Assembly: GCA_025357915.1 (NCBI GenBank)
Contig: JANYLH010000044.1
Coordinates: 14,390 to 78,389, forward strand
Direction of reading: 5' to 3'
DNA from: Gammaproteobacteria bacterium
GTDB lineage: Bacteria; Pseudomonadota; Gammaproteobacteria; Steroidobacterales; Steroidobacteraceae
DNA: 64,000 bases
Notes under the pieces: model-generated
Told to the model about the DNA's origin: nothing
Databases searched by the model: none
Seen by the model: only the letters and a program-made list of their open reading frames with translations
Program-made: the position numbers and the translations under genes
Shown here: piece by piece, positions 1 to 64,000 of the stretch
Numbering within the stretch: the first letter of the stretch is position 1
How the letters are laid out: every line of letters begins with the position of its first letter

Positions 1-438
1 GCTTTTGGCGGACCGCGACCGGATTTCATAGCGGTAAGCTGGCCCACCGCGCCGGGCGGCGTCATTCGCGACGAACTGCAACGACCGGAACTCCTGCATT
101 TTGCGCCGGACCGCTGGCTCGCGCCCGGCCCGACTGCGCAGGTGAGCGCGCTCCTGAGGGCGGCTGCAGACACCGGTGCCGGAGTACTGGTCGACGCGAC
201 GGGCAAGTGGGTCGAGCTGCTGATTGCCGGACCGGGCGCCGCGCGCCTGCTCGCGAGCGCCATCGCCGTCGAAGCGGTGCTGGATCGTCGCGGCTGTGCC
301 GCGGTAACGCTGTTCGATTGCCCAGCGATCCTGGCGCGGCAGAACGACGATTTCGTGCTGTGGGTGCAGGCAAGCTATGCCGCGGACTTCATCGCCACGG
401 CGGAGCGCTTCAGGGCCATGCTTCGATCGGGAGCCTAG
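1..438 (+). CDS. sarcosine oxidase gamma-subunit-like protein (5' end cut by window edge)
   Basis: Frame 1 is open from nt 1 to the stop at 436-438 (AFGGPRPDF...LLHFAPDRWLAPGP...VELLIAGPGAARLL...DDFVLWVQASYAADF). The pattern resembles SoxG/GcvT-C-like proteins. The call rests on motif-level resemblance only. Confidence 0.4.
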   Translation, partial: AFGGPRPDFIAVSWPTAPGGVIRDELQRPELLHFAPDRWLAPGPTAQVSALLRAAADTGAGVLVDATGKWVELLIAGPGAARLLASAIAVEAVLDRRGCAAVTLFDCPAILARQNDDFVLWVQASYAADFIATAERFRAMLRSGA

Positions 439-1253
439 CGAACCCGGGTTCCCACGCGGAGTGATTCCCAGCTCGCGTCCGCCGTCCAGCCGCCATCGAC
501 CGGCAAACTGACGCCATTGATGAAACCGCTGTGGTCGCCGTCGGCGAGGAAGGCGATCGCCGCCGCCACGTCCGCAGCGCTGGCAAAACGCGCCAGCGGC
601 ACGCGATCGACGATGTCCCGGTCCGTGTACTGGCCCGACGCCTGATCCACCGCGTCCATTTCCGTCTTGATCCAGCCTGGGCACACGGCATTCACCCGCA
701 CGCCGCGGCCGCCCCACTCCGCCGCCAGCGTGCGGGTCAGGCCGATCAGCCCGTGCTTCGAGGCGTTATAGGCGCTGCGATGGCTGACGCCGGCGAGGCC
801 GGCAACCGAGGCCACGTTGATGATGCTGCCGCGAGCGCGCGCCAGCATCTGCGCGCCCAGGTGCCGGCACAGCAGGAACGGACCCCGCAGGTTGATGTCC
901 ATGACGCGCTGCCATTGCGCTGCGGTCGTGTCCTCCGCCCGCTCGATCAGGCTGATGCCGGCGTTGTTCACCAGCACGTCGGCGGCGCCGCATTCGGCCT
1001 GGACCTGCGCCGTGAGTTGTATGGCGAACGCTTCCGAGGAGACGTCGCCACGGATGCCGCGCACGTGCAACCCCATGGCTTCAAGCCGCGCGACCTGCGT
1101 ATCAAGGTCCTGGATGTCGGCCAGCCAGACCTGGTAACCGCGCTGCGCCAGCAAGGTTGCGGTAGCCAGGCCCACGCCCTGGGCGGCCCCGGTCACGACG
1201 GCAGTTCTGCTCACTGTTGCTCTCCCCGATCGCGACGCGCGGTGCGATTGCAC
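435..1253 (-). CDS. short-chain dehydrogenase/reductase (SDR family oxidoreductase)
   Basis: It has a TGAAQGVG Rossmann motif, NNAGI, and a YNASKHG catalytic Y-x3-K. The length suits a classical SDR. The start could instead be the GTG at 1215. Confidence 0.85.
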   Translation of the reverse strand: MQSHRASRSGRATVSRTAVVTGAAQGVGLATATLLAQRGYQVWLADIQDLDTQVARLEAMGLHVRGIRGDVSSEAFAIQLTAQVQAECGAADVLVNNAGISLIERAEDTTAAQWQRVMDINLRGPFLLCRHLGAQMLARARGSIINVASVAGLAGVSHRSAYNASKHGLIGLTRTLAAEWGGRGVRVNAVCPGWIKTEMDAVDQASGQYTDRDIVDRVPLARFASAADVAAAIAFLADGDHSGFINGVSLPVDGGWTADASWESLRVGTRVR

Positions 1254-1316
1254 GCGGCAATTGTGCCGTGCATAGTGGGCACCAGGCCAATATTCACGAG
1301 CCGCCTAGAGAATGAC

Positions 1317-3185
1317 ATGAACCGGATTCCCACACAGCTTGACCGGCGCGAAATGCTTGCGCTCACCCTGGCGGCCGCGGCCACGGCGGCGTTGCCGCGC
1401 AGCGGCGCAGCCGCCGATGCCCCCGGGGCAGCGGCCAGCGGCTTTGCGACCCTGCTGGCGGGTTTCGCCGAGGACATCCTGCGGCTCAAGCCCGAGACGG
1501 CGACCTCGCTGGGCCTCGACCGCGGCGCGCACCGCGCGCTCAAGAGCCAGCTGGACGAAAATTCCACCGACACCGACGAGCGCTGGTCGTCACTGGTACA
1601 CGTGATGCTGGCGGGGCTCCGCAAGATAGACCGCGCGCAGCTCACGCCGCTCGACCAGCTCCGTTACGACACCGTCAAGTATGCGGCGACCGTGGGCGCA
1701 GAGGGCAGTTGGTTTGTCTGCGGCCGGGCGGAGGCCGCTTTCAACAACAACGGTATCGCGCCCTTCCCGGTTACGCAGCAGGACGGAGCGGTCAGCGGCG
1801 TGCCCGAATTCCTCGATTCGCAGCACCAGATCGCCGATGCGGGCGACGCCGAGGCATATCTGGCCCGCGTGGTGGCTTTCGCCGGCCGGATCGATGAGGA
1901 AAATACGCGGATCGCGGCCCAGGCCGCCAAGGGTGTGATGCCCCCGGCGTTCATTGCCAGCAACGCACTCGGCATACTCACTCAATACCGCCGCACGCCA
2001 ATTGCGCAGCAGAAGCTGGTCACTTCGCTGGTGACGCGCGCCGGGGCGTTGGGCCTGAAGGGCGACTGGGAGAACCGGGTGACGCAGGCCGTGCGCAAGC
2101 AGGTCTATCCGGCGCTCGACCGCCAGATCGCGGCGTTCGCGAAAGCGACCGAGCATGCGCCCGACACGGCCGGGGTCGATCGGCTGCCCGACGGCGAGGC
2201 CTATTACCGCTGGGCGCTCAAGCTCGGTACCACCACCGACATGAGCCCGGAGGAGATCCACGCCGTCGGCCTCGAACAGAACCGGGCCATACAGTCGCGG
2301 ATGGATGCGGTGCTTAAGGCGCAGGGCATGACGCAGGGGAGCGTGGGCGAGCGTGTGCTCTCGCTCAGCAGCGATCCACGCCAGCTGTTCGCGGACACCG
2401 ACGAGGGCCGCGCCCAGCTGATCGACTACTGCAACGAGCGGGTCGCCGCCAACCGCGCGCTGATGCCGAAGCTCTCGCACCTCGCGCTCAAGGCGCCGCT
2501 CCGAGTCAGGCGCGTGCCCGCAGACATCCAGGATGGTGCGCCGCTTGGCTACATGAACGGCGCTTCGATCGACGGGGTGCGACCGGCCACCTACTACATC
2601 AATCTCAAATCGACCAGCCTCTGGCCCAAGTACCAGATTCCCAGCCTGACTGCGCACGAAGGCCTGCCCGGGCACGCCTGGCAGGGGGCCTATCTGACGG
2701 AACTCAGCGGCGAAATTCCCCTGATATTCCAGTTGATGGGGTTCAACGCCTTCATCGAAGGCTGGGCGCTCTACGCCGAACAGACAGTCGACGAACTAGG
2801 CATTTATGCCAATGACCCCTTCGGCCAGCTCGGCTATCTGCAGGCACAGCAGTACCGCGCCTGCCGCCTGGTGATCGACACCGGCATCCACGCGATGAAG
2901 TGGACGCGCGAGCAGGCGATCCAATTTATGGTCACCGAGACCGGCAAGGCGCGCGACTTTGCAACCAGCGAGATCGATCGTTACTGCGTGAGCCCGGGGC
3001 AGGCCTGCGGTTATAAGGTCGGCCACAACGAGATCCTGCTGCAGCGCGAACGCGCCAAGGCGGCACTCGGCGAGCGCTTCGATCTGGCGGCCTTCAACGA
3101 CGCCCTGGTCCGCACCGGCGGCGTGCCGCTCGGCGTGCTGGGCACGGCCATCGATCAGTTCATCGCCGGGAACCGCGCATCATGA
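1317..3185 (+). CDS. DUF885 family protein with Tat-like signal peptide
   Basis: The ATG at 1317 gives MNRIPTQLDRREMLALTLAAAATAALP, a twin-arginine-like signal. A HEGLPGHAWQ (HExxPGH) motif typical of DUF885 is present. The tracked ORF start at 531 is an antisense-overlap artefact. Confidence 0.8.
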   Translation: MNRIPTQLDRREMLALTLAAAATAALPRSGAAADAPGAAASGFATLLAGFAEDILRLKPETATSLGLDRGAHRALKSQLDENSTDTDERWSSLVHVMLAGLRKIDRAQLTPLDQLRYDTVKYAATVGAEGSWFVCGRAEAAFNNNGIAPFPVTQQDGAVSGVPEFLDSQHQIADAGDAEAYLARVVAFAGRIDEENTRIAAQAAKGVMPPAFIASNALGILTQYRRTPIAQQKLVTSLVTRAGALGLKGDWENRVTQAVRKQVYPALDRQIAAFAKATEHAPDTAGVDRLPDGEAYYRWALKLGTTTDMSPEEIHAVGLEQNRAIQSRMDAVLKAQGMTQGSVGERVLSLSSDPRQLFADTDEGRAQLIDYCNERVAANRALMPKLSHLALKAPLRVRRVPADIQDGAPLGYMNGASIDGVRPATYYINLKSTSLWPKYQIPSLTAHEGLPGHAWQGAYLTELSGEIPLIFQLMGFNAFIEGWALYAEQTVDELGIYANDPFGQLGYLQAQQYRACRLVIDTGIHAMKWTREQAIQFMVTETGKARDFATSEIDRYCVSPGQACGYKVGHNEILLQRERAKAALGERFDLAAFNDALVRTGGVPLGVLGTAIDQFIAGNRAS

Positions 3186-3613
3186 TCCGGACTGCCGCGG
3201 CACTCTGGTTTGGCGACCTGCGTACCGGCGATGGCTCGTTGACCACGCACAGCGGCGCGCTGGAACAGACGCCCTACTCGTTTGCGCCCCGCTTCGGCGA
3301 CGCACCTGGCACCAACCCGGAAGAACTGCTCGCCGCCGCGCACGCGGGCTGCTTCACGATGGCGGTGTGCGCCGCGCTGACGCGCGCGGGCTTCAAGCCC
3401 ACGCGGCTGTCGACCCAGGCGGCAGTGAGCCTCGAACAGGTGCAGGGTACCTGGACCATCACGGCCTCTCACCTGGAAATGCGCGCGGTGGTGCCGGAAG
3501 TGACCGCCGAGCGCTTCGCCGAAATCGCGGCTGACGCCAAGGCCAACTGCCCCGTGTCGCGTGCCCTGAACCTGCAGATCACACTGGATGCCCAGCTCGA
3601 TACCGGGCGCTAG
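3182..3613 (+). CDS. osmC: OsmC family peroxiredoxin
   Basis: Two conserved Cys contexts are present (AAHAGCFTMA and KANCPVSRAL). The length is 143 aa. ATGA start/stop overlap with the upstream gene. Confidence 0.85.
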   Translation: MIRTAAALWFGDLRTGDGSLTTHSGALEQTPYSFAPRFGDAPGTNPEELLAAAHAGCFTMAVCAALTRAGFKPTRLSTQAAVSLEQVQGTWTITASHLEMRAVVPEVTAERFAEIAADAKANCPVSRALNLQITLDAQLDTGR

Positions 3614-3627
3614 CGAGCGAGCGTCGC

Positions 3628-4014
3628 CTAGCTCATGCGCCGCACCGCCATGACCGTGGCGATGCCCAGAATCGTCAGCGCCACCGAACCGACGACGTGC
3701 ACGGCGATTTCGGCGCCGGCCATGATCAGACGGCCCTGCTGGAGCAGCCGGGCAACCTCCGCGGAAAAGGTCGAAAACGTGGTCAGCCCGCCCAGGAACC
3801 CGGTGATCACCAGGAGCCGCAATTCGGGCGCCATCCCGAGCGGCGCCGACAGCGTCTCCATGGCGACGCCTACCAGGTAGCCGCCCAGCAGGTTGGCCGC
3901 GAGCGTGCCGGGGGGAATCGCCGGGAACAGCCCGTTGATGCCCAGCCCCAGGAGCCAGCGCAGCACGGCCCCCGCAGCGGCGCCGACGCTGATCAGCGCG
4001 ATCGAGTTGAGCAT
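3628..4014 (-). CDS. crcB: fluoride ion channel CrcB/FluC
   Basis: A 128-aa four-TM protein with GTLAANLLG...[13 protein letters not shown], which are CrcB signatures. Confidence 0.9.
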
Positions 4015-4130
4015 GCGTGCTTACCGGTGGCTCTCATCCCGTCATCGTCCACGGAAGCGCCGGCGACATCAAGCCCGCGCCTGACGGCCATGACACCGGG
4101 CGATATGCTGGTTAGACTCCATGCCCCATC

Positions 4131-4706
4131 GTGCATGCCTTGTTGATCAGTGCCGGAGTCGTCGCGCTCGCGGAAATCGGCGACAAGACCCAATTGCTGG
4201 CGCTGCTGCTCGCGACCCGCTTCCGCAGGCCGATCCCCGTCATCGCCGGAATCGTGGTCGCCACGCTGGCGAATCACTCGCTGGCCGGCCTGCTCGGCGC
4301 GTGGGTCATGCGGGCGCTCAGCCCGTCAGCGCTCCATTGGCTGCTGGCGCTGGGTTTCATCGGCATGGGCTTGTGGACACTGGTACCCGATAAGGCTGAT
4401 GACACGCCGCTGCAACGGGCCGGGCTCAGCGCCTTTGGCACCACACTGATCGCTTTCTTCCTGGTCGAAATGGGCGATAAGACCCAGGTCGCCACCGCCA
4501 TGCTTGCCGCCCGCTATGCGCCGCTGGCCGCGGTCGTCATCGGCACGACCTGCGGCATGCTGATCGCCGATGTGCCGGCCGTGCTGCTGGGCGAGGGTGT
4601 CACGCGCCTGTTGCCGATCACGACCGTGCGCCGCTGCGCCGCGGCCCTGTTCGTGCTGCTGGGCCTGGCCACACTCCTCGGCGGCGAGGGTATCCTCCAG
4701 CCGTGA
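4131..4706 (+). CDS. GDT1/TMEM165 (UPF0016) family cation (Mn2+/Ca2+) transporter
   Basis: The E-x-G-D-K-T motif is duplicated (EIGDKTQ and EMGDKTQ) within a six-TM, 191-aa protein. Confidence 0.85.
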   Translation: MHALLISAGVVALAEIGDKTQLLALLLATRFRRPIPVIAGIVVATLANHSLAGLLGAWVMRALSPSALHWLLALGFIGMGLWTLVPDKADDTPLQRAGLSAFGTTLIAFFLVEMGDKTQVATAMLAARYAPLAAVVIGTTCGMLIADVPAVLLGEGVTRLLPITTVRRCAAALFVLLGLATLLGGEGILQP

Positions 4707-5551
4707 ACCCCTCGCCCCTGCACGACCGATTGATCGCGCTGCCCGAGACGCGCGAACTCGACCTGTTCGCAGCCCTGCTCGAGCGCCGCGGCGCGCGCGT
4801 GCTGCGCGCACCGCTGGTGGCGATCCGTGATGCGGGCGACCCGGAGCCGGTGCTGCGCTGGCTGCGCGAGTTCTCCGCTGGCGGTTGCCACGAGCTGGTG
4901 CTGCTGACCGGCGAAGGGCTGCGGCGGCTACTCGCCTGCATCGAGCGCCACGAACCCGGACTCCGCCCGGCCTTTATCGCCGCGCTGGCGCACGCCCGCA
5001 AGATCACGCGTGGACCGAAGCCCGCGCGCGCCCTGCGCGAACTGGGGCTCAGCACCGACCTGGAAGCGGCTACGCCGACCACCGCTGGCGTCATCGCCAC
5101 GCTCGCCACGCTGCAGCTCGCTGGCCACGTGGTCGGCGTGCAGCTCTATGGGAGCGAGGCGAATCTGCCCCTGCAACAGTACCTGCGTGCTGCCGGCGCC
5201 GAAGTCCGCGTTGTCGCCCCCTACGTCTACGCGGACGCGGCTGATGACGCCGCGGTACGCGCCCTGCTCACACGGCTGACCAGCGGCGAGGTCGACGCGA
5301 TCGCCTTCACCAGCAAGACCCAGGTCGCACGGCTGTTCACCGTGGCCGATGCCGCGTCCGTGCTGGCCGCGCTCGCAGCCACGCAGGTGGCGGCGGTTGG
5401 CCCGGTGGTGGCGGCCGCGCTGACCGAGCGCGGCGTGACGGTCAGCGCCATGCCGGAATCAAACTGGTTCATGAAGCCGTTGTCGGCGGAGCTGGCGCGG
5501 CTCATGGGCGGCGGCGCCGAACCGGACGGGACCGGTGCGGTTCAGGAATAG
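4703..5551 (+). CDS. uroporphyrinogen-III synthase (HemD) family protein
   Basis: A 282-aa protein with a two-lobed HemD-like pattern (LLTGEG..., AFTSKTQV...). It overlaps the upstream gene by 4 nt. This is a family-level call only. Confidence 0.65.
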   Translation: MNPSPLHDRLIALPETRELDLFAALLERRGARVLRAPLVAIRDAGDPEPVLRWLREFSAGGCHELVLLTGEGLRRLLACIERHEPGLRPAFIAALAHARKITRGPKPARALRELGLSTDLEAATPTTAGVIATLATLQLAGHVVGVQLYGSEANLPLQQYLRAAGAEVRVVAPYVYADAADDAAVRALLTRLTSGEVDAIAFTSKTQVARLFTVADAASVLAALAATQVAAVGPVVAAALTERGVTVSAMPESNWFMKPLSAELARLMGGGAEPDGTGAVQE

Positions 5552-6069
5552 AAGCGCTGCAGAAAGCCGATGAACTGCTCGAATTCCGCGCGCGTGAAAC
5601 GGCTGGCCATCTGCCGCTCGAGGGTGCGGACCTGCGCAACCAGTGATGCCAGCGCCTCGGCGCCGCGGGCGGTGAGGAAGATCCCTTGCCGGCGGCGGTC
5701 GCGCGTGGAACGCTGGCGATCGAGCATGCCGTCCTTTTCCAGGCGGTCGAGCAGCGCCACGATGCTGGCCTTGTCGATACCCAGATGCTGGCCCAACTCG
5801 ATCTGGGCGATGCCGGGGTTTGAGCCGACCAGCACCAGCAGGCTGAACAACCCGGGACGGATGTTGTTCTCGCCGATGACGGCAACGTACTGGCGCCACA
5901 TGCACAGGTGCGCGCGCCGCAGGTTGAAGCCCAGGAACCGCGGCAGGCAGCCCAGATCGACGCGTGCGTCCGCGGCACGCTCGACGCGGGCTCTGGCCAC
6001 GCGCCGCGACACGGTGCGCGCGCGATCCGCTACCGGACTGGTCCGCACACCAGATGCAACTGTCGTCAT
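5542..6069 (-). CDS. MarR family transcriptional regulator
   Basis: Winged-helix segment: GIAQIELGQHLGIDKASIVALLDRLEKDGMLDRQRSTRDRRRQGIFLTARG. Confidence 0.85.
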   Translation of the reverse strand: MTTVASGVRTSPVADRARTVSRRVARARVERAADARVDLGCLPRFLGFNLRRAHLCMWRQYVAVIGENNIRPGLFSLLVLVGSNPGIAQIELGQHLGIDKASIVALLDRLEKDGMLDRQRSTRDRRRQGIFLTARGAEALASLVAQVRTLERQMASRFTRAEFEQFIGFLQRFYS

Positions 6070-6162
6070 CGTAAGCCCCCGCGCACCGCGCGATAGCGGC
6101 CGGGGAAAAGTATAGGTTCGTTATTGTTCGTAGTGCAAATAGTTCGATTTAATGCATTGCAT

Positions 6163-7119
6163 CTAAGCCGGCGGTGGCGGTCCACCTCTGCTGACCGCGG
6201 CGGCGATCGCCACTGCGGTCTGCAGCGCGCGCATGCCGTCCTCGCCGCTGACTACGACGGGACGCTCACCGCGGCAGCTGGCCAGGAATGCCTCGATCTC
6301 GCTGCGCAACGCGTCGCCGGGTTCGAACGACTGCTCGTCGATGGTGACCGGAAGCCGCGCCTCGCCTGCCGCCACCGGCTGCTTGCGGATGACGGTGAGG
6401 ATCTTCTGCTGCAGGTCGAGCGACAGATAGGCGTCGTCCTGGAAGATACGCAGCTTGCGCTCGGTCTTAAGACTGACGCGGCTGGCGGTGGCATTGGCCA
6501 CGCAACCGTTGGCAAAGCGGATGCGTGCGTTGGCGATATCGATCTCGGAGGAAAACACCGGCGTGCCGACGGCGTCGATGTGCGCGATGTCGCTGCCGAC
6601 GATGCTCTGCACGATGTCGAGATCGTGAATCATCAGGTCGAGCACCACGTTGACGTCGGTGCCGCGCTCGCGGAACGGCGCCAGGCGCTGGCAGTCGATG
6701 AAACGCGGCGCCCGCAGCTGAGGTTCGGCGGCGACGATGGTCGGGTTGAAACGCTCGAGGTGACCCACCTGCAGCACGCGCCCGGCGCGGCGCGCAGCGC
6801 TGATGAGCCGCTGCGCCTGGGCGACGGTTTCGGTAATCGGCTTTTCAACCAGCACGTGCGCGCCCGATTCCAGGAACGCGAGCGCGATCTCGCAGTGCGC
6901 CGCGGTGGGCGTCACGATGCTCACCGCGTCGACCTTGCCGAGCAACTCGCGGTAATCGCCCACCGCGCGCGTGCCCAGTTCCTGCGCGACCGCACTGCCC
7001 GGCCCGGGACGCGAGTCGGCGACCGCAAACAGCTCGCAGCGCTCGAGCGCCGCGTATTTCTGCGCGTGGAATCTGCCCAGGTAGCCGACGCCCACAACCG
7101 CTACGCGGAGTCTGTCCAT
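6163..7119 (-). CDS. Gfo/Idh/MocA family NAD-dependent oxidoreductase
   Basis: MDRLRVAVVGVGYLGRFHAQKY is an N-terminal Rossmann motif, and EKP is present in VLVEKPIT. I prefer the internal ATG at 7119 over the ORF-track start at 7191. Confidence 0.8.
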   Translation of the reverse strand: MDRLRVAVVGVGYLGRFHAQKYAALERCELFAVADSRPGPGSAVAQELGTRAVGDYRELLGKVDAVSIVTPTAAHCEIALAFLESGAHVLVEKPITETVAQAQRLISAARRAGRVLQVGHLERFNPTIVAAEPQLRAPRFIDCQRLAPFRERGTDVNVVLDLMIHDLDIVQSIVGSDIAHIDAVGTPVFSSEIDIANARIRFANGCVANATASRVSLKTERKLRIFQDDAYLSLDLQQKILTVIRKQPVAAGEARLPVTIDEQSFEPGDALRSEIEAFLASCRGERPVVVSGEDGMRALQTAVAIAAAVSRGGPPPPA

Positions 7120-7181
7120 GGGCGTTATTATGCCCGCTCCGGCCGGCGCCACACCGCCCGCCTCCCGATCGAGGGCCCTGC

Positions 7182-7472
7182 ATGCCGTCACTGCTTAAAT
7201 TCTGGCGCCGCTACCGGCAAACGCGCGGTCTGCAGCACGAACTCCTGGCCTTTGGCCTCTGCCTTGCCTTCGGGCTGATCGTGATGCCGCTGCTGATCTG
7301 GGCGATCGGCTCGGCGAAGCTTGGCCCCTATGCAGGCGGCGGGCTGGGCGCGCTGTGGGGCGACTACCTGCTCGCGCTCCTCAAGGGGTCGCTGGCCTAC
7401 TGGCTGGTTGCGCTCGGCCCCTACGCCGGGCTCTGGCTGTTGCGCGGGGTACGCTACCGGCTGAGCCGGTAA
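7182..7472 (+). CDS. hypothetical small membrane protein
   Basis: A 96-aa ORF with 2-3 hydrophobic helices (LLAFGLCLAFGLIVMPLLIWAI and YWLVALGPYAGLWLL). It is divergent from the oxidoreductase gene. No family recognised. Confidence 0.4.
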   Translation: MPSLLKFWRRYRQTRGLQHELLAFGLCLAFGLIVMPLLIWAIGSAKLGPYAGGGLGALWGDYLLALLKGSLAYWLVALGPYAGLWLLRGVRYRLSR

Positions 7473-7568
7473 ACTTTGCAGGCCAAACTGTCGACTGCGT
7501 CACATTTAAGCTCATTACGGGCCGCGCCGGACTCTACTGCAGGGGCGCGGGAGCGGGCATGGTGACGC

Positions 7569-7817
7569 ATGCAGCCCAGCGCAATGGCTGCCGGAACTGC
7601 AATGCTGGAAAAGAAACCTCGTTATGTCGCCGACCCGGCGCCGCGGGCTGAACCGAGCGTCGCCGACGCCCGCGACGCCACGCTGGAGCGCATCCGCAGG
7701 ACACTGGTTACTTCGCGGCTGACGCTGGCCGGCGAAGCCGCTGGCAGCGATCCTTACGACAGCCGCCGTGGCAGGGAACCCGGAGCGGTCTGGGGCAACC
7801 GCGGCCCGGCCCGGTAA
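7569..7817 (+). CDS. hypothetical protein (weak call)
   Basis: An 82-aa ORF with GC-rich third codon positions in an otherwise unassigned gap. No recognisable motif. Confidence 0.25.
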   Translation: MQPSAMAAGTAMLEKKPRYVADPAPRAEPSVADARDATLERIRRTLVTSRLTLAGEAAGSDPYDSRRGREPGAVWGNRGPAR

Positions 7818-7823
7818 CGTGCC

Positions 7824-8111
7824 TCAGGCCGGCCAGTAGCGCCACGCCAGCGCCAGGAGGAGTGCCAGCAGCAACGCTTGCGCCGGCCGCCGCCAGGCCC
7901 GGCCCTGAAGTTCGCCGATAAATCCCGCCGCCGCGACCAGCGCCAGTGACCAGGACCAGGCCAGCGCCTTGAGGAGCGGCAGATGCTCGCCTGCCAGCCT
8001 GGCCGAGTACTCCGGCAGCAGCATGAAGACGATCCCCGTCATGCCCAGCGAAACGGCCATGGCTACGGCCGAACCCAGAACGATTCCCAGCAGGACTGTC
8101 AAAGGCTTCAT
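7824..8111 (-). CDS. hypothetical small membrane protein
   Basis: A 95-aa ORF with three hydrophobic helices. No family recognised. Confidence 0.45.
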   Translation of the reverse strand: MKPLTVLLGIVLGSAVAMAVSLGMTGIVFMLLPEYSARLAGEHLPLLKALAWSWSLALVAAAGFIGELQGRAWRRPAQALLLALLLALAWRYWPA

Positions 8112-8226
8112 GATTTCATGTACCTGATCAGCTTGAATCCACAGTTCTTAAGCCTCATACCTGCCCTGTTGCCGGCAAAGCTGTCAGACTTGTGCCGTTC
8201 ACGTACTGCCTGGAGCCCCTGCCCGC

Positions 8227-10347
8227 ATGTCACGATCCGATAGCAACCTGCGCAAGGCCCTGGCACCGATTGCCGCGGCCGGCGCCTGCCTGCTGCTGCT
8301 CGCCGCCACGGGTTCCACTGGAACACTCTCGAGCGTGCGGCTGCCCGATGGCGCCATACAGCCAACGCTCCGCCAGCAGGAGCTGGCCCGGCAGGTGGCC
8401 GGCAACCTCGAACACTATCACTACAGCCAGCGCGCGATCGACAAGGAATTCTCCGCGCAGGTCTTCGACCGCTACCTGAACGCGCTGGATGGCCAGCGCA
8501 ACTATTTCCTGGCCGCGGACGTCGCCGCCATGAACCCGTGGCGCTCAGGGTTCGATGACATGATCCACACCGGCCAGCTGGACCCTGCCTATTTCATGTT
8601 CGCGCGCCTCCAGCAACGCAATCGCGAGCGCGTACGGTACGCCCTGGGCCTGCTCGCCACCGAACCAAACTGGAAGCTCAACGAGCGCTACGACTTCGAT
8701 CGCGACAAGGCGCCATGGCCGCGCGACACCGCGGAACTCAATGAACTGTGGCGGCAGCGCGTCAAGAGCGACGCGCTGTCGCTGATGCTCACGGGCAAGA
8801 CCTGGCCCGAGGCCGCCGACATCCTGCGCAAGCGCTACGAGCGCGTGCTGGCCCGTGTCGGCCAGGTGAATGCCGATGACGTCTTCGAGTCACTCATGGA
8901 CGCCTATGCCGCGGTCTACGATCCGCACACCAACTACCTGGCACCGCGCAGCGCCGAGGAATTCCGCATCCAGATGAGCCTGAGCTACGAGGGCATCGGC
9001 GCCTCGCTCCAGCTCGTCGATGACTACGTGACGATCGGCTCGCTCCTGCCCGGCGGCCCGGCCGCGGCGGCCAACACGCTCAAGCCCAACGATCGCATCC
9101 TCGCCGTCGGCCAGGGGCGCGAGGGCGCGCTCACCGACGTGGTGGGCTGGCGGCTCGATGATGTCGTGCAGCTGATCCGCGGCAAGGGCGACACGCTGGT
9201 GCGGCTCCAGGTGCTGCCCGCAGGCGCGGCGCCCGGCACCGACGTGAAGATCATCGCGCTGACCCGCGGCAAGGTCACGCTGGAGAACCAGGCGGCCCGC
9301 AAGGAACTGCGCAGCGTGCGCGTGGGCGAGCGCGAGCTGCGCGTCGGCGTCATCACCGTGCCCGGATTCTACGAAGACAACGACGCGCGCGGCGCCGGCG
9401 ACGCGAATTACCGTACCACGGCGCGCGACGTGCGCCGGCTGATCGGCGAGCTGCAGGCGCAGGGGCCGGTCGACGCGCTGCTCCTTGACCTGCGGGGCGA
9501 CGGCGGCGGCTATCTGCCCGAGGCACTGGCGCTCAGTGGCCTGTTCATCGACCAGGGCCCGGTGGTGCAGCTCAAGACCACGGATGGCAGCATCGAACAC
9601 CTGGACGATCCGGAGCCCGGTGTCGCCTATGCCGGCCCGCTCAGCGTGCTGGTCGACCGCACCAGCGCCTCGGCCTCCGAGATCTTCGCTGCGGCTATGC
9701 AGGACTACCACCGTGGCCTGGTGCTCGGCCAGACCACCTTTGGCAAGGGCACGGTGCAGAACGTCATTCCGCTCGACCGCTGGTCGCGCCAGCCCTCCGG
9801 CGGGCAGCTGACCATCACGATTGGCAAGTTCTACCGCGTGACCGGCGAGAGCACGCAGCTACGCGGCGTGCAACCCGACATCGAGCTGCCAGCGCGCATC
9901 AATACCAAGGACGTCGGCGAGGGTGCGCTGGAATCGCCGCTCCCCTGGGATCGCATCGCGCCGGTGCCGTTCCGCGCCGACGCGCCGCTGACCGAAGTGG
10001 CGCTGTCGCTGGCGAAGGAACAGAGCGTGCATTCAGCGCGCGATGCGGACTACCAGTGGCTGGTCGGCGCGCTGGCCGCCCTCGAGCAGAATCGGAAGGA
10101 CCACTCCCTGTCGCTCAACCTGGCCGAGCGCCAGCGCGAGCGCACCACCCAGGAACAGCAGGCGCTGGCCCGCGAGAATGCGCGCCGCGCCGCCGACGGC
10201 CTGCCCGCTCTCAAGGCGCTGAGCGACGTGCAGGCCGACCAGCAGCCCGACGTAGTACTGGCGGAAGCCGCGCGTATCACCGCGCAGCTGGCAGTGGCAG
10301 CGGCGCCGGCGGCAACCACGGCCGCGGCCCGCACCTCAGCGCAATAG
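8227..10347 (+). CDS. prc: tail-specific (C-terminal processing) protease, S41 family
   Basis: A 706-aa protein with a signal peptide, a PDZ region and the S41 catalytic context (SASASEIFAAAMQDY...GKGTVQ). The architecture is Prc-like. Confidence 0.9.
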   Translation: MSRSDSNLRKALAPIAAAGACLLLLAATGSTGTLSSVRLPDGAIQPTLRQQELARQVAGNLEHYHYSQRAIDKEFSAQVFDRYLNALDGQRNYFLAADVAAMNPWRSGFDDMIHTGQLDPAYFMFARLQQRNRERVRYALGLLATEPNWKLNERYDFDRDKAPWPRDTAELNELWRQRVKSDALSLMLTGKTWPEAADILRKRYERVLARVGQVNADDVFESLMDAYAAVYDPHTNYLAPRSAEEFRIQMSLSYEGIGASLQLVDDYVTIGSLLPGGPAAAANTLKPNDRILAVGQGREGALTDVVGWRLDDVVQLIRGKGDTLVRLQVLPAGAAPGTDVKIIALTRGKVTLENQAARKELRSVRVGERELRVGVITVPGFYEDNDARGAGDANYRTTARDVRRLIGELQAQGPVDALLLDLRGDGGGYLPEALALSGLFIDQGPVVQLKTTDGSIEHLDDPEPGVAYAGPLSVLVDRTSASASEIFAAAMQDYHRGLVLGQTTFGKGTVQNVIPLDRWSRQPSGGQLTITIGKFYRVTGESTQLRGVQPDIELPARINTKDVGEGALESPLPWDRIAPVPFRADAPLTEVALSLAKEQSVHSARDADYQWLVGALAALEQNRKDHSLSLNLAERQRERTTQEQQALARENARRAADGLPALKALSDVQADQQPDVVLAEAARITAQLAVAAAPAATTAAARTSAQ

Positions 10348-11382
10348 CACCCGGTAGATTTCCCAGCAATCTTCGACCAGCACGCGGGAGGTTACCGCGC
10401 CGTCGTCGTTGGCGAGACTCGCGGCGTCGGGCACCGAGTCGGTATCATTACGGTAGCGGGCGATACGACGGAACGCGTCCGCGCGCGAGCGGATTTCCGG
10501 CAGCAGATCGCGGCGTTCCTCGAGCAGTACGCGGGCGCGCTGGATTTCACCCATCAGCCGCTCGCAGCGGGGACGATCCCCATATTCGCCAGGGACTGGC
10601 TCGCGCCGGCCGCTGGCCTGGTGCGTGGACTCAAACAGCCCGGTACGGGTCAACCGCTCGCGCAGCACTTGTCCATACGCCACCGCAGCCAGATTGATCG
10701 CCCGGCGCGAATCCATCGACAGGCCGGTGAAGTTGGGCTGCTCGGCTTCCAGCGCCGCCCGCACGCCTCGCGCCTCGCCCAGGGCCTGCTCGGCCAGGAG
10801 CGATTGGATGTTGGCCGCGTGCAATTCCTGCCGCGCCCGGCGCCTCTGGAAGTAATGCCAGAAGCGCTGCAACCCGGCAAGCAGCCGCTCGAGCTCGCCG
10901 ACCCGCGCACGCGCCGCGGCGGCGGCGTCCTCGGCGTTCAGGCATTCGGCTTCGACTGTCTGCCGGCGGCCGAACTGCCGGCGGTTGAACTCCGCGAAGA
11001 AGTTCCGGCGCTCGCGCTCGAGCTGTTGCGTTTCGAGCTCGGCGATAAACTGGCGCAGCAGGCTCTGACCAAGAATCCACAGTTCCCGCAGCTGGTAGAA
11101 CACCAGCGCCGGGTAGCCGCTGTCCGGTTGCGCGAGCCGCGCTTCCAGGCCCTGCAGCAACTCCTGGACCCGCGCCGTAGCGCCTTCCTGCTGCTTGACG
11201 CGATCCTTGAGCCGCTGGATCTCCTCCTGCGCGTTGCTGAAGGATTTCTTGAGTTCGATGCGATTGCGGAACAGGTGCAGGATGCGACCGTCGTCTTCCG
11301 CGGCTTCACGGCCGTCGCGGATCGCCACGCGGAGAAATCCCAGCTGCCTGATACGTTTCATGAATTGCGCAACCAGGCGCAT
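10336..11382 (-). CDS. uncharacterised coiled-coil protein
   Basis: A 348-aa ORF with coding-like composition and long heptad-like, Arg/Glu/Leu/Gln-rich stretches. No motif recognised. Confidence 0.6.
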   Translation of the reverse strand: MRLVAQFMKRIRQLGFLRVAIRDGREAAEDDGRILHLFRNRIELKKSFSNAQEEIQRLKDRVKQQEGATARVQELLQGLEARLAQPDSGYPALVFYQLRELWILGQSLLRQFIAELETQQLERERRNFFAEFNRRQFGRRQTVEAECLNAEDAAAAARARVGELERLLAGLQRFWHYFQRRRARQELHAANIQSLLAEQALGEARGVRAALEAEQPNFTGLSMDSRRAINLAAVAYGQVLRERLTRTGLFESTHQASGRREPVPGEYGDRPRCERLMGEIQRARVLLEERRDLLPEIRSRADAFRRIARYRNDTDSVPDAASLANDDGAVTSRVLVEDCWEIYRVLLR

Positions 11383-11395
11383 AGCGGATTGGCGG

Positions 11396-11914
11396 TCAGC
11401 CGGATTGTGGGTCGGTACGGCGACGGGCGAAGCTGTGGCCGCGCTCCGCGCAGTATTCCAGCCACTTGTTTACCATCATGTTACGGGTCCAGCGCCGATC
11501 CAGTTCACGTTCCGCGCCAGTGGCATCCGCCACGCACGCTTCCAGGAGCCGCGCGTCGTGGTAGAGGCGCAGCCGCAGGTCCGGCACCCGCTCCGTGGCC
11601 GCTGGCGCACCTGCCACGGGCAGCAGATAAGTCAGCAGCAGCAGGGAGGTGTAACGGGCGCGCTCGGTCACGTTCAGGACCAGCGTGCAGTCGCCCGCGA
11701 CGCTGGAAACGCAGCTCCCGGCCAGCGTGCGCAGATCGCCGGCCAGGGCAGCCAGGCGCAGGTAATTGCTTTCGTACAGACCCATGAGCGCGACGAAGCC
11801 GCGCGGCCGCGCACGCCAGGAAACCACCAGATTGCATTCGGCGATCACGGTTCCGAATATAGCATGCGGTTCATGTCCGCCACGGCGACGTGAACGGGCC
11901 GCGACCTGCGTCAC
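11396..11914 (-). CDS. DUF1249 (YqiB-like) protein
   Basis: [13 protein letters not shown]...[13 protein letters not shown] aligns by eye with E. coli YqiB (MRLCEMNFSQLRRLL...VRLYHDAMVAEV). GTGA overlap with the orn stop. The exact start is uncertain. Confidence 0.7.
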
Positions 11915-12459
11915 GCGGGTTTTATGAACAGGTGCTCACGGTAGTGGCGCAGCTCGGCGATGGATTCATGGATGTCGGCGCGCGCCAGGTGCGCCGATTG
12001 CTTGCTGAATGCCGCGCTTACCTGCGGGTGCCAGCGCGCCGCCAGCTCCTTGAGGGTGCTGACGTCGAGATTGCGGTAGTGGAAGAACTTCTCCAGCGCC
12101 GGCATCCAGCGCGCCAGGAAGCGGCGATCCTGGCAGATGCTGTTGCCGCACATCGGCGATGCGCCGGGCGGCACGTGCAACGCGAGGAATGCCAGCGTCT
12201 GCCGCTGCGCCTCGGCGGCGCTGATCAGGCTGGCGCGCACGCGCGCAAGCAGCCCGCTCGCGCCGTGGTGTGTCTGGTTCCACTCATCCATCCGCGCCAG
12301 TACTGCTTCATCCTGGTGGATCGCCAGCTCTGGCCCGTCGGCCACCACGTTGAGATCGCGATCCGTCACGACCGTCGCGATCTCGATGATGCTGTCCTGC
12401 TCCGGAATGAGGCCGGTCATCTCCAGGTCGATCCAGATCAGGTGATCCTTGCTGCTCAA
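11911..12459 (-). CDS. orn: oligoribonuclease
   Basis: [11 protein letters not shown] is the DEDDh ExoI motif. The protein is 182 aa with an HxxxxD C-terminal motif context ([12 protein letters not shown]). Confidence 0.95.
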
Positions 12460-12496
12460 GCGCCTTTACTCCTGCGGGTTAGGGCATCATAACAGG

Positions 12497-13441
12497 GTGA
12501 AGAAAACGACCGCCGCTGACACCGGCTCCGCGCCGCCGCCGCTTGCTGCCCAGGTGCTGGTCTCGCACGGGGCCAGCGCACGCGTGCGCCTCGGCGATGG
12601 CGAGGAAGTACTGGCACGCGCAGCAGGCCGCGGGCTGCAGTTTGTGTGCGGCGACCAGGTGTTGTGCGCGCGCGATGCGCAGCATGGGCAGTGGCAGATC
12701 CGCCAGGTCGGCGCCCGCCGCAGCGCGCTCTATCGCAGCAACGCCCGCGGTGGCGCAGAACTGGTCGCAGCCAACCTCACCCTGCTCGTCGTGGTGCTCG
12801 CGCCACGGCCCGAGCCGGACCTGTTCCTGGTCGATCGCTACCTGGCGGCCGCGGTCAGCACCGGAATCAGCTCGCTGCTGTTGGCCAACAAGGCTGACCA
12901 GCAATTCACCCCGGAATTGCGCACCGAGCTGGCGGCACTCGCCGCCACCGGTTGCGAGATCCTGGAATGCAGCGCGGCGACCGGCGCCGGTGTGGCCGCG
13001 CTCCGCGCCCGCATGCACGCTGAGACCTCGATGCTGGTCGGACAATCGGGCGTCGGCAAGTCCTCGCTGCTGCGCGAACTGGTGCCCGGTTGCGAGGCGC
13101 TGGTGGGCGAGTTGCTCAAGAGCGAGGAAGGCCGCCACACCACCAGCACGGCACAGCTCTACGCCCTGCCTGGCGGTGGCGCACTGATCGATTCACCGGG
13201 CGTGCGCGATTTTGCGCCCGCCGCCGGCGCGCTCGACGAGCGCACTTTGGGCTTCAGCGAAATTGCGCGCCACGCGCAACACTGCCGCTTCGCCGATTGC
13301 GCTCACCTGCAGGAACCCGCGTGCGCGGTACGCGCGGCCGTGGCGGATGGCTCGATCAGTGCCCGACGCTACGAGAGCTACCGGCGCCTGCGCCGGCTGC
13401 GCGCGGAACTGCTCGAGCGCGTGCCCTACGCGCGCCGCTAG
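12497..13441 (+). CDS. rsgA: ribosome small-subunit-dependent GTPase A
   Basis: Circularly permuted GTPase motifs are present (LANKADQ ... GQSGVGKSSLL). The C-terminal zinc-finger cysteines are also present (CRFADCAHLQEPAC). The GTG start at 12497 is chosen to avoid overlap with orn, so the start is uncertain. Confidence 0.85.
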   Translation: MKKTTAADTGSAPPPLAAQVLVSHGASARVRLGDGEEVLARAAGRGLQFVCGDQVLCARDAQHGQWQIRQVGARRSALYRSNARGGAELVAANLTLLVVVLAPRPEPDLFLVDRYLAAAVSTGISSLLLANKADQQFTPELRTELAALAATGCEILECSAATGAGVAALRARMHAETSMLVGQSGVGKSSLLRELVPGCEALVGELLKSEEGRHTTSTAQLYALPGGGALIDSPGVRDFAPAAGALDERTLGFSEIARHAQHCRFADCAHLQEPACAVRAAVADGSISARRYESYRRLRRLRAELLERVPYARR

Positions 13442-13456
13442 CGCCGTTGTGCCGGG

Positions 13457-14053
13457 CTAGAGCGTCTGCCGGCCGGCCATGGCGTGCGCCAGAGTGCCGC
13501 CGTCGATGTATTCGAGCTCGCCGCCGACCGGGACGCCATGGGCAATGCGGCTGGCCTTGAGCCCTCGCTGGCGCACCAGCTGCGAGAGAAAATGCGCCGT
13601 GGCCTCGCCCTCGACCGTCGAGTTGGTGGCCAGGATCACTTCACGTACCTCGCCAGCGGCCAGGAGCGCGGCAAATTGCGCTCCCCCGATCTGCTCTGGG
13701 CCGATGCCATCGAGGGGCGAGAGGTGCCCCATGAGCACGAAATAGCGGCCGCGGTAGCCGCCCGACTGTTCTATCGCCACGACGTCGGCCGGCGACTCGA
13801 CCACGCACAGCAGCGCCGCGTCGCGCTGCGCGCTGGCGCAGATGTCGCACAGCTCCGACTCGGTGAGCATGCGGCAACGCTGGCAGCGGCCGACGCGCTC
13901 GAGCGCCCGCTGCAGCGAGGCCGCCAGCGTCTGCGCCGCCGGACGCGCGTCCTGCAGCAGGTGAAAGGCCATGCGCTGCGCGCTCTTGGGGCCCACGCCC
14001 GGAAGCGCGCGCAGCGCCTCGATCAGGGCGGCGAGCGCGGGTGAATGCTGCAT
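13457..14053 (-). CDS. recR: recombination protein RecR
   Basis: A C4 zinc finger ([16 protein letters not shown]) and a Toprim region ([17 protein letters not shown]). Length 198 aa. Confidence 0.95.
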
Positions 14054-14068
14054 GAGTATGAACGGGCC

Positions 14069-14392
14069 CTAAAACGGCAGCTTCATGCCCGGCGGCAGCT
14101 GCAGGCCACCCATCAGGCTCGCCATCTTGGCCTGGCTGGCCGCCTCCAGCTTGCGTACCGCGTCGTTGAAGGCCGCGGCCAGCAGGTCCTCGAGCATCTC
14201 GCGATCGTCGCCGAACGCGCCCGGCTCGATCTGCACACGACGCGCTTCGTGGCGGCCGTTGATCGTGACCCTGACCATGCCGCCACCCGATTCGCCGCTG
14301 ATCTCGAGCTGCGCGATCTCGGCCTGCGCCCGCTGCATGTTGGCCTGCAGCGCCTGGGCCTGTTTCAACATGTTGCCGATACCACCGCTCAT
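14069..14392 (-). CDS. ybaB: nucleoid-associated protein YbaB/EbfC
   Basis: A 107-aa protein, [19 protein letters not shown]...[13 protein letters not shown], in the canonical position between dnaX and recR. Confidence 0.95.
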
Positions 14393-14415
14393 GCGTGAAC
14401 TCCTTGCAAAAGGAT

Positions 14416-15990
14416 CTAGACCGGGCGCCGCGCCCGCACCGAATCGGGATTGACCGTGGCGCCGAACCGCTCCTGGAGCGCGCGGACCGTCGGGTCCACC
14501 GCGAGCGCTGCGCGCGCCGCCGCCAGCGTCTCCTGGGTAGCACGCTCCCCGGCCTGTGCCGGCGTTTCGACGGCGACCTCGCCGATGCTGATCTCGACCC
14601 GCACCGGCTCGCCCAGGTACTTGACCAGGGCCTGCGCCAACTTATCCTCACGGGCGCGGGTGCGGGCGCCGGCATTGCGCGGCTGTAGCATGAGGCGCAC
14701 CAGTCCGGGCTCGCGCGCCACCAGCGAGCAGTTCAGCGCCAGCATGCGCGCCGGCCCGTCCAGATCGAGTGCCGGCACCAGCGCGCTCCACTCCTGCGCC
14801 GACACCACCACGGGCGGTGCGTCTGCCGGGGGCGCTGCCCGAACCGTGACGGCCGGCTGCGGCGACTGCGCCGCCGGTGCGGGGACGGACCGCCCCTGGC
14901 CTGCGGGCTCCGGCCGGAATGCCAGCATGCGGATGAGTGTCATGCGAAATCCGGTGCGCGGATCGGGTGCCAGCGCGAGGTCCCGGCGTCCCATGATCGC
15001 TGTCTGGTAGTAGAGCTGCACGTCTTCGGCCGCGATGCGGGCAGCCAGTTCGGCCACCCGCGGCATCGAATAGAGTTCGTCGCCCGCGTAGCCCGGCACC
15101 AGCTGGTGCAACGCGATGCGTTCCATGAGCGCGGCCAGCTGGTCGAGAATCTGCCCGTAGTCCGGGGCGAATTCCGCCAGCTCCTCGGCGGCGGCGAGCA
15201 CGGCCTGCGCGTCGAGGGCGGCAAGCGCGGCGCCGATGCGCTCGACGTGATCGCGCGTCACCGTACCCAGCATGGCGCGCGCTTCGGCCGCGTGCGCCGC
15301 ACCGTTCCCGAAGGCCAGCAACTGGTCGAGCAGTGAGAGCGCATCGCGCAGGCTCCCGTCGGCTGCCTGCGCCAGCAGCTGGAGCGCTGCGGCATCGTAG
15401 GCGAGCTCTTCAGCGTCAAGAATCTGCGCCAGGCGCGCACTGATCAGCGGGACCGAGAGCCGCTTGAGATTGAACTGCAGGCAACGCGACAGCACCGTGA
15501 CCGGGAGCTTGTGCGGATCGGTCGTGGCCAGCAGGAACTTCACGTGCGGCGGCGGCTCTTCCAGCGTCTTCAACAGCGCGTTGAAGGAATTCGCGCTCAG
15601 CATGTGTACCTCGTCGATCAGGTACACCTTGTAGCGGCTCCGGGTCGGCGCGTACTGCACGTTGTCGAGCAGTTCGCGCGTGTCATCGACCTTGGTGCGC
15701 GAAGCGGCGTCGACCTCGATCAGGTCGATGCTGCGTCCGGCCTCGATCTCGCGGCAGCTCCCGCACTCGAGACAGGGCTCGGCGCTCACGCCGCGCTCGC
15801 AGTTGAGGCACTTGGCGAGGATCCGCGCCACCGTGGTCTTGCCCACTCCGCGCGTGCCCGCGAACAGGAAGGCGTGGTGGACCCGGCCACTGGCGAGCGC
15901 ATTGCGTAGCGAGCCCAGCACGTGCTCCTGGCCGGTCATCTCGGCAAAGGTGCGCGGACGCCATTTGCGCGCTAACGCTGTGTATGCCAT
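14416..15990 (-). CDS. dnaX: DNA polymerase III subunit gamma/tau
   Basis: [15 protein letters not shown]...[15 protein letters not shown] (Walker A), a zinc module ([19 protein letters not shown]) and a SRC sensor motif. Confidence 0.95.
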
Positions 15991-16020
15991 TGATCGCCCA
16001 CCTGACACTCAAGCGTTACC

Positions 16021-16137
16021 GTGGAGGCAGCCCGCGCCGGCCGAACTTCGGCGCACGACGTGGCCGTTACCGCTGCTCCCTTCCGGGCCTGACGGGGTTG
16101 GCGGCTCGTCATCGCGAAGGAACCGGCGCGGACCACC
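16021..16137 (-). ncRNA. ffs: signal recognition particle RNA (4.5S/ffs)
   Basis: The minus strand reads ...CCCGTCAGGCCCGGAAGGGAGCAGC..., matching the conserved domain IV core of E. coli 4.5S RNA (GGUCAGGUCCGGAAGGAAGCAGC). The flanking ends (GGTGGTCCGCGCCGG / CCGGCGCGG...CCTCCAC) can pair. It lies directly upstream of dnaX, as in many bacteria. Ends are approximate. Confidence 0.85.
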
Positions 16138-16143
16138 ATGGAT

Positions 16144-16235
16144 TGGCGGAGAGGGTGGGATTCGAACCCACGAACACCCGTGAAGATGTTACTGGAATTC
16201 CAGTCCAGCGCCTTCGACCGCTCGGCCACCTCTCC
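16144..16235 (-). tRNA. tRNA-Ser (anticodon GGA), CCA encoded
   Basis: The minus strand folds as a cloverleaf. The acceptor is GGAGAGG/CCTCTCC and the anticodon stem is CTGGA/TCCAG with loop CTGGAAT. There is a long variable arm, a T arm GTGGG-TTCGAAT-CCCAC, discriminator G, and CCA. Confidence 0.9.
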
Positions 16236-16312
16236 TTTCAACAAGTTAGAGACTAATCTTAATGTAATACCGTACACACTGCAGCGCTCATTCTAGCAAC
16301 AGCCGCGCCGGC

Positions 16313-16591
16313 CTAGCTCTTGAAGCTGGGCGGTTGTGACAGGCACGGGTCAGTGGGCAACCGCGGAGCTTCCGGCGTGTTGAGCGGCGGCACCTTGATG
16401 GCGTTGCGCGTGTCCGGGGCATCGAGGCCCGGTGGCACCTTGAGGGGCGGCAGATTCTGGCTATTGCCCCCAATAGGCGGCTCACGGCAACGTTTCCCGC
16501 TTCCGTGATGCATCCAGGAACAGCCTGCCAGCGCGAGCAGCAGCACGCCGCAGGCAGCCAGGCGCACGCCTCGCGCAGCAGGGCCACTCAT
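16313..16591 (-). CDS. small lipoprotein in the BamC (NlpB) position downstream of dapA
   Basis: The internal ATG at 16591 overlaps the dapA stop (ATGA). A lipobox is present (LLLALAGC). Pro-rich LPPLKVPPGLDAPD...KVPPL resembles the BamC N-terminal segment. It is only about 92 aa. Confidence 0.55.
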   Translation of the reverse strand: MSGPAARGVRLAACGVLLLALAGCSWMHHGSGKRCREPPIGGNSQNLPPLKVPPGLDAPDTRNAIKVPPLNTPEAPRLPTDPCLSQPPSFKS

Positions 16592-17490
16592 GCGCTGCGC
16601 ACCTGTGGCATGGCGCCGGTGGCATGTGCCGCACGCAGGGCCGCGCGGACACGTGGCTGCGCAGACGCGCTGAGCCAGGTCAGCGGCAGGCGTATTCCGG
16701 GGTTGATCATTTTCATATCGGCGAGCACCCATTTTACAGGTATAGGGTTTGATTCCAGCGACAACTCGCGATGGAGCGATGCCAGCGGGCGGTCGAACTG
16801 CTCCGCCAGCGTACGATCTGCGCGCAGTGCCGCGCCCATGACAGCGGCCACCGCCGCCGGCACGACGTTGGCCGTCACCGATATCACGCCATGCGCTCCG
16901 GCCAGCACCGCTTCGCAGGCCGTAGCGTCGTCGCCCGACAGCACGCTGAAACCGGCAGGCGCCAGCTCCAGCAATTCACGCACGCGGGCCATGTCACCCA
17001 CGGCCTCTTTGATGCCGGCGACGCGCGGGAGTTCAGCGAGCCGGGCAACGGTCGCGGGCAGCAGGTCGACGGCGGTGCGCGCGGGCACGTTGTAGAGGAT
17101 TACAGGCGCGGTGGCGGCAGCCGCCGCCGCCGCAAAATGCCGGTACAGGCCCTCCTGGGTGGGGCGGTTGTAAGCCGGGGTCGCCACCAGGAGCGCGTCG
17201 GGGCCGGCGCGCGACAGTTCGCGCACCCGCGCGGCGACCAGCGCCGTGGAACTGCCGCCGACACCGGCGATCAGCGCCATGCGCGCACCGATAAGCTGCC
17301 GGGCCCGGGCCAGCAGGGCCGTCTGCTCGTCGTCGGTCAGGGTCACGGATTCCCCGGTGCTGCCGCCGACGACCACGCCCGCCGTGCCGCTGTGCAGGTG
17401 CAGTTCGATGAGCCGATCCCAGGCGTCCATGTCGATGGCGCCATCCTCGAGCATGGGCGTGACGATCGCTACCAGACTGCCTGAAAACAT
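16588..17490 (-). CDS. dapA: 4-hydroxy-tetrahydrodipicolinate synthase
   Basis: MFSGSLVAIVTPM...GVVVGGSTGES...the Schiff-base lysine context (VAGIKEA). About 300 aa from the ATG at 17490. Confidence 0.95.
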   Translation of the reverse strand: MFSGSLVAIVTPMLEDGAIDMDAWDRLIELHLHSGTAGVVVGGSTGESVTLTDDEQTALLARARQLIGARMALIAGVGGSSTALVAARVRELSRAGPDALLVATPAYNRPTQEGLYRHFAAAAAAATAPVILYNVPARTAVDLLPATVARLAELPRVAGIKEAVGDMARVRELLELAPAGFSVLSGDDATACEAVLAGAHGVISVTANVVPAAVAAVMGAALRADRTLAEQFDRPLASLHRELSLESNPIPVKWVLADMKMINPGIRLPLTWLSASAQPRVRAALRAAHATGAMPQVRSA

Positions 17491-17603
17491 GCTGCCTCGC
17501 GTGGGGGGTGGGACGGTCGCGGCACCGTTGTCGCGGCGGGCGCGGGATGTTACGCATCCAGCGTAGCCTGAAGCAAGCCCCGGAAACCGGTACACTCCTG
17601 ATC

Positions 17604-18155
17604 GTGAACGACCCAATCGCTCCCGGCAAGCAACACCTGGCGGTATCCGCCATCGGCTCCGACCACACCGGCATGGTGCACGAGCTGACGCGGGTGATTA
17701 CCGACTGTGGCGGCAATATCGCCGAGAGCCGCATGGCGGCACTCGGCAACGAATTTGCCATGCAGTTGCTGGTGACCGGCAACTGGCACACGCTGGCGCG
17801 CATCGAATCGGAGCTGGGGCGCCTCGCCGATACGGCGGCGATGAGCGTGCACCTGCGCCGCACCGAGCCGCGTCCCAGCCGCAAGGAGCTGGTCCCCTAT
17901 TCGATCGACATCGTCAGCATCGACCAGGCCGGCATCGTCGCCGGGCTGTCCGGATTTTTCGCGGCGCGCAACATCGATATCTGCGAAGCGGCCACACGCA
18001 GTTACCCGGCTGCCCACACCGGGGCGCAGATGTTCGCGGTGCAGATGACCATCAATGTCCCGGCGAAACTCCACGTGGCGCAACTGCGCGAGGAGTTCAT
18101 GGACTACTGCGACACGATGAACCTCGACGCGATCCTCGAGCCGGTCAAGTCGTGA
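17604..18155 (+). CDS. gcvR: glycine cleavage system transcriptional repressor (tandem ACT domains)
   Basis: QHLAVSAIGSDHTGMVHELTRVITDCGGNIAESRMAALGNEFAMQLLVTGNW aligns by eye with the E. coli GcvR N-terminus. It shows dapA//gcvR-bcp synteny. The GTG start at 17604 is inferred. Confidence 0.8.
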   Translation: MNDPIAPGKQHLAVSAIGSDHTGMVHELTRVITDCGGNIAESRMAALGNEFAMQLLVTGNWHTLARIESELGRLADTAAMSVHLRRTEPRPSRKELVPYSIDIVSIDQAGIVAGLSGFFAARNIDICEAATRSYPAAHTGAQMFAVQMTINVPAKLHVAQLREEFMDYCDTMNLDAILEPVKS

Positions 18156-18619
18156 GCGGCGTAGCCATCGGCCGGCTGGTGCCCGATTTTTCGTTGCCCG
18201 CCACGGCGGGCGGCACTTTCAGGCTGCGCGAAGCGCGCGGCCAGACGCTGGTGCTGTATTTCTACCCGCGCGACAGCACGCCGGGCTGCACGCTCGAGGG
18301 CCAGGATTTCCAGCGACTGCTGCCGGCGTTCAAACGGGCCAGGGTGCGTGTCTGCGGCGTGTCGCGCGACACGCTGGCCTCGCACGAGAAGTTCTGCGCA
18401 AAACACGGGTTTGAATTCCCGCTGCTGGTCGATGCCGACGGCGAGGCCTGCAAGCTGTTCGACGTGATCCATGAGAAGAACATGTACGGCCGCAAGGTGC
18501 TGGGCATCGTGCGCAGTACTTTCCTGATCGACGCGACCGGGAAGCTTCGCCAGGAGTGGCGCAAGGTCAAGGTCGAAGGCCATGCGGCCGAGGTGCTGGA
18601 GGCCGCCAGGAAACCGTGA
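18152..18619 (+). CDS. bcp: thiol peroxidase Bcp (peroxiredoxin)
   Basis: The FYPRDSTPGCT peroxidatic Cys motif is present. Length 155 aa. Confidence 0.9.
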   Translation: MSGVAIGRLVPDFSLPATAGGTFRLREARGQTLVLYFYPRDSTPGCTLEGQDFQRLLPAFKRARVRVCGVSRDTLASHEKFCAKHGFEFPLLVDADGEACKLFDVIHEKNMYGRKVLGIVRSTFLIDATGKLRQEWRKVKVEGHAAEVLEAARKP

Positions 18620-20022
18620 AAGCCAGGTCACGGCGGCTGTTCGTGCTCGATACCAACGTGCTGATGCATGATCCGACCGCGATCTTCCGCTTCGCGGAAC
18701 ACGATATCTTCCTGCCAATGGTGGTGCTCGAGGAACTCGACGCCAACAAGAAGGGCATGTCGGAGGCCTCGCGCAATACGCGCCAGGCGAGCCGTTTCCT
18801 CGACGACATGATCCGCGGCGTCACCAAGGCGCAGATCGACGCCGGGCTGCCGATTCCCTCGGCACGCACCGACATTCACGGCAAGGAGCCGCCGGCGGGC
18901 CGGTTGTTCTTCCAGACCCGGAGCCTCGGCAACGGCCTGCCGGACAACCTCCCGGGCCACGGCGCCGACAACCTGATCCTCGGCCAGACCCTCACCCTGC
19001 AGAAGGAGCACCCGCAGACGCGCGTGGTGCTGGTCTCCAAGGACATCAACCTGCGCATCAAGGCAGCCGTGGTCGGCGTGCACGCCGAGGACTACTACAG
19101 CGACAAGACCATCGAAGACGCCGACGTGCTCTATACCGGCTGCGCGCGACTGCCGGCTGATTTCTGGGAACGCCACAGTGACAACATGCGCTCCTGGAAG
19201 GAAGCGGAGCGCACCTGGTACGAGATCAAGGGGCCCGCCGTGGCCGACTGGCATGTCAATGAATTCGTATTCGAAGACAGTGCGGCCGGCATCGAGGCCA
19301 TGGTGCGCAGGATGAACAACGGCGCGGCCACGCTCGAGCTGGTGCGCGATTTCCGCAGCGAACGCCACAGCGTCTGGGGCATCAGCGCGCGCAACCGCGA
19401 ACAGAATTTCGCGTTGAACCTGCTGATGGATCCGGACATCGACTGCGTGACCATCCTCGGGCCGGCGGGCACCGGCAAGACGCTGCTGGCGCTGGCCGCG
19501 GGCCTGGTGCAGACGCTGGAGCGCAACCGCTTCGCTGAAATAATCATGACGCGCGTGACCATTCCGCTGGGCGAGGACATCGGCTTCCTGCCCGGCACCG
19601 AAGAGGAAAAAATGGAACCCTGGATGGGCGCGCTGATGGACAATCTCGAGGTGCTGACGCGCAGCGAAGAAGGCGGCGCCTGGGGGCGCGCGGCCACCAA
19701 CGACCTGCTGCGCAACCGCATCAAGATACGCTCGATGAATTTCATGCGCGGCCGCACCTTCCTCAATCGCTTCATCATTGTCGACGAGGCGCAGAACCTC
19801 ACGCCCAAGCAGATGAAGGCGCTGATCACGCGCGCCGGGCCCGGCAGCAAGCTGATCGCGCTCGGCAACATCGCGCAGATCGACACGCCCTACCTGACCG
19901 AGACGACCTCGGGCCTGACCTACGTGGTCAACCGCTTCCGCGGCTGGCAGCACGCCGGCCACATCACCCTGCTGCGGGGCGAACGCTCGCGGCTGGCAGA
20001 CTTCGCCTCCGAGCAGCTGTAG
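18616..20022 (+). CDS. PIN-domain + PhoH-like ATPase (YlaK family)
   Basis: An N-terminal PIN domain (LFVLDTNVLMHDP...VVLEELD) and a PhoH Walker A (LGPAGTGKTLLALA). GTGA overlap with the bcp stop. Confidence 0.85.
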   Translation: MKARSRRLFVLDTNVLMHDPTAIFRFAEHDIFLPMVVLEELDANKKGMSEASRNTRQASRFLDDMIRGVTKAQIDAGLPIPSARTDIHGKEPPAGRLFFQTRSLGNGLPDNLPGHGADNLILGQTLTLQKEHPQTRVVLVSKDINLRIKAAVVGVHAEDYYSDKTIEDADVLYTGCARLPADFWERHSDNMRSWKEAERTWYEIKGPAVADWHVNEFVFEDSAAGIEAMVRRMNNGAATLELVRDFRSERHSVWGISARNREQNFALNLLMDPDIDCVTILGPAGTGKTLLALAAGLVQTLERNRFAEIIMTRVTIPLGEDIGFLPGTEEEKMEPWMGALMDNLEVLTRSEEGGAWGRAATNDLLRNRIKIRSMNFMRGRTFLNRFIIVDEAQNLTPKQMKALITRAGPGSKLIALGNIAQIDTPYLTETTSGLTYVVNRFRGWQHAGHITLLRGERSRLADFASEQL

Positions 20023-20061
20023 GCCCTGCAGGAACCCCGGCGCCGCTCCCCGGTCGAACCG

Positions 20062-21576
20062 TTGATGCCACTGCCCGCCCCGCCCCGATCCCCATCCCAC
20101 TGCCTGCGCCCGCTGGCCGCCACGCTTGCGGCCCTGTGCCTGACGCTGGTGGCGCATGCGGCCAGCGACCCCGGTGCGGTGGCGAGCGAGCTCCCGGACA
20201 TGGGTTCGCCCGAGAACGCGGTCCTCAGCAAGACCGACGAGTACCAGATCGGCCTGATGGCAATGCGCCAGCTGCGCGGACAGGACCTGATCCTCGAGGA
20301 TCCCGAGCTGACCGACTACATCCAGCATCTCGGTTCGCGCCTGGCCGCGCAGGCTCGTGACGACGACCAGAATTTCCAGTATTTCGTCATCCGCTCGAAC
20401 GACATCAACGCCTTTGCCACCTACGGCGGCTTCATCTGCGTCAACGCCGGGCTGATGCTGCTGACCGAGACCGAGTCCGACCTGGCCGGCGTGCTGGGCC
20501 ATGAGACCGCGCACGTGCGCCAGCGCCACATCGCCCGCTCGATCGTCGCGCAGAGCCGCATGTCACTGGGTACTACGGCGGCCATGTTGGCAGCGGTCCT
20601 GATAGGCGCCGCCAGCGGCGCCGGCGGCCAGGCGATGGAAGGCGCCATTGCCATGAGCCAGGGCATTGCCCTGCAGCAAAGCATGAATTTCACGCGCGGC
20701 GAGGAAGAGGAAGCCGACCGCGTCGGCATCGGCCTGCTCGCCGGCGCCGGCTTCAACACCATGGCGATGGCCAATTTCTTCGACGCCATGGGCCGGCGCG
20801 AGGGCCTGGCCGAGACCGCTGGGCCGCTGGACATGCTGCGCAGTCACCCGGTGACGCGCGACCGCATCGCCGAGGCCCGCACCCGCGCCGCGCACTACGC
20901 GAAGAGCCCGATCAACGAGTCGATCCTGTTCCCCTGGATGCGCGAGCGCCTGCGGGTGCTGGTGGCGCCCGGCGACAAGGACATGACGGTCTACTACGCG
21001 CAGCTGCGCGATCGCCGCGCGCTCAATGACCCGGAGCGCTACGGCGAAGCGCTGGCGCAGACACGCGGCGGCCAGGCGGAAGCCGCGGCCGCAACGCTGC
21101 GCGAGCTGCTGGCGAAGTACCCGCAGATCACCGCGCTGTACTCGGCGCTCGGGCAGGCGCTGCAGGCCGATCACCAGTCGGCGGCGGCGCTCGCCAATTT
21201 CGAGCGCGCCATGGGGCTGTTCCCGCGCAACGTACCGCTGGCCGTGCGCTACGCCGACACGCTGATGCAGACCGGGCAAGCCAGGGCGGCCCACGTCCTG
21301 CTGCTGGACGTATTCAACAACACCCAACCAACACCGGAGCAGATCCGCCTGACCGCGCTCGCGGCCAGCGCCGCGGGGGACACCGGCGATGCCTCCTACT
21401 ATATGTCCGAGTATCACATCAGCAATGGCGACCTGCCGCTGGCCAACCAGCAGCTGGAACTGGCGCTCGCCTCGCCCAACCTCACCTCCGTGCAGCGCCA
21501 GCGCTTTCGGGCCCGGCTCGATGAGATCCGCGAGTGGATGCGCGAACAGCGCCTGTCGCGCACCGATACGCAATGA
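20062..21576 (+). CDS. bepA: M48 family periplasmic metalloprotease with TPR domain (BepA/YfgC-like)
   Basis: A signal peptide, a HETAHV zinc motif, and C-terminal TPR-like repeats. Length 504 aa. Confidence 0.85.
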   Translation: MMPLPAPPRSPSHCLRPLAATLAALCLTLVAHAASDPGAVASELPDMGSPENAVLSKTDEYQIGLMAMRQLRGQDLILEDPELTDYIQHLGSRLAAQARDDDQNFQYFVIRSNDINAFATYGGFICVNAGLMLLTETESDLAGVLGHETAHVRQRHIARSIVAQSRMSLGTTAAMLAAVLIGAASGAGGQAMEGAIAMSQGIALQQSMNFTRGEEEEADRVGIGLLAGAGFNTMAMANFFDAMGRREGLAETAGPLDMLRSHPVTRDRIAEARTRAAHYAKSPINESILFPWMRERLRVLVAPGDKDMTVYYAQLRDRRALNDPERYGEALAQTRGGQAEAAAATLRELLAKYPQITALYSALGQALQADHQSAAALANFERAMGLFPRNVPLAVRYADTLMQTGQARAAHVLLLDVFNNTQPTPEQIRLTALAASAAGDTGDASYYMSEYHISNGDLPLANQQLELALASPNLTSVQRQRFRARLDEIREWMREQRLSRTDTQ

Positions 21577-21636
21577 GCCCGATATGCAATGACCTTACAA
21601 CCGGACTACCGCGGCCAGCGCTGTTAGAATAGACCC

Positions 21637-22383
21637 ATGAAATTCCGCAATCTTGCCGCGGCCTGGGCCGCGGTTTTCGTTTTGGCCGGCTGCGCCACGC
21701 TGCCTGCCGGTCCGCGCGACGCGCACGACCCGCTCGAGCGAGTCAATCGCAGTGTATTCCGCTTCAATACCGCCGCCGACCACGCGGTCTTCCGTCCAGC
21801 CGCCACGGCCTGGCGCGCGGTCGTGCCGCCCCCGGTACGCCAGGGCCTCGGCAACTTCGTCGGCAACCTCGAGTACCCGGTGACCATCGTCAACGATGTC
21901 CTGCAGGGGAAACTCACTGACGGCGGGAAGGATGTCATGCGCCTGCTCGTCAACAGCATATTCGGCCTCGGTTTCTTTGATCCGGCGACGCACGCCGGCC
22001 TGGCGCGGCATAACGAGGATTTCGGCCAGACGCTCGGCAAGTGGGGGATGCCGGCCGGGCCCTACCTGATGCTGCCGTTGTTGGGCCCCTCAACCCTGCG
22101 CGACGCGCCGGCCAAGCTCGCCGACGAATACGCAAACGGCCGCCACTACCTGCAGGACCCGTACCTGCGCTGGGGCCTGTGGACCACCGACAAGCTGGAG
22201 AAGCGCGCCAGCCTCCTGGATGCCGACGCCATGCTCGAGCGCGCCTACGACCCCTATGCCTTTGTGCGCAACGCCTGGCTGCAGCGGCGCGAGTACCAGG
22301 TGCGGGACGGCGCGGTCGACGAACCCGCAGCGGACATGGGCGCCGACGCGCCCCTCGACCCTGACCCGGCAGGCGGCGGCTAG
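21637..22383 (+). CDS. mlaA: outer-membrane lipid asymmetry lipoprotein MlaA/VacJ
   Basis: A lipobox (VLAGC) and DPLERVNRSVFRFN...GPYLMLPLLGPST, which are MlaA signatures. Confidence 0.85.
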   Translation: MKFRNLAAAWAAVFVLAGCATLPAGPRDAHDPLERVNRSVFRFNTAADHAVFRPAATAWRAVVPPPVRQGLGNFVGNLEYPVTIVNDVLQGKLTDGGKDVMRLLVNSIFGLGFFDPATHAGLARHNEDFGQTLGKWGMPAGPYLMLPLLGPSTLRDAPAKLADEYANGRHYLQDPYLRWGLWTTDKLEKRASLLDADAMLERAYDPYAFVRNAWLQRREYQVRDGAVDEPAADMGADAPLDPDPAGGG

Positions 22384-22685
22384 CGACCGGTCAGCAGGTC
22401 CTCCACATCGCTAAGCCGCGCCAGCGCCAGCAGCGCAGCGGGGAGCGCGGTGAATTTCATCCCGCGCCCTGCCATGTGCGCCCACGCCAGCCAGTCCACC
22501 AGCAACGCCAGAGCGCCGCTGTCGGCGCGCTCGACGGCGCCGAGGTCCACCTCGATGGCGCCGGAACTGTCGCCAAAGGCGCGCAGGCCCTGCTCGCGCA
22601 GCGCCGTGACGGTGCCCAGCACGAGCGAGCCGGCAAGGCTGAAGCGCCCGTTGCCCTCGTCACGCAAGGCGCCCGCAACCGTCAT
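22380..22685 (-). CDS. mlaB: STAS-domain protein MlaB
   Basis: A 101-aa STAS-like protein at the end of the mlaFEDC string, overlapping mlaC by 4 nt. Confidence 0.7.
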   Translation of the reverse strand: MTVAGALRDEGNGRFSLAGSLVLGTVTALREQGLRAFGDSSGAIEVDLGAVERADSGALALLVDWLAWAHMAGRGMKFTALPAALLALARLSDVEDLLTGR

Positions 22686-23353
22686 TTGCCGCCGCTCTGC
22701 TTCTCGAGCCTGCCGATGAGCGCGTCCACGCCGCGCGCCTCGATCTCGGCGCTGAAATCGTCGCGGAAGCTCTTTACGTAGCTGATGCCCTCGATGATGA
22801 CATCCCAGGCCATCCAGCCCTTTGCCGTGCGGTGCAGGCTGTAGTTCACCGCCACCAGGGTGCCGTCGTTCTTGCGCACCTGGGTACGCACCGTGGCATT
22901 GGTCGCCGCGGCATCGCCCTTATAGGGCAGCACCTTGAGGCGTTCGCCCGTGAAATCGAGCAGCGCCGTGCCATAGTTGTTGAGCAAGGAGTGATAGAAC
23001 GCGGCCACGAAGCGCTGGCGCTGCTCAGGGCTCGAATTGTTCCAATGCCGGCCCAGCACCAGCCGTCCGGAATAATCCGTATCGAAATGCGGCAGCAGCA
23101 CACGATCGACCAGCGCGTTCATCTTCGCCGGATCCTGCCGGTACTCGGCGCGGTGCGCGTCGAGCTCGCGCAGGATGGCCTGCGCGACCGTATCGATCAG
23201 TCGCCCCGGATCGGTGCCGACCACGACGACCGCCGCGGTCGCGGTCGCGGACGCGGGCGCAGGAGCAGGCGGTTGCGCGTGCGCCGAACCAGTTGCCAAC
23301 AGCGGCAGCACCAGCGCAACCAGTGCTGCCGTAAACGGATTATTGCTTTGCAT
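22682..23353 (-). CDS. mlaC: phospholipid-binding periplasmic protein MlaC (Ttg2D)
   Basis: A signal peptide and Tol-tolerance family motifs (LLPHFDTDYSGRLVLGRHW, FYHSLLNNY, WMAWDVIIEGIS). Start taken at the internal ATG. Confidence 0.85.
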   Translation of the reverse strand: MQSNNPFTAALVALVLPLLATGSAHAQPPAPAPASATATAAVVVVGTDPGRLIDTVAQAILRELDAHRAEYRQDPAKMNALVDRVLLPHFDTDYSGRLVLGRHWNNSSPEQRQRFVAAFYHSLLNNYGTALLDFTGERLKVLPYKGDAAATNATVRTQVRKNDGTLVAVNYSLHRTAKGWMAWDVIIEGISYVKSFRDDFSAEIEARGVDALIGRLEKQSGGK

Positions 23354-23831
23354 CGCCGTCCTTCTTGCCGGCAAAGCCGGCGAACATCTTGTTGACCAGG
23401 TTTTCGAGTACCAGCGCCGACTGCGTCACCTGGATCTCCGTGCCGTTGGCCAGGTAAGCACTGGAACCGCCGGCACCAAGGCCGACGTACTTGGCGCCGA
23501 GCAGGCCCGAGGTCTGGATCGCCGCGTCGCTGTCGTCGGGAATCTGGTTGTAGCGCCGCTCAATGGCGAGCGTGACCACGGCCTTGAAATCGCCCGGGTC
23601 GAAGGCTACCGCGGTAACGCGCCCGATACGCACGCCCGCCATGGTCACCGGCGCCCCAACCTTCAGGTCGCCCACGTTGTCGAAGCGGGCCATCACCTGG
23701 TAGCTGTCGGCGGCGCGATTCAGGCGCATGCCGCTGGCGGGCAGCTGGGTGGTGAGAAACCCCAGCGCCGCGAATCCCAACAGCACAAAAAGCCCGGTGC
23801 CGATCTCCAGGCTGCGGCTCGTAGTGTTCAT
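23340..23831 (-). CDS. mlaD: MCE-domain protein MlaD
   Basis: An N-terminal TM followed by an MCE domain (FDNVGDLKVGAPVTMAGVRIGRV). Confidence 0.9.
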   Translation of the reverse strand: MNTTSRSLEIGTGLFVLLGFAALGFLTTQLPASGMRLNRAADSYQVMARFDNVGDLKVGAPVTMAGVRIGRVTAVAFDPGDFKAVVTLAIERRYNQIPDDSDAAIQTSGLLGAKYVGLGAGGSSAYLANGTEIQVTQSALVLENLVNKMFAGFAGKKDGDAKQ

Positions 23832-23850
23832 GGTCGTCAGATGCTCCTCA

Positions 23851-24606
23851 TCATGAATGCAAGAATGCCGCGGTCAGCATGTAGTCGAGCAGCAGCGTCA
23901 GTACTGCCGAACTCACCACCGTCCGCGTCGTCGCCAGACCAACGCCCTCGGCGGTGGGCTCGGCATGGTAACCCTCATAGACCGCCATCAGGCTGCAGGC
24001 CACGCCGAAACACATGCTCTTGATCAGGCCCTCGTTGATGTCGCCAAGTTCCACGTTGCTCTGCATCTGTGACCAGAAGGAACCGGACTCAACGCCGATC
24101 AAGCCGACGCCGATCAGCTGGGCGCCGAATATGCCGATGACGTTGAAGATCGCGACCAGCAGTGGCATGGCGATGATGCCGCCGAGGAACCGCGGCGCGA
24201 CCACGCGTCGCACCGGGTCGACCGCCATCATTTCCATGGCCGTTAGCTGGTCGGTCGCGCGCATCAGGCCGATCTCAGAAGTCAGCGAAGTGCCGGCGCG
24301 GCCGGCAAACAGGAGCGCGGTGATGACCGGCCCCAGCTCGCGGACCAGCCCCAGGGCTGCGGCGACGCCGAGTGCCGACTCGGAGCCGAAGCGCTGCAGC
24401 AGGTCGTACCCCTGGAGCCCGAGCACCATGCCGACGAACAGGCCGCAGAGCATGACGATGATCAGCGAGCGCGCGCCGGCATTGTAGATCTGCAGCACCA
24501 GCAGCCGCGGTTGGCGGAGCGAGGGCAGGCACTGAGCGAGTACGCGCACCAGGAACAGGGCCACCCGGCCCATGCGCAACATCGCCCTGCCGAGCGCGGT
24601 GTTCAC
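23851..24606 (-). CDS. mlaE: ABC transporter permease MlaE
   Basis: A 251-aa polytopic permease with LVRELGPVITALLFAGRAGTSLTSEIGLM. Confidence 0.9.
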   Translation of the reverse strand: MNTALGRAMLRMGRVALFLVRVLAQCLPSLRQPRLLVLQIYNAGARSLIIVMLCGLFVGMVLGLQGYDLLQRFGSESALGVAAALGLVRELGPVITALLFAGRAGTSLTSEIGLMRATDQLTAMEMMAVDPVRRVVAPRFLGGIIAMPLLVAIFNVIGIFGAQLIGVGLIGVESGSFWSQMQSNVELGDINEGLIKSMCFGVACSLMAVYEGYHAEPTAEGVGLATTRTVVSSAVLTLLLDYMLTAAFLHS

Positions 24607-25421
24607 TGGCCCGGCTCCAGCAACTGCACGCGATAGTCGGGCGCCGGCACGTGGAAGGGCACCGGGCCATCGGGGAGCCCCTTCAGGAACTGGTTGACCG
24701 CCGGCGCCGTCGTCGCGCGCAGTTCGGCGGGAGTCCCCGCCGCGGCTGCGCGACCACCGGCCAGCAGGTAACTGTGATGGGCGATGCGGCTGATCTCCTC
24801 GACGTCATGCGTGACTACGATGCTGGTGATGCCGAGCGTAGAGTTGAGCGTCTCGATCAGCCGCAGGATCACGCCCAGCGAAATCGGGTCGAGGCCGACA
24901 AAGGGCTCGTCGTAGATCAGCAGTTCCGGGTCCATGGCGATTGCCCGCGCCAGAGCCACACGCCGCGCCATGCCGCCCGACAGCGCAGCGGTGGACATCT
25001 GCGCGGCTCCACGCAGGCCGACCGCCTGCAGCTTCATGAGTACCAGGCGGCGCAGGAGCGGTTCAGGCAGGCGCATATGCGCCCGCAGCGGGAAGGCAAC
25101 ATTCTCGAACACCGACAAATCGCTCATCAGCGCGCCGTTCTGGAACAGCATGCCTATACGGCGGCGCAAGCTATAGAGTGCAGGTCGCCGCAGTTGCGCC
25201 ACCTCCTCGCCGAACACGCTGATCTGGCCGGCGTCCGGCCGGATGGCGCCCATCAGCAGCCGCAAGAGCGTGGTCTTGCCCGTGCCGCTCGGCCCCATCA
25301 CCGCGGTGATCTGTCCGCGCCGCGCCGTCAGGTTCAGGCCATCGAAGATGCTGCGCCCGCCAATCGCGTAGCACACATCCCGCACCTCAACCACGGCGTC
25401 AGCCCCCAGGGGTAAACCCAT
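24603..25421 (-). CDS. mlaF: ABC transporter ATP-binding protein MlaF
   Basis: Walker A (GPSGTGKTT), signature (LSGGMARRVALARA) and Walker B (LIYDEPF). The ATG at 25421 gives about 272 aa and shares 1 nt with the fba stop. Confidence 0.9.
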   Translation of the reverse strand: MGLPLGADAVVEVRDVCYAIGGRSIFDGLNLTARRGQITAVMGPSGTGKTTLLRLLMGAIRPDAGQISVFGEEVAQLRRPALYSLRRRIGMLFQNGALMSDLSVFENVAFPLRAHMRLPEPLLRRLVLMKLQAVGLRGAAQMSTAALSGGMARRVALARAIAMDPELLIYDEPFVGLDPISLGVILRLIETLNSTLGITSIVVTHDVEEISRIAHHSYLLAGGRAAAAGTPAELRATTAPAVNQFLKGLPDGPVPFHVPAPDYRVQLLEPGQ

Positions 25422-26443
25422 CAGGCGGCCTGCGCTTCCATCCCCGGCTTGAAGCGGCCAGCGCGGGCCAGGCCATTGAGCCGCGCCCACTTGCCGAATT
25501 CACGCTGCCCGGCGGCCACGCCGCCGGGTTTCCCTCCCCAGCCGGTCAGCGCCGTGTCCTGCAGGGCACGCCCGTAGCTGAAGGTGAGCTGCCAGGGAAG
25601 AGTGCCCATGGCGTTCATCAGCGAGAGGTGCAGGCTCGCCTCGGCCGGCGACTGGCCGCCGGAGAGGAAAGCGATGCCGGGCACGGCGCCCGGAACGTGC
25701 CGCTTGAGGCAGCGTACGGTCGCGGCCGCCACCAGCTCGGGCGAGGCCCGCTGTGCGCACTTCTTGCCCGAGATAACCATGTTGGGTTTGAGGATCATGC
25801 CTTCCAGGTGAACGCGGTGGCCGTCGAGCTGCTGGAACACTTCGGCCAGCACGGCGTTGGTGACTTCTTCGCAGCGCTCAAGCGTATGGCTGCCATCCAT
25901 CAGCACCTCAGGTTCGACGATCGGCACGATGTTTTGTTCCTGGCAAAGTGCCGCATAACGAGCCAGGGCCTGCGCGTTGGCGTGGATCGCGTAGCGGGTC
26001 GGGAAGCCTTGGCCGATGTCGATGACGCCGCGCCACTTGGCAAAGCGGGCACCGAGCTGGTAATACTCCATGAGCCGCTCGCGCAGGCCGTCCAGTCCTT
26101 CGGTGATCGTCTCGTTCGGGAACGCCGCCAGCGGCTTGGCACCCGTGTCGACCTTGATGCCGGGCACCACGCCGAGCTTCGCCAGGTACTCGGGGAACGG
26201 CACGCCTTTGCTGGTCTTCTGCCGCAGCGTCTCGTCATAGAAGATGACGCCGCTGATCGACTGCGCCATGTCCGGCGTGGTGAACAACAATTCGCGGTAG
26301 GCGCGGCGGGATTCTTCCGTGGATTCCAGGCCGATCTTGTCAAAACGCTTCTTGATCGTGCCCGAACTCTCGTCAGCGGCCAGGATGCCCTTGCCTGTGG
26401 CAACCATGGCGGCCGCCACGCTCTCCAGATCTGCGAAACTCAT
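25421..26443 (-). CDS. fba: fructose-bisphosphate aldolase, class I
   Basis: GKGILAADESSGTIKKRF...the Schiff-base Lys context (LEGMILKPNMV)...AFLSGGQS. Length 340 aa. Confidence 0.9.
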   Translation of the reverse strand: MSFADLESVAAAMVATGKGILAADESSGTIKKRFDKIGLESTEESRRAYRELLFTTPDMAQSISGVIFYDETLRQKTSKGVPFPEYLAKLGVVPGIKVDTGAKPLAAFPNETITEGLDGLRERLMEYYQLGARFAKWRGVIDIGQGFPTRYAIHANAQALARYAALCQEQNIVPIVEPEVLMDGSHTLERCEEVTNAVLAEVFQQLDGHRVHLEGMILKPNMVISGKKCAQRASPELVAAATVRCLKRHVPGAVPGIAFLSGGQSPAEASLHLSLMNAMGTLPWQLTFSYGRALQDTALTGWGGKPGGVAAGQREFGKWARLNGLARAGRFKPGMEAQAA

Positions 26444-26507
26444 GCGCCTACCTCCAAAAAAGGGGCGGCAAGCATAGCAAAGCCGGGCCCTGCCCCTTTA
26501 AGTGAAA

Positions 26508-26538
26508 CTGATATAGGACTAAACTAGTCCTATATCAG
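26508..26538. promoter_or_regulatory. perfect 14-bp inverted repeat (3-bp spacer), candidate Rrf2 operator of the suf operon
   Basis: CTGATATAGGACTA-AAC-TAGTCCTATATCAG. It is AT-rich in a GC-rich genome. It ends at the AGGAG ribosome-binding site, 9 nt before the Rrf2 ATG. Confidence 0.5.
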
Positions 26539-26546
26539 GAGTGCCC

Positions 26547-27010
26547 ATGCTGCGCATCAGCAAGATGACCGATTACGCAACCGTGCTGCTGGCGCGCCTG
26601 GCAGCCGCGCCCGAGCGGCAATTGACGGCTGCCCAGCTATCGGCCGTGACCCACCTGGCCGCACCCACCGTCAGCAAGGTGCTCAAGCAGTTGCACCGGC
26701 GCGGGCTGGTCAGCTCCACCCTCGGCCTGCGCGGCGGGTATCGGCTGGCGCGCCCGGCCGCCCAGATCACGGCCGCGCAGATTCTCGACGCGCTCGAGGG
26801 GCCCATGGCCCTGATCGAGTGCGCGAGTCACAGCCACCAATGCAGCATCGAGAGTACCTGTGGCGTGGGCCGCGCCTGGCAGCGCGTCAACCTGGCGATC
26901 CATCGCTCGCTGCAGGAAATCACCCTGGTGGAACTGGCGGGCCTGGGCGGCGAGCCGGTGCGCTTCGCGGCGCTCGAGCGCGCGCTGCGCGGCGGCCGTG
27001 CGGAACGCGC

Positions 27011-27014
<4 letters not shown>
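26547..27014 (+). CDS. Rrf2 family (SUF/IscR-type) Fe-S cluster assembly regulator
   Basis: [15 protein letters not shown] is an Rrf2 N-terminal HTH. Three clustered Cys follow ([14 protein letters not shown]). It is first in the suf operon, with ATGA overlap with sufB. Confidence 0.85.
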
Positions 27015-29219
<2,205 letters not shown>

Positions 29220-29223
<4 letters not shown>

Positions 29224-30500
29224 GCGCGCTCGAGCGGCTGCTGGGTGAGTTCGAGGCGCAGCCGGCGCCAGCCGGCGCGCGCCTTGCGGCCGCGCAGGCA
29301 CTGCGCACGCATGGCCTGCCGACGCGCCGCGAGGAGAACTGGCGCTATGCCAACTTGCGCGCGCTGGAGGGCGTAGCCCGCTTCCTTCCAGCCGCGCCGC
29401 CGGCGCCCGGCACCCGCCTCCCGCCCCTGCCCGAAGCGCTCGCGGGCTACACCAGGCTGGTGTTCGTCGACGGCCGTCTAACTACCGCATGGCCGCAGCC
29501 GGACGCAGCGCAGATCACGCGCCTGCCGATGGATGCCGCGGTGGCCGGCGATGCCGCAGCCACAATGTTCGAGACCACAGGCGACGGACGCATGGGCCTG
29601 ATCGCGCGCCTGTTTGCGCCCGACCCGCTCTCGCTGCGGATTGCCGGACCCGCCGCGCTGGAACTCATCTTTGTTACCACTTCCGGCGCGGCCGGATCCT
29701 ACGCCGAAATCGCCATCGAAATTGCCACTGGCGCGCAGGTGGCGCTGGTCGAGCGTCACCTCGGTTGTGCCGCGGCCACGCTGCCGCCGGAGGCGCCGGC
29801 CTCCCTGAACTGCAGCAACCTGCGGCTGCGGCTGGCCGCGGACGCGCAGCTCCGGCATACGCGCCTGCAGCAGGCGGCCGGGAATGCACTGCACTACCAC
29901 ACGCTGTCGGCGAGCCTTGGCGATCGCGGCAGCTACTCGCTGGCGCATATTTCCGCAGGCGACGGGAGCGATCGCAGCAGCGCCCAGATCCGGCTGCAGG
30001 GGCGCGAGGCGACCGTGCGAATCCGCGCGCTGGCGGCGGCGTGCGACAGCGGCATTGCGGACGCCCAGTTCACGGTGCTCCACGAGGCGCCGGGCACTCG
30101 GAGCGATCAGCTGTTCCGCGGCATCGCCAGCGACCGCGCCCACATTTCCTGCAGCGCCGATGTGCAGGTGCTGCCGGGCGCCCCGGGCTCGCGCGTACTG
30201 CAATCGCTCCGCGGCCTGATCGACGGCAAGGGCGCCGAAGTGAACCTGCGCCCGCGCCTGACCATCGACACCGACGACATCCAGGCCGCGCACGGCGCCA
30301 CCACCGGCCGGCTCGATGAGGACCTGCTCTTCTACCTGCTGTCGCGCGGCCTTGAGCCCGCGGCGGCGCGCTCGCTGCTGAAGTGGGCGTTCCTGGGCGA
30401 GGCCTTTGGCGCGATCGAACCGCCGGCCCTGCGCCGGGCGGCGGAATTGGCGGCCGCGGCGCGCCTCAGCGACGCGCCCGCGACGGAGTTGCTACAGTGA
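29220..30500 (+). CDS. sufD: Fe-S cluster assembly protein SufD
   Basis: Its position is between sufC and sufS. The C-terminal SufB/D beta-helix region (LTIDTDDIQAAHGATTGRLDEDLLFYLLSRG) is present. Confidence 0.9.
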
Positions 30501-31765
30501 GCGCGACGCTGCCGCTGCCGGCCACCGGCTACGCGGACGCAAACGGGCGGCTGTGTGCCGAACGGGTGCGCGCCGATTTTCCGATTCTCGGCCGCGAAGT
30601 CCACGGCCGGCCGCTCGTCTATCTTGACAGCGCCGCCTCCTCGCAGCAGCCGCGCGCGGTGCTGGATGCCGTCGAGCGTTATGTGACGACCACCCACGCC
30701 AACGTGCATCGGGGCGTACATGTGCTCAGCCAGGATGCCACCGCGGCGTTCGAGGGTGCGCGCGAGACGGTGCGGCGCTTCATCAATGCGCGCTCGACGC
30801 GCGAAATCATCTTCACGCACGGTACCACCGAGGCCATCAACCTGGTGGCCCAGGCCTGGGGCGGCGCACAGCTGCGCAGCGGCGACGAAGTACTGATCAC
30901 GCACCTCGAGCATCACGCCAACATCGTCCCCTGGCAGATGGCCTGCGCGCGCGCCGGCGCCACGCTGGTGGCCGCGCCGCTCACCCCGAATGGTGAACTT
31001 GATGTTGAGGCGTTCGCTGCATTGCTCGTCCCGCGTACGCGCCTGGTGGCGCTCGCGCACGTCTCCAACGCACTGGGCACCGTATTGCCAGTGGCCGACC
31101 TGATTGCGCTGGCGCACGCGCGCGGCGTGCCGGTACTGCTCGACGGCGCCCAGGCCATCGCGCACCAGCGCGTCGATGTGCAGCAGCTGGACTGCGATTT
31201 CTACGCCTTCTCCGGCCACAAGATCTACGCCCCTACCGGCATCGGCGTGCTCTATGGCCGCGAGTCGCTGCTCGCGGCGATGCCACCCTGGCAGGGTGGG
31301 GGCGATATGATCCTGAGCGTGGCAATCGAGCGCAGCACTTTTAACGAGCTGCCGTGGAAGTTCGAGGCGGGCACGCCCAACATCTCGGGCGCGATCGGCC
31401 TGGGCGCCGCACTCGACTACGTCGACACGCTGGGCCGCGAGCGCGTCGCCGCACACGAGCAGATGCTCCTGCAGATTGCCACCGCGCGCCTGCGCGAGGT
31501 GCCGGGGTTGACGCTCATCGGCACGGCACGCGACAAGGCCGGTGTCATCTCCTTCACGCTTGCGGGCATCCACCCCCATGACGTCGGCACCATCCTCGAT
31601 CGCGAGGGCATTGCGATCCGCACCGGCCATCATTGCGCCATGCCGGTCATGACGTACTACGGACTGCCCGCCACGGTGCGCGCCTCATTTGGCTGCTACA
31701 GCACCGCGGCCGACATCGAGGCGCTGCTGGCCGGCCTGCAGCGCGTGCGCGAGGTGTTCGCCTGA
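30497..31765 (+). CDS. sufS: cysteine desulfurase SufS (group II)
   Basis: FPILGREVHGRPLVYLDSAASSQ..., a PLP-lysine context (FSGHKIYAPTGIGVLYG), and the active-site loop (RTGHHCAMP). The GTG start overlaps the sufD stop. Confidence 0.9.
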   Translation: MSATLPLPATGYADANGRLCAERVRADFPILGREVHGRPLVYLDSAASSQQPRAVLDAVERYVTTTHANVHRGVHVLSQDATAAFEGARETVRRFINARSTREIIFTHGTTEAINLVAQAWGGAQLRSGDEVLITHLEHHANIVPWQMACARAGATLVAAPLTPNGELDVEAFAALLVPRTRLVALAHVSNALGTVLPVADLIALAHARGVPVLLDGAQAIAHQRVDVQQLDCDFYAFSGHKIYAPTGIGVLYGRESLLAAMPPWQGGGDMILSVAIERSTFNELPWKFEAGTPNISGAIGLGAALDYVDTLGRERVAAHEQMLLQIATARLREVPGLTLIGTARDKAGVISFTLAGIHPHDVGTILDREGIAIRTGHHCAMPVMTYYGLPATVRASFGCYSTAADIEALLAGLQRVREVFA

Positions 31766-32223
31766 TGGAAATCCGCGACCTGTACCGCGACGTGATCCTC
31801 GATCACAACCGCAGTCCCCGCAATTTCGGCCGGCTCGACCCGGCCGATGCCGAAGCGGTGGGCCACAACCCGCTGTGCGGTGATTCGCTGAGCGTGACAG
31901 TGCGGTTCGAGGGCGACCGGCTCAGTGAGCTGCGCTTTAACGGGCAGGGTTGCGCCATTTCGGTCGCCTCGGCGTCGCTGATGAGCGAGGCGGTCAGCGG
32001 CCGCCCGCTCGGCGAAGTCGAGGCGCTCTACCGGGAAGTGCATGCATTGCTGACCGAGCCCGCGCACGTGCCCGGCATACCGCTCGGCAAGCTCATGGCT
32101 CTCGCCGGCGTGCGCGAGTTCCCGGCCAGGGTCAAGTGCGCCAGCCTGTGCTGGCATACGCTCCACGCGGCGCTGACGCGGCCCGCGCACCCGAGCGCGG
32201 CCCCTGCGGTATCCACGGAATAA
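31765..32223 (+). CDS. sufU: SufU-type (IscU-like, Zn-dependent) sulfur transfer protein
   Basis: LYRDVILDHNRSPRNFG...NPLCGDS...GQGCAISVASASLM...FPARVKCASL aligns by eye along the whole of B. subtilis SufU. Confidence 0.85.
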   Translation: MEIRDLYRDVILDHNRSPRNFGRLDPADAEAVGHNPLCGDSLSVTVRFEGDRLSELRFNGQGCAISVASASLMSEAVSGRPLGEVEALYREVHALLTEPAHVPGIPLGKLMALAGVREFPARVKCASLCWHTLHAALTRPAHPSAAPAVSTE

Positions 32224-32225
32224 TC

Positions 32226-32780
32226 ATGGCGGGCTACGAGAACGAACCGGTGGTCTTGAGTCGCGACGTCGAGGCCGTGATCGTCCCGGCCGGCACCGCG
32301 GTGACGCTCAAGGTCGGACTCGCCGGCTACATCACGCAGGCGCTGGGCGGGAGCTTCACGCTCTACATCGAAGGCAACCTCTATCGCATCGCCGGGGAGC
32401 AGGCCGACGCGATCGGCAAGGAGCCGGTCTCGGCGCCCGAACTCCCGCCGGGCGCCACCGAAGAGGACGTGCGCGAACTTGCCTGGGCGCAGATGCGCCG
32501 TTGCTATGACCCGGAAATCCCCGTCAACATCGTCGATCTCGGGCTGGTGTATGGCTGCGCCGTGACGCTGGCGCCGGACGGTACCCGCAAGCTCAGCGTC
32601 AGCATGACCCTCACCGCGCCCGGCTGCGGCATGGGCGAGGTGCTGGTGCGCGACGTGCGCGATAAGCTTGAGATGATTCCGACCGTAAGCGAGGCGGATG
32701 TGCAACTGGTGTTCGATCCGCCCTGGAGCCAGTCGATGATGTCCGAGGCAGCGAGACTACAGACTGGCATGATGTGGTAG
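32226..32780 (+). CDS. sufT: SufT-like Fe-S assembly protein (C-terminal DUF59/MIP18 domain)
   Basis: DPEIPVNIVDLGLVY...LTAPGCGMG is the DUF59 signature. The gene is last in the suf string. Confidence 0.75.
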   Translation: MAGYENEPVVLSRDVEAVIVPAGTAVTLKVGLAGYITQALGGSFTLYIEGNLYRIAGEQADAIGKEPVSAPELPPGATEEDVRELAWAQMRRCYDPEIPVNIVDLGLVYGCAVTLAPDGTRKLSVSMTLTAPGCGMGEVLVRDVRDKLEMIPTVSEADVQLVFDPPWSQSMMSEAARLQTGMMW

Positions 32781-33235
32781 CCATGCGCGAGCTGATCCTG
32801 ATGCGCCACGCGGAAGCCCTGCCTGCCGCGATCGACGCCGACGATTTTTCGCGGCCGCTTTCCGACGCCGGGCGCGCCGCGGCGGCGCGCGCCGCCCGCG
32901 AGCTCGCAGGCAGCGCGGCTATCGAGCGCGTGCTGTTCAGTCCGGCGCGACGCACCAGCGACACGGCCGCGATCGTGGCGGGCGAACTCCCGCTCGAGCG
33001 CGCGCGACTCCAGGAAGTGCCCGAGCTCTATCTGGCGACACCGGCCGCGGTGCGCGCCGCCATCGCCCGTTGGCACGGCGACGCGCGCACACTGCTCATC
33101 GTCGGCCACAACCCCAGTCTCAGCGAACTCGGCGGCGACCTGACCGGCAAGCTTGCGCATACCCACCTGCCCACGGCAGGATTCTGGCGCCTGCGTCTCG
33201 ACGACGACGCGTGGCAGTCGCTGACACGACCATGA
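32774..33235 (+). CDS. sixA: phosphohistidine phosphatase SixA
   Basis: The LILMRHAEA (RHG/A) histidine-phosphatase motif and a later GHNP motif are present. About 150 aa, as in E. coli SixA. Confidence 0.75.
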   Translation: MVAMRELILMRHAEALPAAIDADDFSRPLSDAGRAAAARAARELAGSAAIERVLFSPARRTSDTAAIVAGELPLERARLQEVPELYLATPAAVRAAIARWHGDARTLLIVGHNPSLSELGGDLTGKLAHTHLPTAGFWRLRLDDDAWQSLTRP

Positions 33236-33251
33236 ACAGTGCGCGTGCGCG

Positions 33252-34043
33252 ATGAACCGGCCGCACCCCGCTTTGTTCCTGGGTCATGGCTCGCCTCTCC
33301 ATGCGATCGAACCCGGCCGCTACACGGCGGCATGGGAGCAGCTGGGGCGCGAACTGCCGCGGCCACGTGCGATCGTGGCCGTCTCGGCGCACTGGTACAT
33401 CCGCGGCACGGCGGTCACCCTGCCGGCCATGCCCCGTACCATTCACGATTTCCAGGGCTTTCCGTCGGCTCTTTACGCCGTGCAGTACCCCGCGCCCGGT
33501 GACCCGCAGCTCGCCGCGCGCGTGGCCAGGCTCCTCTCGCCGACGCCCGTGCGGCTCGACCATGATTGGGGCCTGGATCACGGCACCTGGTCTGTGCTGC
33601 GCTACCTCTACCCCGATGCCAGCGTCCCCGTCATCCAGCTGTCGATCGATGCCGCATTGCCGGCGCAGCAGCACTACACGCTGGCGCAGCGGCTGGCGCC
33701 GCTCCGCGACGCGCGCATCCTGGTGCTGGGAAGTGGCAATGTGGTGCACAACCTGCGCGCCTTGCAGTTCGACGCGGCGGTGACGCCGCCTTCCTGGGCG
33801 ATCGGATTCAACAAGGCGGTGCGCGACGCGGTACTCGCGGGCCGTGACGAGGACCTGGCCGGCTACCAGACGCTCGATCCAGGCGCCGCACTCAGCGTGC
33901 CCACCCCCGAGCACTACCTGCCGCTGCTCTACGTGCTGGCGCTCCGGCGCGCCGGTGAGGCCGTGAGCGTGCCGATCGATGGGATCGACCTTGGGACCAT
34001 CAGCATGCTGAGTGTGCTGGTTGGCTCCCGGCAACCCGTATGA
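33252..34043 (+). CDS. ygiD: 4,5-DOPA dioxygenase extradiol family protein (YgiD-like)
   Basis: ALFLGHGSPLHAIE...VSAHW...LDHGTWSVL...GSGNVVHNL...EHYLPLLY, which are class III extradiol dioxygenase motifs. Confidence 0.85.
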   Translation: MNRPHPALFLGHGSPLHAIEPGRYTAAWEQLGRELPRPRAIVAVSAHWYIRGTAVTLPAMPRTIHDFQGFPSALYAVQYPAPGDPQLAARVARLLSPTPVRLDHDWGLDHGTWSVLRYLYPDASVPVIQLSIDAALPAQQHYTLAQRLAPLRDARILVLGSGNVVHNLRALQFDAAVTPPSWAIGFNKAVRDAVLAGRDEDLAGYQTLDPGAALSVPTPEHYLPLLYVLALRRAGEAVSVPIDGIDLGTISMLSVLVGSRQPV

Positions 34044-34053
34044 GGACGCTGGC

Positions 34054-36288
34054 ATGAGCGCGCTGCCAGGCCTGCTGCCGCGCCTGTGGCGTTTACGGCC
34101 GGGGCGCCGCTTTCTGCTCCGCCTGCTGCTCTCGGCGCTGCCACTCACGCTGCTGCTGCCGCATGCCTTCGGCCAGCTGCCGATCGGGTTTCTGCAGCGT
34201 TTCGAAAGTTACCTGTACGACGTCCGCGTCCGCTGGACCACGACGCCGGTTCGCGATCCGCGCGTCGTGATCGTCGACATCGACGAGGCGAGCCTCACGG
34301 CCGAGGGCGAGTGGCCGTGGTCGCGCGAGGTCTTCGCCCGACTGGTCGATCGCTTGTTCGACGACTACGGCGTGCGCGCGCTGGGCTTCGACGTCTTTTT
34401 TGCCGACCCGCAGCAGCCGGGTGCGCTCAGACTCCTCGACGAGCTCAGCCGGGGTTCACCGCCCGCGCTCGCCGCGCGCCTGGCCGGACTGCGGCCGCGC
34501 TTCGAGACCGACCGCGTCTTCGCCGAGGCGCTGATCGCCCGCGACACGGTGCTCGGTTACGTCTTCAAGCAGAAACTGCAGCCTGGGGACCGGCCTGAGA
34601 AGGGCCGGCTGCCGCGGGCGCAGCCGCTGTCGATGCCGCCCGGCGCGCGGCTGCTGCAGCCCGCTGGTTACGTCGCGAACCTCGGCGCACTGCAGGAGAA
34701 CGCCGCGGCCGGCGGCTTCTTTGACACCTCGCTGGTGGACGAGGACGGCGTGGTCCGCCGGATGCCCTTGCTCCAGTACTACGGTGGCCGGGTGTACGAG
34801 TCGCTGAGCCTCGCGCTGACGCGCCTGGCCCTGCACTCGCCGCCGCTGTCGCTCGGCATCGACCCGGCCACGGGCGCGTTGCAGGAAATCCATTTCGGCG
34901 AGCGGGTGGTACCGGTGGACCGTGCCGCCGCGGTGCTGGTGCCGTTCCGCGGACCGGTCGGCTCCTTTCCCTATGTATCGGTGACCCAGGTGCTGCACGG
35001 CACCGCGCCCGCAGCCACGCTCAAAGGCGCGATCGTGCTGGTGGGCGCGAGCGCTCCCGGGCTGCTGGACCTGCGTGCGACGCCGGTCGGCAAGGAGTAC
35101 ATCGGTGTGGAAGCGCACGCCAATGTGATCGCAGGGCTGCTGGACGGCACGATCCGTTACGTCCCGACCACGACGCCGTGGATCGAGGCCGGCACGCTGC
35201 TGCTGCTCGCGCTGCTGACCGCTGCGCTGCTGGCGCGTTCGCCACTCGCGGGAGTATTGACGGTCGCGGCGCTCCTCGCAGCGCTGTGCGCTGCCAATCT
35301 GCTCGCCTGGCAGCGCCTCGGAATCGTGCTGCCGCTCGCCTCGAGCCTGAGCTACGTGCTGGTCGCCGCACTGCTGCATCTCAACTACGGCTATTTCTTC
35401 GAGTCGCGCCGCAAGCGACGGCTCGGACGGCTGTTTGGGCAGTACGTCCCGCCAGAGGTCGTGCAGGATCTCGACGCCACCGAGACCGACATTTCGCTGG
35501 CCGGCGAGAGTCGCGTCATGAGCGTGCTGTTCTCGGACGTGCGCGGCTTCACGACCATCTCCGAGGGACTGGACCCGCGCTCGCTGAGCCAGTTCATGAA
35601 CGAGTTCCTGACGCCCATCACGGCCGTGATCCGCCGTCATCACGGCACCATCGACAAATACATGGGCGACGCCGTGATGGCCTTCTGGGGCGCGCCGCTC
35701 GCCGAGCCCGCCCACGCCGCGCGGGCCGTGCGTGCCGCCCTGGACATGGTCGCGTGCCTTGAGGGCGTCAACGCCAGCTGTCGCGCGCGCGGCTGGCCCG
35801 AGATCCGCATCGGCGTGGGCATCAGCTCCGGTCCCATGAACGTGGGCAACATGGGCTCCGAGTTCCGGATGGCCTACACGGTGCTCGGCGATACCGTGAA
35901 CCTGGGTTCACGGCTCGAGGGGCTCACGAAGGAATACGGCGTCGACATCATTGTCAGTGCCGCTACGGCCAGCGCGGTGCCGGAAATGGCTTTCCGGGAA
36001 CTGGACCTCGTGCGCGTCAAGGGCAAGCACGAGGCGATCGCGATCCTGGAGCCGCTCGGGCCGCGCGCCGGGCTGGCGCCCGCGACGCTCATCGCTTGCG
36101 AGGAGTTCACCGCCGTGCTTGTCGCCTACCGCAAGCGCGACTTCGCGGGCGCCGCGACGCGCTTGGCCGCACTGCGCGCACGCACGGATCATCGTCTATA
36201 CGAATTGTACGCGGCGCGGATCAGCGCTTACCTCGAGGCCCCGCCGCCGCCGGAGTGGGACGGAGTCTACACATTCACCAGGAAGTGA
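34054..36288 (+). CDS. CHASE2 sensor domain-containing class III adenylate/guanylate cyclase (adenylyl-type residues)
   Basis: An N-terminal TM is followed by CHASE2 (VVIVDIDEASLTAEGEWPWSREVFARLV) and three TMs. The cyclase domain has LFSDVRGFT, IDKYMGDAVMAFWG and YTVLGDTVNLGSRLE. Confidence 0.85.
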   Translation: MSALPGLLPRLWRLRPGRRFLLRLLLSALPLTLLLPHAFGQLPIGFLQRFESYLYDVRVRWTTTPVRDPRVVIVDIDEASLTAEGEWPWSREVFARLVDRLFDDYGVRALGFDVFFADPQQPGALRLLDELSRGSPPALAARLAGLRPRFETDRVFAEALIARDTVLGYVFKQKLQPGDRPEKGRLPRAQPLSMPPGARLLQPAGYVANLGALQENAAAGGFFDTSLVDEDGVVRRMPLLQYYGGRVYESLSLALTRLALHSPPLSLGIDPATGALQEIHFGERVVPVDRAAAVLVPFRGPVGSFPYVSVTQVLHGTAPAATLKGAIVLVGASAPGLLDLRATPVGKEYIGVEAHANVIAGLLDGTIRYVPTTTPWIEAGTLLLLALLTAALLARSPLAGVLTVAALLAALCAANLLAWQRLGIVLPLASSLSYVLVAALLHLNYGYFFESRRKRRLGRLFGQYVPPEVVQDLDATETDISLAGESRVMSVLFSDVRGFTTISEGLDPRSLSQFMNEFLTPITAVIRRHHGTIDKYMGDAVMAFWGAPLAEPAHAARAVRAALDMVACLEGVNASCRARGWPEIRIGVGISSGPMNVGNMGSEFRMAYTVLGDTVNLGSRLEGLTKEYGVDIIVSAATASAVPEMAFRELDLVRVKGKHEAIAILEPLGPRAGLAPATLIACEEFTAVLVAYRKRDFAGAATRLAALRARTDHRLYELYAARISAYLEAPPPPEWDGVYTFTRK

Positions 36289-36440
36289 GCTCGGGCGCGC
36301 ACCGACAGGGGCGCCCGGTTGCGATGAAAAACCTGCTGGCGCAAGATACGCCGTCTGCGCGGGCTTTCGGGCGGATGCTGGTCGAGCGTTGCGGCGTGCT
36401 GCAGCGACGGGCGGCGACAATCACTTGATCCGGGAGTCAA

Positions 36441-37784
36441 ATGCAGCCATCACCTCGCCGGCGCCGTAGCTGCTTCGCCTGCGCCGTATTCACCCTGATG
36501 GCAATGACGGGACTGGCCCGTGCCACTGCGCCCACCGACCTCGACCTGCTCCTGGCGCAGTGCCAGTCGCAGCTCGACGCTGGCCACAGCGCCGACGCCT
36601 ACTCCCTGCTTTCGGCACATGAAGCGGAATTCGGCGGCCTCGCCGCCTTCGACTACCTCTACGGCATGGCGGCGCTCGACAGCGGCCACGCTTCCGAGGC
36701 CGGCTTTGCCCTGGCCCGCGTGGTGGCGATCGAGCCTGACTTCGACGGCGCGCGCATGGAACTGGCCCGCGCCTACTACGCGAGTGGCGACTACGAGTCG
36801 GCCCGCACCCAGTTTGCCTTCTTGCGCGAGCGCAGCCCACCGGCGCCCGCGCGCGCGCTCATCGATCGCTACCTTGCCGCCATCGACGACCATGTGGCCG
36901 TCTTGCGCCCGCGCCTGGTACTGAATTTCGATGGCGGCGGCGGCTACGACTCCAACGCCAATGGCTCGACCGCCGACCGGCAATTTCTCGGGTTCAATCT
37001 CGACGCCCGCAATGTGGCTGCCTCGACCGCGTTTGCCGATGCGACCTTCAGCGCGAGCTACGTGCGCCCGCAGGGGCGCCGCCTCGGCTGGACGGGCGAT
37101 CTGGCCGCGAACCAGCGCTGGAACCCCGGCGCTCACTTCGTTGACCAGTCGCTCCTGTCCGGCGCGCTGGCACTGGCCGGGCGGTTCGGCGAATGGCGGA
37201 CCGCGCTCGGCGTCAACGGCTATTGGGCCGCGCTGGATGGCGCTGGCCACGAGTGGAGCGGCAACGTGCAGGCGCGGGCGACGCATCCGATGGGCGCGCA
37301 CTGGTCTGCGACCAGCAGCGTCTCGTACGGCGCGCTGCGCTACCTGGATGAACGCCTCAGCCTGCTGGAGGTCAACCGCTTGCTCGGGAGCGTGCGGATC
37401 GACCGCGGCGGCCTCGCCGCCGGCGGCATCCTCTCAGTGACGCTGCTCGCGGGCCATGACAACGCGCAACAGGTCAGTTCACCGTATGGGGGTGCCCGCT
37501 ACGGCGCGCGCGCCTCTTATGCCTGGCAGGCGGGGCCGCGCGTCCGCGCGGTCGTCGACGCTGGCGGCCTGCGCAGCCGCTACGCGGGTGGTGCCGGTTT
37601 CTTCGGCCTCGCACGGCGCGATACCCAGTACTCGGCGCTGGTGCTGCTCGACATCGACGGCGCGCCGGCCGCGGGCTGGCACGTACAGCCGCGCCTGCGC
37701 TACACGCAGAACGACTCCAATGTTTCGCTCTACGCCTACGATCGCTGGGAAGCCGGCATTTTCCTGCACCGGACCTTTCACTAG
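36441..37784 (+). CDS. TPR + C-terminal beta-barrel outer-membrane protein, Slam/DUF560 (type XI secretion)-like
   Basis: A signal peptide is followed by a TPR-like N-terminal region of about 130 aa. The remaining roughly 300 aa are Gly/Asn/Tyr/Arg-rich with alternating-pattern segments. The size (447 aa) and architecture match Slam proteins. Family assignment is by pattern only. Confidence 0.5.
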   Translation: MQPSPRRRRSCFACAVFTLMAMTGLARATAPTDLDLLLAQCQSQLDAGHSADAYSLLSAHEAEFGGLAAFDYLYGMAALDSGHASEAGFALARVVAIEPDFDGARMELARAYYASGDYESARTQFAFLRERSPPAPARALIDRYLAAIDDHVAVLRPRLVLNFDGGGGYDSNANGSTADRQFLGFNLDARNVAASTAFADATFSASYVRPQGRRLGWTGDLAANQRWNPGAHFVDQSLLSGALALAGRFGEWRTALGVNGYWAALDGAGHEWSGNVQARATHPMGAHWSATSSVSYGALRYLDERLSLLEVNRLLGSVRIDRGGLAAGGILSVTLLAGHDNAQQVSSPYGGARYGARASYAWQAGPRVRAVVDAGGLRSRYAGGAGFFGLARRDTQYSALVLLDIDGAPAAGWHVQPRLRYTQNDSNVSLYAYDRWEAGIFLHRTFH

Positions 37785-37801
37785 CCTCCACGGGAATCCT
37801 C

Positions 37802-39442
37802 ATGAGCGCACGCACCTGTCGCCGCACCGACCGCCGCCTCCAGATCCTGCTCAGGGTCATGGCGCTGCTCGCCTTCAGCCCCTGCGCGCTTGCCGCGCAG
37901 GCGGGCAAGATCGTATTCGTGGCCGGCAACGTAACGCTGGAGGCGAGCCACCGCCCGCTCCAGCGCGGCGACACACTCAACACCGGCGACACGGTCGTGA
38001 CTGCGGCGGGCGCCCGCGCGCAGCTCTTGATGGGCGACGGCGCGCGGATTGCACTGCGTTCGGGGTCGCGCTTTCGTATCGATGCGTTCGAGCTTGGCGC
38101 CGCGGTCAGGAACCCGGCGGCCACGGCGGTCGCGGCCTCGACCGGGCGGAGCCTGAGCACGCTGCTCAGCGGTGGTTTTCACACCGCCTCAGGCAGCATT
38201 GGCAAGGCAGATCCGTCCGCGTACGAGGTGCGCGTGCCGGTCGGCACGCTCGGCATCCGCGGCACCGACTACGTAGCGGTGTACTGCCGCAGCGATTGTA
38301 CCGATGCGCCAGGACTGAAGCCCGGTGAACCGGTAAGAGACGGCCTGTACCTTGGCGTCTACTCCGGCAGCATCGTGTTTCGCGGCGGTGACCTTGAAGT
38401 CGTGGTCGCGGCGGGCGAGTTCGTGTTCATACCGGTGCCCGAACTCAAACCCGAACGGCTCCAGCTGCCACCGGCGCCGATAGTCGGCGACGGTGCCGGA
38501 CCACTCGACCTGGCAGGCGCCACCGCGGGCGTGCAGGCGCGCCCCGCCGGCAAGCACTCGGGTTTCGGTGATTCCGGCGGGGGTCATGGCCCGGCTTCCC
38601 CCGTCACGGAGCCGCCGCCGCCAGCCAACGGCACGGTCCAGCCGGTGGGCGGATCGGTGAACGGCGTGCCGATCGATCTGACGCCGGGCCAGCTGCCCAC
38701 ACGCAACGATTCCACCTGGATAACCGGCCCGGTGCGCGGCCTGTTCAGTCCCGGCAGCAACGCCGCGGCCACGACGCAGTATGGCTTTGGCGGTACAGGC
38801 GGCGGCGCCACCGTGCTGCCCGTGCTGGGCGATGCGGGGGCCGCTTTGCTGCAGATCGGCACAGCCACCGCCAGCGAGTCGGGGTTCGATGCCGCGACCG
38901 GACTGCGCTGGGGTCGCTGGAGCGGCGGCAGCGTCAACCTCGTCACCGCAACCGGCGGCAGCGTGCCGGTGCCGCTCGGGAGCGACAGCGTGCACTGGGT
39001 TGCCGGAAGCGGCTACGTCGATGCTGCCATCCCGGTGCTGCCGGTCAGCGGCACGGCGACTTACAACCTCGCAGGCGCCACCCGCCCGACCGACGGCCTG
39101 GGCAACCTCGGCACACTCAACAGCCTTAAGCTGACCGCCGACTTCAGCGCGAACGCAGTGACCGCAGCCCTGGCGCTGACCATCGCCAACGTGGACTGGA
39201 TCGCCAGCGGCAACGGCTTCATCCTCGCGGGCTCGAAGACGACTGGCCCACAGTTCAACGGCGCGTTCGGCGCGCCCTCGATAGGCGGCTCCACGCAATT
39301 GGGCGGTGGCGGCCAGTTCAGCGGCTTCTTCAGCAATGTGCCCGGACAGGTATCGGGCGCGCCTGGCGCAGCCGGCATCTCCTATACCCTGTTCGCGCCA
39401 GGGGCTGGCACTGTATCGGGTGCAGCGGCACTCAGCCGATGA
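37802..39442 (+). CDS. secreted FecR-domain protein with TbpB/fHbp-like C-terminal 8-strand-barrel motif (candidate Slam cargo)
   Basis: It has a signal peptide and a FecR domain (GKIVFVAGNVTLEASHRPLQRGDTLNTGDTVVTAAGARAQLLMGDGARIALRSGSRFRI). The C-terminus reads GTATYNLAG...LTADFSANAVTAAL...GQFSGFF...GAAGISYTLF, like TbpB-type barrel domains. Confidence 0.6.
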   Translation: MSARTCRRTDRRLQILLRVMALLAFSPCALAAQAGKIVFVAGNVTLEASHRPLQRGDTLNTGDTVVTAAGARAQLLMGDGARIALRSGSRFRIDAFELGAAVRNPAATAVAASTGRSLSTLLSGGFHTASGSIGKADPSAYEVRVPVGTLGIRGTDYVAVYCRSDCTDAPGLKPGEPVRDGLYLGVYSGSIVFRGGDLEVVVAAGEFVFIPVPELKPERLQLPPAPIVGDGAGPLDLAGATAGVQARPAGKHSGFGDSGGGHGPASPVTEPPPPANGTVQPVGGSVNGVPIDLTPGQLPTRNDSTWITGPVRGLFSPGSNAAATTQYGFGGTGGGATVLPVLGDAGAALLQIGTATASESGFDAATGLRWGRWSGGSVNLVTATGGSVPVPLGSDSVHWVAGSGYVDAAIPVLPVSGTATYNLAGATRPTDGLGNLGTLNSLKLTADFSANAVTAALALTIANVDWIASGNGFILAGSKTTGPQFNGAFGAPSIGGSTQLGGGGQFSGFFSNVPGQVSGAPGAAGISYTLFAPGAGTVSGAAALSR

Positions 39443-39452
39443 GCCCGCGCCA

Positions 39453-41861
39453 TTGCTGACCGAGCGCGTCTCGATCGCAGTGATCGGCGCCGGCCCGGCC
39501 GGCCTTTCGGCCGCGGCCCACGCCGCCGACCTTGGCATCCCGCACCTGCTGCTCGAGGCGAGTCCGGGTCACGCCAACACCATCCGTAAATACCAGAAGG
39601 GCAAGCACGTCATGGCCGAGCCAGGGGCGCTGCCGCTGCGCAGCCCCCTGCCGTTTGCGGCCGCGGTCCGTGAGGCCGTGCTCGAGGGCTGGGACGCCGG
39701 ACTCGCGGCGCATCGCGTCAATGTCCGCTACGGCGCCGAGGCGGTCGCCATCAGCGGCTCGCGCCCGCAATTCCAGATCGCGTTGAAGGATGGCAGCGTG
39801 GTCCACGCCGAGTGCGTCGTGCTTGCAATCGGCGTGCAGGGAAATCCGCGCAAGTTGGGCGTGTCCGGCGAAGACCTGGCTTGCGTGCAATACCAGCTCG
39901 ACGATGCCGACGCCTATCGCGACGAGGCCATCGTCGTCGTCGGCGCCGGCGATGCCGCGATCGAGAACGCGCTGGCGCTGTCGAAGCGTAACCGCGTCTG
40001 CCTGGTGAACCGTGCCGCCGAGTTCTCGCGCGCCAAGGAAGGCAACCTGAGCGCGGTGCTCAAGGCAATCGAAGCCGGCACGCTCAGCTGCTTCTTCAAG
40101 AGCTCCTGTGCGCGCATCGAGGCCAGTGCCGGCGCGCAGCGAGGTTATCGCCTGACGCTCGACACCGATACCGGCGAGGCCAGCGTCGCGTGCGACCGGA
40201 TCATCGCCCGGCTCGGGGCCATCCCGCCGCGGCAATTTCTCGAGGCCTGCGGTGTCGGGTTCCCGGGGCCGCAGCCGACCGCGCTGCCTATCCTGTCCGA
40301 CCAGTACGAGTCGAGCGTGCCCGGGCTGTACGTGGTCGGTGCGCTCGCTGGCTATCCGCTGATCAAGCAGGCGATGAACCAGGGCTATGAGGCGGTCGAG
40401 TACAGCCGCGGGCGCGCTGTGGAGCCGGCCGACGAGCCGATCCTGCGCGAGCGGTTCGCACCGCTCCCCTTCGGCCTGACGGTCGCCGGCACGCTGGCGT
40501 TGATCCGCGAGCGCGTGCCGCTGTTCGCGGAGGTGAACCCGTTGCTGCTGCGCGAGCTGGTGCTGGGCAGCGAAGTCCACGCACCCGCGTCCGGCACCGT
40601 GCTGTTCCGCAAGAACGACTACACCAATTCGTTTTACACGATCATAAATGGCGGCGTCGACATGGAACTCGGCGACGAGGGCCAGCAACGCATAGCACTG
40701 CGCCAGGGTCAGTTCTTCGGCGAGGGGAGTCTGCTGTCCGGCCGTCGGCGCGCCGGCAGCGCGCTGGCCGGCGCCGGCTGCGTGGTGCTGGAGACGCCGC
40801 GCCGCGAGATCCTCAAGCTCATGAGCTCGGTCGACGGGGTCCGGCGCGTGGTCGACGAGCTGTTCATCATCCGCGCGATCCAGTCAAGCTTCGCGACCGA
40901 CGCCTCCTTCGACGAACTGCGCACGGTCGCCGCCGGCGCGCGGCTCAACCGCTACCGGCCGGGCGAGATGCTGTTCGAGGAAGGCGCGGTCGCCGACTGC
41001 CTGCACCTGGTGCGGAGCGGTTCGGTCGCGGTATTGCGCCAGCTCGGCGGGCGCGACGTCGTTACGTCGTATGTTGCCGCGGGCAACTATGTCGGCGAGA
41101 TCGGCCTGCTGGGCCGCACGCGGCGTACGGCGAGCGTGCGGGCGAACGTCGCCACCGAGACCGTGAGCATTGACGCCGCCGCCTTCGACCAGCTGCTGGC
41201 GCGCAACGCGGCGCTGCGCGAGCGCATCCAGGACACCATCCGTGAGCGGCTGGCCGCGAACGCGCGCATGCAGGGCCAGACCCAGGCGGGCGACCTGATC
41301 TCGTTTCTGATGCAGCAGGGCCTGGGGGAGGCCACCGACGTGCTGCTGATCAACGAGTCGCTGTGCGTGGGCTGCGACAACTGCGAGAAGGCCTGCGCCG
41401 AAACGCACGGCGGCACCTCGCGCCTCGACCGCGGGGCCGGGCCGAGCTTCGCGCAGGTGCACGTACCCACCTCCTGCCGGCACTGCGAGGACCCGCACTG
41501 CATGACCGATTGCCCGCCGGACGCGATCCGGCGCGCACCGGACGGCGAGGTGTACATCCGCGACAACTGCATCGGCTGCGGCAACTGCGAGCGCAACTGC
41601 CCGTACGGCGTGATCCAGATGGCCGCCGCGACGCCTGCCAAGCCCCCGCTGCTGGCGTGGCTGCTGTTGGGAAGCGGTCCCGGGCCCGGCGGCGTGGCCG
41701 GCGCGCCCGCCGACCCGCAAGCCGCGAAGAAGGCCGTGAAATGCGACATGTGCAAGGACCTGGGCGGCGGCCCCGCCTGCGTCCGCGCCTGCCCGACGGG
41801 CGCCGCGATCCGCATCAGTCCCGAGCGCTTCGTCGAGCTCGCCCATGGCAGCGATGTCTAG
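39453..41861 (+). CDS. fusion protein: FAD/NAD(P)-binding oxidoreductase + two cyclic-nucleotide-binding domains + four-cluster [4Fe-4S] ferredoxin (DmsB/NrfC-like)
   Basis: VIGAGPAGLSAA (FAD), VVVGAGDAAIENA (NAD(P)) and GLYVVGALAG are present. The cNMP motifs are FFGEGSLL... and YVGEIGLLGRTRRTASVRA. The Cys motifs are CVGCDNCEKAC, CRHCEDPHCMTDCP, CIGCGNCERNCP and CDMCKDLGGGPACVRACP. The start (TTG 39453) is inferred and uncertain. Confidence 0.8.
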   Translation: MLTERVSIAVIGAGPAGLSAAAHAADLGIPHLLLEASPGHANTIRKYQKGKHVMAEPGALPLRSPLPFAAAVREAVLEGWDAGLAAHRVNVRYGAEAVAISGSRPQFQIALKDGSVVHAECVVLAIGVQGNPRKLGVSGEDLACVQYQLDDADAYRDEAIVVVGAGDAAIENALALSKRNRVCLVNRAAEFSRAKEGNLSAVLKAIEAGTLSCFFKSSCARIEASAGAQRGYRLTLDTDTGEASVACDRIIARLGAIPPRQFLEACGVGFPGPQPTALPILSDQYESSVPGLYVVGALAGYPLIKQAMNQGYEAVEYSRGRAVEPADEPILRERFAPLPFGLTVAGTLALIRERVPLFAEVNPLLLRELVLGSEVHAPASGTVLFRKNDYTNSFYTIINGGVDMELGDEGQQRIALRQGQFFGEGSLLSGRRRAGSALAGAGCVVLETPRREILKLMSSVDGVRRVVDELFIIRAIQSSFATDASFDELRTVAAGARLNRYRPGEMLFEEGAVADCLHLVRSGSVAVLRQLGGRDVVTSYVAAGNYVGEIGLLGRTRRTASVRANVATETVSIDAAAFDQLLARNAALRERIQDTIRERLAANARMQGQTQAGDLISFLMQQGLGEATDVLLINESLCVGCDNCEKACAETHGGTSRLDRGAGPSFAQVHVPTSCRHCEDPHCMTDCPPDAIRRAPDGEVYIRDNCIGCGNCERNCPYGVIQMAAATPAKPPLLAWLLLGSGPGPGGVAGAPADPQAAKKAVKCDMCKDLGGGPACVRACPTGAAIRISPERFVELAHGSDV

Positions 41862-42744
41862 CATTCACGAGTCGGCCCTCGCCTACCGCGGGCGCCGCTA
41901 CCTGTGGGTCGCGCTGGCACTGACGGCAGCCTCCGTGCTCGCCTACGCGTGGCACTCGCCAGCCGTACCGCCGAACGGCGGCACCTGGCTGGGCTATACG
42001 CTGGGCACGGTCGCCGCGCTACTGATCCTGTTGCTGCTGGCGCTCGGCATCCGCAAGCGCAGCTACCACTCGACGCTCGGCACCGTCAGCGGCTGGGTAT
42101 CGGCGCACGTATACCTGGGGCTGGCACTGGTCGTGGTGGCCACGCTTCACACCGGGTTTCACTTCGGCCGCAACGTGCACACGCTCGCCTACGTGCTGAT
42201 GTGTCTGGTCATCGCACTGGGCATCGTCGGCGTCGTGCTGTACGCGCGCTACCCGGCCCGCATGAGCGTCAACCGCCAGGGGCGCGCACGCGCGCAACTC
42301 GTGGAAGAGGTCAACGATCTCAATGCCCGCGCACTGCGCGTCGCGCAACCGCTGCCCGCGGAATTCCTGGCGGCGGTGCGCAGCGCGCGCGACCGGCTGG
42401 TGCTCGGCGGCAACGCCTGGACGCTGCTCACCGGCCGCGACCGCTCCCGCGTCGTGCTGCCAGGGAGCGACGGCGCCAGCGCGCCGCTCGCCAACCCCTT
42501 TCAGGCGACGCTGATCGCCTGGCTTGGCGACCGCCTCGCGCGCTGCCAGGACGGCGAGGTGGCGCCGCGCATTCAGAGCCTGCTCACGCTCATCAGCGCC
42601 CAGCGGGTCGCAATCGAGCGCCTCAAACGCGACCTCGCCTTCCAGGCGCGGCTCGACGCCTGGCTGTATTTGCACGTGCCGTTGTCCTTCGCGTTGCTGG
42701 CCGCGCTCCTGGCGCATGTCGTCAGCGTGTTCCTGTACTGGTAA
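41845..42744 (+). CDS. integral membrane protein with two HX13H motifs (putative di-haem b, ferric-reductase/NOX-like transmembrane electron carrier)
   Basis: About five hydrophobic helices by eye. His88/His102 sit in helix 3 and His277/His291 in the last helix, each pair separated by exactly 13 residues. It overlaps the upstream gene by 17 nt. Confidence 0.7.
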   Translation: MAAMSSIHESALAYRGRRYLWVALALTAASVLAYAWHSPAVPPNGGTWLGYTLGTVAALLILLLLALGIRKRSYHSTLGTVSGWVSAHVYLGLALVVVATLHTGFHFGRNVHTLAYVLMCLVIALGIVGVVLYARYPARMSVNRQGRARAQLVEEVNDLNARALRVAQPLPAEFLAAVRSARDRLVLGGNAWTLLTGRDRSRVVLPGSDGASAPLANPFQATLIAWLGDRLARCQDGEVAPRIQSLLTLISAQRVAIERLKRDLAFQARLDAWLYLHVPLSFALLAALLAHVVSVFLYW

Positions 42745-42754
42745 GGCCTGCGCC

Positions 42755-44464
42755 GTGCGTACCCTGATCCGCTTCGTCAGCCGCGCCACAGGCGGTGCCG
42801 TCGAGACCAGCGAGCGGCTCTTCGATGGCGAGGCGCTCACTCTCGGCCGCGCCACCGACCAGGTGCTGCAGTTCAAGGACGGACGTGTGGCATTCCAGCA
42901 CGCGCGGATCTTCCGGCGGGGCAGCCGCGTGCTGCTCGCCTGCCGCGCGCCGGCGACCGTCATCGTCAACGACGCATTGGTGCGCGAGGCGGAGTTGTCG
43001 CTGGGCGACGTACTGCGTCTGGGCGCAAACGTACTCACGCTCATCGAGCCGCCCGCCGGCGCCGATCTCGCGCTGACCTTCGAGCTCGATCCGGCTGCGT
43101 CCGAGGCGGAACTCGCGACGGTCAATGCACCGCTCCTGCTCTCGGGCGGGCGGCTCGGCAAGCGCGGCTGGTCCTGGCTGCTGTTTCTCACACTGCTGGG
43201 CGCGTTCCTCGTGCTGCCGGTATTGGTGTTGCCTGCGAAGTCCACCCGCGAGGCGCTGCGCGCGAGCTGGCTGCCGAGCGATCACGCCTATTCGCCCGGC
43301 GCGCTGCACTCGGTGCACCAGACGATCGGCGGTCGCTGCGAGGCGTGCCACCAGCAGGCCTTCGTCCGGGTACGCAACGAGGCGTGCCTCGCCTGCCACG
43401 CGACGGAACTGCATCGGCACGTCGACGCGGGCAGCCCACGGGCGCGTGCAGTGGAGCAGATGCGCTGCCTTGCCTGCCATTCCGGCCACGAACCCGCGCC
43501 GTTGCTGCGCAGCGGCTCCGGCGGCTGCGTCGCTTGCCACGCTGACGTCTCGCTCGCCGGCGACCCGCACCGCCTCGGTGCCGTCAGCGACTTCGGTCGC
43601 GCGCACCCGGAGTTCCGCGTCACCTTGCTGCGCCCGGACGCCGCCGGCATCGCTGGCGCGAGTGAGCGGGCGCGCCTCGATGCGCCCGCGCTGCGCGAGC
43701 ACTCGCACCTCAAGTTCTCGCACGCGCAGCACCTCGATCCGCGGGGAGTCAAGACGCTGGACGGGCGCCGGGTGCTCGGCTGTGCCGATTGCCACGTGCC
43801 CGAGCCCGGCGGCGGGCGCATGTTGCCGATCCGCATGGCGGCGCACTGCCAGAGCTGCCACCGGCTCGACTTTGACCCGGCGTTCCCGGACCGCCAGCTG
43901 CCGCACGGCGATGTGACCGGGGCGGTGAACACGCTGTTCGAATACTACAGCGCACGCTACCTGGAGGGCTGGCCGGATCCGAACGCGCGAGCGTCCGCCG
44001 GGCGCTTCGCGGCGACGCCTGGACCCGCGCTGGCACCGGCCGAGCGTGAGCGCCGGCTCGGCCTCGCACGCACGCGCGCCGCAGTGGTCGCGCGTGACCT
44101 CATCGAGCGGCGCGCCTGCGTCGTGTGTCATGAAGTACGCGTGGTCGCGGACGCGGCGCTGCGCTGGCAGGTCACGGCAGTACGGCTCACGCACGCCTGG
44201 TTCCCGGCTGCGCGGTTCGATCACGCGCAGCACACCACTACGCTGACGCCGTGCTCCTCGTGCCACGACGCGGCACATTCCACACAGTCCGCGGACGTGC
44301 TCATGCCACGCATCGCGACCTGCCGTCGCTGTCACGCGGGGAGCGGCGGCGCGGCGCCGCCCGCCGGCAAGGTGGCGACCGGATGTCCGGCCTGCCATGC
44401 GTTCCACGACCCGCGGCGCGCGCCCTGGGTTCCGGTGGCGCAGCCAACGGATCCGGGACGGTGA
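42755..44464 (+). CDS. FHA domain - single TM - decahaem c-type cytochrome (cytochrome c3/c7-like)
   Basis: An N-terminal FHA-like fold (LTLGRATDQVLQFKDGRVAFQHARI...VIVNDALV...LSLGDVLRLGANVL) is followed by a TM (WSWLLFLTLLGAFLVLPVLVLPA). Ten CXXCH motifs follow: CEACH, CLACH x2, CVACH, CADCH, CQSCH, CVVCH, CSSCH, CRRCH and CPACH. GTG start at 42755. Confidence 0.85.
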   Translation: MRTLIRFVSRATGGAVETSERLFDGEALTLGRATDQVLQFKDGRVAFQHARIFRRGSRVLLACRAPATVIVNDALVREAELSLGDVLRLGANVLTLIEPPAGADLALTFELDPAASEAELATVNAPLLLSGGRLGKRGWSWLLFLTLLGAFLVLPVLVLPAKSTREALRASWLPSDHAYSPGALHSVHQTIGGRCEACHQQAFVRVRNEACLACHATELHRHVDAGSPRARAVEQMRCLACHSGHEPAPLLRSGSGGCVACHADVSLAGDPHRLGAVSDFGRAHPEFRVTLLRPDAAGIAGASERARLDAPALREHSHLKFSHAQHLDPRGVKTLDGRRVLGCADCHVPEPGGGRMLPIRMAAHCQSCHRLDFDPAFPDRQLPHGDVTGAVNTLFEYYSARYLEGWPDPNARASAGRFAATPGPALAPAERERRLGLARTRAAVVARDLIERRACVVCHEVRVVADAALRWQVTAVRLTHAWFPAARFDHAQHTTTLTPCSSCHDAAHSTQSADVLMPRIATCRRCHAGSGGAAPPAGKVATGCPACHAFHDPRRAPWVPVAQPTDPGR

Positions 44465-46434
44465 AGCGCGCATCGGCCTGTCTCGCTCCACTGGCGGCGC
44501 TGACGTTGTCGGCCTGTGGCGGTGGGGGCGAAGTCGCTTCGGGTGTGCCCACAAGCCCGCCGCCCCCGGGCCTGGTCTGTACCGGCCAGTGCGCGAATGC
44601 CCTCACGCTGCTGTCGCAGGCGGACGTGGAGCGCACGATCGCGCAGGCGGTCGCCGAGGCGCAGGCCCGCGGCGCGCACGCCACCGTCGCGGTTGTCGAC
44701 CGCGTTGGCAACGTGCTCGGTGTGTTCCGCATGAATGGCGCGGCGAATACCGTCACGATCGGGTCGGGACTGGCCACAGGCGGTCTCGAGAACGTCACGA
44801 TTGTCCCTGACACAGTCGCGGCCATCGCCAAGGCCGTGACGGCGGCATACCTGTCGAGCGAAGGCAATGCGTTCTCGACCCGCACAGCGAGTCAGATCGT
44901 GCAGGAGCATTTCAATCCGGGCGTAGCGCTGGCGCCGGGCGGTCCGCTGTTCGGCGTGCAGTTCAGCCAGCTGCCCTGCTCCGATCTGATGGCGCGGGCG
45001 GGAGCCGCGCCCGCCCCTGGCCCGCAGCGCTCGCCGCTGGGCCTCGCGGCGGATCCGGGTGGCCTGCCGCTCTACAAGGCCGGCACGCCGGTGGGCGGCG
45101 TGGGCGTAATCGCCGATGGCCGCTACGGGCTGGATCGCAACGTGCTCGACACGGACGTGGATCTGGACGAAACGATCGCGCTCGCCGCGACCTTTGGGCT
45201 CGCGGCGCCCGACGATCGCCGCGCCGACCGGATCACGGCTGATGGCAGGACGCTGCGTTTCAGCGATGCGACGGTGGCGACGCTCGCCAGTGCGCCCGCT
45301 GCTGCGCCGTCATTCGCGTCCCTGGACGGCGTCGCGGGTCACCTGCTTGCAGTGCCCGGCTACGGCGCAGCGACGACGCGCGCGGGCCTCGCGTATGGCA
45401 CGAGCGCCTCGGGCATCCGCTCCGATGCCAGCGACTACCCGGGACTCGACGCGCAGGTGCTGGTGGACGCGAGCGATGCGCCCCGCTATCCGCCGCGCGC
45501 CGGCAGCGAAACCTCGGGTGCACTGAGTGCGACCGAAGTGCGCGAGATCCTGCGCGCGGCACTCGGCGTGGCGAACCGCACCCGCGCCCAGATCCGCCTG
45601 CCGCTTGGCTCGCAGGCGCGCGTCACCGTCAGCGTCGTCGACAGTCAGGGTGTAGTCCTCGGAATAGCCGCTATGCGCGACGCACCGGTATTCGGCGTCG
45701 ACGTCTCGCTGCAAAAGGCGCGCTCGAGCGCGTTCACGAGCTCGGCGGCCGCGGCCGCGGCACTCGCGGCTGCGCCCGATGCGGTCTATCTCGACGGTGG
45801 ACTGAGTGTGCTCGCGCGGGTGCCACTGGCCAGCTACGTGACGGCGACGCGCGCATTCCTGGGGTTGCCAGCAGCGCTCGGCGACGGCGGCGTCGCCTTC
45901 AGCGCGCGCGCGCTGGGCAACATGGCGCGACCGTTCTATCCCGACGGCGTCGACGGCACCCATGCCGGACCCTGGTCCAGGCCGGCCGCGGCGTGGAGCC
46001 CGTTCAGCACCGGCTTACAGCTGGATCTGGTTTATAACGCCCTGGTGCAGCATGTCGCCTTCGTGCTTGGCGCGGCACCCGACGTGGGCTTCAGTTGCAC
46101 CGGTGTCAGCGGCTTTGACACCGGCTTTGCTCCCGCCGCGCCCATCCCGGCGCTCGCCAATGGCCTGCAGATCTTTCCGGGCGGCGTGCCGATCTATCGG
46201 GACCACACGCTGGTCGGCGCGATCGGCGTGTCAGGCGATGGCGTCGACCAGGATGACATGATCGGCTTCCTGGGCGTCGATAGCGCCGCGCAACGCCTCG
46301 GCGGCTTCGGCAATGCGCCGCCCGACCTGCGCAGCGACACGCTGGTGCCGCGCGGCGCGCGCTTGCGCTATGTCGGCTGCCCGGTGGCACCGTTCCTCGA
46401 CTCGTCGACGCAGGACGAGTGCAGTGGCCGCTAG
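44461..46434 (+). CDS. lipoprotein with two GlcG/HbpS-like (DUF336, haem-binding/degrading fold) domains
   Basis: A lipobox (LTLSAC). Domain 1 reads LSQADVERTIAQAVAEAQARGAHATVAVVDRVGNVLGVF...GGLPLYKAGTPVGGVGV. Domain 2 reads VTVSVVDSQGVVLGIAAM...GGVPIYRDHTLVGAIGVSGDGVDQDDMI. GTGA overlap with the upstream stop. Confidence 0.7.
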   Translation: MKRASACLAPLAALTLSACGGGGEVASGVPTSPPPPGLVCTGQCANALTLLSQADVERTIAQAVAEAQARGAHATVAVVDRVGNVLGVFRMNGAANTVTIGSGLATGGLENVTIVPDTVAAIAKAVTAAYLSSEGNAFSTRTASQIVQEHFNPGVALAPGGPLFGVQFSQLPCSDLMARAGAAPAPGPQRSPLGLAADPGGLPLYKAGTPVGGVGVIADGRYGLDRNVLDTDVDLDETIALAATFGLAAPDDRRADRITADGRTLRFSDATVATLASAPAAAPSFASLDGVAGHLLAVPGYGAATTRAGLAYGTSASGIRSDASDYPGLDAQVLVDASDAPRYPPRAGSETSGALSATEVREILRAALGVANRTRAQIRLPLGSQARVTVSVVDSQGVVLGIAAMRDAPVFGVDVSLQKARSSAFTSSAAAAAALAAAPDAVYLDGGLSVLARVPLASYVTATRAFLGLPAALGDGGVAFSARALGNMARPFYPDGVDGTHAGPWSRPAAAWSPFSTGLQLDLVYNALVQHVAFVLGAAPDVGFSCTGVSGFDTGFAPAAPIPALANGLQIFPGGVPIYRDHTLVGAIGVSGDGVDQDDMIGFLGVDSAAQRLGGFGNAPPDLRSDTLVPRGARLRYVGCPVAPFLDSSTQDECSGR

Positions 46435-48226
46435 CGCAACTCGCGCCTGCGCGTGCGCGCTGGCCCTCGCCGGTGCGGGTCTTGCCACCGGCGTGGTCCG
46501 CGCCGGAGACGGGAGCACGACCGCGCCCTGCCCGCCCGAGTCCCCGGTCGCGGCCGAACGCAAGGCACCGGCGGTACCCGAGCTGCCCGGCTTCGCGCCC
46601 ACGCCGTGCAATCCGGCCGCGCTACCCCCACCGCGCGCGGACCAGCCGGGGACGCTCGCCGGGCTCCCGGATCGCTGGCGCATGGTCTCGACGCTGGGGT
46701 ACCCCGAGCGGCTCCACGACCCCTACCACGGCAACAACTGGTTGAAGGGCGATCGCCCGGCGTTCGGTGCTGACTGGTTCGTCAACCTCGCGGCGGTCGC
46801 GGATACCGTCGTCGAGCCCAGGCGCTTCCCGCTGCCAGTCGGCAACGTCGTCACCGAACGCCCGGGGAGCCTCGACGCCTACGGGCACGGCGCGAGCCAG
46901 CTCTATGCCCAGACCCTCGCCTTCGAGGCCGTCCTCTATCAGGGCGATACCGTATTCAAGCCGCCGGAGTGGGAGTTTCGCCTCACGCCCGTCTTCAGCG
47001 TCAATCGTGTCGAGGTAGGCGAGCGCGGCCTGGTGAACGCCGCCGCAGGCGCGCCGCTGTCGCGCACCGACACGGCGCTCGGGCTGCAGGCGGCGTTCGT
47101 CGATCGCCATCTGCGCAATGTTTCCGCGCACTACGATTTCGACAGCCTGCGCGTCGGCATCCAGCCGGTGACCGCGGACTTCCGCGGCTTCCTCTACACG
47201 GATGCGGCGCTAGGCGTGCGGCTGTCTGGCAACCGGGCCAACAATCGCTACCAGTACAACTTGGGTTGGTTCCGTCGCCTGGAGAAGGACACCAATTCCG
47301 GACTCAACGACGTGTTCGCTCGTGGCCTCGCCTCACTGCGCCATGACAGCGTAGTGCTCGCCAACCTGTACGCGCAGGACACGCCACTGCCCGGTTTCAC
47401 CTCGCAACTGGTGGTGGCGTACAACCGCAACCGGGAAGGCGGCGAACTACGCTACGACGGCAACGGCGCGCTGCAGCGTCCGGCGCAAATCGGTGATGGC
47501 CGCGGCCGCGACTACCAGGTGACCTACCTCGGCGTCAACGGCGATGGCCATGTCGGCGTGCTCAACGCGACCATTGCCGGCTACTTCGTATTCGGGCACG
47601 AATCGCGCGGCACCTTCGCCGCCGCCGCAGACCAGGTGCGCGCCTTCTTCGCAGCCGCCGAAGTGTCGCGCGACTGGGACTGGCTACGGGTCCGCGCTTC
47701 GATCGCGCTGCAGAGCGCCGATCACGATCCATTCGACCGGCGTGCCACCGGGTTCGATGCGATTGTAGAGAACCCGTTGTTCGCCGGCGCCGATACCAGT
47801 TTCTGGATCCGTCAGCCGGTGCCACTGATTGCCGGCGGCGGCGTATCACTGTCGGGTCGCAACGGCCTGCTCAGCTCGTTGCGCTCCTCGAAGGAATTCG
47901 GCCAGTCCAACTTCACCAACCCGGGACTGCAGCTGGTTGGCGTCGGCGCCGACGCGGACCTCACGCCGACGCTGCGGGTCAGCGCGAACGCCAACGACCT
48001 GCGCTTTGGCGACACGGCGGTGCTCGAGGTGGCGCGCGCGCAGGCATCGATCCCAAGACGCATCGGGCTCGACCTCTCGCTCGCGCTCAGCTGGCGTCCC
48101 CTCGCCACGCAGAACGTGGTCGCACGCCTGTCGGCCGCGAAGCTGCTGCCGGGCAGCGGCTGGAAAACGCTTTATGGCGGCGAGCAGGGCTATTCCATTC
48201 TCGGCAACCTGATACTGAGCTACTGA
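46424..48226 (+). CDS. putative outer-membrane beta-barrel protein (unassigned family)
   Basis: A signal peptide (ACACALALAGAGLATGVVRAGD). It contains abundant alternating aromatic/polar stretches such as YQYNLGWFRRLEKD, YQVTYLGVNGDGHVGVLNATIAGYFVFG and LDLSLALSWRPL. The C-terminus is aromatic (NLILSY). The GTG start at 46424 overlaps the upstream gene. Confidence 0.55.
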   Translation: MAASATRACACALALAGAGLATGVVRAGDGSTTAPCPPESPVAAERKAPAVPELPGFAPTPCNPAALPPPRADQPGTLAGLPDRWRMVSTLGYPERLHDPYHGNNWLKGDRPAFGADWFVNLAAVADTVVEPRRFPLPVGNVVTERPGSLDAYGHGASQLYAQTLAFEAVLYQGDTVFKPPEWEFRLTPVFSVNRVEVGERGLVNAAAGAPLSRTDTALGLQAAFVDRHLRNVSAHYDFDSLRVGIQPVTADFRGFLYTDAALGVRLSGNRANNRYQYNLGWFRRLEKDTNSGLNDVFARGLASLRHDSVVLANLYAQDTPLPGFTSQLVVAYNRNREGGELRYDGNGALQRPAQIGDGRGRDYQVTYLGVNGDGHVGVLNATIAGYFVFGHESRGTFAAAADQVRAFFAAAEVSRDWDWLRVRASIALQSADHDPFDRRATGFDAIVENPLFAGADTSFWIRQPVPLIAGGGVSLSGRNGLLSSLRSSKEFGQSNFTNPGLQLVGVGADADLTPTLRVSANANDLRFGDTAVLEVARAQASIPRRIGLDLSLALSWRPLATQNVVARLSAAKLLPGSGWKTLYGGEQGYSILGNLILSY

Positions 48227-48233
48227 CAGAGCG

Positions 48234-51200
48234 ATGCGCCACTACACCATCCTGCTGGCCTTCACGACGCTTGCCTGCCTGGCGCGCGGCGCGCCTGCGC
48301 AGGCTGCTGCCGACGAGGAAACGCCCGTCGAGCGCGCCTGGGTGACGGCGCCGTCCGCGCCGGCAAGCCAGACGCAATCGGCCGCGGATGCCAAGAGCGA
48401 GGGCTGCATCTCCTGTCACGCAGCCAGCGACGCTGCGAGCATGCACGCGGCGAAGGCGGTCGTGCTCGGCTGCACCGACTGCCACGGCGGCGATGCGTCA
48501 GTGCGCTGGCGCGGCGCGGCCTCAAAGAGTGATCCGCAGTATTCTGCGAGCCGCGATCGCGCCCACGTGCTGCCGCGCTTTCCGGCGAGCTGGCACTACC
48601 CGGACAGCGCCAACCCGGAGCGCAGCTACACGCTCCTGAACCGCGAGGCCCCGGAGTTTATCCGCTTTAAAAACCCTGGCGACTACCGGATCGCGCGCGA
48701 GGCCTGCGGCGCCTGCCATCTGCGCATCATCGAGGCCGCGGAACGGAGCCTCATGTCCACGAACGCGATGTTCTGGGGCGGCGCCGCGTACAACAACGGC
48801 ATCCTGCCGTTCAAGAACTACCTGCTCGGCGAGGGTTATACGCGCGAGGGCAAGTCGACGGTTATCGAAGGGCCACCCCTCACGCCCGAGGAAGCGTTGC
48901 AGCATGGCATCCTGCCCCGCCTCTATCCCCTACCGCGCTTCGAGACCATCCGGCCCGGCGATATCTTCCGGGTTTTCGAGGACGGCGGCCGCAACATCTC
49001 GAACCTGTTCCCCGAGACGGCCCTGCCGAACGTGTCGGGCGAACTGGAGCGGCTTGAGGAACCGGGCCGGCCCGATATCCGCCAGTCCAATCGCGGCCCC
49101 GGCACGGGCGCGCGCATCGCGGTGCCGGTGCTCAACATCCACAAGACGCGCCTCAACGACCCGCTTGCATGGTTCCTCGGCACCAACGACCAGCCCGGTG
49201 ATTACCGCTCCTCGGGCTGCAGCGCCTGCCACGTGGTTTACGCCAACGACCGCGACCCGGCGCACTCCGGGCCCTACGCGCGCTACGGGCACGAGGGCAC
49301 CTCGCAGCAGCGCGACCCGGTGATTCCGCGCGACCGGCCCGGCCACGCCCTGCAGCACGCGTTCACGCGCAGCATCCCTTCCAGCCAGTGCATGGTCTGC
49401 CACATGCACCAGCCGAACATGTTCATGAACACGTTCTACGGCTACACGATGTGGGACTACGAATCCGACGCGCCCTCAATGTGGCCCGGGCAACAGCGCT
49501 ACCCCACCGCCGATGAGACGCGGGCCGTGCTCGACCGCAATCCCGAGGGCGCCGCACCGCGTGGCAACTGGGCGGATCCCGGGTTCCTCAGCCGGGTCTG
49601 GGAACTCAACCCCGGGCTCAAGGATACGCAGTTCGCCGACTACCATGGCCACGGCTGGAATTTTCGCGCTGTCTTCAAGCGCGATCGCCATGGGCACCTG
49701 CAGGACAGCGCGGGCGCGATCGTCGCCAACGACGACCCGCAAAAGTGGGCCAAGGTCGTGCACATGGCTTCGGTGCATGTCGATGTCGGCATGCACTGCG
49801 TCGACTGTCACTACGGCCAGGACGCGCACGGCACCGGCCACATCCATGCCGAGGTCGCGCAGGCAGTCGAGATTGACTGCAAGGACTGCCACGGCACCGT
49901 GCGAGCCTACCCGACACTGCGCACTTCCGGTCCCGCAGCCGGCCCGAACGGCACCGACCTCGCGACGATTCGAAACCCCGACGGCCGTCTGCGCTTCGAG
50001 TGGCGCGACGGAAAACTGCTGCAACGCTCCGCCGTGGATCCCGCGAGGGAATGGGTGGTCTCGCTGGTCAAGGATTCGGTGACTCCAGGAAATCCGCGTT
50101 ACAACCCGCGCGCCGCGCGCGCCAAGCTCATGGCGAGGGATCCGCTGGGGCAGAAGTGGGGCACCGACGTCGCCTGGCCGCAACTCGCGCACAGCGACGA
50201 CAACATGGAGTGCTACTCCTGCCACACGTCGTGGACCACGAGCTGCGGGGGCTGCCACTTGCCGATTGAGGCCAACTGGAAGAGCGAGAAACACCGCTTC
50301 GAGGGCGGCACGAGCCGCAATTACGCCAGCTACAACCCGCAGGTGGCGCGCGACGACATGTTCCTGCTCGGTCGCCGCGGGCCGGTCGAGAACGGCAAGA
50401 TCGCCCCGGTGCGCTCGTCCTCGGCGCTGGTGCTGTCCTCGACCAACGCGAATCGCGAGCACATCTACGTGCAGCAGCCACCGATTGCAGCCTCGGGCTT
50501 TAGCTCACAGGCGATGAACCCGCACTACCCGCACACCGAGCGCAAGACCGAGACCAAGACCTGCAGTGACTGCCACCTGGCGGCCACGCGTGACAACAAC
50601 GCGATCATGGCGCAGACCCTGGGTCAGGGTACGCAGTACATCAACTTCGTCGGGCTCAACGCCTACCTCGGCACCGAGCGCGCGGTCGCCGCGGTGCAGG
50701 TAACCGAGTGGGAGGAGCCGCAGGCGGTCATCGGCAGCTACCTGCACCGCTATGCGTATCCCGATTACTACGCGGCACACCTGGCGCGCGGCCGGCAGCT
50801 GACGAACGCGGCCACGCACGCCTCCGGGCCCGCCAGCTGCGTGCAGCAACGCGGCGAATACCTGTACGCCTCCGAGGGCCATGGCGGATTGCGCGTCTAT
50901 GACATTGCCAGCATCGCCAACAAGGGAGTCAGCGCCCGGATTCTCAGCGCGCCGTTCTCGCCGTTGGGCCACGATACGCACGTGACCACGCGTGATGCCT
51001 CCTGCGTGGTGCTCGCGACCACGCAACCGGTGCAGCCCTCGCGCAACCAAGGTGCGCTGATGCGCGAGGCCAACCTCGAGCAGCCCTTCCTCGACGTCTA
51101 TCGTTACGCGTTCATCACTGACCGGGTCGAAGGGCTGATCCTGGTGGACATCGACACGCTCATGGACGGCAACTTCCGCAACAACCAGCTGCGGCGGGCG

Positions 51201-51974
51201 CTCACCTGGAACCCCGGCGGAGTGCTGCGCGGCGCGCGACACCTCGCCATCGGCGGCCGCTACCTCTACATCGTTGCCGACGCGGGCCTGATCGTTGCCG
51301 ACTTCCAGGATCCGCTCGCCCCGCGCGTACTCGCAACCGTCCCGCTGGACGACGCGCGCGCCGCGATGCTGCAGTTCCGCTATCTGTTTGTCACCGACCG
51401 CAGCGGGCTCGCGGTCATCGACGTCACGCATCCCGAGGGGCCACGCCTGGTGCCCGGCGCGCGCGTGCCGCTCGCCGACGCGCACAAGCTGTTCGTGTCG
51501 CGCACCTACGCCTGGGTGGCCAATGGTCGCGAGGGCCTGGCGATCATCGATGTCGAGAAACCCGAGGCGCCACGCCTGTTCCGGAACTTCAACGCCGACG
51601 GCGCGCTCGGCGATTCCCGCGACGTGGTGCTCGCGGCGACCAATGCCTCGTCATTCGCCTACGTGGCCGACGGCGCGGGCGGACTCAAGGTGATCCAGAC
51701 GATCGCCCCGGACACGCAGCCCGATTTCTACGGCTTCGCGCCCGAACCCCGGCCGCAGTTGATCGCGAGCTACCGCACGGCGGCCCCGGCCCTCGCCCTG
51801 TCGCGGCCGCTTGAGCGCGACCGCGCGGTGGACGAGAGCGGCGGGCAGGTTGCAGTATTCGGCCGCCGCGGCTCACGACCGTTTACTCTGCAGGAGATGC
51901 AACGCATGTACCTCGACGCAGCGGGTAACCCGTGGTTCGTCAGCGATTCCACGGCCCCTGGAGCGCCGCGATGA
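48234..51974 (+). CDS. 1246-aa secreted decahaem c-type cytochrome fused to a C-terminal LVIVD-repeat beta-propeller
   Basis: It has a signal peptide. Ten CXXCH motifs are spread over about 800 aa: CISCH, CTDCH, CGACH, CSACH, CMVCH, CVDCH, CKDCH, CYSCH, CGGCH and CSDCH. About six LVIVD-type repeats follow: GGLRVYDIASI, EGLILVDIDTL, AGLIVADFQDPLAP, SGLAVIDVTHPEGP, EGLAIIDVEKPEAP and GGLKVIQTIAP. Confidence 0.85.
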   Translation: MRHYTILLAFTTLACLARGAPAQAAADEETPVERAWVTAPSAPASQTQSAADAKSEGCISCHAASDAASMHAAKAVVLGCTDCHGGDASVRWRGAASKSDPQYSASRDRAHVLPRFPASWHYPDSANPERSYTLLNREAPEFIRFKNPGDYRIAREACGACHLRIIEAAERSLMSTNAMFWGGAAYNNGILPFKNYLLGEGYTREGKSTVIEGPPLTPEEALQHGILPRLYPLPRFETIRPGDIFRVFEDGGRNISNLFPETALPNVSGELERLEEPGRPDIRQSNRGPGTGARIAVPVLNIHKTRLNDPLAWFLGTNDQPGDYRSSGCSACHVVYANDRDPAHSGPYARYGHEGTSQQRDPVIPRDRPGHALQHAFTRSIPSSQCMVCHMHQPNMFMNTFYGYTMWDYESDAPSMWPGQQRYPTADETRAVLDRNPEGAAPRGNWADPGFLSRVWELNPGLKDTQFADYHGHGWNFRAVFKRDRHGHLQDSAGAIVANDDPQKWAKVVHMASVHVDVGMHCVDCHYGQDAHGTGHIHAEVAQAVEIDCKDCHGTVRAYPTLRTSGPAAGPNGTDLATIRNPDGRLRFEWRDGKLLQRSAVDPAREWVVSLVKDSVTPGNPRYNPRAARAKLMARDPLGQKWGTDVAWPQLAHSDDNMECYSCHTSWTTSCGGCHLPIEANWKSEKHRFEGGTSRNYASYNPQVARDDMFLLGRRGPVENGKIAPVRSSSALVLSSTNANREHIYVQQPPIAASGFSSQAMNPHYPHTERKTETKTCSDCHLAATRDNNAIMAQTLGQGTQYINFVGLNAYLGTERAVAAVQVTEWEEPQAVIGSYLHRYAYPDYYAAHLARGRQLTNAATHASGPASCVQQRGEYLYASEGHGGLRVYDIASIANKGVSARILSAPFSPLGHDTHVTTRDASCVVLATTQPVQPSRNQGALMREANLEQPFLDVYRYAFITDRVEGLILVDIDTLMDGNFRNNQLRRALTWNPGGVLRGARHLAIGGRYLYIVADAGLIVADFQDPLAPRVLATVPLDDARAAMLQFRYLFVTDRSGLAVIDVTHPEGPRLVPGARVPLADAHKLFVSRTYAWVANGREGLAIIDVEKPEAPRLFRNFNADGALGDSRDVVLAATNASSFAYVADGAGGLKVIQTIAPDTQPDFYGFAPEPRPQLIASYRTAAPALALSRPLERDRAVDESGGQVAVFGRRGSRPFTLQEMQRMYLDAAGNPWFVSDSTAPGAPR

Positions 51975-53272
51975 GGTTCGCACTGTTTCCAGCCTGTGCC
52001 CGCGCGTTGGTCCTGGCCGCGTTGCTGGGCGCCGCCGCCGCGGCGGCGAACCCGGGGGCGCCTGCCGACGCCGTGCACCAGGGCGTCGCCAGTTGCGCCA
52101 GCGGCATCTGCCATGGTTCGGCGAAACCCCGCTCGGCCACACCGGTGCAGCAGAACGAATACGTCACCTGGCAACATTTCGATCCGCACGCCGGCGCTTT
52201 CCATGCGCTGAGCGAACCGCGTGGCCGCGAGATCGCGCGACGGCTGGGCATTGCCGATGTCACCGCCGCGCCCCAGTGCCTCGGCTGCCACGCCGATGCC
52301 GCGCCCCCGGCGCAACGCGGCCCGCGCTTCCAGCTCGACGACGGCATCGGCTGCGAGAGCTGTCATGGTGCCTCTGATCGCTGGATCGCGAGCCACGCCG
52401 ACACGCCGCGCGTCACTCATGCGGACAACCTCCGCGCGGGGCTGCGTCCCCTCGAGCAGCCCGTCGTACGGGCCAGCGTGTGCCTCGACTGCCACGTCGG
52501 CTCGGTAGGCAATCTGGCCACTCACGCGATGATGGCGGCCGGCCACCCGCGGCTCAGCTTCGAGCTGGACACCTACACCGAATTGTGGCGGACGAGCGGC
52601 GGCCGCGAGCACTACGTGCGCGACCAGGACTACCGGCAGCGCAAGGGCCTTCCCCCAGCCACCGACGTGTGGATCGCAGGGTTGCTGGCGCAGGCGCGGC
52701 GCCAGCTGGCGATCCTCCGCGAGGATCCGGCGCCGGGCCTGCTGCCGGAGTTCGCGCTTTTCAACTGTTACTCCTGCCACCGCACCATGGGGCTCTCGCG
52801 TTGGGCCGCGCGGGAATCGAGCCCGGCCGGATCGGCCGGCGCCCTGCGCTTTGACGACAGCGCGTTGCGGCTCATCGCCGCGGTACTCGGGGCTGCCGGA
52901 TCCGCCGATGCCACACTGCTGCCCGAAATGGTGCGGGAACTCCAGGCGGCGCCGGGCAGGGATTGGGCGGCCGTGCAGCGCGCCGCAGCGGCACTAGATG
53001 CCGCTCTGGCCCCGTTGGCCGTCAGGCCGCCGGCACTCTCGGCGCCGCAGGCGCGAGTGCTGCTCGAGCAACTGTCCGCGGCGGTGCAGCGGGGCGAGTA
53101 TCGCGACTATGCCGGCGCAGAACAGGTGGCCATGGGGGCTGTGGTGCTGCTCGAGGCGAGCGGCCAGCCGACCGGATCAGCTGCGGTCGAAGCCCTGTTC
53201 GCGAGCCTGGCCGACGACGAGCGCTTCGACGCGGCGCGATTCCGGAGCCTGCTCGAGCACGCCACGAAATAG
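51971..53272 (+). CDS. secreted multihaem c-type cytochrome (cytochrome c554-like family)
   Basis: It has a signal peptide and four CXXCH motifs (CLGCH, CESCH, CLDCH, CYSCH). One additional CX4CH motif (CASGICH) is present. ATGA overlap with the upstream gene. Confidence 0.8.
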   Translation: MRFALFPACARALVLAALLGAAAAAANPGAPADAVHQGVASCASGICHGSAKPRSATPVQQNEYVTWQHFDPHAGAFHALSEPRGREIARRLGIADVTAAPQCLGCHADAAPPAQRGPRFQLDDGIGCESCHGASDRWIASHADTPRVTHADNLRAGLRPLEQPVVRASVCLDCHVGSVGNLATHAMMAAGHPRLSFELDTYTELWRTSGGREHYVRDQDYRQRKGLPPATDVWIAGLLAQARRQLAILREDPAPGLLPEFALFNCYSCHRTMGLSRWAARESSPAGSAGALRFDDSALRLIAAVLGAAGSADATLLPEMVRELQAAPGRDWAAVQRAAAALDAALAPLAVRPPALSAPQARVLLEQLSAAVQRGEYRDYAGAEQVAMGAVVLLEASGQPTGSAAVEALFASLADDERFDAARFRSLLEHATK

Positions 53273-53287
53273 GCGCGCCGTGCGCCG

Positions 53288-55147
53288 CTAGTCCACCGTG
53301 CAGAAGCAGTAGGCCAGCGCGTGCTGTGGAACCGCGGCGAGGCGTTGCCAGCGCAGCACTTCGCGCTGCAGCGGCCGCAGCTGCGGCGCCAGTGGCGAGC
53401 GCAAGCCAGCCTCGAGCGGGCTCTCGCCCAGCCCCGCAGCATGCAGCACCATGCTGTAGGCGCTGCGCGCGTTCAGCAGCAGCTGTTCGCTGAAACTCAA
53501 CTGCGGCTCGATGATGCGCACGTCGTAACCCGCCGCCAGCCTGGCCCGTTTCGCGGCCGCATGCACCGCGTCGTCGTAGCCTCCGAGCCGGTCGACCAAC
53601 CCGAGCCGCAACGCATCGCGCCCCGCCCAGACCCGTCCCTGGGCGATCGCATCGATCGCCGCCGGCGTCTTGCGACGCCCGCTGGCCACGCGCTGGAGGA
53701 ATTCGGAGTAGGAATGATCGACGCTGGCCTGCAGGATGGCTTCGATTTCCGGCTTGAGCGGCCGATCGAGTCGCAGCGTGCCGGACAGCGCGGTAGTACC
53801 GACGCCGTCCACCTGCACGCCGAGCTTCGCCAGCGCGCGATCGAAGGTCGGGATCGTGGCGAACACGCCGATCGAGCCGGTGATGGTGTTGGCGCTCGCC
53901 ACGATCTCGTCGGCGGGCGCGGCGATGTAGTACCCGCCGGAGGCCGCCAGATCGCCCATCGAGGCAACGACCGGCTTGCCCGCCGCACGCAGCAGCTGCA
54001 CTTCGCGATAGATCTGCTCGGAGGCGAACACGCTCCCGCCGGGGCTGTCGATACGCAGCACCACCGCCTTGATATCGGCATCCTCGCGCGCCTGGCGCAG
54101 GAGCGCCGTGGTCGAATCGCCCCCCACCGTCCCCGAGGGCTGCTCGCCGTCGAGAATTTCGCCGCTCGCCATGATCACGCCGACGGCGCTGCCGTGGCCG
54201 CGATGCAGGCGCTCCTCGGTGCGCAGCACGCGCAGGTAGTCCTCGAGCGCGACCGACTGGAAGCCATGCCGGTCGGTATCGGCGCCAACCAGCTCCACCA
54301 TGTGTTGCTCGAGCTGGGCACCGGTGAGCAGCGCAGTCACCAGGCCCGCGCTCTTGGCCACGCCCGCCAGGTCGCCGCCCGCCTGGCGCACCGCCGCGGG
54401 GTAGCCGTTGGCATAGGCGTCGATCGCTCCCGGGTCCAGGTGACGCGCGGCGCCAACGCCGGTGCGGTATCCCAGCCACAGGGACTGCAGATAGGCGGCA
54501 CTCTCCTGCCGCTCTTCGGCCGACATGTCGTTGCGCACGAACGGCTCGTTCGCGCTCTTGAACTTGCCGGCGCGCACCAGGTGCACATCGACGCTGAGCC
54601 TGGCGATCGCGTCCTTGAAGTACATGCGGTAGCGATCGAACCCCGGCAGCAGCACGAATCCGAACGGATCGAGGTAGATCTCATCGGCCTGGGCCGCGAG
54701 GTAATACTGGCTCTGCAGGAAATAGCTGCCGTGGGCGACGACCTTCTTGCCGGCAGCGCGGAATTCGCCGATCGCCCGGGCCAGCTCTTCGAGCGCCGGG
54801 AGGCCGGCGCCCGACAGGTCATCGGTCTCGATCAGCAGCGCCTGGATGCGCGCATCGCCCGCGGCACCACGGATTGCCCGGGTCAGGTCCCACAGCAACG
54901 TCTGCGGCGCGCGCTCCCCTTGCGCCTCACTGAGCGCCCGCTCGAACGGTGCCCCGGCGAGCTGCTCGACGATGTCACCGGAGGGATGCACCACCAGCGC
55001 GCCGCGTTCCGGGAGCCGCGGGATCGAACCCCGGAGCGCCGCGACCAGCAGCGCCAGCAGCCCGAGCAGCAGCAGCAGGTGCAGCACGCGGCGTACGACG
55101 TCGAGGCCGCGCCACAGGTTGCGGAAGAAGCCGAGCAGGTAGCGCAT
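53288..55147 (-). CDS. sppA: signal peptide peptidase SppA (67K type, tandem S49 domains)
   Basis: A 619-aa protein with an N-terminal TM and two S49 domains (GSYFLQSQYYLAAQAD...; MGDLAASGGYYIAAPADEI). Confidence 0.9.
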   Translation of the reverse strand: MRYLLGFFRNLWRGLDVVRRVLHLLLLLGLLALLVAALRGSIPRLPERGALVVHPSGDIVEQLAGAPFERALSEAQGERAPQTLLWDLTRAIRGAAGDARIQALLIETDDLSGAGLPALEELARAIGEFRAAGKKVVAHGSYFLQSQYYLAAQADEIYLDPFGFVLLPGFDRYRMYFKDAIARLSVDVHLVRAGKFKSANEPFVRNDMSAEERQESAAYLQSLWLGYRTGVGAARHLDPGAIDAYANGYPAAVRQAGGDLAGVAKSAGLVTALLTGAQLEQHMVELVGADTDRHGFQSVALEDYLRVLRTEERLHRGHGSAVGVIMASGEILDGEQPSGTVGGDSTTALLRQAREDADIKAVVLRIDSPGGSVFASEQIYREVQLLRAAGKPVVASMGDLAASGGYYIAAPADEIVASANTITGSIGVFATIPTFDRALAKLGVQVDGVGTTALSGTLRLDRPLKPEIEAILQASVDHSYSEFLQRVASGRRKTPAAIDAIAQGRVWAGRDALRLGLVDRLGGYDDAVHAAAKRARLAAGYDVRIIEPQLSFSEQLLLNARSAYSMVLHAAGLGESPLEAGLRSPLAPQLRPLQREVLRWQRLAAVPQHALAYCFCTVD

Positions 55148-55182
55148 GCGTCGTGTATGCCGCGACTACGGCGACCGCAACC

Positions 55183-55524
55183 CTAGACTTTCTCTTCGAT
55201 GCGGGCCGACTTGCCGGCGCGATCGCGCAGGTAATACAGCTTCGCGCGCCGCACGTTGCCGCGACGCTTGACGCTGATGTCGCTGATCGAGGGGCTGTGG
55301 GTCTGGAAGGTACGCTCGACGCCCTCGCCGTGCGACACCTTGCGCACCGTGAACGAGGAGTTGAAACCGCGATTGGAAATGCCGATCACGACGCCCTCGA
55401 AGGCCTGCACGCGCTCGCGCTCGCCCTCGACGACCTTGACCTGCACCACTACGGTGTCGCCCGGCTTGAAATCAGGGACCTTGCGCGTCATGCGCTCGGC
55501 TTCGAGGGTCTGAATGATGTTCAT
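55183..55524 (-). CDS. rplS: 50S ribosomal protein L19
   Basis: [10 protein letters not shown]...[29 protein letters not shown] is a canonical L19 sequence. Confidence 0.97.
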
Positions 55525-56273
55525 GTGTCGTCTTCCTGTTCCCGTTCCTGCAAAAATTCCTGCAGCAGCGCCGCGCGCTGCGCATCCAGTGTCACTCCCG
55601 CCAGCAGCTCGCGCCGCCGCAGCCAGGTGCGCCCGAGCGCCTGCTTGAGCCGCCAGCGGTCGATCGCCGCGTGGTCGCCCGACAGCAGCACCGGTGGCAC
55701 CCGCCGTCCCGCGTACTCCTCGGGCCGCGTAAAGTGCGGCCAGTCGAGCAGCCCGTCGCTGAACGACTCCTGCTGCGCCGAGCGCTCGTCGCCCAGCGCC
55801 CCCGGCAGGAGCCGCGCCAGCGCGTCGATCAGCACCAGCGCCGGCAGCTCCCCGCCCGAGAGCACATAATCACCGATCGAGAGCTCGAGATCGACTTCCG
55901 TCTCGAGCACCCGTTCATCCATGCCTTCGTAACGCCCGGCGACCAGCACCAGCGCGTTGTTCGCGGCCAGCGCTCGCACCCGCGCCTGCTCCAACCGCTC
56001 ACCCTGCGCCGAGAACGCCACGGTCAGGCTCCCGGCCGGAAGCCGCGCCCGCGCGGCACGGATCGCCGCACACAATGGCTCTGGCTTCATCACCATGCCG
56101 GGCCCGCCACCATACGGCCGGTCGTCCACCGTGCGGTGTACGTCGCTCGTATAGGCGCGCGGATCACAGGTGCCTACCCTCAGCAGCGAGCGCTCCTGCG
56201 CCCGCCCCACGATTCCGTGCCGCAGCGCCTCCCGGATCATCTCCGGAAACAGCGTGACCACTTCGATCAGCAC
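55521..56273 (-). CDS. trmD: tRNA (guanine37-N1)-methyltransferase
   Basis: VVTLFPEM...[13 protein letters not shown]...[10 protein letters not shown]...[14 protein letters not shown], which are TrmD signatures. Confidence 0.95.
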
Positions 56274-56298
56274 CTGCGCTCACCGCCCCGCGGACCGC

Positions 56299-56814
56299 CT
56301 ACAGATCGTCAGGCCAATCCACTTCAATCTCGCCCTGCGCCAGGTCGACACGCACCAGGTGAGTGGGTACCGCAGGTATCCACAGCTCCCGTATGCCCGT
56401 CACCACCATCACCGGCGCGGCGGGCGCCTCGACAAAATGGCTGACCCGACCCAGTTCCCGGCCCGCGCGGTTGGCCACGCGGAACCCGATCAGGTCGTCG
56501 CGGTAGTACTCCCGCGGCGCGGTCGGCGGCAAGGCCTCGCGCTCGACCTCGATGTCCCTGCCGCGCAGCAATTCGGCGGCATCCCGATCTTCGATGCCCG
56601 CGAACCTGGCGCGGAGCCACCGTCCGTCAAACGCGGCCTCCGCCACCTGGTACGGCGCGCGCCGGCCTTCAGCGTCAGCCAGCAGCCAGGCCTTGTGCTG
56701 CAGCAGGTTGTCAGGCGGATCGGTATAAGACTGGATCTTCAGCCAACCGCGTACTCCCGCGGCACCGAGCACCCGCCCGAGCTTCACGAAGCGCGGCGGC
56801 CGGACTTCGGCCAC
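56299..56814 (-). CDS. rimM: 16S rRNA processing protein RimM
   Basis: LGRVLGAAGVRGWLKI... followed by a PRC-barrel C-terminus, located between rpsP and trmD. Confidence 0.9.
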   Translation of the reverse strand: MAEVRPPRFVKLGRVLGAAGVRGWLKIQSYTDPPDNLLQHKAWLLADAEGRRAPYQVAEAAFDGRWLRARFAGIEDRDAAELLRGRDIEVEREALPPTAPREYYRDDLIGFRVANRAGRELGRVSHFVEAPAAPVMVVTGIRELWIPAVPTHLVRVDLAQGEIEVDWPDDL

Positions 56815-56826
56815 GAGCCCTGGGCC

Positions 56827-57081
56827 TTAAGCCGTCGCCTGCTTGCGGTAGCCGGCCACGAGGTTGCGCACGCGATCGGACAACTGTGCCCCAAGCCCGA
56901 CCCAATGGTCGATGCGACCGACCTCGAGCCGCAGACGGGTTTCCTTGCCACGCGCGACGGGATTGAAGAAGCCGACTTGCTCGAGGCTCGAGCCGCCCTG
57001 GCGCTTGCGGCTGTCAGTCACCACCACGTGGTAGAAAGGCTGATTCTTGGCGCCGCGCCGGGTGAGACGAATGGTGACCAT
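56827..57081 (-). CDS. rpsP: 30S ribosomal protein S16
   Basis: [25 protein letters not shown] is a canonical S16 sequence. Confidence 0.97.
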
Positions 57082-57158
57082 GTTTAACGAAGCTCTGGGG
57101 TCAAAAAAAGAGCGCGGATTCTACGCAAAGGCTGGCCAGACTTAAAGCCCTCAATGAC

Positions 57159-58511
57159 TTATCGCTGCGGGGCCCCGCCCTTGAAAGCCCCCATGAGGCG
57201 GCGCAGGCCCCCACCCTTGAGCTGTTTCATCATCTTCTGCATCTCCAGGAACTGCTTCATCAGGCGATTGACGTCCTGGACCTGCACCCCTGCCCCCCTG
57301 GCGATCCGCCGCCTCCGGGAGCCGTCTATGAGCCCGGGCACACGGCGCTCTTTCGGGGTCATGGAGTCGATAATGGCCATCTGGCGCCGAATCTGGCGCT
57401 CGCCCTGTTCAGGCGGCATGCTCGAACGTTGGGTCATCTGGGTTGGGAGCTTGTCCATCAGGGCCCCCAGGCCCCCCATGCGCTGCACCTGGTCCAGCTG
57501 GGAGCGCAGATCGGCCAGGTCGAAGCCCTTGCCCTGGCTGACCTTGCGGGCCAGCCGTTCGGCCTCCCCGGTCTCGATGTTGCGCTGCACACTCTCGACC
57601 AGGGCAACGACGTCGCCCATCCCGAGGATCCGCCGGGCCATGCGCTCGGGGTCAAACAGCTCGAGCGCCTCGGTCTTCTCGCCGACCCCCAGGAACACAA
57701 TCGGCCTGCCGGTCACCTCGCGCACCGACAGGGCCGCGCCGCCCCGGGCGTCTCCATCCGCCTTGGTGAGGATGATGCCGGTGAGCTCCAGTGCGGCCCC
57801 GAAGGCGCGCGCCGAGTTGAGCGCGTCCTGGCCCGACATGGCGTCGACGACGAACAAGCGCTGGTGCGCGCCCACGGCGGCGTCGATCTCCTGCACTTCG
57901 CTCATCAATTCGCTGTCGATATGGAGCCGTCCGGCCGTGTCGACGATCAGCACGTCGTAGACACCGCTGCGGGCGTGCTGCAAGGCGGCCGTGGCAATTG
58001 CGGTGGGGTCATTGCAGGCAGTTGGCGGCGCAAAGAAATCGGCCTCGACCTGCCCGGCGAGCCGCTCGAGCTGGAGTATGGCCGCCGGCCGCCGCACGTC
58101 GGTACTCACCAGTAGCACGCGGCGCTTGTGCGTCTCCTTGAGCCACCGGGCGAGCTTGCCAGCGGTCGTGGTCTTGCCCGCGCCCTGGAGGCCCGCCAGC
58201 AGCAGCACCAGCGGCGGGGTCACGTTGAGCGCCAGGCCGCTGCTTGCGCCTCCGAGCAGCTCCACCAGTTCACGGTGCAGGATGCCGATCAGCGCCTGGC
58301 CGGGGCTGAGGCTGGCGCTGACCTCGGCGCCCAGCGCGCGCACCCTGACGGCATCGATGAAGCGCTTGACCACCGGCAGCGCGACGTCAGCCTCGAGCAG
58401 CGCGATACGCACCTCGCGGAGCGTGTCGGCGATGTTGTCTTCGGTGAGGCGTCCGCGGCCCCGCAGCGCGGCTACCGCAGCACTGAGCCGCCCGGTTAAC
58501 TGGTCAAACAT
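57159..58511 (-). CDS. ffh: signal recognition particle protein Ffh
   Basis: NG domain (GLQGAGKTTTAGKLA, DTAGRL, TKADGD) plus a Met-rich M domain. Confidence 0.97.
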   Translation of the reverse strand: MFDQLTGRLSAAVAALRGRGRLTEDNIADTLREVRIALLEADVALPVVKRFIDAVRVRALGAEVSASLSPGQALIGILHRELVELLGGASSGLALNVTPPLVLLLAGLQGAGKTTTAGKLARWLKETHKRRVLLVSTDVRRPAAILQLERLAGQVEADFFAPPTACNDPTAIATAALQHARSGVYDVLIVDTAGRLHIDSELMSEVQEIDAAVGAHQRLFVVDAMSGQDALNSARAFGAALELTGIILTKADGDARGGAALSVREVTGRPIVFLGVGEKTEALELFDPERMARRILGMGDVVALVESVQRNIETGEAERLARKVSQGKGFDLADLRSQLDQVQRMGGLGALMDKLPTQMTQRSSMPPEQGERQIRRQMAIIDSMTPKERRVPGLIDGSRRRRIARGAGVQVQDVNRLMKQFLEMQKMMKQLKGGGLRRLMGAFKGGAPQR

Positions 58512-58591
58512 CAGGTAATTATACGGTACGGCACAGTCCCGGCTCGCCAGGCTCTATGCTATGGGCCCCCGATTGATCCCAAGGTGTCCGC

Positions 58592-59860
58592 GTGGATACG
58601 GCTCCAACCCCCCAACTGATCCTGACGCTGCTGGGCCTGCTCATCGTGATCGCATTTTCCTCGGGTACCGAGGTGGCGATGCTGTCGGTCAACCGCTACC
58701 GGGTCCGCACCCGCGCCGCCGCTGGCGAGCGCCGCGCCCGCGCGCTCGAGCGACTGCTCGCCAAACCCGACCAGTGGCTGGGCGCCAACCTGGTAATCCT
58801 GGCGCTCGCCAGCGTCGCCGCCTCGACCGTGGCCACGCTGCTGGCGCTGCGCGCGCATTACGAGCACGCGCTCCCGGTGGCGATGTTCGGACTGACCGTG
58901 TTCATCATCATCTTCTGCGAGCTGGCTCCGAAGATCTACGCCGCCGTGCACAGCGAAGCGGTGGCGCTGAACTCGACCATGGTCTACCGCGTACTGCTGT
59001 GGCTCACCTGGCCGGCCCTGTGGATCACCAACCGCGCCGCCTACGGATTCCTGCGCCTGTTCGGGATGCGCGGCGCCGCGCACGGCGCGCAGGCCCTGAG
59101 CGCCGAGGAGCTGCGCACCGTAGTGAGCGAGTCGAGCGCGCTGATACCGGCGCGCCACCGGCAGATGCTGCTGTCGATCCTCGACCTCGAGCGCGTCACG
59201 GTGAATGACATCATGATTCCGCGCCAGGACATTGCCGGCGTCGATATCTCGGGCGACTGGGAGGACGTGCTCGAGCGGCTCCGCCAGACCCCCCACACGC
59301 GGCTCCCGGTGTACGACGGCGAACTCGACAACCTGGTCGGGATCCTGCACATGAAGCGCACCGCGCAGGAATTCGCGCGCGGTTCGCTGACCCGCGAGCG
59401 GCTCATCGAGCTGGCGGCGGCGCGCGAGCCCTACTTCGTGCCCGAGGGTACCTCGCTCATGCACCAGCTCGCGCAGTTCCAGCGCAACCGGCGCCGGCAC
59501 GCCTTCGTCGTCAATGAATACGGCGACATCGAGGGCCTGGTGACGCTCGAAGACCTGCTCGAGGAGATCGTCGGCGAATTCACCACCGACCCGGCCACGG
59601 TCGGCCACAAGGACGTGCACCGCGACGCCAGCGGCGCGTGGCTCGTCAACGGCAGCGCCACGATCCGCGCACTGAACCGCTCGCTCGGCTGGCAGCTGCC
59701 CGACCTCGGCCCCAAGACGCTCAACGGCCTGCTGCTCGAAAAGCTCGAAGACATCCCGCAGGCGGGCACCTCGCTGCGGATCGGGGCGCTGGAATTCGAG
59801 GTGCTGCAGACGGTCGACAACTCGATCCGCACGGTGCGGGTACGGCCGATCACCGCCTGA
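58592..59860 (+). CDS. DUF21/CBS-pair/CorC_HlyC family transporter (CorB/YfjD-like)
   Basis: An N-terminal DUF21 membrane domain, a CBS pair (VNDIMIPRQDI..., FVVNEYGDIEGLVTLEDLLEEIVGE) and a C-terminal CorC domain. It lies beside ffh, as in E. coli. Confidence 0.85.
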   Translation: MDTAPTPQLILTLLGLLIVIAFSSGTEVAMLSVNRYRVRTRAAAGERRARALERLLAKPDQWLGANLVILALASVAASTVATLLALRAHYEHALPVAMFGLTVFIIIFCELAPKIYAAVHSEAVALNSTMVYRVLLWLTWPALWITNRAAYGFLRLFGMRGAAHGAQALSAEELRTVVSESSALIPARHRQMLLSILDLERVTVNDIMIPRQDIAGVDISGDWEDVLERLRQTPHTRLPVYDGELDNLVGILHMKRTAQEFARGSLTRERLIELAAAREPYFVPEGTSLMHQLAQFQRNRRRHAFVVNEYGDIEGLVTLEDLLEEIVGEFTTDPATVGHKDVHRDASGAWLVNGSATIRALNRSLGWQLPDLGPKTLNGLLLEKLEDIPQAGTSLRIGALEFEVLQTVDNSIRTVRVRPITA

Positions 59861-59862
59861 GG

Positions 59863-61236
59863 CTAGGCGCGGGGCGCGGGTGCAAACGCGGCGTCGAGCG
59901 CCTCGGCGAGGGTGGACACCGCAATGACCTTCACGCCGTCGGCAGCGGATCGCGGCGCGTTCTGCTGCGGCACGATGGCGCGCGTGTAGCCCTGCTTGTG
60001 CAGCTCCTTCAGCCGCTCTTCGCCGTAGGGCACTGGCCGCACCTCGCCCGTGAGCCCCAGCTCGCCAAATGCGACCAGCTTCCCGTCGAGCGGTTCGCCG
60101 CGCAGGCTCGAGGCCAGCGCGAGCGCCAGCGGCAGGTCGGTCGCGGTCTCGGTGATGGTCAGACCACCGACCAGGTTCACGTAGACGTCATGCTCGGCCA
60201 GCGACACGCGGGAATGACGGCTCATCACCGCCAGCAGCATCGCCAGGCGGTTCGCGTCGACACCCTGCGCGACGCGGCGCGGCGTCGAGAAACGCGTGGC
60301 GTCGGTCAGCGCCTGCACTTCGATGAGCAGCGGGCGGCCGCCGTCGCGCGCCACCATCACCAGGCTCCCGGGAACCGGCTGCGGGTTGCGTGACAGGAAG
60401 ATCGCCGACGGGTTACGCACCTCGCGCAGGCCGGCCGCCGACATGGCGAAGAAGCCCAGCTCGTTGACCGGGCCAAACCGGTTCTTGGTGGCGCGCAGCA
60501 TGCGGTAGCGGCTGCCGGCGTCGGCGTCGAAGTACAGCACGGTGTCCACGAGGTGCTCGAGGAGCTTCGGGCCCGCGATCGCGCCATCCTTGGTGACGTG
60601 CCCAACGATGATGACCGAGGTGCCGCCCTGCTTCGCAAAGCGCACCAGTGCGGCCGTGCCCTCGCGCAACTGTTGCGCCGAGCCGGGGCTCGATTCCACG
60701 CTGCTGGTCTGCATGGTCTGGATCGAATCCACCACCAGCAGCGCCGCGCGCCGCTCGGTGCACAGCGCCATGATCGACTCGAGCGAGTTGTCACTGACGA
60801 GCGTGAGGTGCGGCGCGGTCAGGGAGAGCCGCCGCGCGCGCTGCGTGATCTGCTGCGTCGATTCTTCGCCGGAGGCGTACAGCACCGGCCGCCCGGCGCC
60901 GACCGCCGCCGCGACCTGCAGCAGCAGGGTCGACTTGCCGATGCCCGGCTCGCCCCCGAGCAGGCTTACCGAACCCACGCCGAGCCCGCCACCGAACACG
61001 CGATCGAGTTCGGACTGCCCGAGGCTCAGCCGTTCCTCCGCACCCGGATCCGCGGCCAGCGCCACGGGTACCGCTGCGGCGCCGGCCCCCGCGCCGCCCC
61101 CGGCGCCGGCCTGGGCACGCACCCCGACCATGCGCGTGAGGGTGTTCCATTCGCTGCAATGCGGACATTGGCCCTGCCATTTCAGCGATTCGCCCCCGCA
61201 GGAGCTGCAGACGTAGACCGGTTGGTTGCGCGCCAT
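59863..61236 (-). CDS. radA: DNA repair protein RadA/Sms
   Basis: A zinc finger (YVCSSCGGESLKWQGQCPHC), Walker A (GGEPGIGKSTLLLQ), KNRFG, and a Lon-like C-terminal domain. Start taken at the internal ATG 61236. Confidence 0.95.
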   Translation of the reverse strand: MARNQPVYVCSSCGGESLKWQGQCPHCSEWNTLTRMVGVRAQAGAGGGAGAGAAAVPVALAADPGAEERLSLGQSELDRVFGGGLGVGSVSLLGGEPGIGKSTLLLQVAAAVGAGRPVLYASGEESTQQITQRARRLSLTAPHLTLVSDNSLESIMALCTERRAALLVVDSIQTMQTSSVESSPGSAQQLREGTAALVRFAKQGGTSVIIVGHVTKDGAIAGPKLLEHLVDTVLYFDADAGSRYRMLRATKNRFGPVNELGFFAMSAAGLREVRNPSAIFLSRNPQPVPGSLVMVARDGGRPLLIEVQALTDATRFSTPRRVAQGVDANRLAMLLAVMSRHSRVSLAEHDVYVNLVGGLTITETATDLPLALALASSLRGEPLDGKLVAFGELGLTGEVRPVPYGEERLKELHKQGYTRAIVPQQNAPRSAADGVKVIAVSTLAEALDAAFAPAPRA

Positions 61237-61483
61237 GACAGACTTGTAAGCCAGCGCCCGTCGCAGCGCAATCGAAACTCCAGTACGATGCCGCGGTATT
61301 GCGGGCGCGGCCGGCCCGATCCGGTGCATCTGTGACCCCAGACGCGCCCGGGAGGGGCCGCGGATGGTAACTTTTGCGGCGCGGCGCGCTCCAGCCGCTC
61401 GACCAGGAAGGCAGCGGACCAGTACCTGTGATCCAGTTCACGCTTTCAAGCCAGCTCAAGAGCCCGGGCCCCAGGGTCCGCCG

Positions 61484-62308
61484 ATGAGCCTCAAAGGCAA
61501 GCTCCGCTGTGTGGGGCTGACGGACACCGGCCGTGTCCGTGAACACAACGAGGACACGATCGCCTGGGATGCCAACATGGGGCTGCTGGTGCTGGCCGAC
61601 GGCATGGGCGGCTACAACGCCGGCGAAGTGGCCAGCGGCATCGCGGTCAAGACCATCGTCAACCTGGTGCGCGAGGCGATCGAGCGCGAGGACCTCACGG
61701 CCCCCGATGTGGGCACCGGCCTGTCGCGCACCGCCATCATCCTGCGCGATGCCATCACCCGCGCCAACAAGATCATCTTCCAGACCGCGCGCACGCAGCC
61801 CAACTGCGAAGGCATGGGCACGACCGTGGTCGGCGCCCTGTTCCACGACAACCGCGTGACCATCGCCCACGTGGGCGACTCGCGCCTGTACCGGCTGCGC
61901 GGGGACGGTTTCGAGCAGATCACGCTCGACCATTCGCTCCTCCAGGAGCTGGTCGACCGCGGTTTCTACTCGCCCGAGGAAGCGCAGCGCGCCGCCAACA
62001 AGAACTACGTGACCCGCGCGCTGGGCGTCGAGGCGGGGGTCGAGGTCGAGATCCAGGAACACCCGGCGCAGCGCGGCGATATCTACGTGCTCTGCTCCGA
62101 CGGCCTGTCGGACATGGTCGAGGACGACGATATTCACTTAACGATCAACACCTTTGGTGCTAACCTTGATACCGTAGCGAAACATCTGGTCCAGCTCGGC
62201 AACGACAACGGGGGGAAAGACAATATTTCCGTTCTGCTGGCCCAGGTCGTTGATTCATTCCCGGTGCGTCGTGGAGTATTGGACCGCATGCTCGGTTGGT
62301 TCAGCTGA
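61484..62308 (+). CDS. PP2C-family Ser/Thr protein phosphatase (Stp-like)
   Basis: GLTDTGRVREHNED, LVLADGMGG, GMGTTVV, AHVGDSR, LCSDGLSD and GGKDNISVLL are PP2C motifs. Start taken at the internal ATG 61484. Confidence 0.85.
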   Translation: MSLKGKLRCVGLTDTGRVREHNEDTIAWDANMGLLVLADGMGGYNAGEVASGIAVKTIVNLVREAIEREDLTAPDVGTGLSRTAIILRDAITRANKIIFQTARTQPNCEGMGTTVVGALFHDNRVTIAHVGDSRLYRLRGDGFEQITLDHSLLQELVDRGFYSPEEAQRAANKNYVTRALGVEAGVEVEIQEHPAQRGDIYVLCSDGLSDMVEDDDIHLTINTFGANLDTVAKHLVQLGNDNGGKDNISVLLAQVVDSFPVRRGVLDRMLGWFS

Positions 62309-62339
62309 TCCCCAATAGACGAGAACAAAGCGAGTACAT

Positions 62340-63038
62340 ATGGCTAGGCTGATTCTAAGTCTCGACGGTCAGGTAATGGCCGAATACAACATGAACAAGG
62401 AGCGCTACACGATCGGGCGCCTCCCGGACAACGATATCCGGATCGACAATCCGGCTGTCAGCGGCCATCACTCGCTGATCATCAATATCCTCAACGACTC
62501 CTTCCTCGAAGACCTCAACAGCACCAACGGCACCTACGTCAACGGCAAGCTGATCAAGAAGCACGCGCTGCAGCATGGCGACGTCATCACCTGCGGCCAC
62601 CACCAGCTGCGCTTCGTCGAGGACGATACCGCCCAGCAGGACGAATTCGAAAAGACCATGGTGATCCAGCCCTCGGCCCGCCCGGTCGAAAAGGTGCGCG
62701 CTGCCGTGGCAGCGAGCGCCGAGGCCACCGCTTCACGGCGCACGCTCGGCAACGGTGCGCCAGCGCTCAAGAAGGCGCGGCTCCAGGTGCTCTCCGGCGC
62801 CTTTGCCGGACGCGAACTGGAACTGACCAAGACGCTCACCACGCTCGGCAGGCCGGGCGTGCAGGTGGCGGCGATCACGCGGCGCTCGGAAGGCTACTAC
62901 CTGGTGCACGTCGATGCCGACACGGCCGAGAACTACCCGCTGGTGAACGGCGCGCCGATCGGTGCGCACGCACGCAAGCTCGTGGACAACGATGTCATCC
63001 AGCTCGCCGGCGTCAAGATGGGATTTTTCGAGGGCTAG
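62340..63038 (+). CDS. protein with two FHA-like domains
   Basis: Domain 1: YTIGRLPDNDIRIDNPAVSGHHSLI...STNGTYVNGKLI...LQHGDVITCGHHQLRF. Domain 2: TTLGRPGVQVAAI...LVNGAPI...LVDNDVIQLAGVKMGF. Confidence 0.8.
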   Translation: MARLILSLDGQVMAEYNMNKERYTIGRLPDNDIRIDNPAVSGHHSLIINILNDSFLEDLNSTNGTYVNGKLIKKHALQHGDVITCGHHQLRFVEDDTAQQDEFEKTMVIQPSARPVEKVRAAVAASAEATASRRTLGNGAPALKKARLQVLSGAFAGRELELTKTLTTLGRPGVQVAAITRRSEGYYLVHVDADTAENYPLVNGAPIGAHARKLVDNDVIQLAGVKMGFFEG

Positions 63039-63059
63039 GCGCCCGCGCGGCGCCCGCCG

Positions 63060-64000
63060 TCAGCGCAGCACACCCTCTGCGTAGGAGTCCGCCGCGTAGT
63101 TGGCGAAGCGGCTGTACTGGCCCTGGAAGGTCAGCATGAAGGTGCCGATCTCGCCATTGCGGTGCTTCGCCAGGTCGATCTCGGCAATGCCGCGCTTGGG
63201 CGTGTTCTTGTCGTAGACCTCTTCGCGGTAGATCAAGAGGATCATGTCCGCGTCCTGCTCGATGGCCCCCGACTCGCGCAGGTCCGACATCACGGGCTTT
63301 TTCTCGGTACGGGCCTCGACGCCGCGATTGAGCTGCGAGAGCGCAATCACCGGCACCTGCAGTTCCTTGGCCAGCGCCTTGAGGCCGCGGGAAATCTCCG
63401 CGATCTCGGTGGCGCGGTTCTCCTTGGTGCCCGGCACCTGCATGAGCTGCAGGTAGTCGATGACGATCAGGTCGAGGCCGTGCTCGCGGGCCACGCGCCG
63501 CGCGCGCGCGCGGAGCTCCGTTGGCGTCAGGCCAGCCGACTCGTCGATGAAGATCCTGGCCTCGGCGAGCTGGCTGGTCGCCGCCGTGACCCGCACCCAG
63601 TCCTCGTCGGAGATCTGCCCACTGCGGATGCCGTTGAGCGGCACGCCGCCTATCGAGCTCAGCATGCGCGTCAGCAACTGCTCGGAGGGCATTTCCATGC
63701 TGAAAATGGCCACCGAGGAACGTGTGCCGGGATTCACCGCGGCGTACTCGGCGATGTTCATGGCCAGCGTGGTCTTGCCCATCGAGGGACGGCCGGCCAC
63801 GATGACCAGGTCACCGGGACGGAGCCCTCCGGTCTTGCGATCGAAATCGGCAAAGCCCGTGGGTAGCCCGCGCATCGAATTCGGGTTGGTGTGCCACTCG
63901 TCGATCTTGTCGATCAGTGGTGGCAGCAGCGCGCTCACCTTGATAGCGCCATCGCGCCGGCCGGTGCTCTGCTCGGCAATGGCAAACACCTGTTGCTCGG
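63060..64000 (-). CDS. dnaB: replicative DNA helicase DnaB (C-terminal part; N-terminus beyond window edge)
   Basis: Walker A (AGRPSMGKTTLAMN), IVIDYLQLM, ISRGLKALAKELQVPVIALSQLNR and DADMILLIYREEVY. The ORF runs off the window. Confidence 0.95.
   Translation of the reverse strand, partial: EQQVFAIAEQSTGRRDGAIKVSALLPPLIDKIDEWHTNPNSMRGLPTGFADFDRKTGGLRPGDLVIVAGRPSMGKTTLAMNIAEYAAVNPGTRSSVAIFSMEMPSEQLLTRMLSSIGGVPLNGIRSGQISDEDWVRVTAATSQLAEARIFIDESAGLTPTELRARARRVAREHGLDLIVIDYLQLMQVPGTKENRATEIAEISRGLKALAKELQVPVIALSQLNRGVEARTEKKPVMSDLRESGAIEQDADMILLIYREEVYDKNTPKRGIAEIDLAKHRNGEIGTFMLTFQGQYSRFANYAADSYAEGVLR

Follow-up and report, generated by a model that had tools for sequence, protein, structure and literature searches.

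The locus analyzed here lies within a 64,000-nucleotide stretch of DNA (the window) and begins with three genes, all on the + strand and separated by gaps of 152 and 17 nt, an arrangement that the first-pass annotation had described and that the ORF positions bear out. Gene 1 (34012/34054..36288) encodes an inner-membrane CHASE2 sensor joined to a class III adenylate/guanylate cyclase, gene 2 (36441..37784) a 447-aa outer-membrane protein (OMP) of apparent Slam/DUF560 family and type XI secretion (T11SS) type, and gene 3 (37802..39442) a 546-aa FecR-domain protein with a predicted C-terminal lobe of the T11SS-cargo type. The gene 1 product is 744 aa long counted from the ATG at 34054, with an alternative GTG start at 34012; its periplasmic CHASE2 domain (residues 43-388, nt 34180-35217, + strand) is followed by a hydrophobic membrane segment, and the cyclase domain covers residues 489-661 (nt 35518-36036, + strand). 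Both domains had been recognized earlier, and both score far over the Pfam cut-offs (CHASE2 193.7 bits, Guanylate_cyc 74.9 bits). The spacer between genes 1 and 2 (36289..36440) contained no + strand terminator-like or sigma-70-like site in a consensus scan, and the two genes may well be co-transcribed.

What the three-gene description overlooked is that genes 1-3 are the first of about ten genes in a conserved cluster, and that the gene following them carries cNMP-binding domains. Gene 4 (39453..41861, + strand), likely starting at a TTG 10 nt past the gene 3 stop, encodes an FAD/NAD(P) oxidoreductase that also contains 4Fe-4S ferredoxin domains and a pair of cNMP-binding domains (Pfam cNMP_binding 113.9 bits in two stretches, Pyr_redox_3 96.9 bits, and Fer4 families), and this protein probably reads the product of the cyclase. 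Gene 5 (41845-42744, + strand) encodes a 299-aa membrane protein and gene 6 (approximately 42752-44464, + strand) a protein with an FHA domain and a multihaem cytochrome c; Pfam matches across these two were weak for DUF4405 and Ferric_reduct and reached 25.7 bits for FHA and 42.6 bits for Cytochrom_c3_2. Genes 7-10 (44461..53272, + strand) encode an HbpS-like protein with three matching stretches in Pfam, a 637-aa protein with no Pfam match, a 1246-aa protein in which LVIVD repeats are combined with a cytochrome c7-like region, and a c554-like cytochrome. The order of genes 5-6 is conserved, as is that of genes 7-8-9 in most related loci. The host organisms are free-living Gammaproteobacteria from sediment and soil.

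The outer-membrane protein of gene 2

The gene 2 protein begins with a signal peptide (approximately residues 1-28, nt 36441-36524, + strand), followed by a periplasmic TPR domain seen as helices in the AlphaFold2 model (residues 33-155, nt 36537-36905, + strand; TPR_19, 36.7 bits in Pfam) and a C-terminal barrel (residues 158-446, nt 36912-37778, + strand), for which the model, with a mean pLDDT of 92, gives exactly 14 strands. This layout had been proposed from the sequence and is upheld by the model; DUF560 proteins are described as having 14 strands and an N-terminal TPR domain (PMC8406197). The accompanying proposal of Slam/DUF560 membership holds well for the orthologues and less well for the window protein itself, which falls under the Pfam cut-offs (SlipAM 15 bits, gathering score 22; TPR_Slam 19.5 bits). 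The SlipAM (DUF560) gathering score was exceeded by all ten orthologues tested (25-39 bits), one of them 71% identical to the window protein, and at E<=0.01 SlipAM matched 48 and TPR_Slam 61 of 68 orthologues. On these family scores and the predicted fold we consider gene 2 to encode a Slam/DUF560-family OMP.

An alternative explanation could be that genes 2 and 3 are simply unrelated neighbours, gene 2 encoding a TPR-porin of the BcsC/PgaA/PelB kind for polysaccharide export and gene 3 a plain periplasmic protein of FecR-like type that also has a lipocalin-like domain. The top Foldseek matches of the gene 2 model are indeed BcsC and PelBC, both TPR and barrel proteins, and PgaA homologues are known to cross-hit PF04575 (PMC8406197), but the gene 2 barrel has 14 strands rather than 16 and there are no polysaccharide synthase genes in the cluster.

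Domains of the gene 3 protein and their conservation

Residues 33-220 of the gene 3 protein (37898..38461, + strand) form a FecR beta domain, as identified by Pfam (33.5 bits, cut-off 24) and AlphaFold2. The best Foldseek match of this domain is the C-terminal cell-surface-signalling domain of PupR (6ovk_R; E 3e-6, rmsd 2.5 over 159 columns) and the next is the anti-sigma protein BDI_1681; its two CxxxC cysteines, C162 and C166, occupy columns kept in 58 of 58 orthologues. Following it is a disordered linker of about 110 aa (residues 236-345, 38507..38836, + strand) that is rich in Gly, Pro, Ala, and Thr (24 G, 14 P, 12 A, and 11 T per 110 residues) and in which AlphaFold2 pLDDT is <50 at residues 239-302 and 317-345. 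The protein is predicted to be Sec-exported and non-lipidated, judging from a conserved N-terminus in the orthologues (AxA followed directly by AGKVxFV) that is a signal peptidase I type site and from the lack of a conserved lipobox, a lipobox-like string occurring in only 4 of 58 orthologues. The first-pass annotation had likewise found no canonical lipobox.

The remainder of the protein is modelled as a TbpB-like lobe (38837..39436, + strand), consisting of handle strands (residues 348-401) with an invariant WGRW motif and an eight-strand barrel (residues 418-545) with ten-residue block mean pLDDT of 75-96 in its strands. The best structural matches are all T11SS-cargo-type lobes, namely HphA (8gm3, E 5e-5), the LbpB N-lobe (4u9c), TbpB (4o49/3pqs/9pa8), fHbp (5nqx), NHBA (5o1r, target TM-score 0.65), and HpuA (9mr0). 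The eight-strand barrel anticipated for the cargo C-terminus is thus recovered by model and structural search, and the motifs named with it are real and conserved, the consensus over 58 orthologues being TGxAxYxLxGxTSPTD ... FxADFTN ... GxFSGFFS ... GAGLTYSL ... VSGAAAF. None of these 58 matched TbpB_B_D, even at E<=1, so the cargo-barrel assignment of the window protein rests on predicted structure, with moderate target TM-scores (0.38-0.66), and on more distant relatives. There were 207 gene 3 homologues in the protein collection. In the relative P0309 one lobe passes Pfam TbpB_B_D (35.5 bits, cut-off 26), relatives carry the lobe in 2-7 tandem copies and reach 3351 aa, and the FecR partners in Paracoccus and Shinella have C-terminal lobes with sub-threshold TbpB_B_D and FHBP_C matches. 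Nitrophorins and lipocalins also appear in the Foldseek list, as would suit a lipocalin-like domain in an ordinary FecR-like protein, but they rank below the T11SS-type lobes.

The OMP and FecR genes lie side by side in about 80 species-level genomes, with protein identities of 28-82%, and with the same order kept over that range the arrangement is far from chance. Wherever a related locus retained the region, the FecR gene was directly preceded by the OMP gene, and this holds also for Fontimonas and other loci that lack a nearby cyclase and for giant loci with up to 7 lobes. Usually the pair is flanked on one side by the cyclase (present in 61 of the 65 related loci with enough upstream DNA) and on the other by a cNMP-binding flavo-FeS oxidoreductase accompanied by multihaem cytochromes (gene 4; 64 of the 68 loci in which enough DNA follows). 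The trio of OMP, FecR-lobe protein, and CHASE2 cyclase recurs on plasmids of the distant Alphaproteobacteria Paracoccus and Shinella with different cNMP-binding outputs. It is neighboured there by a patatin phospholipase that has a cNMP-binding domain and by genes for NHLP bacteriocin export, and at one further locus (L088) a cNMP-binding kinase adjoins.

In a clade of at least 11 species the FecR protein is without any lobe, with an intact Slam-like gene and the cyclase kept, which shows that the OMP has a lobe-independent role. The OMP of this clade retains 31 of 36 invariant positions but has other residues in place of R313, R357, and R420, barrel arginines that do not vary elsewhere; all three are replaced. 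We count these replacements, which all come from a single clade and are one evolutionary event, in favour of contact between lobe and OMP, and gene 3 appears to encode a dedicated partner of gene 2. This coincidence of lobe loss with arginine replacement, like the adjacency of the pair in some 80 genomes and in distant Alphaproteobacteria, makes it very improbable that the two genes are unrelated.

Proposed topology and signal transfer

The reading we prefer, at somewhat short of an even chance, is a three-part module of the envelope that would provide the input to a cyclic-nucleotide pathway; in it the lobe would be exported by the gene 2 product and a periplasmic FecR domain would signal to CHASE2. 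Known T11SS cargo is recognised by the Slam translocon through such a lobe; the Slam family has been shown in vitro to be a translocon, and C-terminus-first translocation is the published model (PMC9090332). The Slam-like OMP would move the lobe over the outer membrane, C-terminus first, to serve as an external antenna, while the N-terminal FecR domain would be kept in the periplasm with the linker as its tether, giving an N-in/C-out topology. FecR would then touch the CHASE2 domain that the gene 1 protein exposes to the periplasm and so set cyclase activity, and the cAMP or cGMP produced would act through the two cNMP-binding domains of gene 4 to control the downstream multihaem-cytochrome redox module. 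Through the trio, outer-membrane signals probably reach the cyclase. Counting against this preferred model are the low SlipAM and TPR_Slam scores of the window OMP, the lobe-less clade, and the fact that the whole cargo crosses in every characterised T11SS, partial translocation having no precedent there.

Full secretion of the gene 3 protein is one of three topologies considered and corresponds to the first-pass reading, in which an extracellular FecR domain might act as ligand or co-sensor for CHASE2, a role that the present results do not support. On this view the entire FecR-lobe protein would be exported by the Slam-like OMP and released or surface-held, FecR would bind an external ligand, and any signal to CHASE2 would be indirect or absent. 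The complete translocation of characterised cargo is consistent with this, as are the release of the non-lipidated cargo hemophilin, HrpC, and HphA (PMC8406197), the combination in gene 3 of a signal peptidase I type signal and a cargo-type lobe with no lipobox, and the OMP/FecR-lobe pairs of Fontimonas and Oceanococcus, which stand without a nearby cyclase. However, an extracellular FecR domain cannot reach the periplasmic CHASE2, and lobe-less FecR proteins cannot be canonical cargo, yet the OMP and cyclase are kept beside them. Other FecR-CHASE2 pairings also argue against it. On Sinorhizobium meliloti pSymB, a CHASE2 cyclase gene is directly preceded by a 1219-aa ORF, taken to be NsrA, that joins FecR, TPR, and a C-terminal barrel in a single chain. 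NsrA is described as an outer-membrane receptor and is genetically required in signal perception by CHASE2 cyclases, and its published topology models surface exposure for the barrel loops only, which places FecR in the periplasm, beside the TPR domain. Homology of its barrel with the Slam-like barrel was undetectable, so the parallel is in module content and not in descent. In Burkholderia, LysM-FecR proteins are paired with CHASE2 kinases and are predicted to be extracytoplasmic, with a peptidoglycan-binding domain. The NsrA fusion and the lobe-less clade together make plausible the earlier suggestion that FecR is a co-sensor for CHASE2, but speak against its placement outside the cell; the FecR domain of gene 3 is probably periplasmic. 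We regard full secretion as doubtful.

A third topology, which we think unlikely, would involve no translocation at all: the FecR-lobe protein would be wholly periplasmic and dock through its lobe or Pro-rich tail on the TPR domain or periplasmic face of the OMP, whose surface loops would be the receptor, a role also proposed for those of NsrA, with FecR relaying to CHASE2 as it does below FecA. This would accord with the presence of the same three modules in the single chain of NsrA, with the purifying selection evident in the OMP of the lobe-less clade, and with the match of the FecR domain to that of PupR, which acts in the periplasm. It fits less well with the fact that all other known lobes of the TbpB/HphA type are exported, surface, or secreted domains, with relatives whose tandem lobes, up to seven in number, suggest an extracellular array rather than a periplasmic adaptor, or with the membership of the OMP orthologues in a family shown in vitro to be a translocon.

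Comparison with known systems

The T11SS set compared comprised Neisseria Slam1/Slam2 with TbpB, LbpB, fHbp, and HpuA, Xenorhabdus HrpB-HrpC and NilB-NilC, and the Acinetobacter/Vibrio Slam-dependent hemophore HphA. As in these, the window OMP combines an N-terminal TPR domain with a 14-strand DUF560-type barrel and its adjoining partner ends in a handle and eight-strand barrel; the predicted Sec export without lipidation resembles the hemophilin/HphA class, and the multi-lobe relatives recall the two lobes of TbpB. Unlike T11SS cargo, which binds metal, haem, or host protein, the partner here has an N-terminal FecR domain, and its genomic setting comprises a CHASE2 cyclase and cNMP-binding outputs rather than TonB-dependent uptake. 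In addition, the barrel of the window protein is too diverged for Pfam TbpB_B_D, lobe number varies from 0 to 7 among lineages, and export here is predicted. No description of a FecR domain as T11SS cargo was found in the literature searched, FecR appearing in T11SS papers only as a neighbouring regulator, nor was any found there of the OMP/FecR-lobe/CHASE2 arrangement.

The FecA-FecR-FecI and PupB-PupR systems are similar in that a FecR-fold periplasmic domain below an outer-membrane barrel protein passes an envelope signal inward. They differ in that gene 3 lacks both a cytoplasmic anti-sigma domain and a transmembrane helix, the neighbouring genes examined include no ECF sigma factor and no TonB-dependent transducer, and a cyclic nucleotide takes the place of a sigma factor as output. 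RcsF threaded through OmpA/OmpC/OmpF offers a case in which a linker passes an outer-membrane barrel with one end outside and the signalling domain periplasmic. The window proteins are unrelated to it and their polarity is opposite, RcsF having its N-terminal lipid anchor outside, and it is no more than an analogy for the favoured topology.

NsrA with CyaK, CyaD1, and CyaD2 shares with the window a CHASE2 class III cyclase directly beside FecR/TPR/beta-barrel outer-membrane machinery. In the window these modules are shared between two proteins and the barrel belongs to the Slam family, whereas NsrA has a much larger barrel and no TbpB-like lobe, with no detectable homology beyond generic TPR and FecR domains. 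The Burkholderia 'BiofilmReg' operon and the PA4035/PA4036-type pair, each of a LysM-FecR protein and a CHASE2 histidine kinase, likewise show a secreted FecR-domain protein as a recurrent genomic partner of CHASE2 sensors, but in Burkholderia FecR is anchored by LysM and the output is a kinase, compared with the OMP-linked lobe of the window. Finally, a Campylobacterota cluster has been reported, in a paper without structural or T11SS assignment, to contain a CHASE2 cyclase, a FecR-domain outer-membrane protein, a TPR protein, and a phosphodiesterase, and by that description it brings together the same three kinds of protein as the locus analyzed here.

The conserved cyclase locus

The three genes at the center of this analysis are ORFs on the same strand of the window and occupy exactly the places that the first-pass annotation had given them: gene 1, a CHASE2 cyclase, at 34054..36288 (with an alternative GTG start at 34012), gene 2, a Slam-like outer-membrane protein of 447 aa, at 36441..37784, and gene 3, a FecR-domain protein of 546 aa with a C-terminal lobe, at 37802..39442. 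Genes 1 and 2 are separated by 152 nt and genes 2 and 3 by 17 nt, the G+C content stays at about 69% without any compositional break, and a scan of 33800-39600 revealed neither a promoter-like site nor a convincing intergenic terminator. In gene 1 a CHASE2 domain (193.7 bits in Pfam) is flanked by membrane segments and precedes a Guanylate_cyc catalytic domain (74.9 bits), i.e. the arrangement of a CHASE2-class III cyclase. The trio heads a conserved cluster of about ten genes whose remainder lies at 39453-53272, with a FAD/4Fe-4S oxidoreductase with cNMP-binding domains (gene 4), a membrane protein of 299 aa, a multihaem cytochrome c with an FHA domain, a protein that resembles HbpS over three stretches, a protein of 637 aa without a Pfam match, a protein of 1246 aa with LVIVD repeats and a cytochrome c7-like region, and a c554-like cytochrome. 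Gene 4 probably starts with TTG, 10 nt past the gene 3 stop, and genes 2-10 are tightly packed in the window, either overlapping or only very slightly apart. The upstream genes at 29220-34043, encoding suf Fe-S assembly proteins (SufBD core, a SufS-type aminotransferase, NifU_N, and FeS_assembly_P), a His_Phos_1 phosphatase, and a LigB-type dioxygenase, fall outside the conserved block, none of them being conserved beside the cyclase in related loci.

Neighborhoods were compared in 80 loci, one genome per species, by ORF calling with HMM and phmmer assignment. All were from Gammaproteobacteria (Steroidobacteraceae, Woeseiaceae, Chromatiales, Fontimonas, and Oceanococcus), nearly all of them metagenome-assembled. 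The order in almost all loci was cyclase, Slam-like protein, FecR protein, cNMP-binding oxidoreductase, membrane protein, FHA-multihaem cytochrome, HbpS-like protein, unknown protein, and LVIVD-cytochrome, with 61 of 65 loci having the cyclase and 64 of 68 the oxidoreductase. Wherever a locus retained the region, the Slam-like gene was immediately 5′ of the FecR gene. There were three loci (L063, L022, and L043) in which the barrel protein or its partner seemed to be missing, and this was an artefact of scaffold gaps (runs of N) and of the ORF filter. One locus (L054) is from the genome “Bacterium MnTg04”, presumably from a manganese-oxidising enrichment, and most others are from sediment, soil, or glacier-stream metagenome bins; the origin of L054 may offer an ecological clue to the cytochrome module.

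Architecture of the barrel protein and its FecR partner

Gene 2 encodes a signal peptide followed by TPR repeats (TPR_19, 36.7 bits). An AlphaFold2 model built from an alignment (A1) of 68 of its 164 homologues at E<=0.001, with a mean pLDDT of 92, consists of a signal helix, TPR helices at residues 33-155, and exactly 14 strands at 158-446, which bears out the earlier claim that the protein folds as a TPR region plus barrel. The signal peptide, the N-terminal and presumably periplasmic TPR domain, and the predicted 14-strand barrel are those of a Slam outer-membrane protein; DUF560 proteins have 14 strands and an N-terminal TPR domain, with PgaA-like proteins set aside by their 16 strands (PMC8406197). 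The DUF560 family assignment itself stood for the orthologues but not for the window copy. The latter scored 15 bits (E 0.019) with SlipAM (PF04575, i.e. DUF560) against a gathering score of 22, the match placing residues 367-446 on model positions 206-288 of 288, at the extreme ends of both, and 19.5 bits with TPR_Slam, below the cut-off of 35.2. All ten orthologues examined in detail, including one that is 71% identical to the window protein (P0004), passed the SlipAM gathering score at 25–39 bits, with matches reaching the last model residue, and when the A1 members were scanned singly (E<=0.01), 48 of 68 matched SlipAM and 61 of 68 matched TPR_Slam. We conclude that the orthologue family is a diverged DUF560 branch, in which the window copy has itself diverged far enough to miss the Pfam cut-off. 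A Foldseek search of the gene 2 model against the PDB returned BcsC, PelBC, CymA, OmpG, and porins, with no solved Slam structure among the matches listed, so that it confirms only the architecture of TPR plus outer-membrane barrel; sequence and profile searches against PDB chains returned generic TPR proteins only. An alternative explanation could be that the genes are unrelated neighbors, or that gene 2 is a polysaccharide porin, but strand count, genomic context, and conservation together effectively exclude this. The adjacent gene 3 encodes a predicted C-terminal eight-strand barrel, and this adjacency is conserved in about 80 genomes.

The FecR domain that the first-pass annotation had placed at the N-terminus of gene 3 was recovered by Pfam (PF04773, 33.5 bits against a cut-off of 24), and all 58 single-lobe orthologues aligned as A2, out of 207 homologues, match it as well. 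The C-terminal 300 residues had no match in the domain libraries. The AlphaFold2 model has a well-predicted FecR beta domain at residues 33-220, a disordered Gly/Pro-rich linker at 239-345 (pLDDT about 30), and a lobe composed of short handle strands at 348-401 and eight strands at 418-545, the latter with mean pLDDT of 75–96 in ten-residue blocks. Foldseek matched the N-terminal domain to the C-terminal cell-surface-signalling domain of the anti-sigma regulator PupR (6ovk, E 3e-6, rmsd 2.5) and to BDI_1681; a metal-, haem-, or host-protein-binding effector domain was not found at this end of the protein, which is FecR with a PupR-like fold. The lobe was matched to Vibrio harveyi HphA (E 5e-5), the LbpB N-lobe (1.4e-4), TbpBs (3e-4), fHbp (1.6e-3), the NHBA barrel (target TM-score 0.65), and HpuA, with lipocalins and nitrophorins ranking below these T11SS-type lobes. 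HphA, LbpB, TbpB, fHbp, NHBA, and HpuA are Slam/T11SS substrates or share their lobe. The match is one of predicted structure with moderate TM-scores; to that extent the model and Foldseek agree with the annotation that the C-terminus is a barrel of the TbpB/fHbp/hemophilin type, with the eight strands of T11SS cargo, and the motifs listed there for this stretch are conserved in the A2 consensus. Kinship with TbpB was not visible to profiles at this level: TbpB_B_D (PF01298) matched none of the 58 orthologues (0/58) even at E<=1, a scan with the cargo-barrel Pfam families was empty, and PDB chains offered no useful match to gene 3 by either sequence or profile.

The N-terminus of gene 3 is a hydrophobic segment and then a conserved AxA|AGK, a signal peptidase I type site, with FecR directly after. 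A lipobox-like string was present in 4 of the 58 orthologues and there was no conserved lipobox or Cys at this position, as the annotation had noted for the window copy, such that gene 3 is of the non-lipoprotein, soluble Sec class of T11SS cargo. The sole conserved cysteines of the protein (58/58) are C162 and C166, both inside the FecR domain; this CxxxC pair (window 38285-38299) lies in a loop and is retained in variants that have no lobe. Its role may be that of a disulfide with a structural function or that of a redox or metal site, and either of the latter would be notable with redox genes downstream.

Lobe number and the proposed input module

A phmmer search with the lobe alone against 1.84 billion representatives gave 488 clusters, many with 2 to 7 tandem lobes and lengths up to 3351 aa, and four of the five giants tested start with FecR; a word-index search with the lobe alone gave fragments only. 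Gene 3 relatives of 800 aa have two lobes, like TbpB, while P0265 (L088 7391-17446), P0309 (L087 2004-8357), P0251, and others have 2 to 7 tandem handle-plus-barrel lobes behind one FecR domain. P0309 combines window-like lobes (E 2e-24) with one lobe that passes TbpB_B_D (35.5 against 26 bits), and by sequence the more distant relatives thus appear to close the gap between the window lobe and TbpB_B_D. A Slam-like gene precedes each of the multi-lobe relatives examined (including P0309 and P0265), and in Fontimonas and Oceanococcus the OMP/FecR-lobe pair occurs alone; the pair is therefore the tightest unit, and its conservation is wide enough for a general device. Free-standing lobes (P0245, P0242, and P0243) were rejected because they are pieces of frameshifted two-lobe genes from a long-read assembly.

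At the other extreme is a clade of Steroidobacteraceae, with at least 11 loci (L059, L061, L062, L064-L066, L071-L075, and L077), in which the FecR protein is about 300–330 aa, ends in a Pro-rich tail (...PPPPGGN), and has neither handle nor barrel. The cyclase, the Slam-like gene, and the remaining cluster are still present. The outer-membrane protein of this clade retains 31 of 36 family-invariant positions with changes at arginines of the barrel strands: R313 is replaced by Q, R357 by Q, and R420 by G or A. These three residues (window 37377-37379, 37509-37511, and 37698-37700) are invariant in 55–58 of the 58 lobe-containing loci, which makes them candidate lobe-contact residues, on a pattern that is only suggestive because it comes from a single clade and one evolutionary event.

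For these genes we favor a tripartite input module made up of the Slam-like outer-membrane protein, the FecR-lobe protein, and the CHASE2 cyclase, a reading that we hold tentatively, at a little under an even chance. The barrel protein would handle the TbpB-like lobe, probably exporting it C-terminus first, the FecR domain would be periplasmic on its long linker and would modulate the CHASE2 cyclase, and the cNMP product would be read by gene 4. It would be unusual for a cyclic nucleotide to act so directly on metabolism, through a cNMP-binding flavo-FeS oxidoreductase with its multihaem cytochromes. In the published Slam model, a C-terminal motif of the unfolded substrate is recognised first and the chain passes through the Slam channel (PMC9090332). 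That a T11SS translocon has been recruited outright for signalling, with one or more lobes threaded to the surface C-terminus first, the folded FecR domain held in the periplasm, and the linker inside the barrel so as to gate the cyclase, is an idea we consider doubtful. If true, a role in signalling and a substrate that crosses only in part would both be firsts for a T11SS. The annotation had proposed instead that gene 3 is completely secreted by its neighbor, as would fit all known T11SS, but FecR would then lie beyond the outer membrane, which is the wrong side for it, and the lobe-less clade would be left unexplained, so that it seems to us rather unlikely.

Related trios and comparison with known systems

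Among plasmid-borne CHASE2 cyclases the closest is that of Paracoccus aminophilus pAMI5 (L084 4380-10025). Ahead of it lie genes for a TPR protein of 474 aa (SlipAM E 0.02) and a FecR protein of 655 aa, the C-terminus of which has sub-threshold matches to TbpB_B_D (22.1 bits, E 2e-4) and FHBP_C (E 2e-3), with a cNMP-binding patatin phospholipase as divergent neighbor. Plasmid p1 of Shinella sp. H4-D48 (L089 4506-10676) has a TPR-barrel protein, a FecR-lobe protein with FHBP_C (E 2e-3) and TbpB_B_D at its extreme C-terminus, both sub-threshold, and a CHASE2 cyclase in the same order as Paracoccus, followed by NHLP bacteriocin export genes, and in the multi-lobe locus L088 a cNMP-binding Ser/Thr kinase is next door. 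The sensory trio is thus modular, with a cNMP-binding output that differs between loci. Comparison of the window lobe with the Paracoccus lobe gave an hhalign probability of 4.8% and was non-significant by hmmsearch, with the WGxW, TGSATY, and vDF motifs nevertheless aligning, and hhalign of the Slam-like family with the Paracoccus TPR protein covered only the TPR domain and first barrel strand (probability 90%). The protein-protein contacts proposed are testable and there are culturable hosts, i.e. P. aminophilus JCM 7686, Shinella sp. H4-D48, and Fontimonas sp. SYSU GA230001.

With respect to T11SS, all experimentally verified systems fall in a single cluster, which is animal-associated, and their substrates serve in nutrient acquisition or adhesion, and the role of environmental T11SS clusters is an open question (PMC12282271). 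The window provides an environmental DUF560 branch with a clear conserved partner of new architecture and a context of cyclic-nucleotide signalling. What is new is that a DUF560 outer-membrane protein and a partner of cargo type, the latter with an N-terminal domain not seen before in such a pair, are tied to such signalling. In the T11SS papers searched FecR is mentioned only as a neighboring regulator, in line with the annotation's view that it is an atypical cargo domain, and the searched text of T11SS cargo surveys does not mention CHASE2 or cyclases. No description of CHASE2 together with DUF560, T11SS, Slam-dependent proteins, or TbpB was found in the literature searched. Gene 3 shares the FecR domain (PF04773) with FecIRA and PupIRB but differs from them in that FecR comes straight after the signal peptide, with no cytoplasmic anti-sigma domain or transmembrane helix, and there was no sigma-70 or TonB-receptor domain in the 16 neighboring genes scanned.

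CHASE2 sensors are recurrently paired with secreted FecR-domain proteins, and a Campylobacterota note recorded the trio without structural assignment. A Burkholderia paper (2016) listed the factors recognised by CHASE2 domains as unknown, and the literature searched yielded no CHASE2 system with both an identified signal and an upstream component besides that of Sinorhizobium meliloti, where the cyclases CyaK and CyaD1/D2 are reported to require the outer-membrane protein NsrA for signal perception, and where the published topology of NsrA exposes only its barrel loops. The architecture of NsrA was derived directly from the pSymB sequence, in which a 1219-aa ORF (L085 4211-7870), taken to be NsrA by its expected position, has FecR (85-179), TPRs (about 250-606), and, toward the C-terminus, a barrel, all on a single chain, and stops where the start codon of a CHASE2 cyclase (7870-9819) lies. 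The modules that the window divides between genes 2 and 3, beside its own cyclase, are thus all present in the one polypeptide of NsrA, and since the topology exposes only the barrel loops of NsrA, its FecR and TPR domains are periplasmic. Homology to the window proteins beyond generic domains was undetectable, hhalign of A1 with NsrA covering only a TPR stretch (probability 7.9%) and that of A2 only the FecR domain (37%), and as judged from these alignments the parallel is functional, without common descent. It is possible to read both NsrA and the lobe-less clade as pointing to a wholly periplasmic complex with the outer-membrane protein as receptor, but exported-type lobes in up to seven copies fit poorly with this and we regard it as improbable. 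The tripartite module accounts for the T11SS-type pair, the constant association of FecR with CHASE2, the NsrA fusion, and the tolerance of 0 to 7 lobes. Partial translocation, if true, would give a general answer to the question of CHASE2 input, with FecR partners tied to outer-membrane barrels and NsrA as the fused version. The trios of the window, Paracoccus, and Shinella together with the NsrA fusion suggest a common rule, that a FecR partner on an outer-membrane barrel feeds CHASE2.

What the first reader, a model, noticed from the sequence alone, without database searches (positions are those of the whole stretch)
34054..41861. Second-messenger logic: adenylyl-type cyclase and a cNMP-binding redox enzyme in one co-directional gene string
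Seen: in the cyclase domain, the purine-specifying positions read Lys (IDKYMGD) and Thr (AYTVLGDTVN). Established: in class III cyclases Lys plus Asp/Thr specifies ATP (the Thr variant defines subclass IIIb), whereas Glu plus Cys/Ser/Arg specifies GTP. The product is therefore predicted to be cAMP. About 3.2 kb downstream on the same strand, with only short gaps, lies the flavo-FeS protein with two cNMP-binding domains. Inference: an envelope signal sensed by CHASE2, possibly via the FecR cargo, would raise cAMP. The cAMP would then act directly on the electron-input enzyme of the cytochrome cluster. This would be post-translational gating rather than CRP-type transcriptional control.
Basis: partly seen in the sequence, partly recalled or inferred. 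Interest (0 to 1): 0.62.

Follow-up and report, generated by a model that had tools for sequence, protein, structure and literature searches.

The report
Envelope-sensing cAMP cyclase beside cNMP-binding redox enzyme
A membrane sensor that makes cAMP is encoded next to an iron-sulfur flavoenzyme carrying two cAMP-type receptor domains, and this sensor lineage stays with the enzyme's cytochrome gene cluster through several gene rearrangements, so the signal may switch the electron pathway directly, though this is untested.

Summary
Gene 34054-36288 encodes a CHASE2-sensor class III cyclase. All seven catalytic residues are present, and Lys535 and Thr609 sit at the purine-specifying positions, the pattern of subclass IIIb adenylyl cyclases. 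After gaps of 152, 17 and 10 nt come three more genes: an outer-membrane TPR + 14-strand barrel protein, a FecR-domain protein, and an 802-aa flavin / 2x cNMP-binding / 4x[4Fe-4S] protein ("CNBox"). CNBox heads a cytochrome cluster.

- Every cluster-linked CHASE2 cyclase I sampled falls in one clade (SH-aLRT 99). That clade excludes 21 unlinked homologues of similar identity.
- Members of the clade sit by the cluster in at least four gene arrangements.
- Unrelated cyclases occasionally occupy the same position.

Three findings limit the claim.
- Most CNBox clusters (Lysobacterales, other Pseudomonadota classes) have no cyclase nearby, yet keep intact cNMP-binding motifs.
- The CHASE2 cyclase family is far more widespread than CNBox.
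- This genome also encodes a CRP orthologue, CpdA, a second cyclase and three further non-Crp/Fnr cNMP-binding proteins.

Direct cAMP gating of CNBox is therefore a reasonable but unproven inference. The cyclase/FecR/TPR trio and the cytochrome cluster type are each already described. I found no paper that links them.

The parts
34054..36288 (+). CHASE2-sensor class IIIb adenylyl cyclase (744 aa): N-terminal TM, periplasmic CHASE2, TM bundle, cytoplasmic catalytic domain
   Evidence: Pfam CHASE2 193.6 bits and Guanylate_cyc 74.9 bits. PDB alignments to CyaB 3R5G and CyaC 1WC1. Belongs to the cluster-linked cyclase clade.
35656..35658 (+). Codon of Lys535, purine-specifying residue (IDKYMGD)
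   Evidence: Conserved in all 26 cyclases compared.
35878..35880 (+). Codon of Thr609, second purine-specifying residue (AYTVLGD), the subclass IIIb signature
36441..37784 (+). Outer-membrane protein: signal peptide, periplasmic TPR helices (about 32-153), 14-strand beta-barrel (158-446)
   Evidence: Pfam TPR_19. AF2 model with pLDDT 86. Foldseek hits to BcsC, CymA and OmpG barrels. Conserved after the cyclase in 16+ loci.
37802..39442 (+). Secreted FecR-domain protein (546 aa)
   Evidence: Pfam FecR 33.5 bits. Conserved between the TPR-barrel gene and CNBox.
39453..41861 (+). CNBox: TrxR-like FAD/NAD(P)H flavoprotein + two cNMP-binding domains + four-cluster [4Fe-4S] ferredoxin domain (802 aa)
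   Evidence: Pfam and NCBIfam. More than 6000 homologues of about 800 aa. Identical to database protein P0003.
40707..40769 (+). Phosphate-binding cassette of cNMP domain A (GQFFGEGSLLSGRRRAGSALA)
   Evidence: Aligned to the PKA regulatory subunit cassette. Family consensus FGEMSLLSGRRRSAT.
41082..41144 (+). Phosphate-binding cassette of cNMP domain B (GNYVGEIGLLGRTRRTASVRA)
41845..42744 (+). DUF4405-like polytopic membrane protein (candidate dihaem b carrier)
   Evidence: Weak Pfam DUF4405 hit. Always follows CNBox. DUF4405 proteins were shown to bind haem b (PMC11334425).
42755..44464 (+). FHA-domain, membrane-anchored multihaem cytochrome c
   Evidence: Pfam FHA, Cytochrom_c3_2 and Paired_CXXCH. 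Third member of the invariant trio.
44461..53272 (+). Rest of the cluster: tandem HbpS-like protein, barrel protein, 1246-aa multihaem cytochrome, c554-like cytochrome
   Evidence: Pfam and NCBIfam. Conserved order in most loci.

Best explanation
The three genes 34054-39442 encode a relay that spans the cell envelope. It consists of an outer-membrane TPR-barrel, a periplasmic FecR-domain protein and an inner-membrane CHASE2 receptor whose cytoplasmic class IIIb domain makes cAMP. This cyclase lineage is dedicated to the cytochrome cluster that follows it. The most likely local receiver is CNBox, the only cNMP-binding protein found on this contig and the first gene of the cluster. In CNBox, two PKA-like cNMP domains sit between an NAD(P)H/FAD module and a four-cluster Fe-S module.

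I propose that cAMP binding changes how well electrons pass from the flavin to the Fe-S chain, and from there to the DUF4405 membrane haem protein and the periplasmic and outer cytochromes. An extracytoplasmic cue would then tune electron flow at the protein level.

Shown: the gene content, the catalytic and ligand-binding motifs, the barrel fold (predicted) and the conserved linkage of this cyclase clade with the cluster. Inferred: the product cAMP, its binding to CNBox, the direction of the effect, the nature of the cue, and the direction of electron flow.
For: - Catalytic residues D495, K535, D539, R605, T609, N616 and R620 are present and conserved in all orthologues. The domain aligns with the adenylyl cyclases CyaB and CyaC.
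- Junctions of 17, 10 and -17 nt place TPR-barrel, FecR, CNBox and DUF4405 in one likely transcription unit.
- cyc-TPR-FecR lies directly upstream of CNBox in 25 of 67 resolvable loci. These span Woeseiaceae, Steroidobacteraceae and allies. On the CNBox tree the pattern needs one gain and one loss.
- Other arrangements keep the link. The module sits after the last cytochrome gene in L081. It is inverted between CNBox and DUF4405 in both cluster copies of G195. It is divergent from DUF4405 and followed by HbpS in G090.
- All 20 cluster-linked cyclases form one clade (SH-aLRT 99). The clade excludes 21 unlinked CHASE2 cyclases of 44-50% identity, including the second copy in the same genome as L081.
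- Non-orthologous cyclases sit directly upstream of CNBox in two loci: a GAF-GAF-PAS cyclase in L014 and a distant CHASE2 cyclase in L042.
- CNBox-positive genomes are enriched for CHASE2 cyclases: 13 of 17 against 86 of 384, odds ratio 11, not tree-corrected.
- Both cNMP cassettes are canonical and conserved across the family. The tandem aligns as a unit with PKA regulatory subunits.
- No CRP-type box lies within 32-42 kb.
- The genome has the cAMP phosphodiesterase CpdA, so cAMP turnover is plausible.
Against: - No binding or activity data exist for any member.
- Most CNBox clusters have no cyclase within 10 kb yet keep intact cNMP motifs. This covers all 42 rows of the sister clade on the CNBox tree (mostly Lysobacterales), 10 of about 15 genomes in the even class sample, and 11 of 12 loci from other classes. 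The CNB domains therefore do not depend on this cyclase.
- The CHASE2 cyclase family is common, in about 98 of 401 genomes, and is usually unlinked.
- cAMP diffuses, and the genome has other possible receivers: a CRP orthologue, two Crp/Fnr-type proteins, a kinase-CNB protein and a CNB-rhodanese protein.
- The published precedent for CHASE2 cyclases, S. meliloti, signals through a CRP-type regulator (PMC5498481, PMC13001267).
- The upstream linkage needs only one gain on the tree, so part of the conservation is simple inheritance.
- The AF2 model of CNBox is too poor in the Fe-S part to show a gating geometry.
Confidence: 0.5

Rival explanations
1. The module makes cAMP, but the main output is transcriptional, through the CRP orthologue, as in S. 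meliloti Clr. CNBox merely samples the global cAMP pool or is regulated independently. The adjacency reflects co-expression of a sensor with the operon it helps to regulate.
For: A CRP orthologue with the RSAWVR cassette lies on contig C76. CpdA is present. S. meliloti CHASE2 cyclases act via Clr, and FecR-domain and TPR proteins are Clr targets (PMC5498481). CNBox in most lineages has no dedicated cyclase.
Against: No TGTGA-N6-TCACA-like site with 2 or fewer mismatches lies between 32 and 42 kb. This reading does not explain why the first enzyme of the cluster always carries two intact cNMP domains. It also does not explain why the linked cyclase clade tracks the cluster itself through rearrangements.
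Confidence: 0.22
2. Information flows the other way. The TPR-barrel/FecR/CHASE2 relay monitors the state of the conduit, for example its redox load, its metal substrate or its assembly. It reports this to the cell as cAMP, and CNBox is at most a feedback target.
For: The module is found at either end of the cluster or inside it, next to periplasmic and outer-membrane components and not always next to CNBox. In G090 the cyclase sits between DUF4405 and HbpS, while CNBox lies on another, short contig. Another S. meliloti cyclase, CyaC, responds to respiratory-chain redox state (abstract of PMC10463352).
Against: There is no direct evidence. This reading overlaps with the best explanation, since feedback onto CNBox would still be cAMP gating.
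Confidence: 0.15
3. The linkage has no signalling meaning. The CNB domains of CNBox bind no cyclic nucleotide, serving a structural role or binding another ligand. The module's neighbourhood is inherited gene order plus chance.
For: One gain and one loss suffice for the upstream arrangement. Three CNBox genomes showed no class III cyclase at all, though they are MAGs and may be incomplete. Some Crp/Fnr-fold domains bind other ligands (general knowledge).
Against: Canonical FGE...R[ST]A cassettes are conserved at 45-100% identity across classes. Linkage survives at least four rearrangements within one cyclase clade. Independent cyclase types sit at the same position. In the cyclase-anchored sample, 3 of 3 clade members were linked against 0 of 17 outside the clade.
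Confidence: 0.08

Closest known systems
Sinorhizobium meliloti NsrA - CyaD1/CyaD2/CyaK - Clr pathway (PMC5498481, PMC13001267)
   Same: CHASE2-domain class III cyclases are activated from outside the cell through an outer-membrane beta-barrel protein. FecR-domain and TPR proteins belong to the same circuit. The product is cAMP.
   Different: There the receiver is a CRP-type transcription factor and the output is control of plant infection. Here the neighbouring receiver candidate is a redox enzyme at the head of a cytochrome cluster. Sequence relatedness of the TPR-barrel to NsrA was not tested.
CHASE2 adenylate cyclase / phosphodiesterase / FecR outer-membrane protein / TPR protein cluster of Campylobacterota (PMC9239204)
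   Same: The same trio of CHASE2 cyclase, FecR-domain protein and TPR protein, clustered and proposed to act in one pathway.
   Different: No phosphodiesterase gene lies in this locus; CpdA is on another contig. That paper mentions no link to a cNMP-binding oxidoreductase or to cytochromes.
ptdABCDEFG putative porin-cytochrome cluster (bioRxiv 10.1101/2023.11.21.568154)
   Same: It contains an FAD/NAD(P) oxidoreductase, a cNMP-binding protein with 4Fe-4S clusters, a ferric-reductase-like membrane protein, a decahaem cytochrome and a porin. Its function is unknown.
   Different: There the flavoprotein and the cNMP/Fe-S protein are separate genes; here they are fused. The accessory genes differ (HbpS-like, large propeller cytochrome). 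No cyclase is described. The comparison rests on the paper's description only, not on sequence.
[4Fe-4S] protein / 5-TM protein / FHA-nonahaem cytochrome module of Ferrigenium straubiae (bioRxiv 10.64898/2026.01.22.701106)
   Same: An Fe-S protein, a polytopic membrane protein and an FHA-anchored multihaem cytochrome are encoded together.
   Different: The paper mentions no cNMP domains and no cyclase. It proposes electron flow inward, from Fe(II) oxidation to quinone.
Class IIIb adenylyl cyclases P. aeruginosa CyaB (3R5G) and Spirulina CyaC (1WC1)
   Same: The catalytic domain aligns at E 6e-29 and 2.5e-28 with identical Lys/Thr, Asp/Asp and Asn/Arg residues.
   Different: The sensor domains differ: MASE2 in CyaB (from knowledge) against CHASE2 here.
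cAMP-regulated enzymes such as the mycobacterial acetyltransferase Pat
   Same: A cNMP-binding domain is fused to an enzyme and controls it allosterically (from knowledge). The CNB region hits the NCBIfam Pat model at 61.9 bits, below its 460-bit cut-off.
   Different: The regulated activity here would be electron transfer in a flavo-Fe-S protein. I found no characterised example of that.

Membership tests
Class III nucleotide cyclase, subclass IIIb (adenylyl) | Catalytic domain PF00211 above the gathering score | tested here: met
   74.9 bits against a cut-off of 21.9.
Class III nucleotide cyclase, subclass IIIb (adenylyl) | Two metal-binding Asp, plus transition-state Asn and Arg | tested here: met
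   D495, D539, N616, R620 and R605 are aligned to CyaB and CyaC.
Class III nucleotide cyclase, subclass IIIb (adenylyl) | Lys plus Thr at the purine-specifying positions | tested here: met
   K535 and T609 align to the Lys and Thr of CyaB (3R5G) and CyaC (1WC1). The guanylyl cyclase Cya2 (2W01) shows Glu and Gly at these positions.
Class III nucleotide cyclase, subclass IIIb (adenylyl) | Makes cAMP from ATP | not testable with these tools
   Needs an enzyme assay.
CHASE2 receptor | Extracytoplasmic CHASE2 domain between transmembrane segments | tested here: met
   PF05226 at 193.6 bits, residues 57-402 of the ORF translation that starts at 34012. Hydrophobic segments before and after were read from the sequence.
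CHASE2 cyclase / FecR / TPR signalling cluster (Campylobacterota, S. meliloti) | FecR-domain protein and TPR protein encoded beside the CHASE2 cyclase | tested here: met
   The TPR protein also has a 14-strand barrel.
CHASE2 cyclase / FecR / TPR signalling cluster (Campylobacterota, S. meliloti) | cAMP phosphodiesterase in the cluster (Campylobacterota version) | tested here: not met
   Pfam scans of the neighbouring ORFs I examined found none. CpdA lies on contig C36.
CHASE2 cyclase / FecR / TPR signalling cluster (Campylobacterota, S. meliloti) | Output through a CRP-type regulator (S. meliloti version) | tested here: inconclusive
   A CRP orthologue exists on C76. No CRP-like box lies near the locus. 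No functional data.
Cyclic-nucleotide-binding (CNB) effector | CNB fold with phosphate-binding cassette G-E ... R-[STA]-A | tested here: met
   PF00027 at 113.9 bits in two stretches. Cassettes align to PKA-R and CRP and are conserved across the family.
Cyclic-nucleotide-binding (CNB) effector | Binds cAMP or cGMP and changes the activity of the attached module | not testable with these tools
   Needs binding and activity assays.
ptd-type cytochrome cluster | Flavoprotein, CNB/Fe-S protein, ferric-reductase-like membrane protein, decahaem cytochrome and porin encoded together | tested here: inconclusive
   The domain content matches the published description. No Ptd sequence was available to compare.

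The most novel reading that the evidence does not exclude
An outer-membrane-to-cytoplasm relay (TPR-barrel, FecR protein, CHASE2 cyclase) reads an extracellular cue, such as the availability of an insoluble electron acceptor or donor. Through cAMP it then directly opens or closes a quinone-independent conduit from NAD(P)H to the cell surface, by acting on the flavo-Fe-S entry enzyme. This would be the first second-messenger-gated respiratory-type electron-transfer enzyme, and a new class of bacterial cAMP effector.
Probability: 0.3. Interest if true: 0.85.

Novelty: new variant of a known kind. Interest (0 to 1): 0.64.

Why it matters
Nearly all known bacterial cAMP outputs are transcriptional (CRP family). 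A few enzymes and channels are the exceptions. A cAMP receptor built into the entry enzyme of a multihaem, probably trans-envelope, electron pathway would add fast, protein-level control of electron flow.

It would also give a handle on an uncharacterised cluster family that is widespread in sediment and soil Gammaproteobacteria, including Woeseiaceae and Steroidobacteraceae, groups known to be abundant in sediments (from knowledge). The comparative result here makes the idea testable: one cyclase clade tracks the cluster. The parts list is short (catalytic domain, CNB tandem, CNBox), and cultured bacteria carry the unlinked version.

Tried and rejected
- AF2 model of CNBox from 20 sequences: pLDDT 66, and below 50 in the Fe-S part, so I drew no conclusion on domain geometry.
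- CRP-box search (TGTGA-N6-TCACA, up to 2 mismatches): 6 hits in the window against 12.9 expected, and none within 32-42 kb.
- Sigma-70 promoter scan of 32.5-42.5 kb: no hits. Terminator-like hits were not above background.
- Search with the CNB/Fe-S half alone, to reach split PtdE-like proteins: it returned only close full-length relatives. The relation to ptd therefore rests on the paper's description.
- Sequencing runs: only DNA sediment metagenomes hold the stretch and no RNA run does, so co-transcription could not be checked.
- The idea that CNBox depends on the CHASE2 cyclase in general: rejected. 16 of 30 CNBox genomes without an adjacent module gave no hit to this cyclase at E<=1e-10. 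Most of those still have some other class III cyclase; 22 of the 25 such genomes rescanned with PF00211 do.
- The idea that CNB cassettes differ between cyclase-linked and unlinked CNBox: rejected, as the motifs are the same.
Full report
**What is there**

The + strand of 33-53 kb carries a tight gene string.

| Coordinates | Product |
|---|---|
| 33252-34043 | LigB-like dioxygenase |
| 34054-36288 | CHASE2 class III cyclase |
| 36441-37784 | TPR protein |
| 37802-39442 | FecR-domain protein |
| 39453-41861 | CNBox: 802-aa protein with a TrxR-like FAD/NAD(P)H module, two cNMP-binding domains and a four-cluster 4Fe-4S ferredoxin module |
| 41845-42744 | DUF4405-like membrane protein |
| 42755-44464 | FHA-domain multihaem cytochrome |
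| 44461-46434 | Tandem HbpS-like protein |
| 46424-48226 | Barrel-like protein |
| 48234-51974 | 1246-aa multihaem cytochrome |
| 51932-53272 | c554-like cytochrome |

From the cyclase onward, the first four junctions are +152, +17, +10 and -17 nt. SUF Fe-S assembly genes lie just upstream.

**Check of the observation**

I aligned the domain to solved structures.
- Lys535 and Thr609 fall on the substrate-specifying Lys and Thr of the class IIIb adenylyl cyclases CyaB (3R5G) and CyaC (1WC1).
- The guanylyl cyclase Cya2 (2W01) has Glu and Gly at the same two columns.
- The two metal-binding Asp (D495, D539), the phosphate-binding Arg (R605) and the transition-state Asn and Arg (N616, R620) are all present.
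- The same seven residues occur in all 26 related cyclases compared.

The CNBox tandem aligns as a unit with PKA regulatory subunits, and singly with CRP, PKG and HCN domains. Both phosphate-binding cassettes are canonical.

**The sensor module**

A 17-sequence alignment gave a confident model of the TPR protein, with pLDDT 86. It has a signal peptide, TPR helices and a 14-strand beta-barrel. Foldseek matched it to BcsC, CymA and OmpG barrels. The module therefore spans the envelope: an outer-membrane barrel with a periplasmic TPR arm, a secreted FecR-domain protein, and the inner-membrane CHASE2 cyclase.

This trio has been noted before.
- In Campylobacterota it occurs as a conserved cluster, there with a phosphodiesterase (PMC9239204).
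- In S. meliloti, the outer-membrane barrel NsrA activates the CHASE2 cyclases CyaD1, CyaD2 and CyaK, which signal through the CRP-like regulator Clr. A FecR-domain protein and a TPR protein are Clr targets (PMC5498481, PMC13001267).

**Test of co-occurrence, anchored on CNBox**

CNBox belongs to a large family, with more than 6000 proteins of about 800 aa. I fetched 80 loci from species-representative genomes and compared them by tblastn.
- CNBox-DUF4405-FHA-cytochrome is always together. HbpS, the barrel protein and the large cytochrome usually follow.
- cyc-TPR-FecR lies directly upstream in 25 of 67 loci with enough flank. All 25 carry Woeseiaceae, Steroidobacteraceae or allied labels.
- On the CNBox tree this pattern needs one gain and one loss. 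The 42-row sister clade, mostly Lysobacterales, has none.
- Of 30 genomes without the adjacent module, five have a full-length CHASE2 cyclase elsewhere. Sixteen gave no hit to this cyclase at E<=1e-10.
- I rescanned 25 of them that lack a full-length CHASE2 cyclase with PF00211; 22 still have some class III cyclase.

**Arrangements that keep the link**

- In the genome of L027, the module follows the last cytochrome genes on the same strand (L081).
- In G195, which has two copies of the cluster, the module is inverted between CNBox and DUF4405 in both copies (L088 and L089).
- In G090, the cyclase is divergent from DUF4405-FHA-cytochrome and is followed by HbpS (L101).
- In L014, a GAF-GAF-PAS cyclase sits about 1.5 kb upstream of CNBox. 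In L042, a distant CHASE2 cyclase and a glutamate dehydrogenase gene precede CNBox.

**Test anchored on the cyclase**

In an even sample of 401 genomes of the class, about 98 carry a full-length CHASE2 cyclase. Only about 17 carry a full-length CNBox. The cyclase family is therefore generic.

A tree of 44 CHASE2 cyclases puts all 20 cluster-linked ones, apart from the distant L042, in one clade with SH-aLRT 99. These are the 16 upstream cases plus L081, L088, L089 and L101. The clade excludes 21 unlinked cyclases of similar identity, including the second copy in the same genome as L081. Among loci fetched from the cyclase search alone, the three that fall in this clade are all linked, and none of the 17 outside it is.

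CNBox-positive genomes are enriched for CHASE2 cyclases: 13 of 17 against 86 of 384, odds ratio 11, p = 6e-6. This test is not corrected for phylogeny.

In other Pseudomonadota classes the CNBox trio persists at 44-48% identity. Only 1 of those 12 loci has a cyclase domain within 10 kb.

**What this means**

One CHASE2 cyclase lineage is a conserved partner of this cytochrome cluster, and it has stayed beside it through at least four rearrangements. That is good evidence for a functional link.

The cNMP cassettes of CNBox are equally intact whether or not a cyclase is linked. Cyclic-nucleotide sensing therefore looks like a property of the whole family, with the source of the nucleotide varying between lineages.

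CNBox is the only cNMP-binding protein found on this contig. Its CNB tandem lies between the flavin and Fe-S modules. Direct cAMP control of electron entry is the simplest mechanism consistent with this.

It is not shown, however. The genome also has:
- a CRP orthologue;
- two further Crp/Fnr-type proteins;
- a kinase-CNB protein;
- a CNB-rhodanese protein;
- a second cyclase, fused to an FHA domain;
- CpdA.

cAMP made here could therefore act elsewhere. I found no CRP-like box near the locus, which is weak negative evidence. The reverse direction, in which the relay reports the state of the conduit, is also open.

**Relation to published work**

The cluster type resembles the in-silico 'ptd' operon, which has separate flavoprotein and cNMP/Fe-S genes (bioRxiv 10.1101/2023.11.21.568154). 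It also resembles the Fe-S / membrane protein / FHA-nonahaem module of Ferrigenium straubiae (bioRxiv 10.64898/2026.01.22.701106). DUF4405 proteins bind haem b (PMC11334425). None of these papers mentions a cyclase. A full-text search combining CHASE2, cytochrome, cNMP-binding, adenylate cyclase and Fe-S found no paper.

Earlier notes of this scan report the same pairing in other genomes, including Verrucomicrobia. I did not test those cases, and I treat them as leads only.

**Verdict**

The parts are ordinary members of known families. The new element is the conserved pairing of a dedicated envelope-sensing adenylyl cyclase with a cNMP-binding redox enzyme. I give the direct-gating mechanism about 0.5.

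Noticed in passing
own genome contig C17:42803-43273 (-), outside the window: The genome's only other class III cyclase is a 315-aa soluble protein fused to an FHA domain. The cluster's multihaem cytochrome (42755-44464) also carries a cytoplasmic FHA domain. In the cyclase domain a His replaces the transition-state Asn. Similar short cyclases are the sole class III cyclase in three CNBox genomes that lost the CHASE2 module (G001, G002, G004). In L010 a cyclase similar to this one lies about 9 kb upstream of CNBox.
   Followed up: partly
window 29220-32780 (+): SUF Fe-S assembly genes lie just upstream of the locus: a SufBD core protein, a SufS-type class V aminotransferase and a protein with an FeS_assembly_P domain. 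The cluster that follows has a heavy Fe-S and haem demand.
   Followed up: no
L089:4833-11588 (-) in G195: In one of the two cluster copies of G195, a 2251-aa protein made of cadherin-like and Ig repeats follows the FecR gene of the inverted module. It could be a surface partner of the relay.
   Followed up: no
L014:4737-7058 (+): A GAF-GAF-PAS class III cyclase, an architecture I recall from cyanobacterial CyaB1, occupies the position upstream of CNBox in an Acidibacter MAG. That MAG belongs to the subclade that lost the CHASE2 module. A 506-aa ORF with no Pfam hit lies between the two genes.
   Followed up: partly
L042 / L109 (G046:C63): A distant CHASE2 cyclase (32% identity) is followed by a glutamate dehydrogenase gene and then by CNBox-DUF4405.
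   Followed up: no
window 51932-53272 (+) and loci L110, L112, L115, L117, L120, L122, L123: In cyclase-less loci, the gene that most often flanks CNBox upstream is the c554-like multihaem cytochrome. It is either divergent or co-directional. In the window the same gene sits at the far end of the cluster.
   Followed up: no
L021 and L007 (record titles): Two MAG records that carry this cluster are titled Klebsiella pneumoniae and Rheinheimera tuosuensis. Their CNBox sequences nest inside the Steroidobacteraceae-type clades. The taxonomic labels are probably wrong.
   Followed up: no
G216:C4:140623-142872 (-): In one genome of the class sample, CNBox is split over three adjacent reading frames. 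This suggests a frameshifted or decaying copy.
   Followed up: no

Follow-up and report, generated by a model that had tools for sequence, protein, structure and literature searches.

Seven tightly packed genes in a gammaproteobacterium of the family Steroidobacteraceae raise the question of how far their products would carry electrons: into the periplasm, or out to the cell surface. A sequence-only reading of the window (the whole 64,000-nucleotide stretch analysed, with positions counted from its first letter) had taken them for a complete redox chain from cytoplasm to surface. The conserved unit, the compartments of the first four proteins, the NAD(P)H/Fe-S entry and the distinction from Mtr- and Pcc-type systems stood up to analysis; the surface half did not. 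The analysis favours a periplasmic terminal reductase with a small outer-membrane channel, rather than a proven wire to the cell surface. Domains were annotated by Pfam and NCBIfam profile searches, G5 was modelled with AF2, a model of part of G6 was made, and structures were compared by Foldseek.

Gene organisation and conservation

The seven open reading frames, G1 to G7, occupy positions 39453–53272 of the forward strand, with their starts confirmed and junctions of −17, +10, −4, −11, +7 and −4 nt, as originally described. The domains listed earlier for all seven proteins were recovered by Pfam, NCBIfam and motif counts, as was the total of 24 CXXCH haem motifs plus one CX4CH. The barrel gene G5, taken as a marker of the cluster, occurs in at least 590 species genomes. 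Co-occurrence was checked in the 44 loci with full flanks: all seven genes were present in 38, G1–G6 were colinear in 38, and G1, G2 and G3 were neighbouring and overlap-coupled in 38. Median junctions in other genomes range from −4 to +13 nt. In keeping with the earlier proposal of a single operon, G1–G7 is a real, widely conserved, operon-like unit, uncharacterised to date. Its hosts are mostly aerobic Proteobacteria.

Median identity among orthologues falls from 63% for G6 through 57% (G1), 56% (G4), 54% (G5) and 45% (G2) to 38% for G7 and 36% for G3, a gradation that would fit fast-evolving wires (G3, G7) alongside parts constrained by catalysis or ligand binding (G6, G4, G5). The haem motifs, the 16 Fe-S cysteines of G1 and the four HX13H histidines of G2 are near-invariant; because they are kept in orthologues, the features first listed lie far above chance.

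The extent of the operon needed revision: G1–G7 are tightly packed, but the packed run begins upstream, with U2 (36441–37784, forward strand) and U3 (37802–39442, forward strand), the latter ending 10 nt before G1. The unit probably starts further 5′ than G1. U2 encodes a TPR protein with a barrel-like C-terminal region (Pfam TPR_19, 5e-9), and sub-threshold matches to TPR_Slam (1.4e-3) and SlipAM (1.9e-2), in the correct order, suggest that it is possibly a distant Slam-type outer-membrane translocon. U3 encodes a secreted FecR-domain protein (Pfam FecR, 5.7e-8). Further upstream, U1 (34012–36288, forward strand) encodes a membrane protein that joins a CHASE2 sensor to a class III adenylate/guanylate cyclase (Pfam CHASE2, 5.8e-57; Guanylate_cyc, 8e-21), from which we infer that U1 probably makes the cyclic nucleotide that G1 senses. 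This cyclase/FecR/Slam-like module, missed in the sequence-only reading, matches the cNMP-binding domains of G1.

The cyclase adjoins the cluster in a minority of genomes only: about 10 of 80 loci have a U1-like gene no more than 10 kb away, with the copy at locus L062 confirmed by Pfam. U2 and U3 occur together 5′ of G1 in 7–10 loci, U3 has an equivalent position in 10, and a related pair lies 3′ of the cluster in four Colwelliaceae-type loci; overall, a FecR plus TPR-barrel pair is found nearby in about 14 loci. Genes for PP2C and double-FHA proteins are close by in 7–9 loci. Signalling genes thus travel with the cluster, namely the CHASE2 cyclase, the FecR/TPR-barrel pair and the PP2C/double-FHA genes. 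In three Sphingomonadales loci, a two-partner-secretion pair (TpsB plus a giant exoprotein) adjoins G7-G4-G5-G6. No conserved secretion system for G6 was found beside the cluster, the recurrent neighbours beyond G1–G7 being the signalling genes and this pair.

A proposed path from NAD(P)H to periplasmic haems

G1 (39453–41861, forward strand) combines an FAD/NAD(P)H flavoprotein (Pyr_redox_3/2), two cNMP_binding domains and, at its C-terminus, a Fer4 domain with four Cys motifs for four [4Fe-4S] clusters (Pfam, NCBIfam). No signal peptide was found. The flavoprotein part has the TrxR fold and lacks the redox CxxC. Across 51 sequences, the GxGxxG and GxGxxA motifs and both phosphate-binding cassettes (GE...RxAT) are conserved, and the 16 Fe-S cysteines all show little or no variation. 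The C-terminal domain matches the FDH-beta, HybA, HydN, DmsB and NrfC models (NCBIfam) and, by these profiles, is of the FdnH/HybA/DmsB type. Pfam and NCBIfam searches of G1 returned no output domain (DNA-binding, kinase or cyclase).

G2 (41845–42744, forward strand) is a 299-aa inner-membrane protein, a predicted dihaem cytochrome b whose topology, with five predicted TM helices, was derived from hydrophobic segments and positive-inside residues. Its two HX13H pairs, H88/H102 and H277/H291, lie in TM3 and in the last TM helix; all four histidines are invariant in 59 sequences, as is H112, which lies where TM4 reaches the periplasm. Between TM4 and TM5, some 135 aa are inserted on the cytoplasmic side. 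Pfam Ni_hydr_CYTB matches 25 of 29 orthologues (best 7e-8), weak Ferric_reduct matches occur in only two of the 29, and the copy in the window has weak DUF4405 and Ferric_reduct matches. Judged by sequence, G2 is a member of the b561/FdnI/HyaC family, and its His pairs are positioned for one predicted haem near each membrane face; such pairs on two helices have the geometry expected of a straight trans-membrane two-haem wire.

G3 (42755–44464, forward strand; 569 aa) carries a cytoplasmic FHA-fold domain (Pfam FHA, 1.3e-5), one TM helix and a decahaem cytochrome c domain (Cytochrom_c3_2, 4e-11), with a predicted N-in topology that places the haems on the periplasmic side. Ten CXXCH motifs are present in 53 of 55 orthologues, and ten further invariant histidines are consistent with bis-His ligation of all haems. 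The FHA domain has the consensus ALxHA in place of the canonical phosphothreonine-binding Ser, which makes a gating role for it uncertain. With the NCBIfam MtrA/DmsE model, whose cut-off is 192 bits, G3 scores 35. The earlier placement of G1 in the cytoplasm, G2 in the inner membrane, G3 N-in with periplasmic haems and G4 as a lipoprotein agrees with these results.

G7 (51971–53272, forward strand) is a Sec-exported pentahaem cytochrome c whose N-terminal part resembles cytochrome c554 (Pfam Cytochrome_C554, 4e-11; PDB cytochrome c554, 9e-4). All 51 orthologues keep four CXXCH and one CX4CH, along with five further invariant histidines, which gives G7 five bis-His haems by sequence. Its placement differs among genomes, being upstream, inverted, duplicated or absent. 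We propose that it is a periplasmic connector.

The lipoprotein, the barrel and the decahaem-propeller cytochrome

G4 (44461–46434, forward strand) is a lipoprotein with two GlcG/HbpS-like domains (Pfam HbpS-like, 5e-19; PDB sequence matches to EfgA/GlcG-like proteins). A lipobox, with Gly at +2, was identified in 62 of 72 orthologues. The conserved cysteines are C40/C44, which form a CX3C just past the lipid anchor, C173, C546, C640 and C654; no invariant His able to ligate haem was found among orthologues.

G5 (46424–48226, forward strand), described earlier as beta-barrel-like, has a signal peptide and was modelled by AF2 as an outer-membrane barrel of about 18 strands (strand pLDDT 75–87). 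No Pfam family matches it, and its more than 6000 homologues carry no functional name, the named ones being 'hypothetical protein'. Foldseek returned AlgE as best match (8e-17), followed by MOMP, OccD/OprD and chitoporin, with general porins also among the matches; MtrB was absent from the top 50. The last residue is Y or F in all 77 orthologues, the Pro/Cys-rich N-terminal extension is conserved, and the most conserved stretch is a 70-aa loop (residues 431–501), which by analogy may liken G5 to specific channels. Neither G4 nor G5 contains a haem motif.

G6 (48234–51974, forward strand) is a secreted 1246-aa decahaem cytochrome c with a C-terminal LVIVD beta-propeller and the best-conserved protein of the cluster. 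Ten CXXCH motifs occur in all 63 orthologues; LVIVD matches were found in all 38 homologues searched, and weak matches to MtrC/MtrF domains II/IV in 25 of them. Its export signal is an ordinary Sec signal peptide, with a lipobox-like motif in only four of 63 orthologues. The propeller was modelled at pLDDT ~90; Foldseek with it returned generic propellers only, and no PDB sequence relative of G6 was found. Since the haem part lies outside the model, a catalytic site is inferred from conservation only. G6 is proposed as a candidate terminal reductase.

Proposed mechanism and alternatives

The cytoplasm-to-periplasm half of the system (NAD(P)H, FAD, four [4Fe-4S] clusters, dihaem b and anchored decahaem) is well supported. 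For the whole cluster, an electron-export machine that is gated by a signal, works independently of quinone and terminates in a periplasmic reductase, with G5 as a solute-specific channel, has about an even chance of being the right description. Electrons from cytoplasmic NAD(P)H would pass through FAD and the Fe-S clusters to the haem b on the cytoplasmic side, then to that on the periplasmic side, and so through the inner membrane to the 25 c-type haems in the order G3, G7, G6. The membrane potential favours this outward direction, so the chain would spend rather than conserve energy. A cyclic nucleotide, made here by U1, would switch the flow on, and the FHA-fold domain of G3 might provide a second modulation. 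G6, with G4, would act as a substrate-specific terminal reductase on the periplasmic side of the outer membrane; G5 would admit the oxidant or release the product, and would not be a cytochrome sheath. The purpose would most likely be to deliver low-potential electrons, in mostly aerobic bacteria, to an acceptor outside the cytoplasm that is beyond the reducing power of ubiquinol; at a best guess this would be an Fe(III) chelate or some other oxidant of metal or metalloid nature, with O2 as the next candidate.

A true trans-envelope conduit, in which G3/G7 would feed a complex with G5 spanning the outer membrane and G6 (with G4) on the surface, appears rather unlikely. The surface protein would then reduce acceptors that are insoluble or lie outside the cell, for example Fe(III)/Mn(IV) minerals, humics or O2. 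The cluster does encode a barrel, a lipoprotein and a large decahaem protein, the Sphingomonadales TpsB/exoprotein neighbours suggest surface biology, and the authors of a related cluster see it as a possible porin-cytochrome complex. The MtrC/MtrF-like matches of G6 and its LVIVD repeats, first reported in surface proteins (PMC2447325), also fit a surface location. Against this, and against the earlier claim of a complete chain to the surface, G5 is a small AlgE/OprD-like barrel whose 50 best structural matches do not include MtrB; neither it nor G4 offers a haem motif or conserved His ligand; G6 has a plain Sec signal and no conserved secretion system beside it; and G3 falls well short of the MtrA/DmsE cut-off. 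Geobacter Pcc barrels are predicted to have about 20 strands and Cyc2 to have 16, so a small barrel alone does not exclude electron passage.

Members of the G2 family are usually quinone-reactive, and the characterised ones have a quinone site; the quinone pool may therefore take part. In that case G2 would react with quinol or quinone like FdnI, HyaC or CybB, the c-haem chain would be fed from or drain into the pool, and G1 would be a regulated NAD(P)H:quinone entry or redox-balancing valve rather than an obligatory periplasm donor. The Ni_hydr_CYTB matches and the invariant H112 agree with this, as do two Sphingomonadales loci with G7-G4-G5-G6 and no G1–G3 within 10 kb, where the terminal module can evidently obtain electrons another way. 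The overlap-coupled adjacency of G1, G2 and G3 and the two-haem geometry of G2 make it distinctly improbable. Least probable of all, and very much so, is a sensor reporting the redox state of the periplasm or outside to the cytoplasm, or an inward route in which a periplasmic donor is oxidised and NAD(P)+ reduced. The heavy signalling decoration (cNMP domains, FHA fold, neighbouring CHASE2 cyclase and PP2C/FHA genes) speaks for sensing, and in Streptomyces a relative of the G4 domains, HbpS, belongs to a system that senses redox state. Yet cNMP-binding domains are inputs, and G1 lacks an output domain; 25 c-haems, two b-haems and four Fe-S clusters would make a very costly sensor; and G6 is more conserved than expected of a passive relay. 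For any likely donor, inward transfer to NAD(P)+ would have to run uphill and work against the membrane potential.

Comparison with known systems

The closest description of the cluster is the uncharacterised ptd operon of a 2024 preprint, which the sequence-only reading had missed; the entry modules are alike by domain type and the terminal proteins differ. ptdABCDEFG was presented as a 'penta/tetra/deca-haem' putative porin-cytochrome complex of marine ODZ Alphaproteobacteria, of 'completely unknown' function, with an FAD/NAD(P) oxidoreductase, a cNMP-binding 4Fe-4S protein, a ferric-reductase-like membrane protein, a periplasmic decahaem, a 'tetrahaem' and a porin (bioRxiv 10.1101/2023.11.21.568154). 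Compared by this description rather than by sequences, its entry logic matches G1, G2, G3 and G7, and both clusters are found in Alpha- and Gammaproteobacteria. In ptd, however, the flavoprotein and a two-cluster cNMP/Fe-S protein are separate, whereas G1 is fused and has four clusters; as its terminal protein ptd has a pentahaem NrfA-COG member that includes a beta-sandwich, in contrast to the 1246-aa G6; neither G6 nor the double-GlcG lipoprotein G4 is mentioned for ptd, and the gene order is unlike.

With MtrCAB, MtoAB, PioAB and Geobacter Pcc, the cluster shares multihaem c-type cytochromes beside a barrel gene, and weak similarity to the MtrC/MtrF pentahaem domain is seen in homologues of G6. 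The earlier view that it belongs to none of these types is borne out: G5 has about 18 strands against 26–28 in MtrB-type porins, a compact soluble MtrA-like decahaem is lacking (G3 is anchored in the membrane and far below the DmsE/MtrA cut-off), and no lipoprotein cytochrome is encoded. The cluster also has no CymA/NapC, ImcH or CbcL quinol dehydrogenase; its proposed entry is through NAD(P)H, Fe-S and cytochrome b.

NOX, FRE, SpNOX and MsrQ-Fre follow the same logic, from cytoplasmic pyridine nucleotide through flavin and two stacked b-haems to an outside acceptor. The b-haem His pairs 13 residues apart on two helices are NOX-like, and the second-messenger gating proposed here would recall NOX5/DUOX. 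G2 orthologues nevertheless fall in Ni_hydr_CYTB, not Ferric_reduct; the G1 flavoprotein has a TrxR rather than an FNR fold, with four Fe-S clusters interposed; and the acceptor is a 25-haem c-type chain instead of O2 or Fe(III) directly. The combination of a four-cluster ferredoxin-like module with a dihaem membrane cytochrome b recalls FdnH-FdnI, the beta/gamma-type pairing of formate dehydrogenase-N, but on the cytoplasmic side. A periplasmic multihaem cytochrome joined through the membrane to a cytoplasmic Fe-S protein is also seen in Hmc, Tmc and DsrMKJOP of sulfate reducers, and the G1 Fe-S domain matches the HmcB and DsrO models (NCBIfam). In contrast to these systems, G1 keeps its four-cluster module in the cytoplasm, as a fusion with an NAD(P)H flavoprotein; the cluster has neither an HdrD/CCG-type nor an NrfD-type subunit, and its hosts are mostly aerobic Proteobacteria.

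Gene content and upstream extension of the cluster

The window is chromosomal DNA of ~69% G+C in which seven packed + strand ORFs, G1 to G7 (39453-53272), are flanked by housekeeping genes (SUF, ffh, trmD, rimM, radA, dnaX, prc). Junctions between the ORFs measure -17, +10, -4, -11, +7 and -4 nt when the start codons of the sequence-only reading are used, and all seven ORFs that this reading had described are present. Profile searches of the seven proteins against Pfam and NCBIfam confirmed every one of its domain calls. In G1, Pyr_redox_3/2 domains are joined by a pair of cNMP_binding domains and by four Cys motifs like those of FdnH/HybA/DmsB. G2 encodes a membrane protein of 299 aa, and in G3 a TM helix accompanies an FHA domain and 10 CXXCH motifs. 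These are followed by G4 (44461-46434), with a lipobox and HbpS/GlcG-like domains, and G5 (46424-48226), which has a signal peptide and no family match. G6 contains 10 CXXCH motifs and LVIVD repeats, while G7 carries 4 CXXCH and one CX4CH.

The unit probably extends upstream of G1 to three further + strand genes. U1 (34012-36288) encodes a class III nucleotide cyclase with a fused CHASE2 sensor, U2 (36441-37784) a TPR protein with sub-threshold TPR_Slam and SlipAM matches in the right order at its N- and C-terminus, and U3 (37802-39442) a FecR-domain protein ending 10 nt before G1. This 5' module (34012-39442, + strand) may sense signals at the surface, with the FecR-domain protein handled by the Slam-like barrel and CHASE2 acting as its sensor. 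A LigB-type extradiol dioxygenase ORF (33225-34043, + strand), just downstream of the SUF Fe-S assembly genes (29106-31765), overlaps the annotated start of the cyclase by 32 nt, indicating either a later cyclase start or co-transcription of these genes. A search of the window for Fur boxes, allowing up to three mismatches, returned 0 matches.

Occurrence and synteny

The cluster is real, widespread and uncharacterised. More than 6000 G5 homologues were retrieved at E<=1e-3, none with a functional name and those with a source name being called 'hypothetical protein'; none of the other cluster proteins has a functional name either. When one genome per species was scanned, G5 relatives were found in at least 590 species, and the cluster's proteins make up thousands of metagenome sequence clusters. 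Carriers are mostly Gammaproteobacteria, with the abundant sediment, soil and marine lineages Woeseiaceae, Halieaceae, Steroidobacteraceae/Acidibacter, Colwelliaceae and Lysobacterales alongside Nevskiales, Alcanivoracaceae, Thiotrichales and Methylococcales; the Sphingomonadales, likewise among these abundant hosts, also carry it.

Synteny was assessed in 80 fetched loci, 44 of them with full flanks, by running tblastn with every gene. The seven genes co-occur across genomes and form a unit: all are present in 38 of the 44 fully flanked loci, G1-G6 are colinear in 38/44, and exact order and strand are kept in 29/44, with median intergenic distances across loci of -4 to +13 nt. G7 is not nearby in 4/44, and two Sphingomonadales loci hold G7-G4-G5-G6 alone. 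Median identity is highest for G6 (63%), the most conserved protein of the set, followed by G1, G4 and G5 (54-57%), G2 (45%), and G7 and G3 (36-38%). An all-against-all comparison of flanking ORFs revealed no further universally conserved neighbour; beyond shadow ORFs, it returned only signalling genes and Sphingomonadales two-partner-secretion genes.

Several departures from the common arrangement were observed. G7 and G1 are the mobile members (loci L062, L069, L073, L074, L033, L058, L063, L077 and L080). In several loci G7 sits upstream and is encoded on the other strand, and a Thiotrichaceae MAG (L062, 15927-21259) has two G7 paralogues with G1 relocated downstream of both. In three Sphingomonadales loci (L060, 450-6491; L068, 307-6323; L078, 193-4926), G7-G4-G5-G6 follows the gene for a giant Gly/Thr-rich, TpsA-like exoprotein (1400-2000 aa, no haem motifs), whose ShlB/POTRA transporter is also present in L068; L060 and L068 have no G1-G3 within 10 kb, and in L078 these genes lie inverted downstream. 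Some carriers (L002, L024, L045, L053 and L063) are MAGs labelled Klebsiella pneumoniae, Flavobacterium, Sulfotelmatobacter, Patescibacteria or Verrucomicrobiia. The identity of the encoded proteins to gammaproteobacterial ones is 50-66%, and these records probably represent mis-binned contigs rather than wide horizontal transfer.

Entry module

G1 has no signal peptide, and its flavodomain is TrxR/YpdA-like according to Pfam and NCBIfam. It contains a GxGxxG motif for FAD and a GxGxxA motif for NAD(P)H and lacks the redox-active CxxC, which places it nearer to TrxR-fold ferredoxin/NAD(P)H reductases than to disulfide reductases. Two domains match PF00027 (2.8e-33), and across 51 orthologues both the cassettes 'FFGE...RxAT' and 'VGE...RxAT' and all 16 cluster cysteines are conserved. 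G1 thus carries the Gly-Glu and Arg-(Thr/Ser)-Ala phosphate-binding cassette of cNMP-regulated (CAP/CRP-type) proteins, and is predicted to be regulated likewise.

In G2, residues H88, H102, H112, H277 and H291 are invariant among 59 sequences. The window copy matches DUF4405 and Ferric_reduct weakly and Ni_hydr_CYTB (the b561/FdnI/HyaC family) at E 1.3 only; among 29 orthologues, 25 match Ni_hydr_CYTB (best E 7e-8) and two match Ferric_reduct, weakly. G2 is therefore a putative b561/FdnI/HyaC-family helical bundle that would bind two b-haems, and its profile retrieved only noise from PDB sequences. Hydrophobic segments and positive-inside residues give five TM helices with the N-terminus inside; in this predicted topology the cytoplasmic face is close to H88 and H277 and the periplasmic face to H102 and H291, an arrangement that resembles the two-haem trans-membrane wires of NOX-type and b561-type proteins. 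The pairing of the four-cluster domain of G1 with G2 recalls the beta and gamma subunits of formate dehydrogenase-N, here on the cytoplasmic side.

G3 (569 aa) is anchored by an N-terminal TM helix, and the Lys-Arg preceding this single helix places the FHA fold in the cytoplasm and the haems in the periplasm. Ten CXXCH motifs occur in 53/55 orthologues and ten non-motif histidines are invariant, apparently enough for ten bis-His haems. The FHA domain scores 26 bits against PF00498 (cut-off 20.7) and retains GR and N(G/D). At the canonical Ser position the consensus 'ALxHA' has Ala or Leu, which makes phosphothreonine binding uncertain. Against PDB sequences, only FHA and c7 fragments were matched.

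Outer half

G5 and G6 constitute two new protein families without characterised relatives, and no solved relatives are detectable by sequence. The AF2 model of G5 shows about 18 strands (mean pLDDT 65, strands 75-87). Foldseek ranked the 18-strand alginate exporter AlgE first (8e-17), followed by MOMP, OccD/OprD channels, chitoporin and general (OmpF-type) porins, and MtrB was not among the top 50 matches. The C-terminal residue is Tyr or Phe in 77/77 orthologues, and no haem motif is present. Conservation is strongest in two stretches modelled at low confidence, namely the Pro/Cys-rich N-terminal extension (residues 1-115; PCPP ... PTPCDP, PDRWR, GYxENLLDPYHGNNWLKGDRP, with two conserved Cys) and a putative extracellular 70-aa loop between strands 13 and 14 (residues 431-501; AGADTSFW ... 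GQSNFxNPG).

G4 is a lipoprotein in 62/72 orthologues, and Gly occupies position +2. The protein contains two GlcG-like domains, and a CX3C is conserved along with other pairs of Cys. It has neither an invariant His nor a haem motif, and a role as b-haem carrier was set aside because the former is absent. The CX3C (residues 40-44; CTGQC in the window, C-x-G-S-C in most orthologues) lies ~20 residues past the lipidated Cys and could be a disulfide, metal or redox site.

G6 carries 10 CXXCH motifs in 63/63 orthologues and has a plain signal peptide, with a lipobox-like motif in 4/63. Its C-terminal propeller was modelled confidently and is generic in form; the haem domain fell below pLDDT 50, so that Foldseek returned only generic propellers (AztD, WD40, YWTD, NirN). 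In a 38-sequence alignment no invariant His falls within the modelled blades, the last one being H849 at the propeller's N-terminal edge, and a NosZ-like or cd1-like catalytic propeller was set aside for this reason. No relative of G6 was found in the PDB with either the single sequence or a profile. The MtrC/MtrF pentahaem domain (PF22113) is weakly matched by 25/38 homologues (best 2.8e-7), the window protein scoring 12.8 bits (cut-off 30). Among 1.84 billion cluster representatives, 1329 matched G6 at E<=1e-30; roughly 15-20 of the best 150 of these are near full length (about 1,170-1,700 aa), nearly all the others being fragments or giant LVIVD proteins. For five distant full-length relatives (P0255, P0257, P0260, P0261 and P0264; 1171-1262 aa, 41-45% identical) the alignment starts only at about residue 259 of the query, which indicates that the N-terminal three-haem segment is replaceable within the family. 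G7 retains its 4+1 haem motifs in 51/51 orthologues and matches only cytochrome c554 (9e-4) among PDB sequences.

Signalling neighbours

The FecR/TPR-barrel pair adjoins the cluster in about 14 loci and the CHASE2 cyclase in about 10, whereas in 7-9 loci of the Halieaceae type G7 is instead followed by genes for a PP2C phosphatase and a protein with two FHA domains. This PP2C/FHA pair, in which the FHA protein also has a C-terminal TM helix, was observed in L015, L035, L037, L039, L041, L055 and L067, about 1-3 kb downstream of G7; L016 and L040 have the PP2C only. It suggests control by Ser/Thr phosphorylation where the cyclase module is missing. Signalling genes matching the cNMP domains of G1 and the FHA fold of G3 thus accompany the cluster, in combinations that differ between lineages. 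The window itself encodes a PP2C phosphatase (61250-62308, + strand) followed by an FHA-domain protein (62319-63038, + strand), 8-10 kb downstream of G7. Its link to the cluster is speculative, as this PP2C is only 32% identical to the Halieaceae-type one.

Proposed electron path and alternative explanations

The features of G1-G3 define a natural path from NAD(P)H through FAD, Fe-S and haem b to haem c. The sequence-only reading had proposed a chain from cytoplasm to periplasm, and the cofactor motifs of G1, the His pairs of G2 and the periplasmic haems of G3 support it. Electron flow inward to NAD(P)+ would oppose both redox potential and membrane potential, and we regard the direction as outward on these grounds; a sensor or inward route is highly improbable. 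The same reading had carried the chain on to the cell surface, which the outer half does not bear out: G5 has ~18 modelled strands and no haem motif, the signal peptide of G6 is plain, and G4 lacks an invariant His. A conduit truly spanning the outer membrane is thus unlikely, although the weak matches of G6 homologues to the MtrC/MtrF domain would fit a surface location. The graded conservation and the pattern of the outer half point to a specific terminal enzyme (G6), specific partners (G4 and G5) and generic wires, and not to an MtrCAB-style sheath. A quinone-coupled system, to which the b561-type character of G2 could be fitted, is very unlikely.

The explanation that we favour, and to which we give roughly an even chance, is a cNMP-gated, quinone-bypassing electron exporter. 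G1 would be gated by cNMP, NAD(P)H electrons would bypass the quinone pool, G6 would serve at the end of the chain as a periplasmic, outer-membrane-associated decahaem reductase, and G5 would be its dedicated solute channel. A more specific and quite unlikely reading is a 'respiratory burst' machine, triggered by cyclic nucleotide, in aerobic Proteobacteria. The CHASE2 cyclase would sense an external cue, G1 would open, and low-potential NAD(P)H electrons would pass through b- and c-haems, again without the quinone pool, to an outer-membrane-associated terminal cytochrome performing extracellular or periplasmic reduction, e.g. superoxide generation or Fe(III)/Mn mobilisation. If true, bacteria would possess an analogue of the regulated NOX/ferric reductases that is assembled from unrelated components, in which G6 would represent a new family of decahaem-propeller enzymes and G5 a new family of barrels.

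The favoured exporter would give ubiquinone-only aerobes a route for NAD(P)H-level reducing power beyond the cytoplasm, with the quinone pool unused and under second-messenger control. It bears on which enzymes explain extracellular reduction and reactive-oxygen production by heterotrophs, and on the use of multihaem cytochromes outside classical metal respirers. Cultured hosts for direct tests of the predicted steps include Colwellia, Thalassotalea, Parahaliea, Novosphingobium and Solimonas.

Comparison with known systems

The non-Mtr, non-Pcc, NAD(P)H-based character claimed from the sequence alone holds on comparison. Mtr/Mto/Pio systems have a porin of 26-28 strands sheathing a periplasmic decahaem, in contrast to the about 18 strands predicted for G5. 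Their compact soluble MtrA/DmsE-family decahaem (about 300-350 aa) has no counterpart here, the decahem_SO model TIGR03508 scoring 34.7 bits with G3 (cut-off 192.2), 14.5 with G6 and 14.9 with G7. As to their surface lipoprotein decahaem (MtrC/OmcA family), G6 shows the weak PF22113 matches and the rare lipobox-like motif given above. Whereas they are entered through a quinol dehydrogenase (CymA/NapC/NirT), the entry genes here are G1 and G2, and Pfam and NCBIfam detected no NapC/NirT-type protein in the cluster. Geobacter Pcc systems (OmaB-OmbB-OmcB, Ext) combine a porin-like protein with an octahaem in the periplasm and a multihaem cytochrome that is an outer-membrane lipoprotein; the only lipoprotein here is G4, and ExtM/N/O models gave partial matches far below cut-off (e.g. 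49 bits vs 800).

Full-text literature searches returned one relevant item, a preprint, and nothing on G4-G6. The preprint names ptdABCDEFG in marine Alphaproteobacteria, comprising a pentahaem NrfA-COG protein with a beta-sandwich, a porin, and an entry set of FAD/NAD(P) oxidoreductase, cNMP-binding Fe-S protein, ferric-reductase-like membrane protein and decahaem; its function 'remains completely unknown' according to the authors (10.1101/2023.11.21.568154). Compared by description only, the domain types of this entry module match G1 (fused here, with four clusters), G2, G3 and perhaps G7, whereas ptd has no equivalent of G4 or G6, and the G1-G7 cluster has no PtdA. No ptd-type pentahaem NrfA-COG protein is encoded at 34-53.3 kb of the window, where NrfA/NrfH-type models gave marginal matches only, and the barrel-adjacent gene encodes the 1246-aa decahaem-propeller protein. 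Elsewhere, a Woeseiaceae paper reports mtrCAB only, by annotation, a peat EET preprint contains no terms relevant to the cluster, and the LVIVD protein described in Tenderiales is a different, haem-free protein.

The NOX/ferric-reductase family is characterised by a six-TM Ferric_reduct domain with two bis-His b-haems on TM3 and TM5 and, fused or coupled to it, an FNR-type FAD/NADPH domain, an architecture not found here. The two HX13H pairs of G2 are present and invariant, and the cluster would work like NOX, yet is not a member of that family. We class it with the transmembrane or porin-associated multihaem electron-transfer systems.
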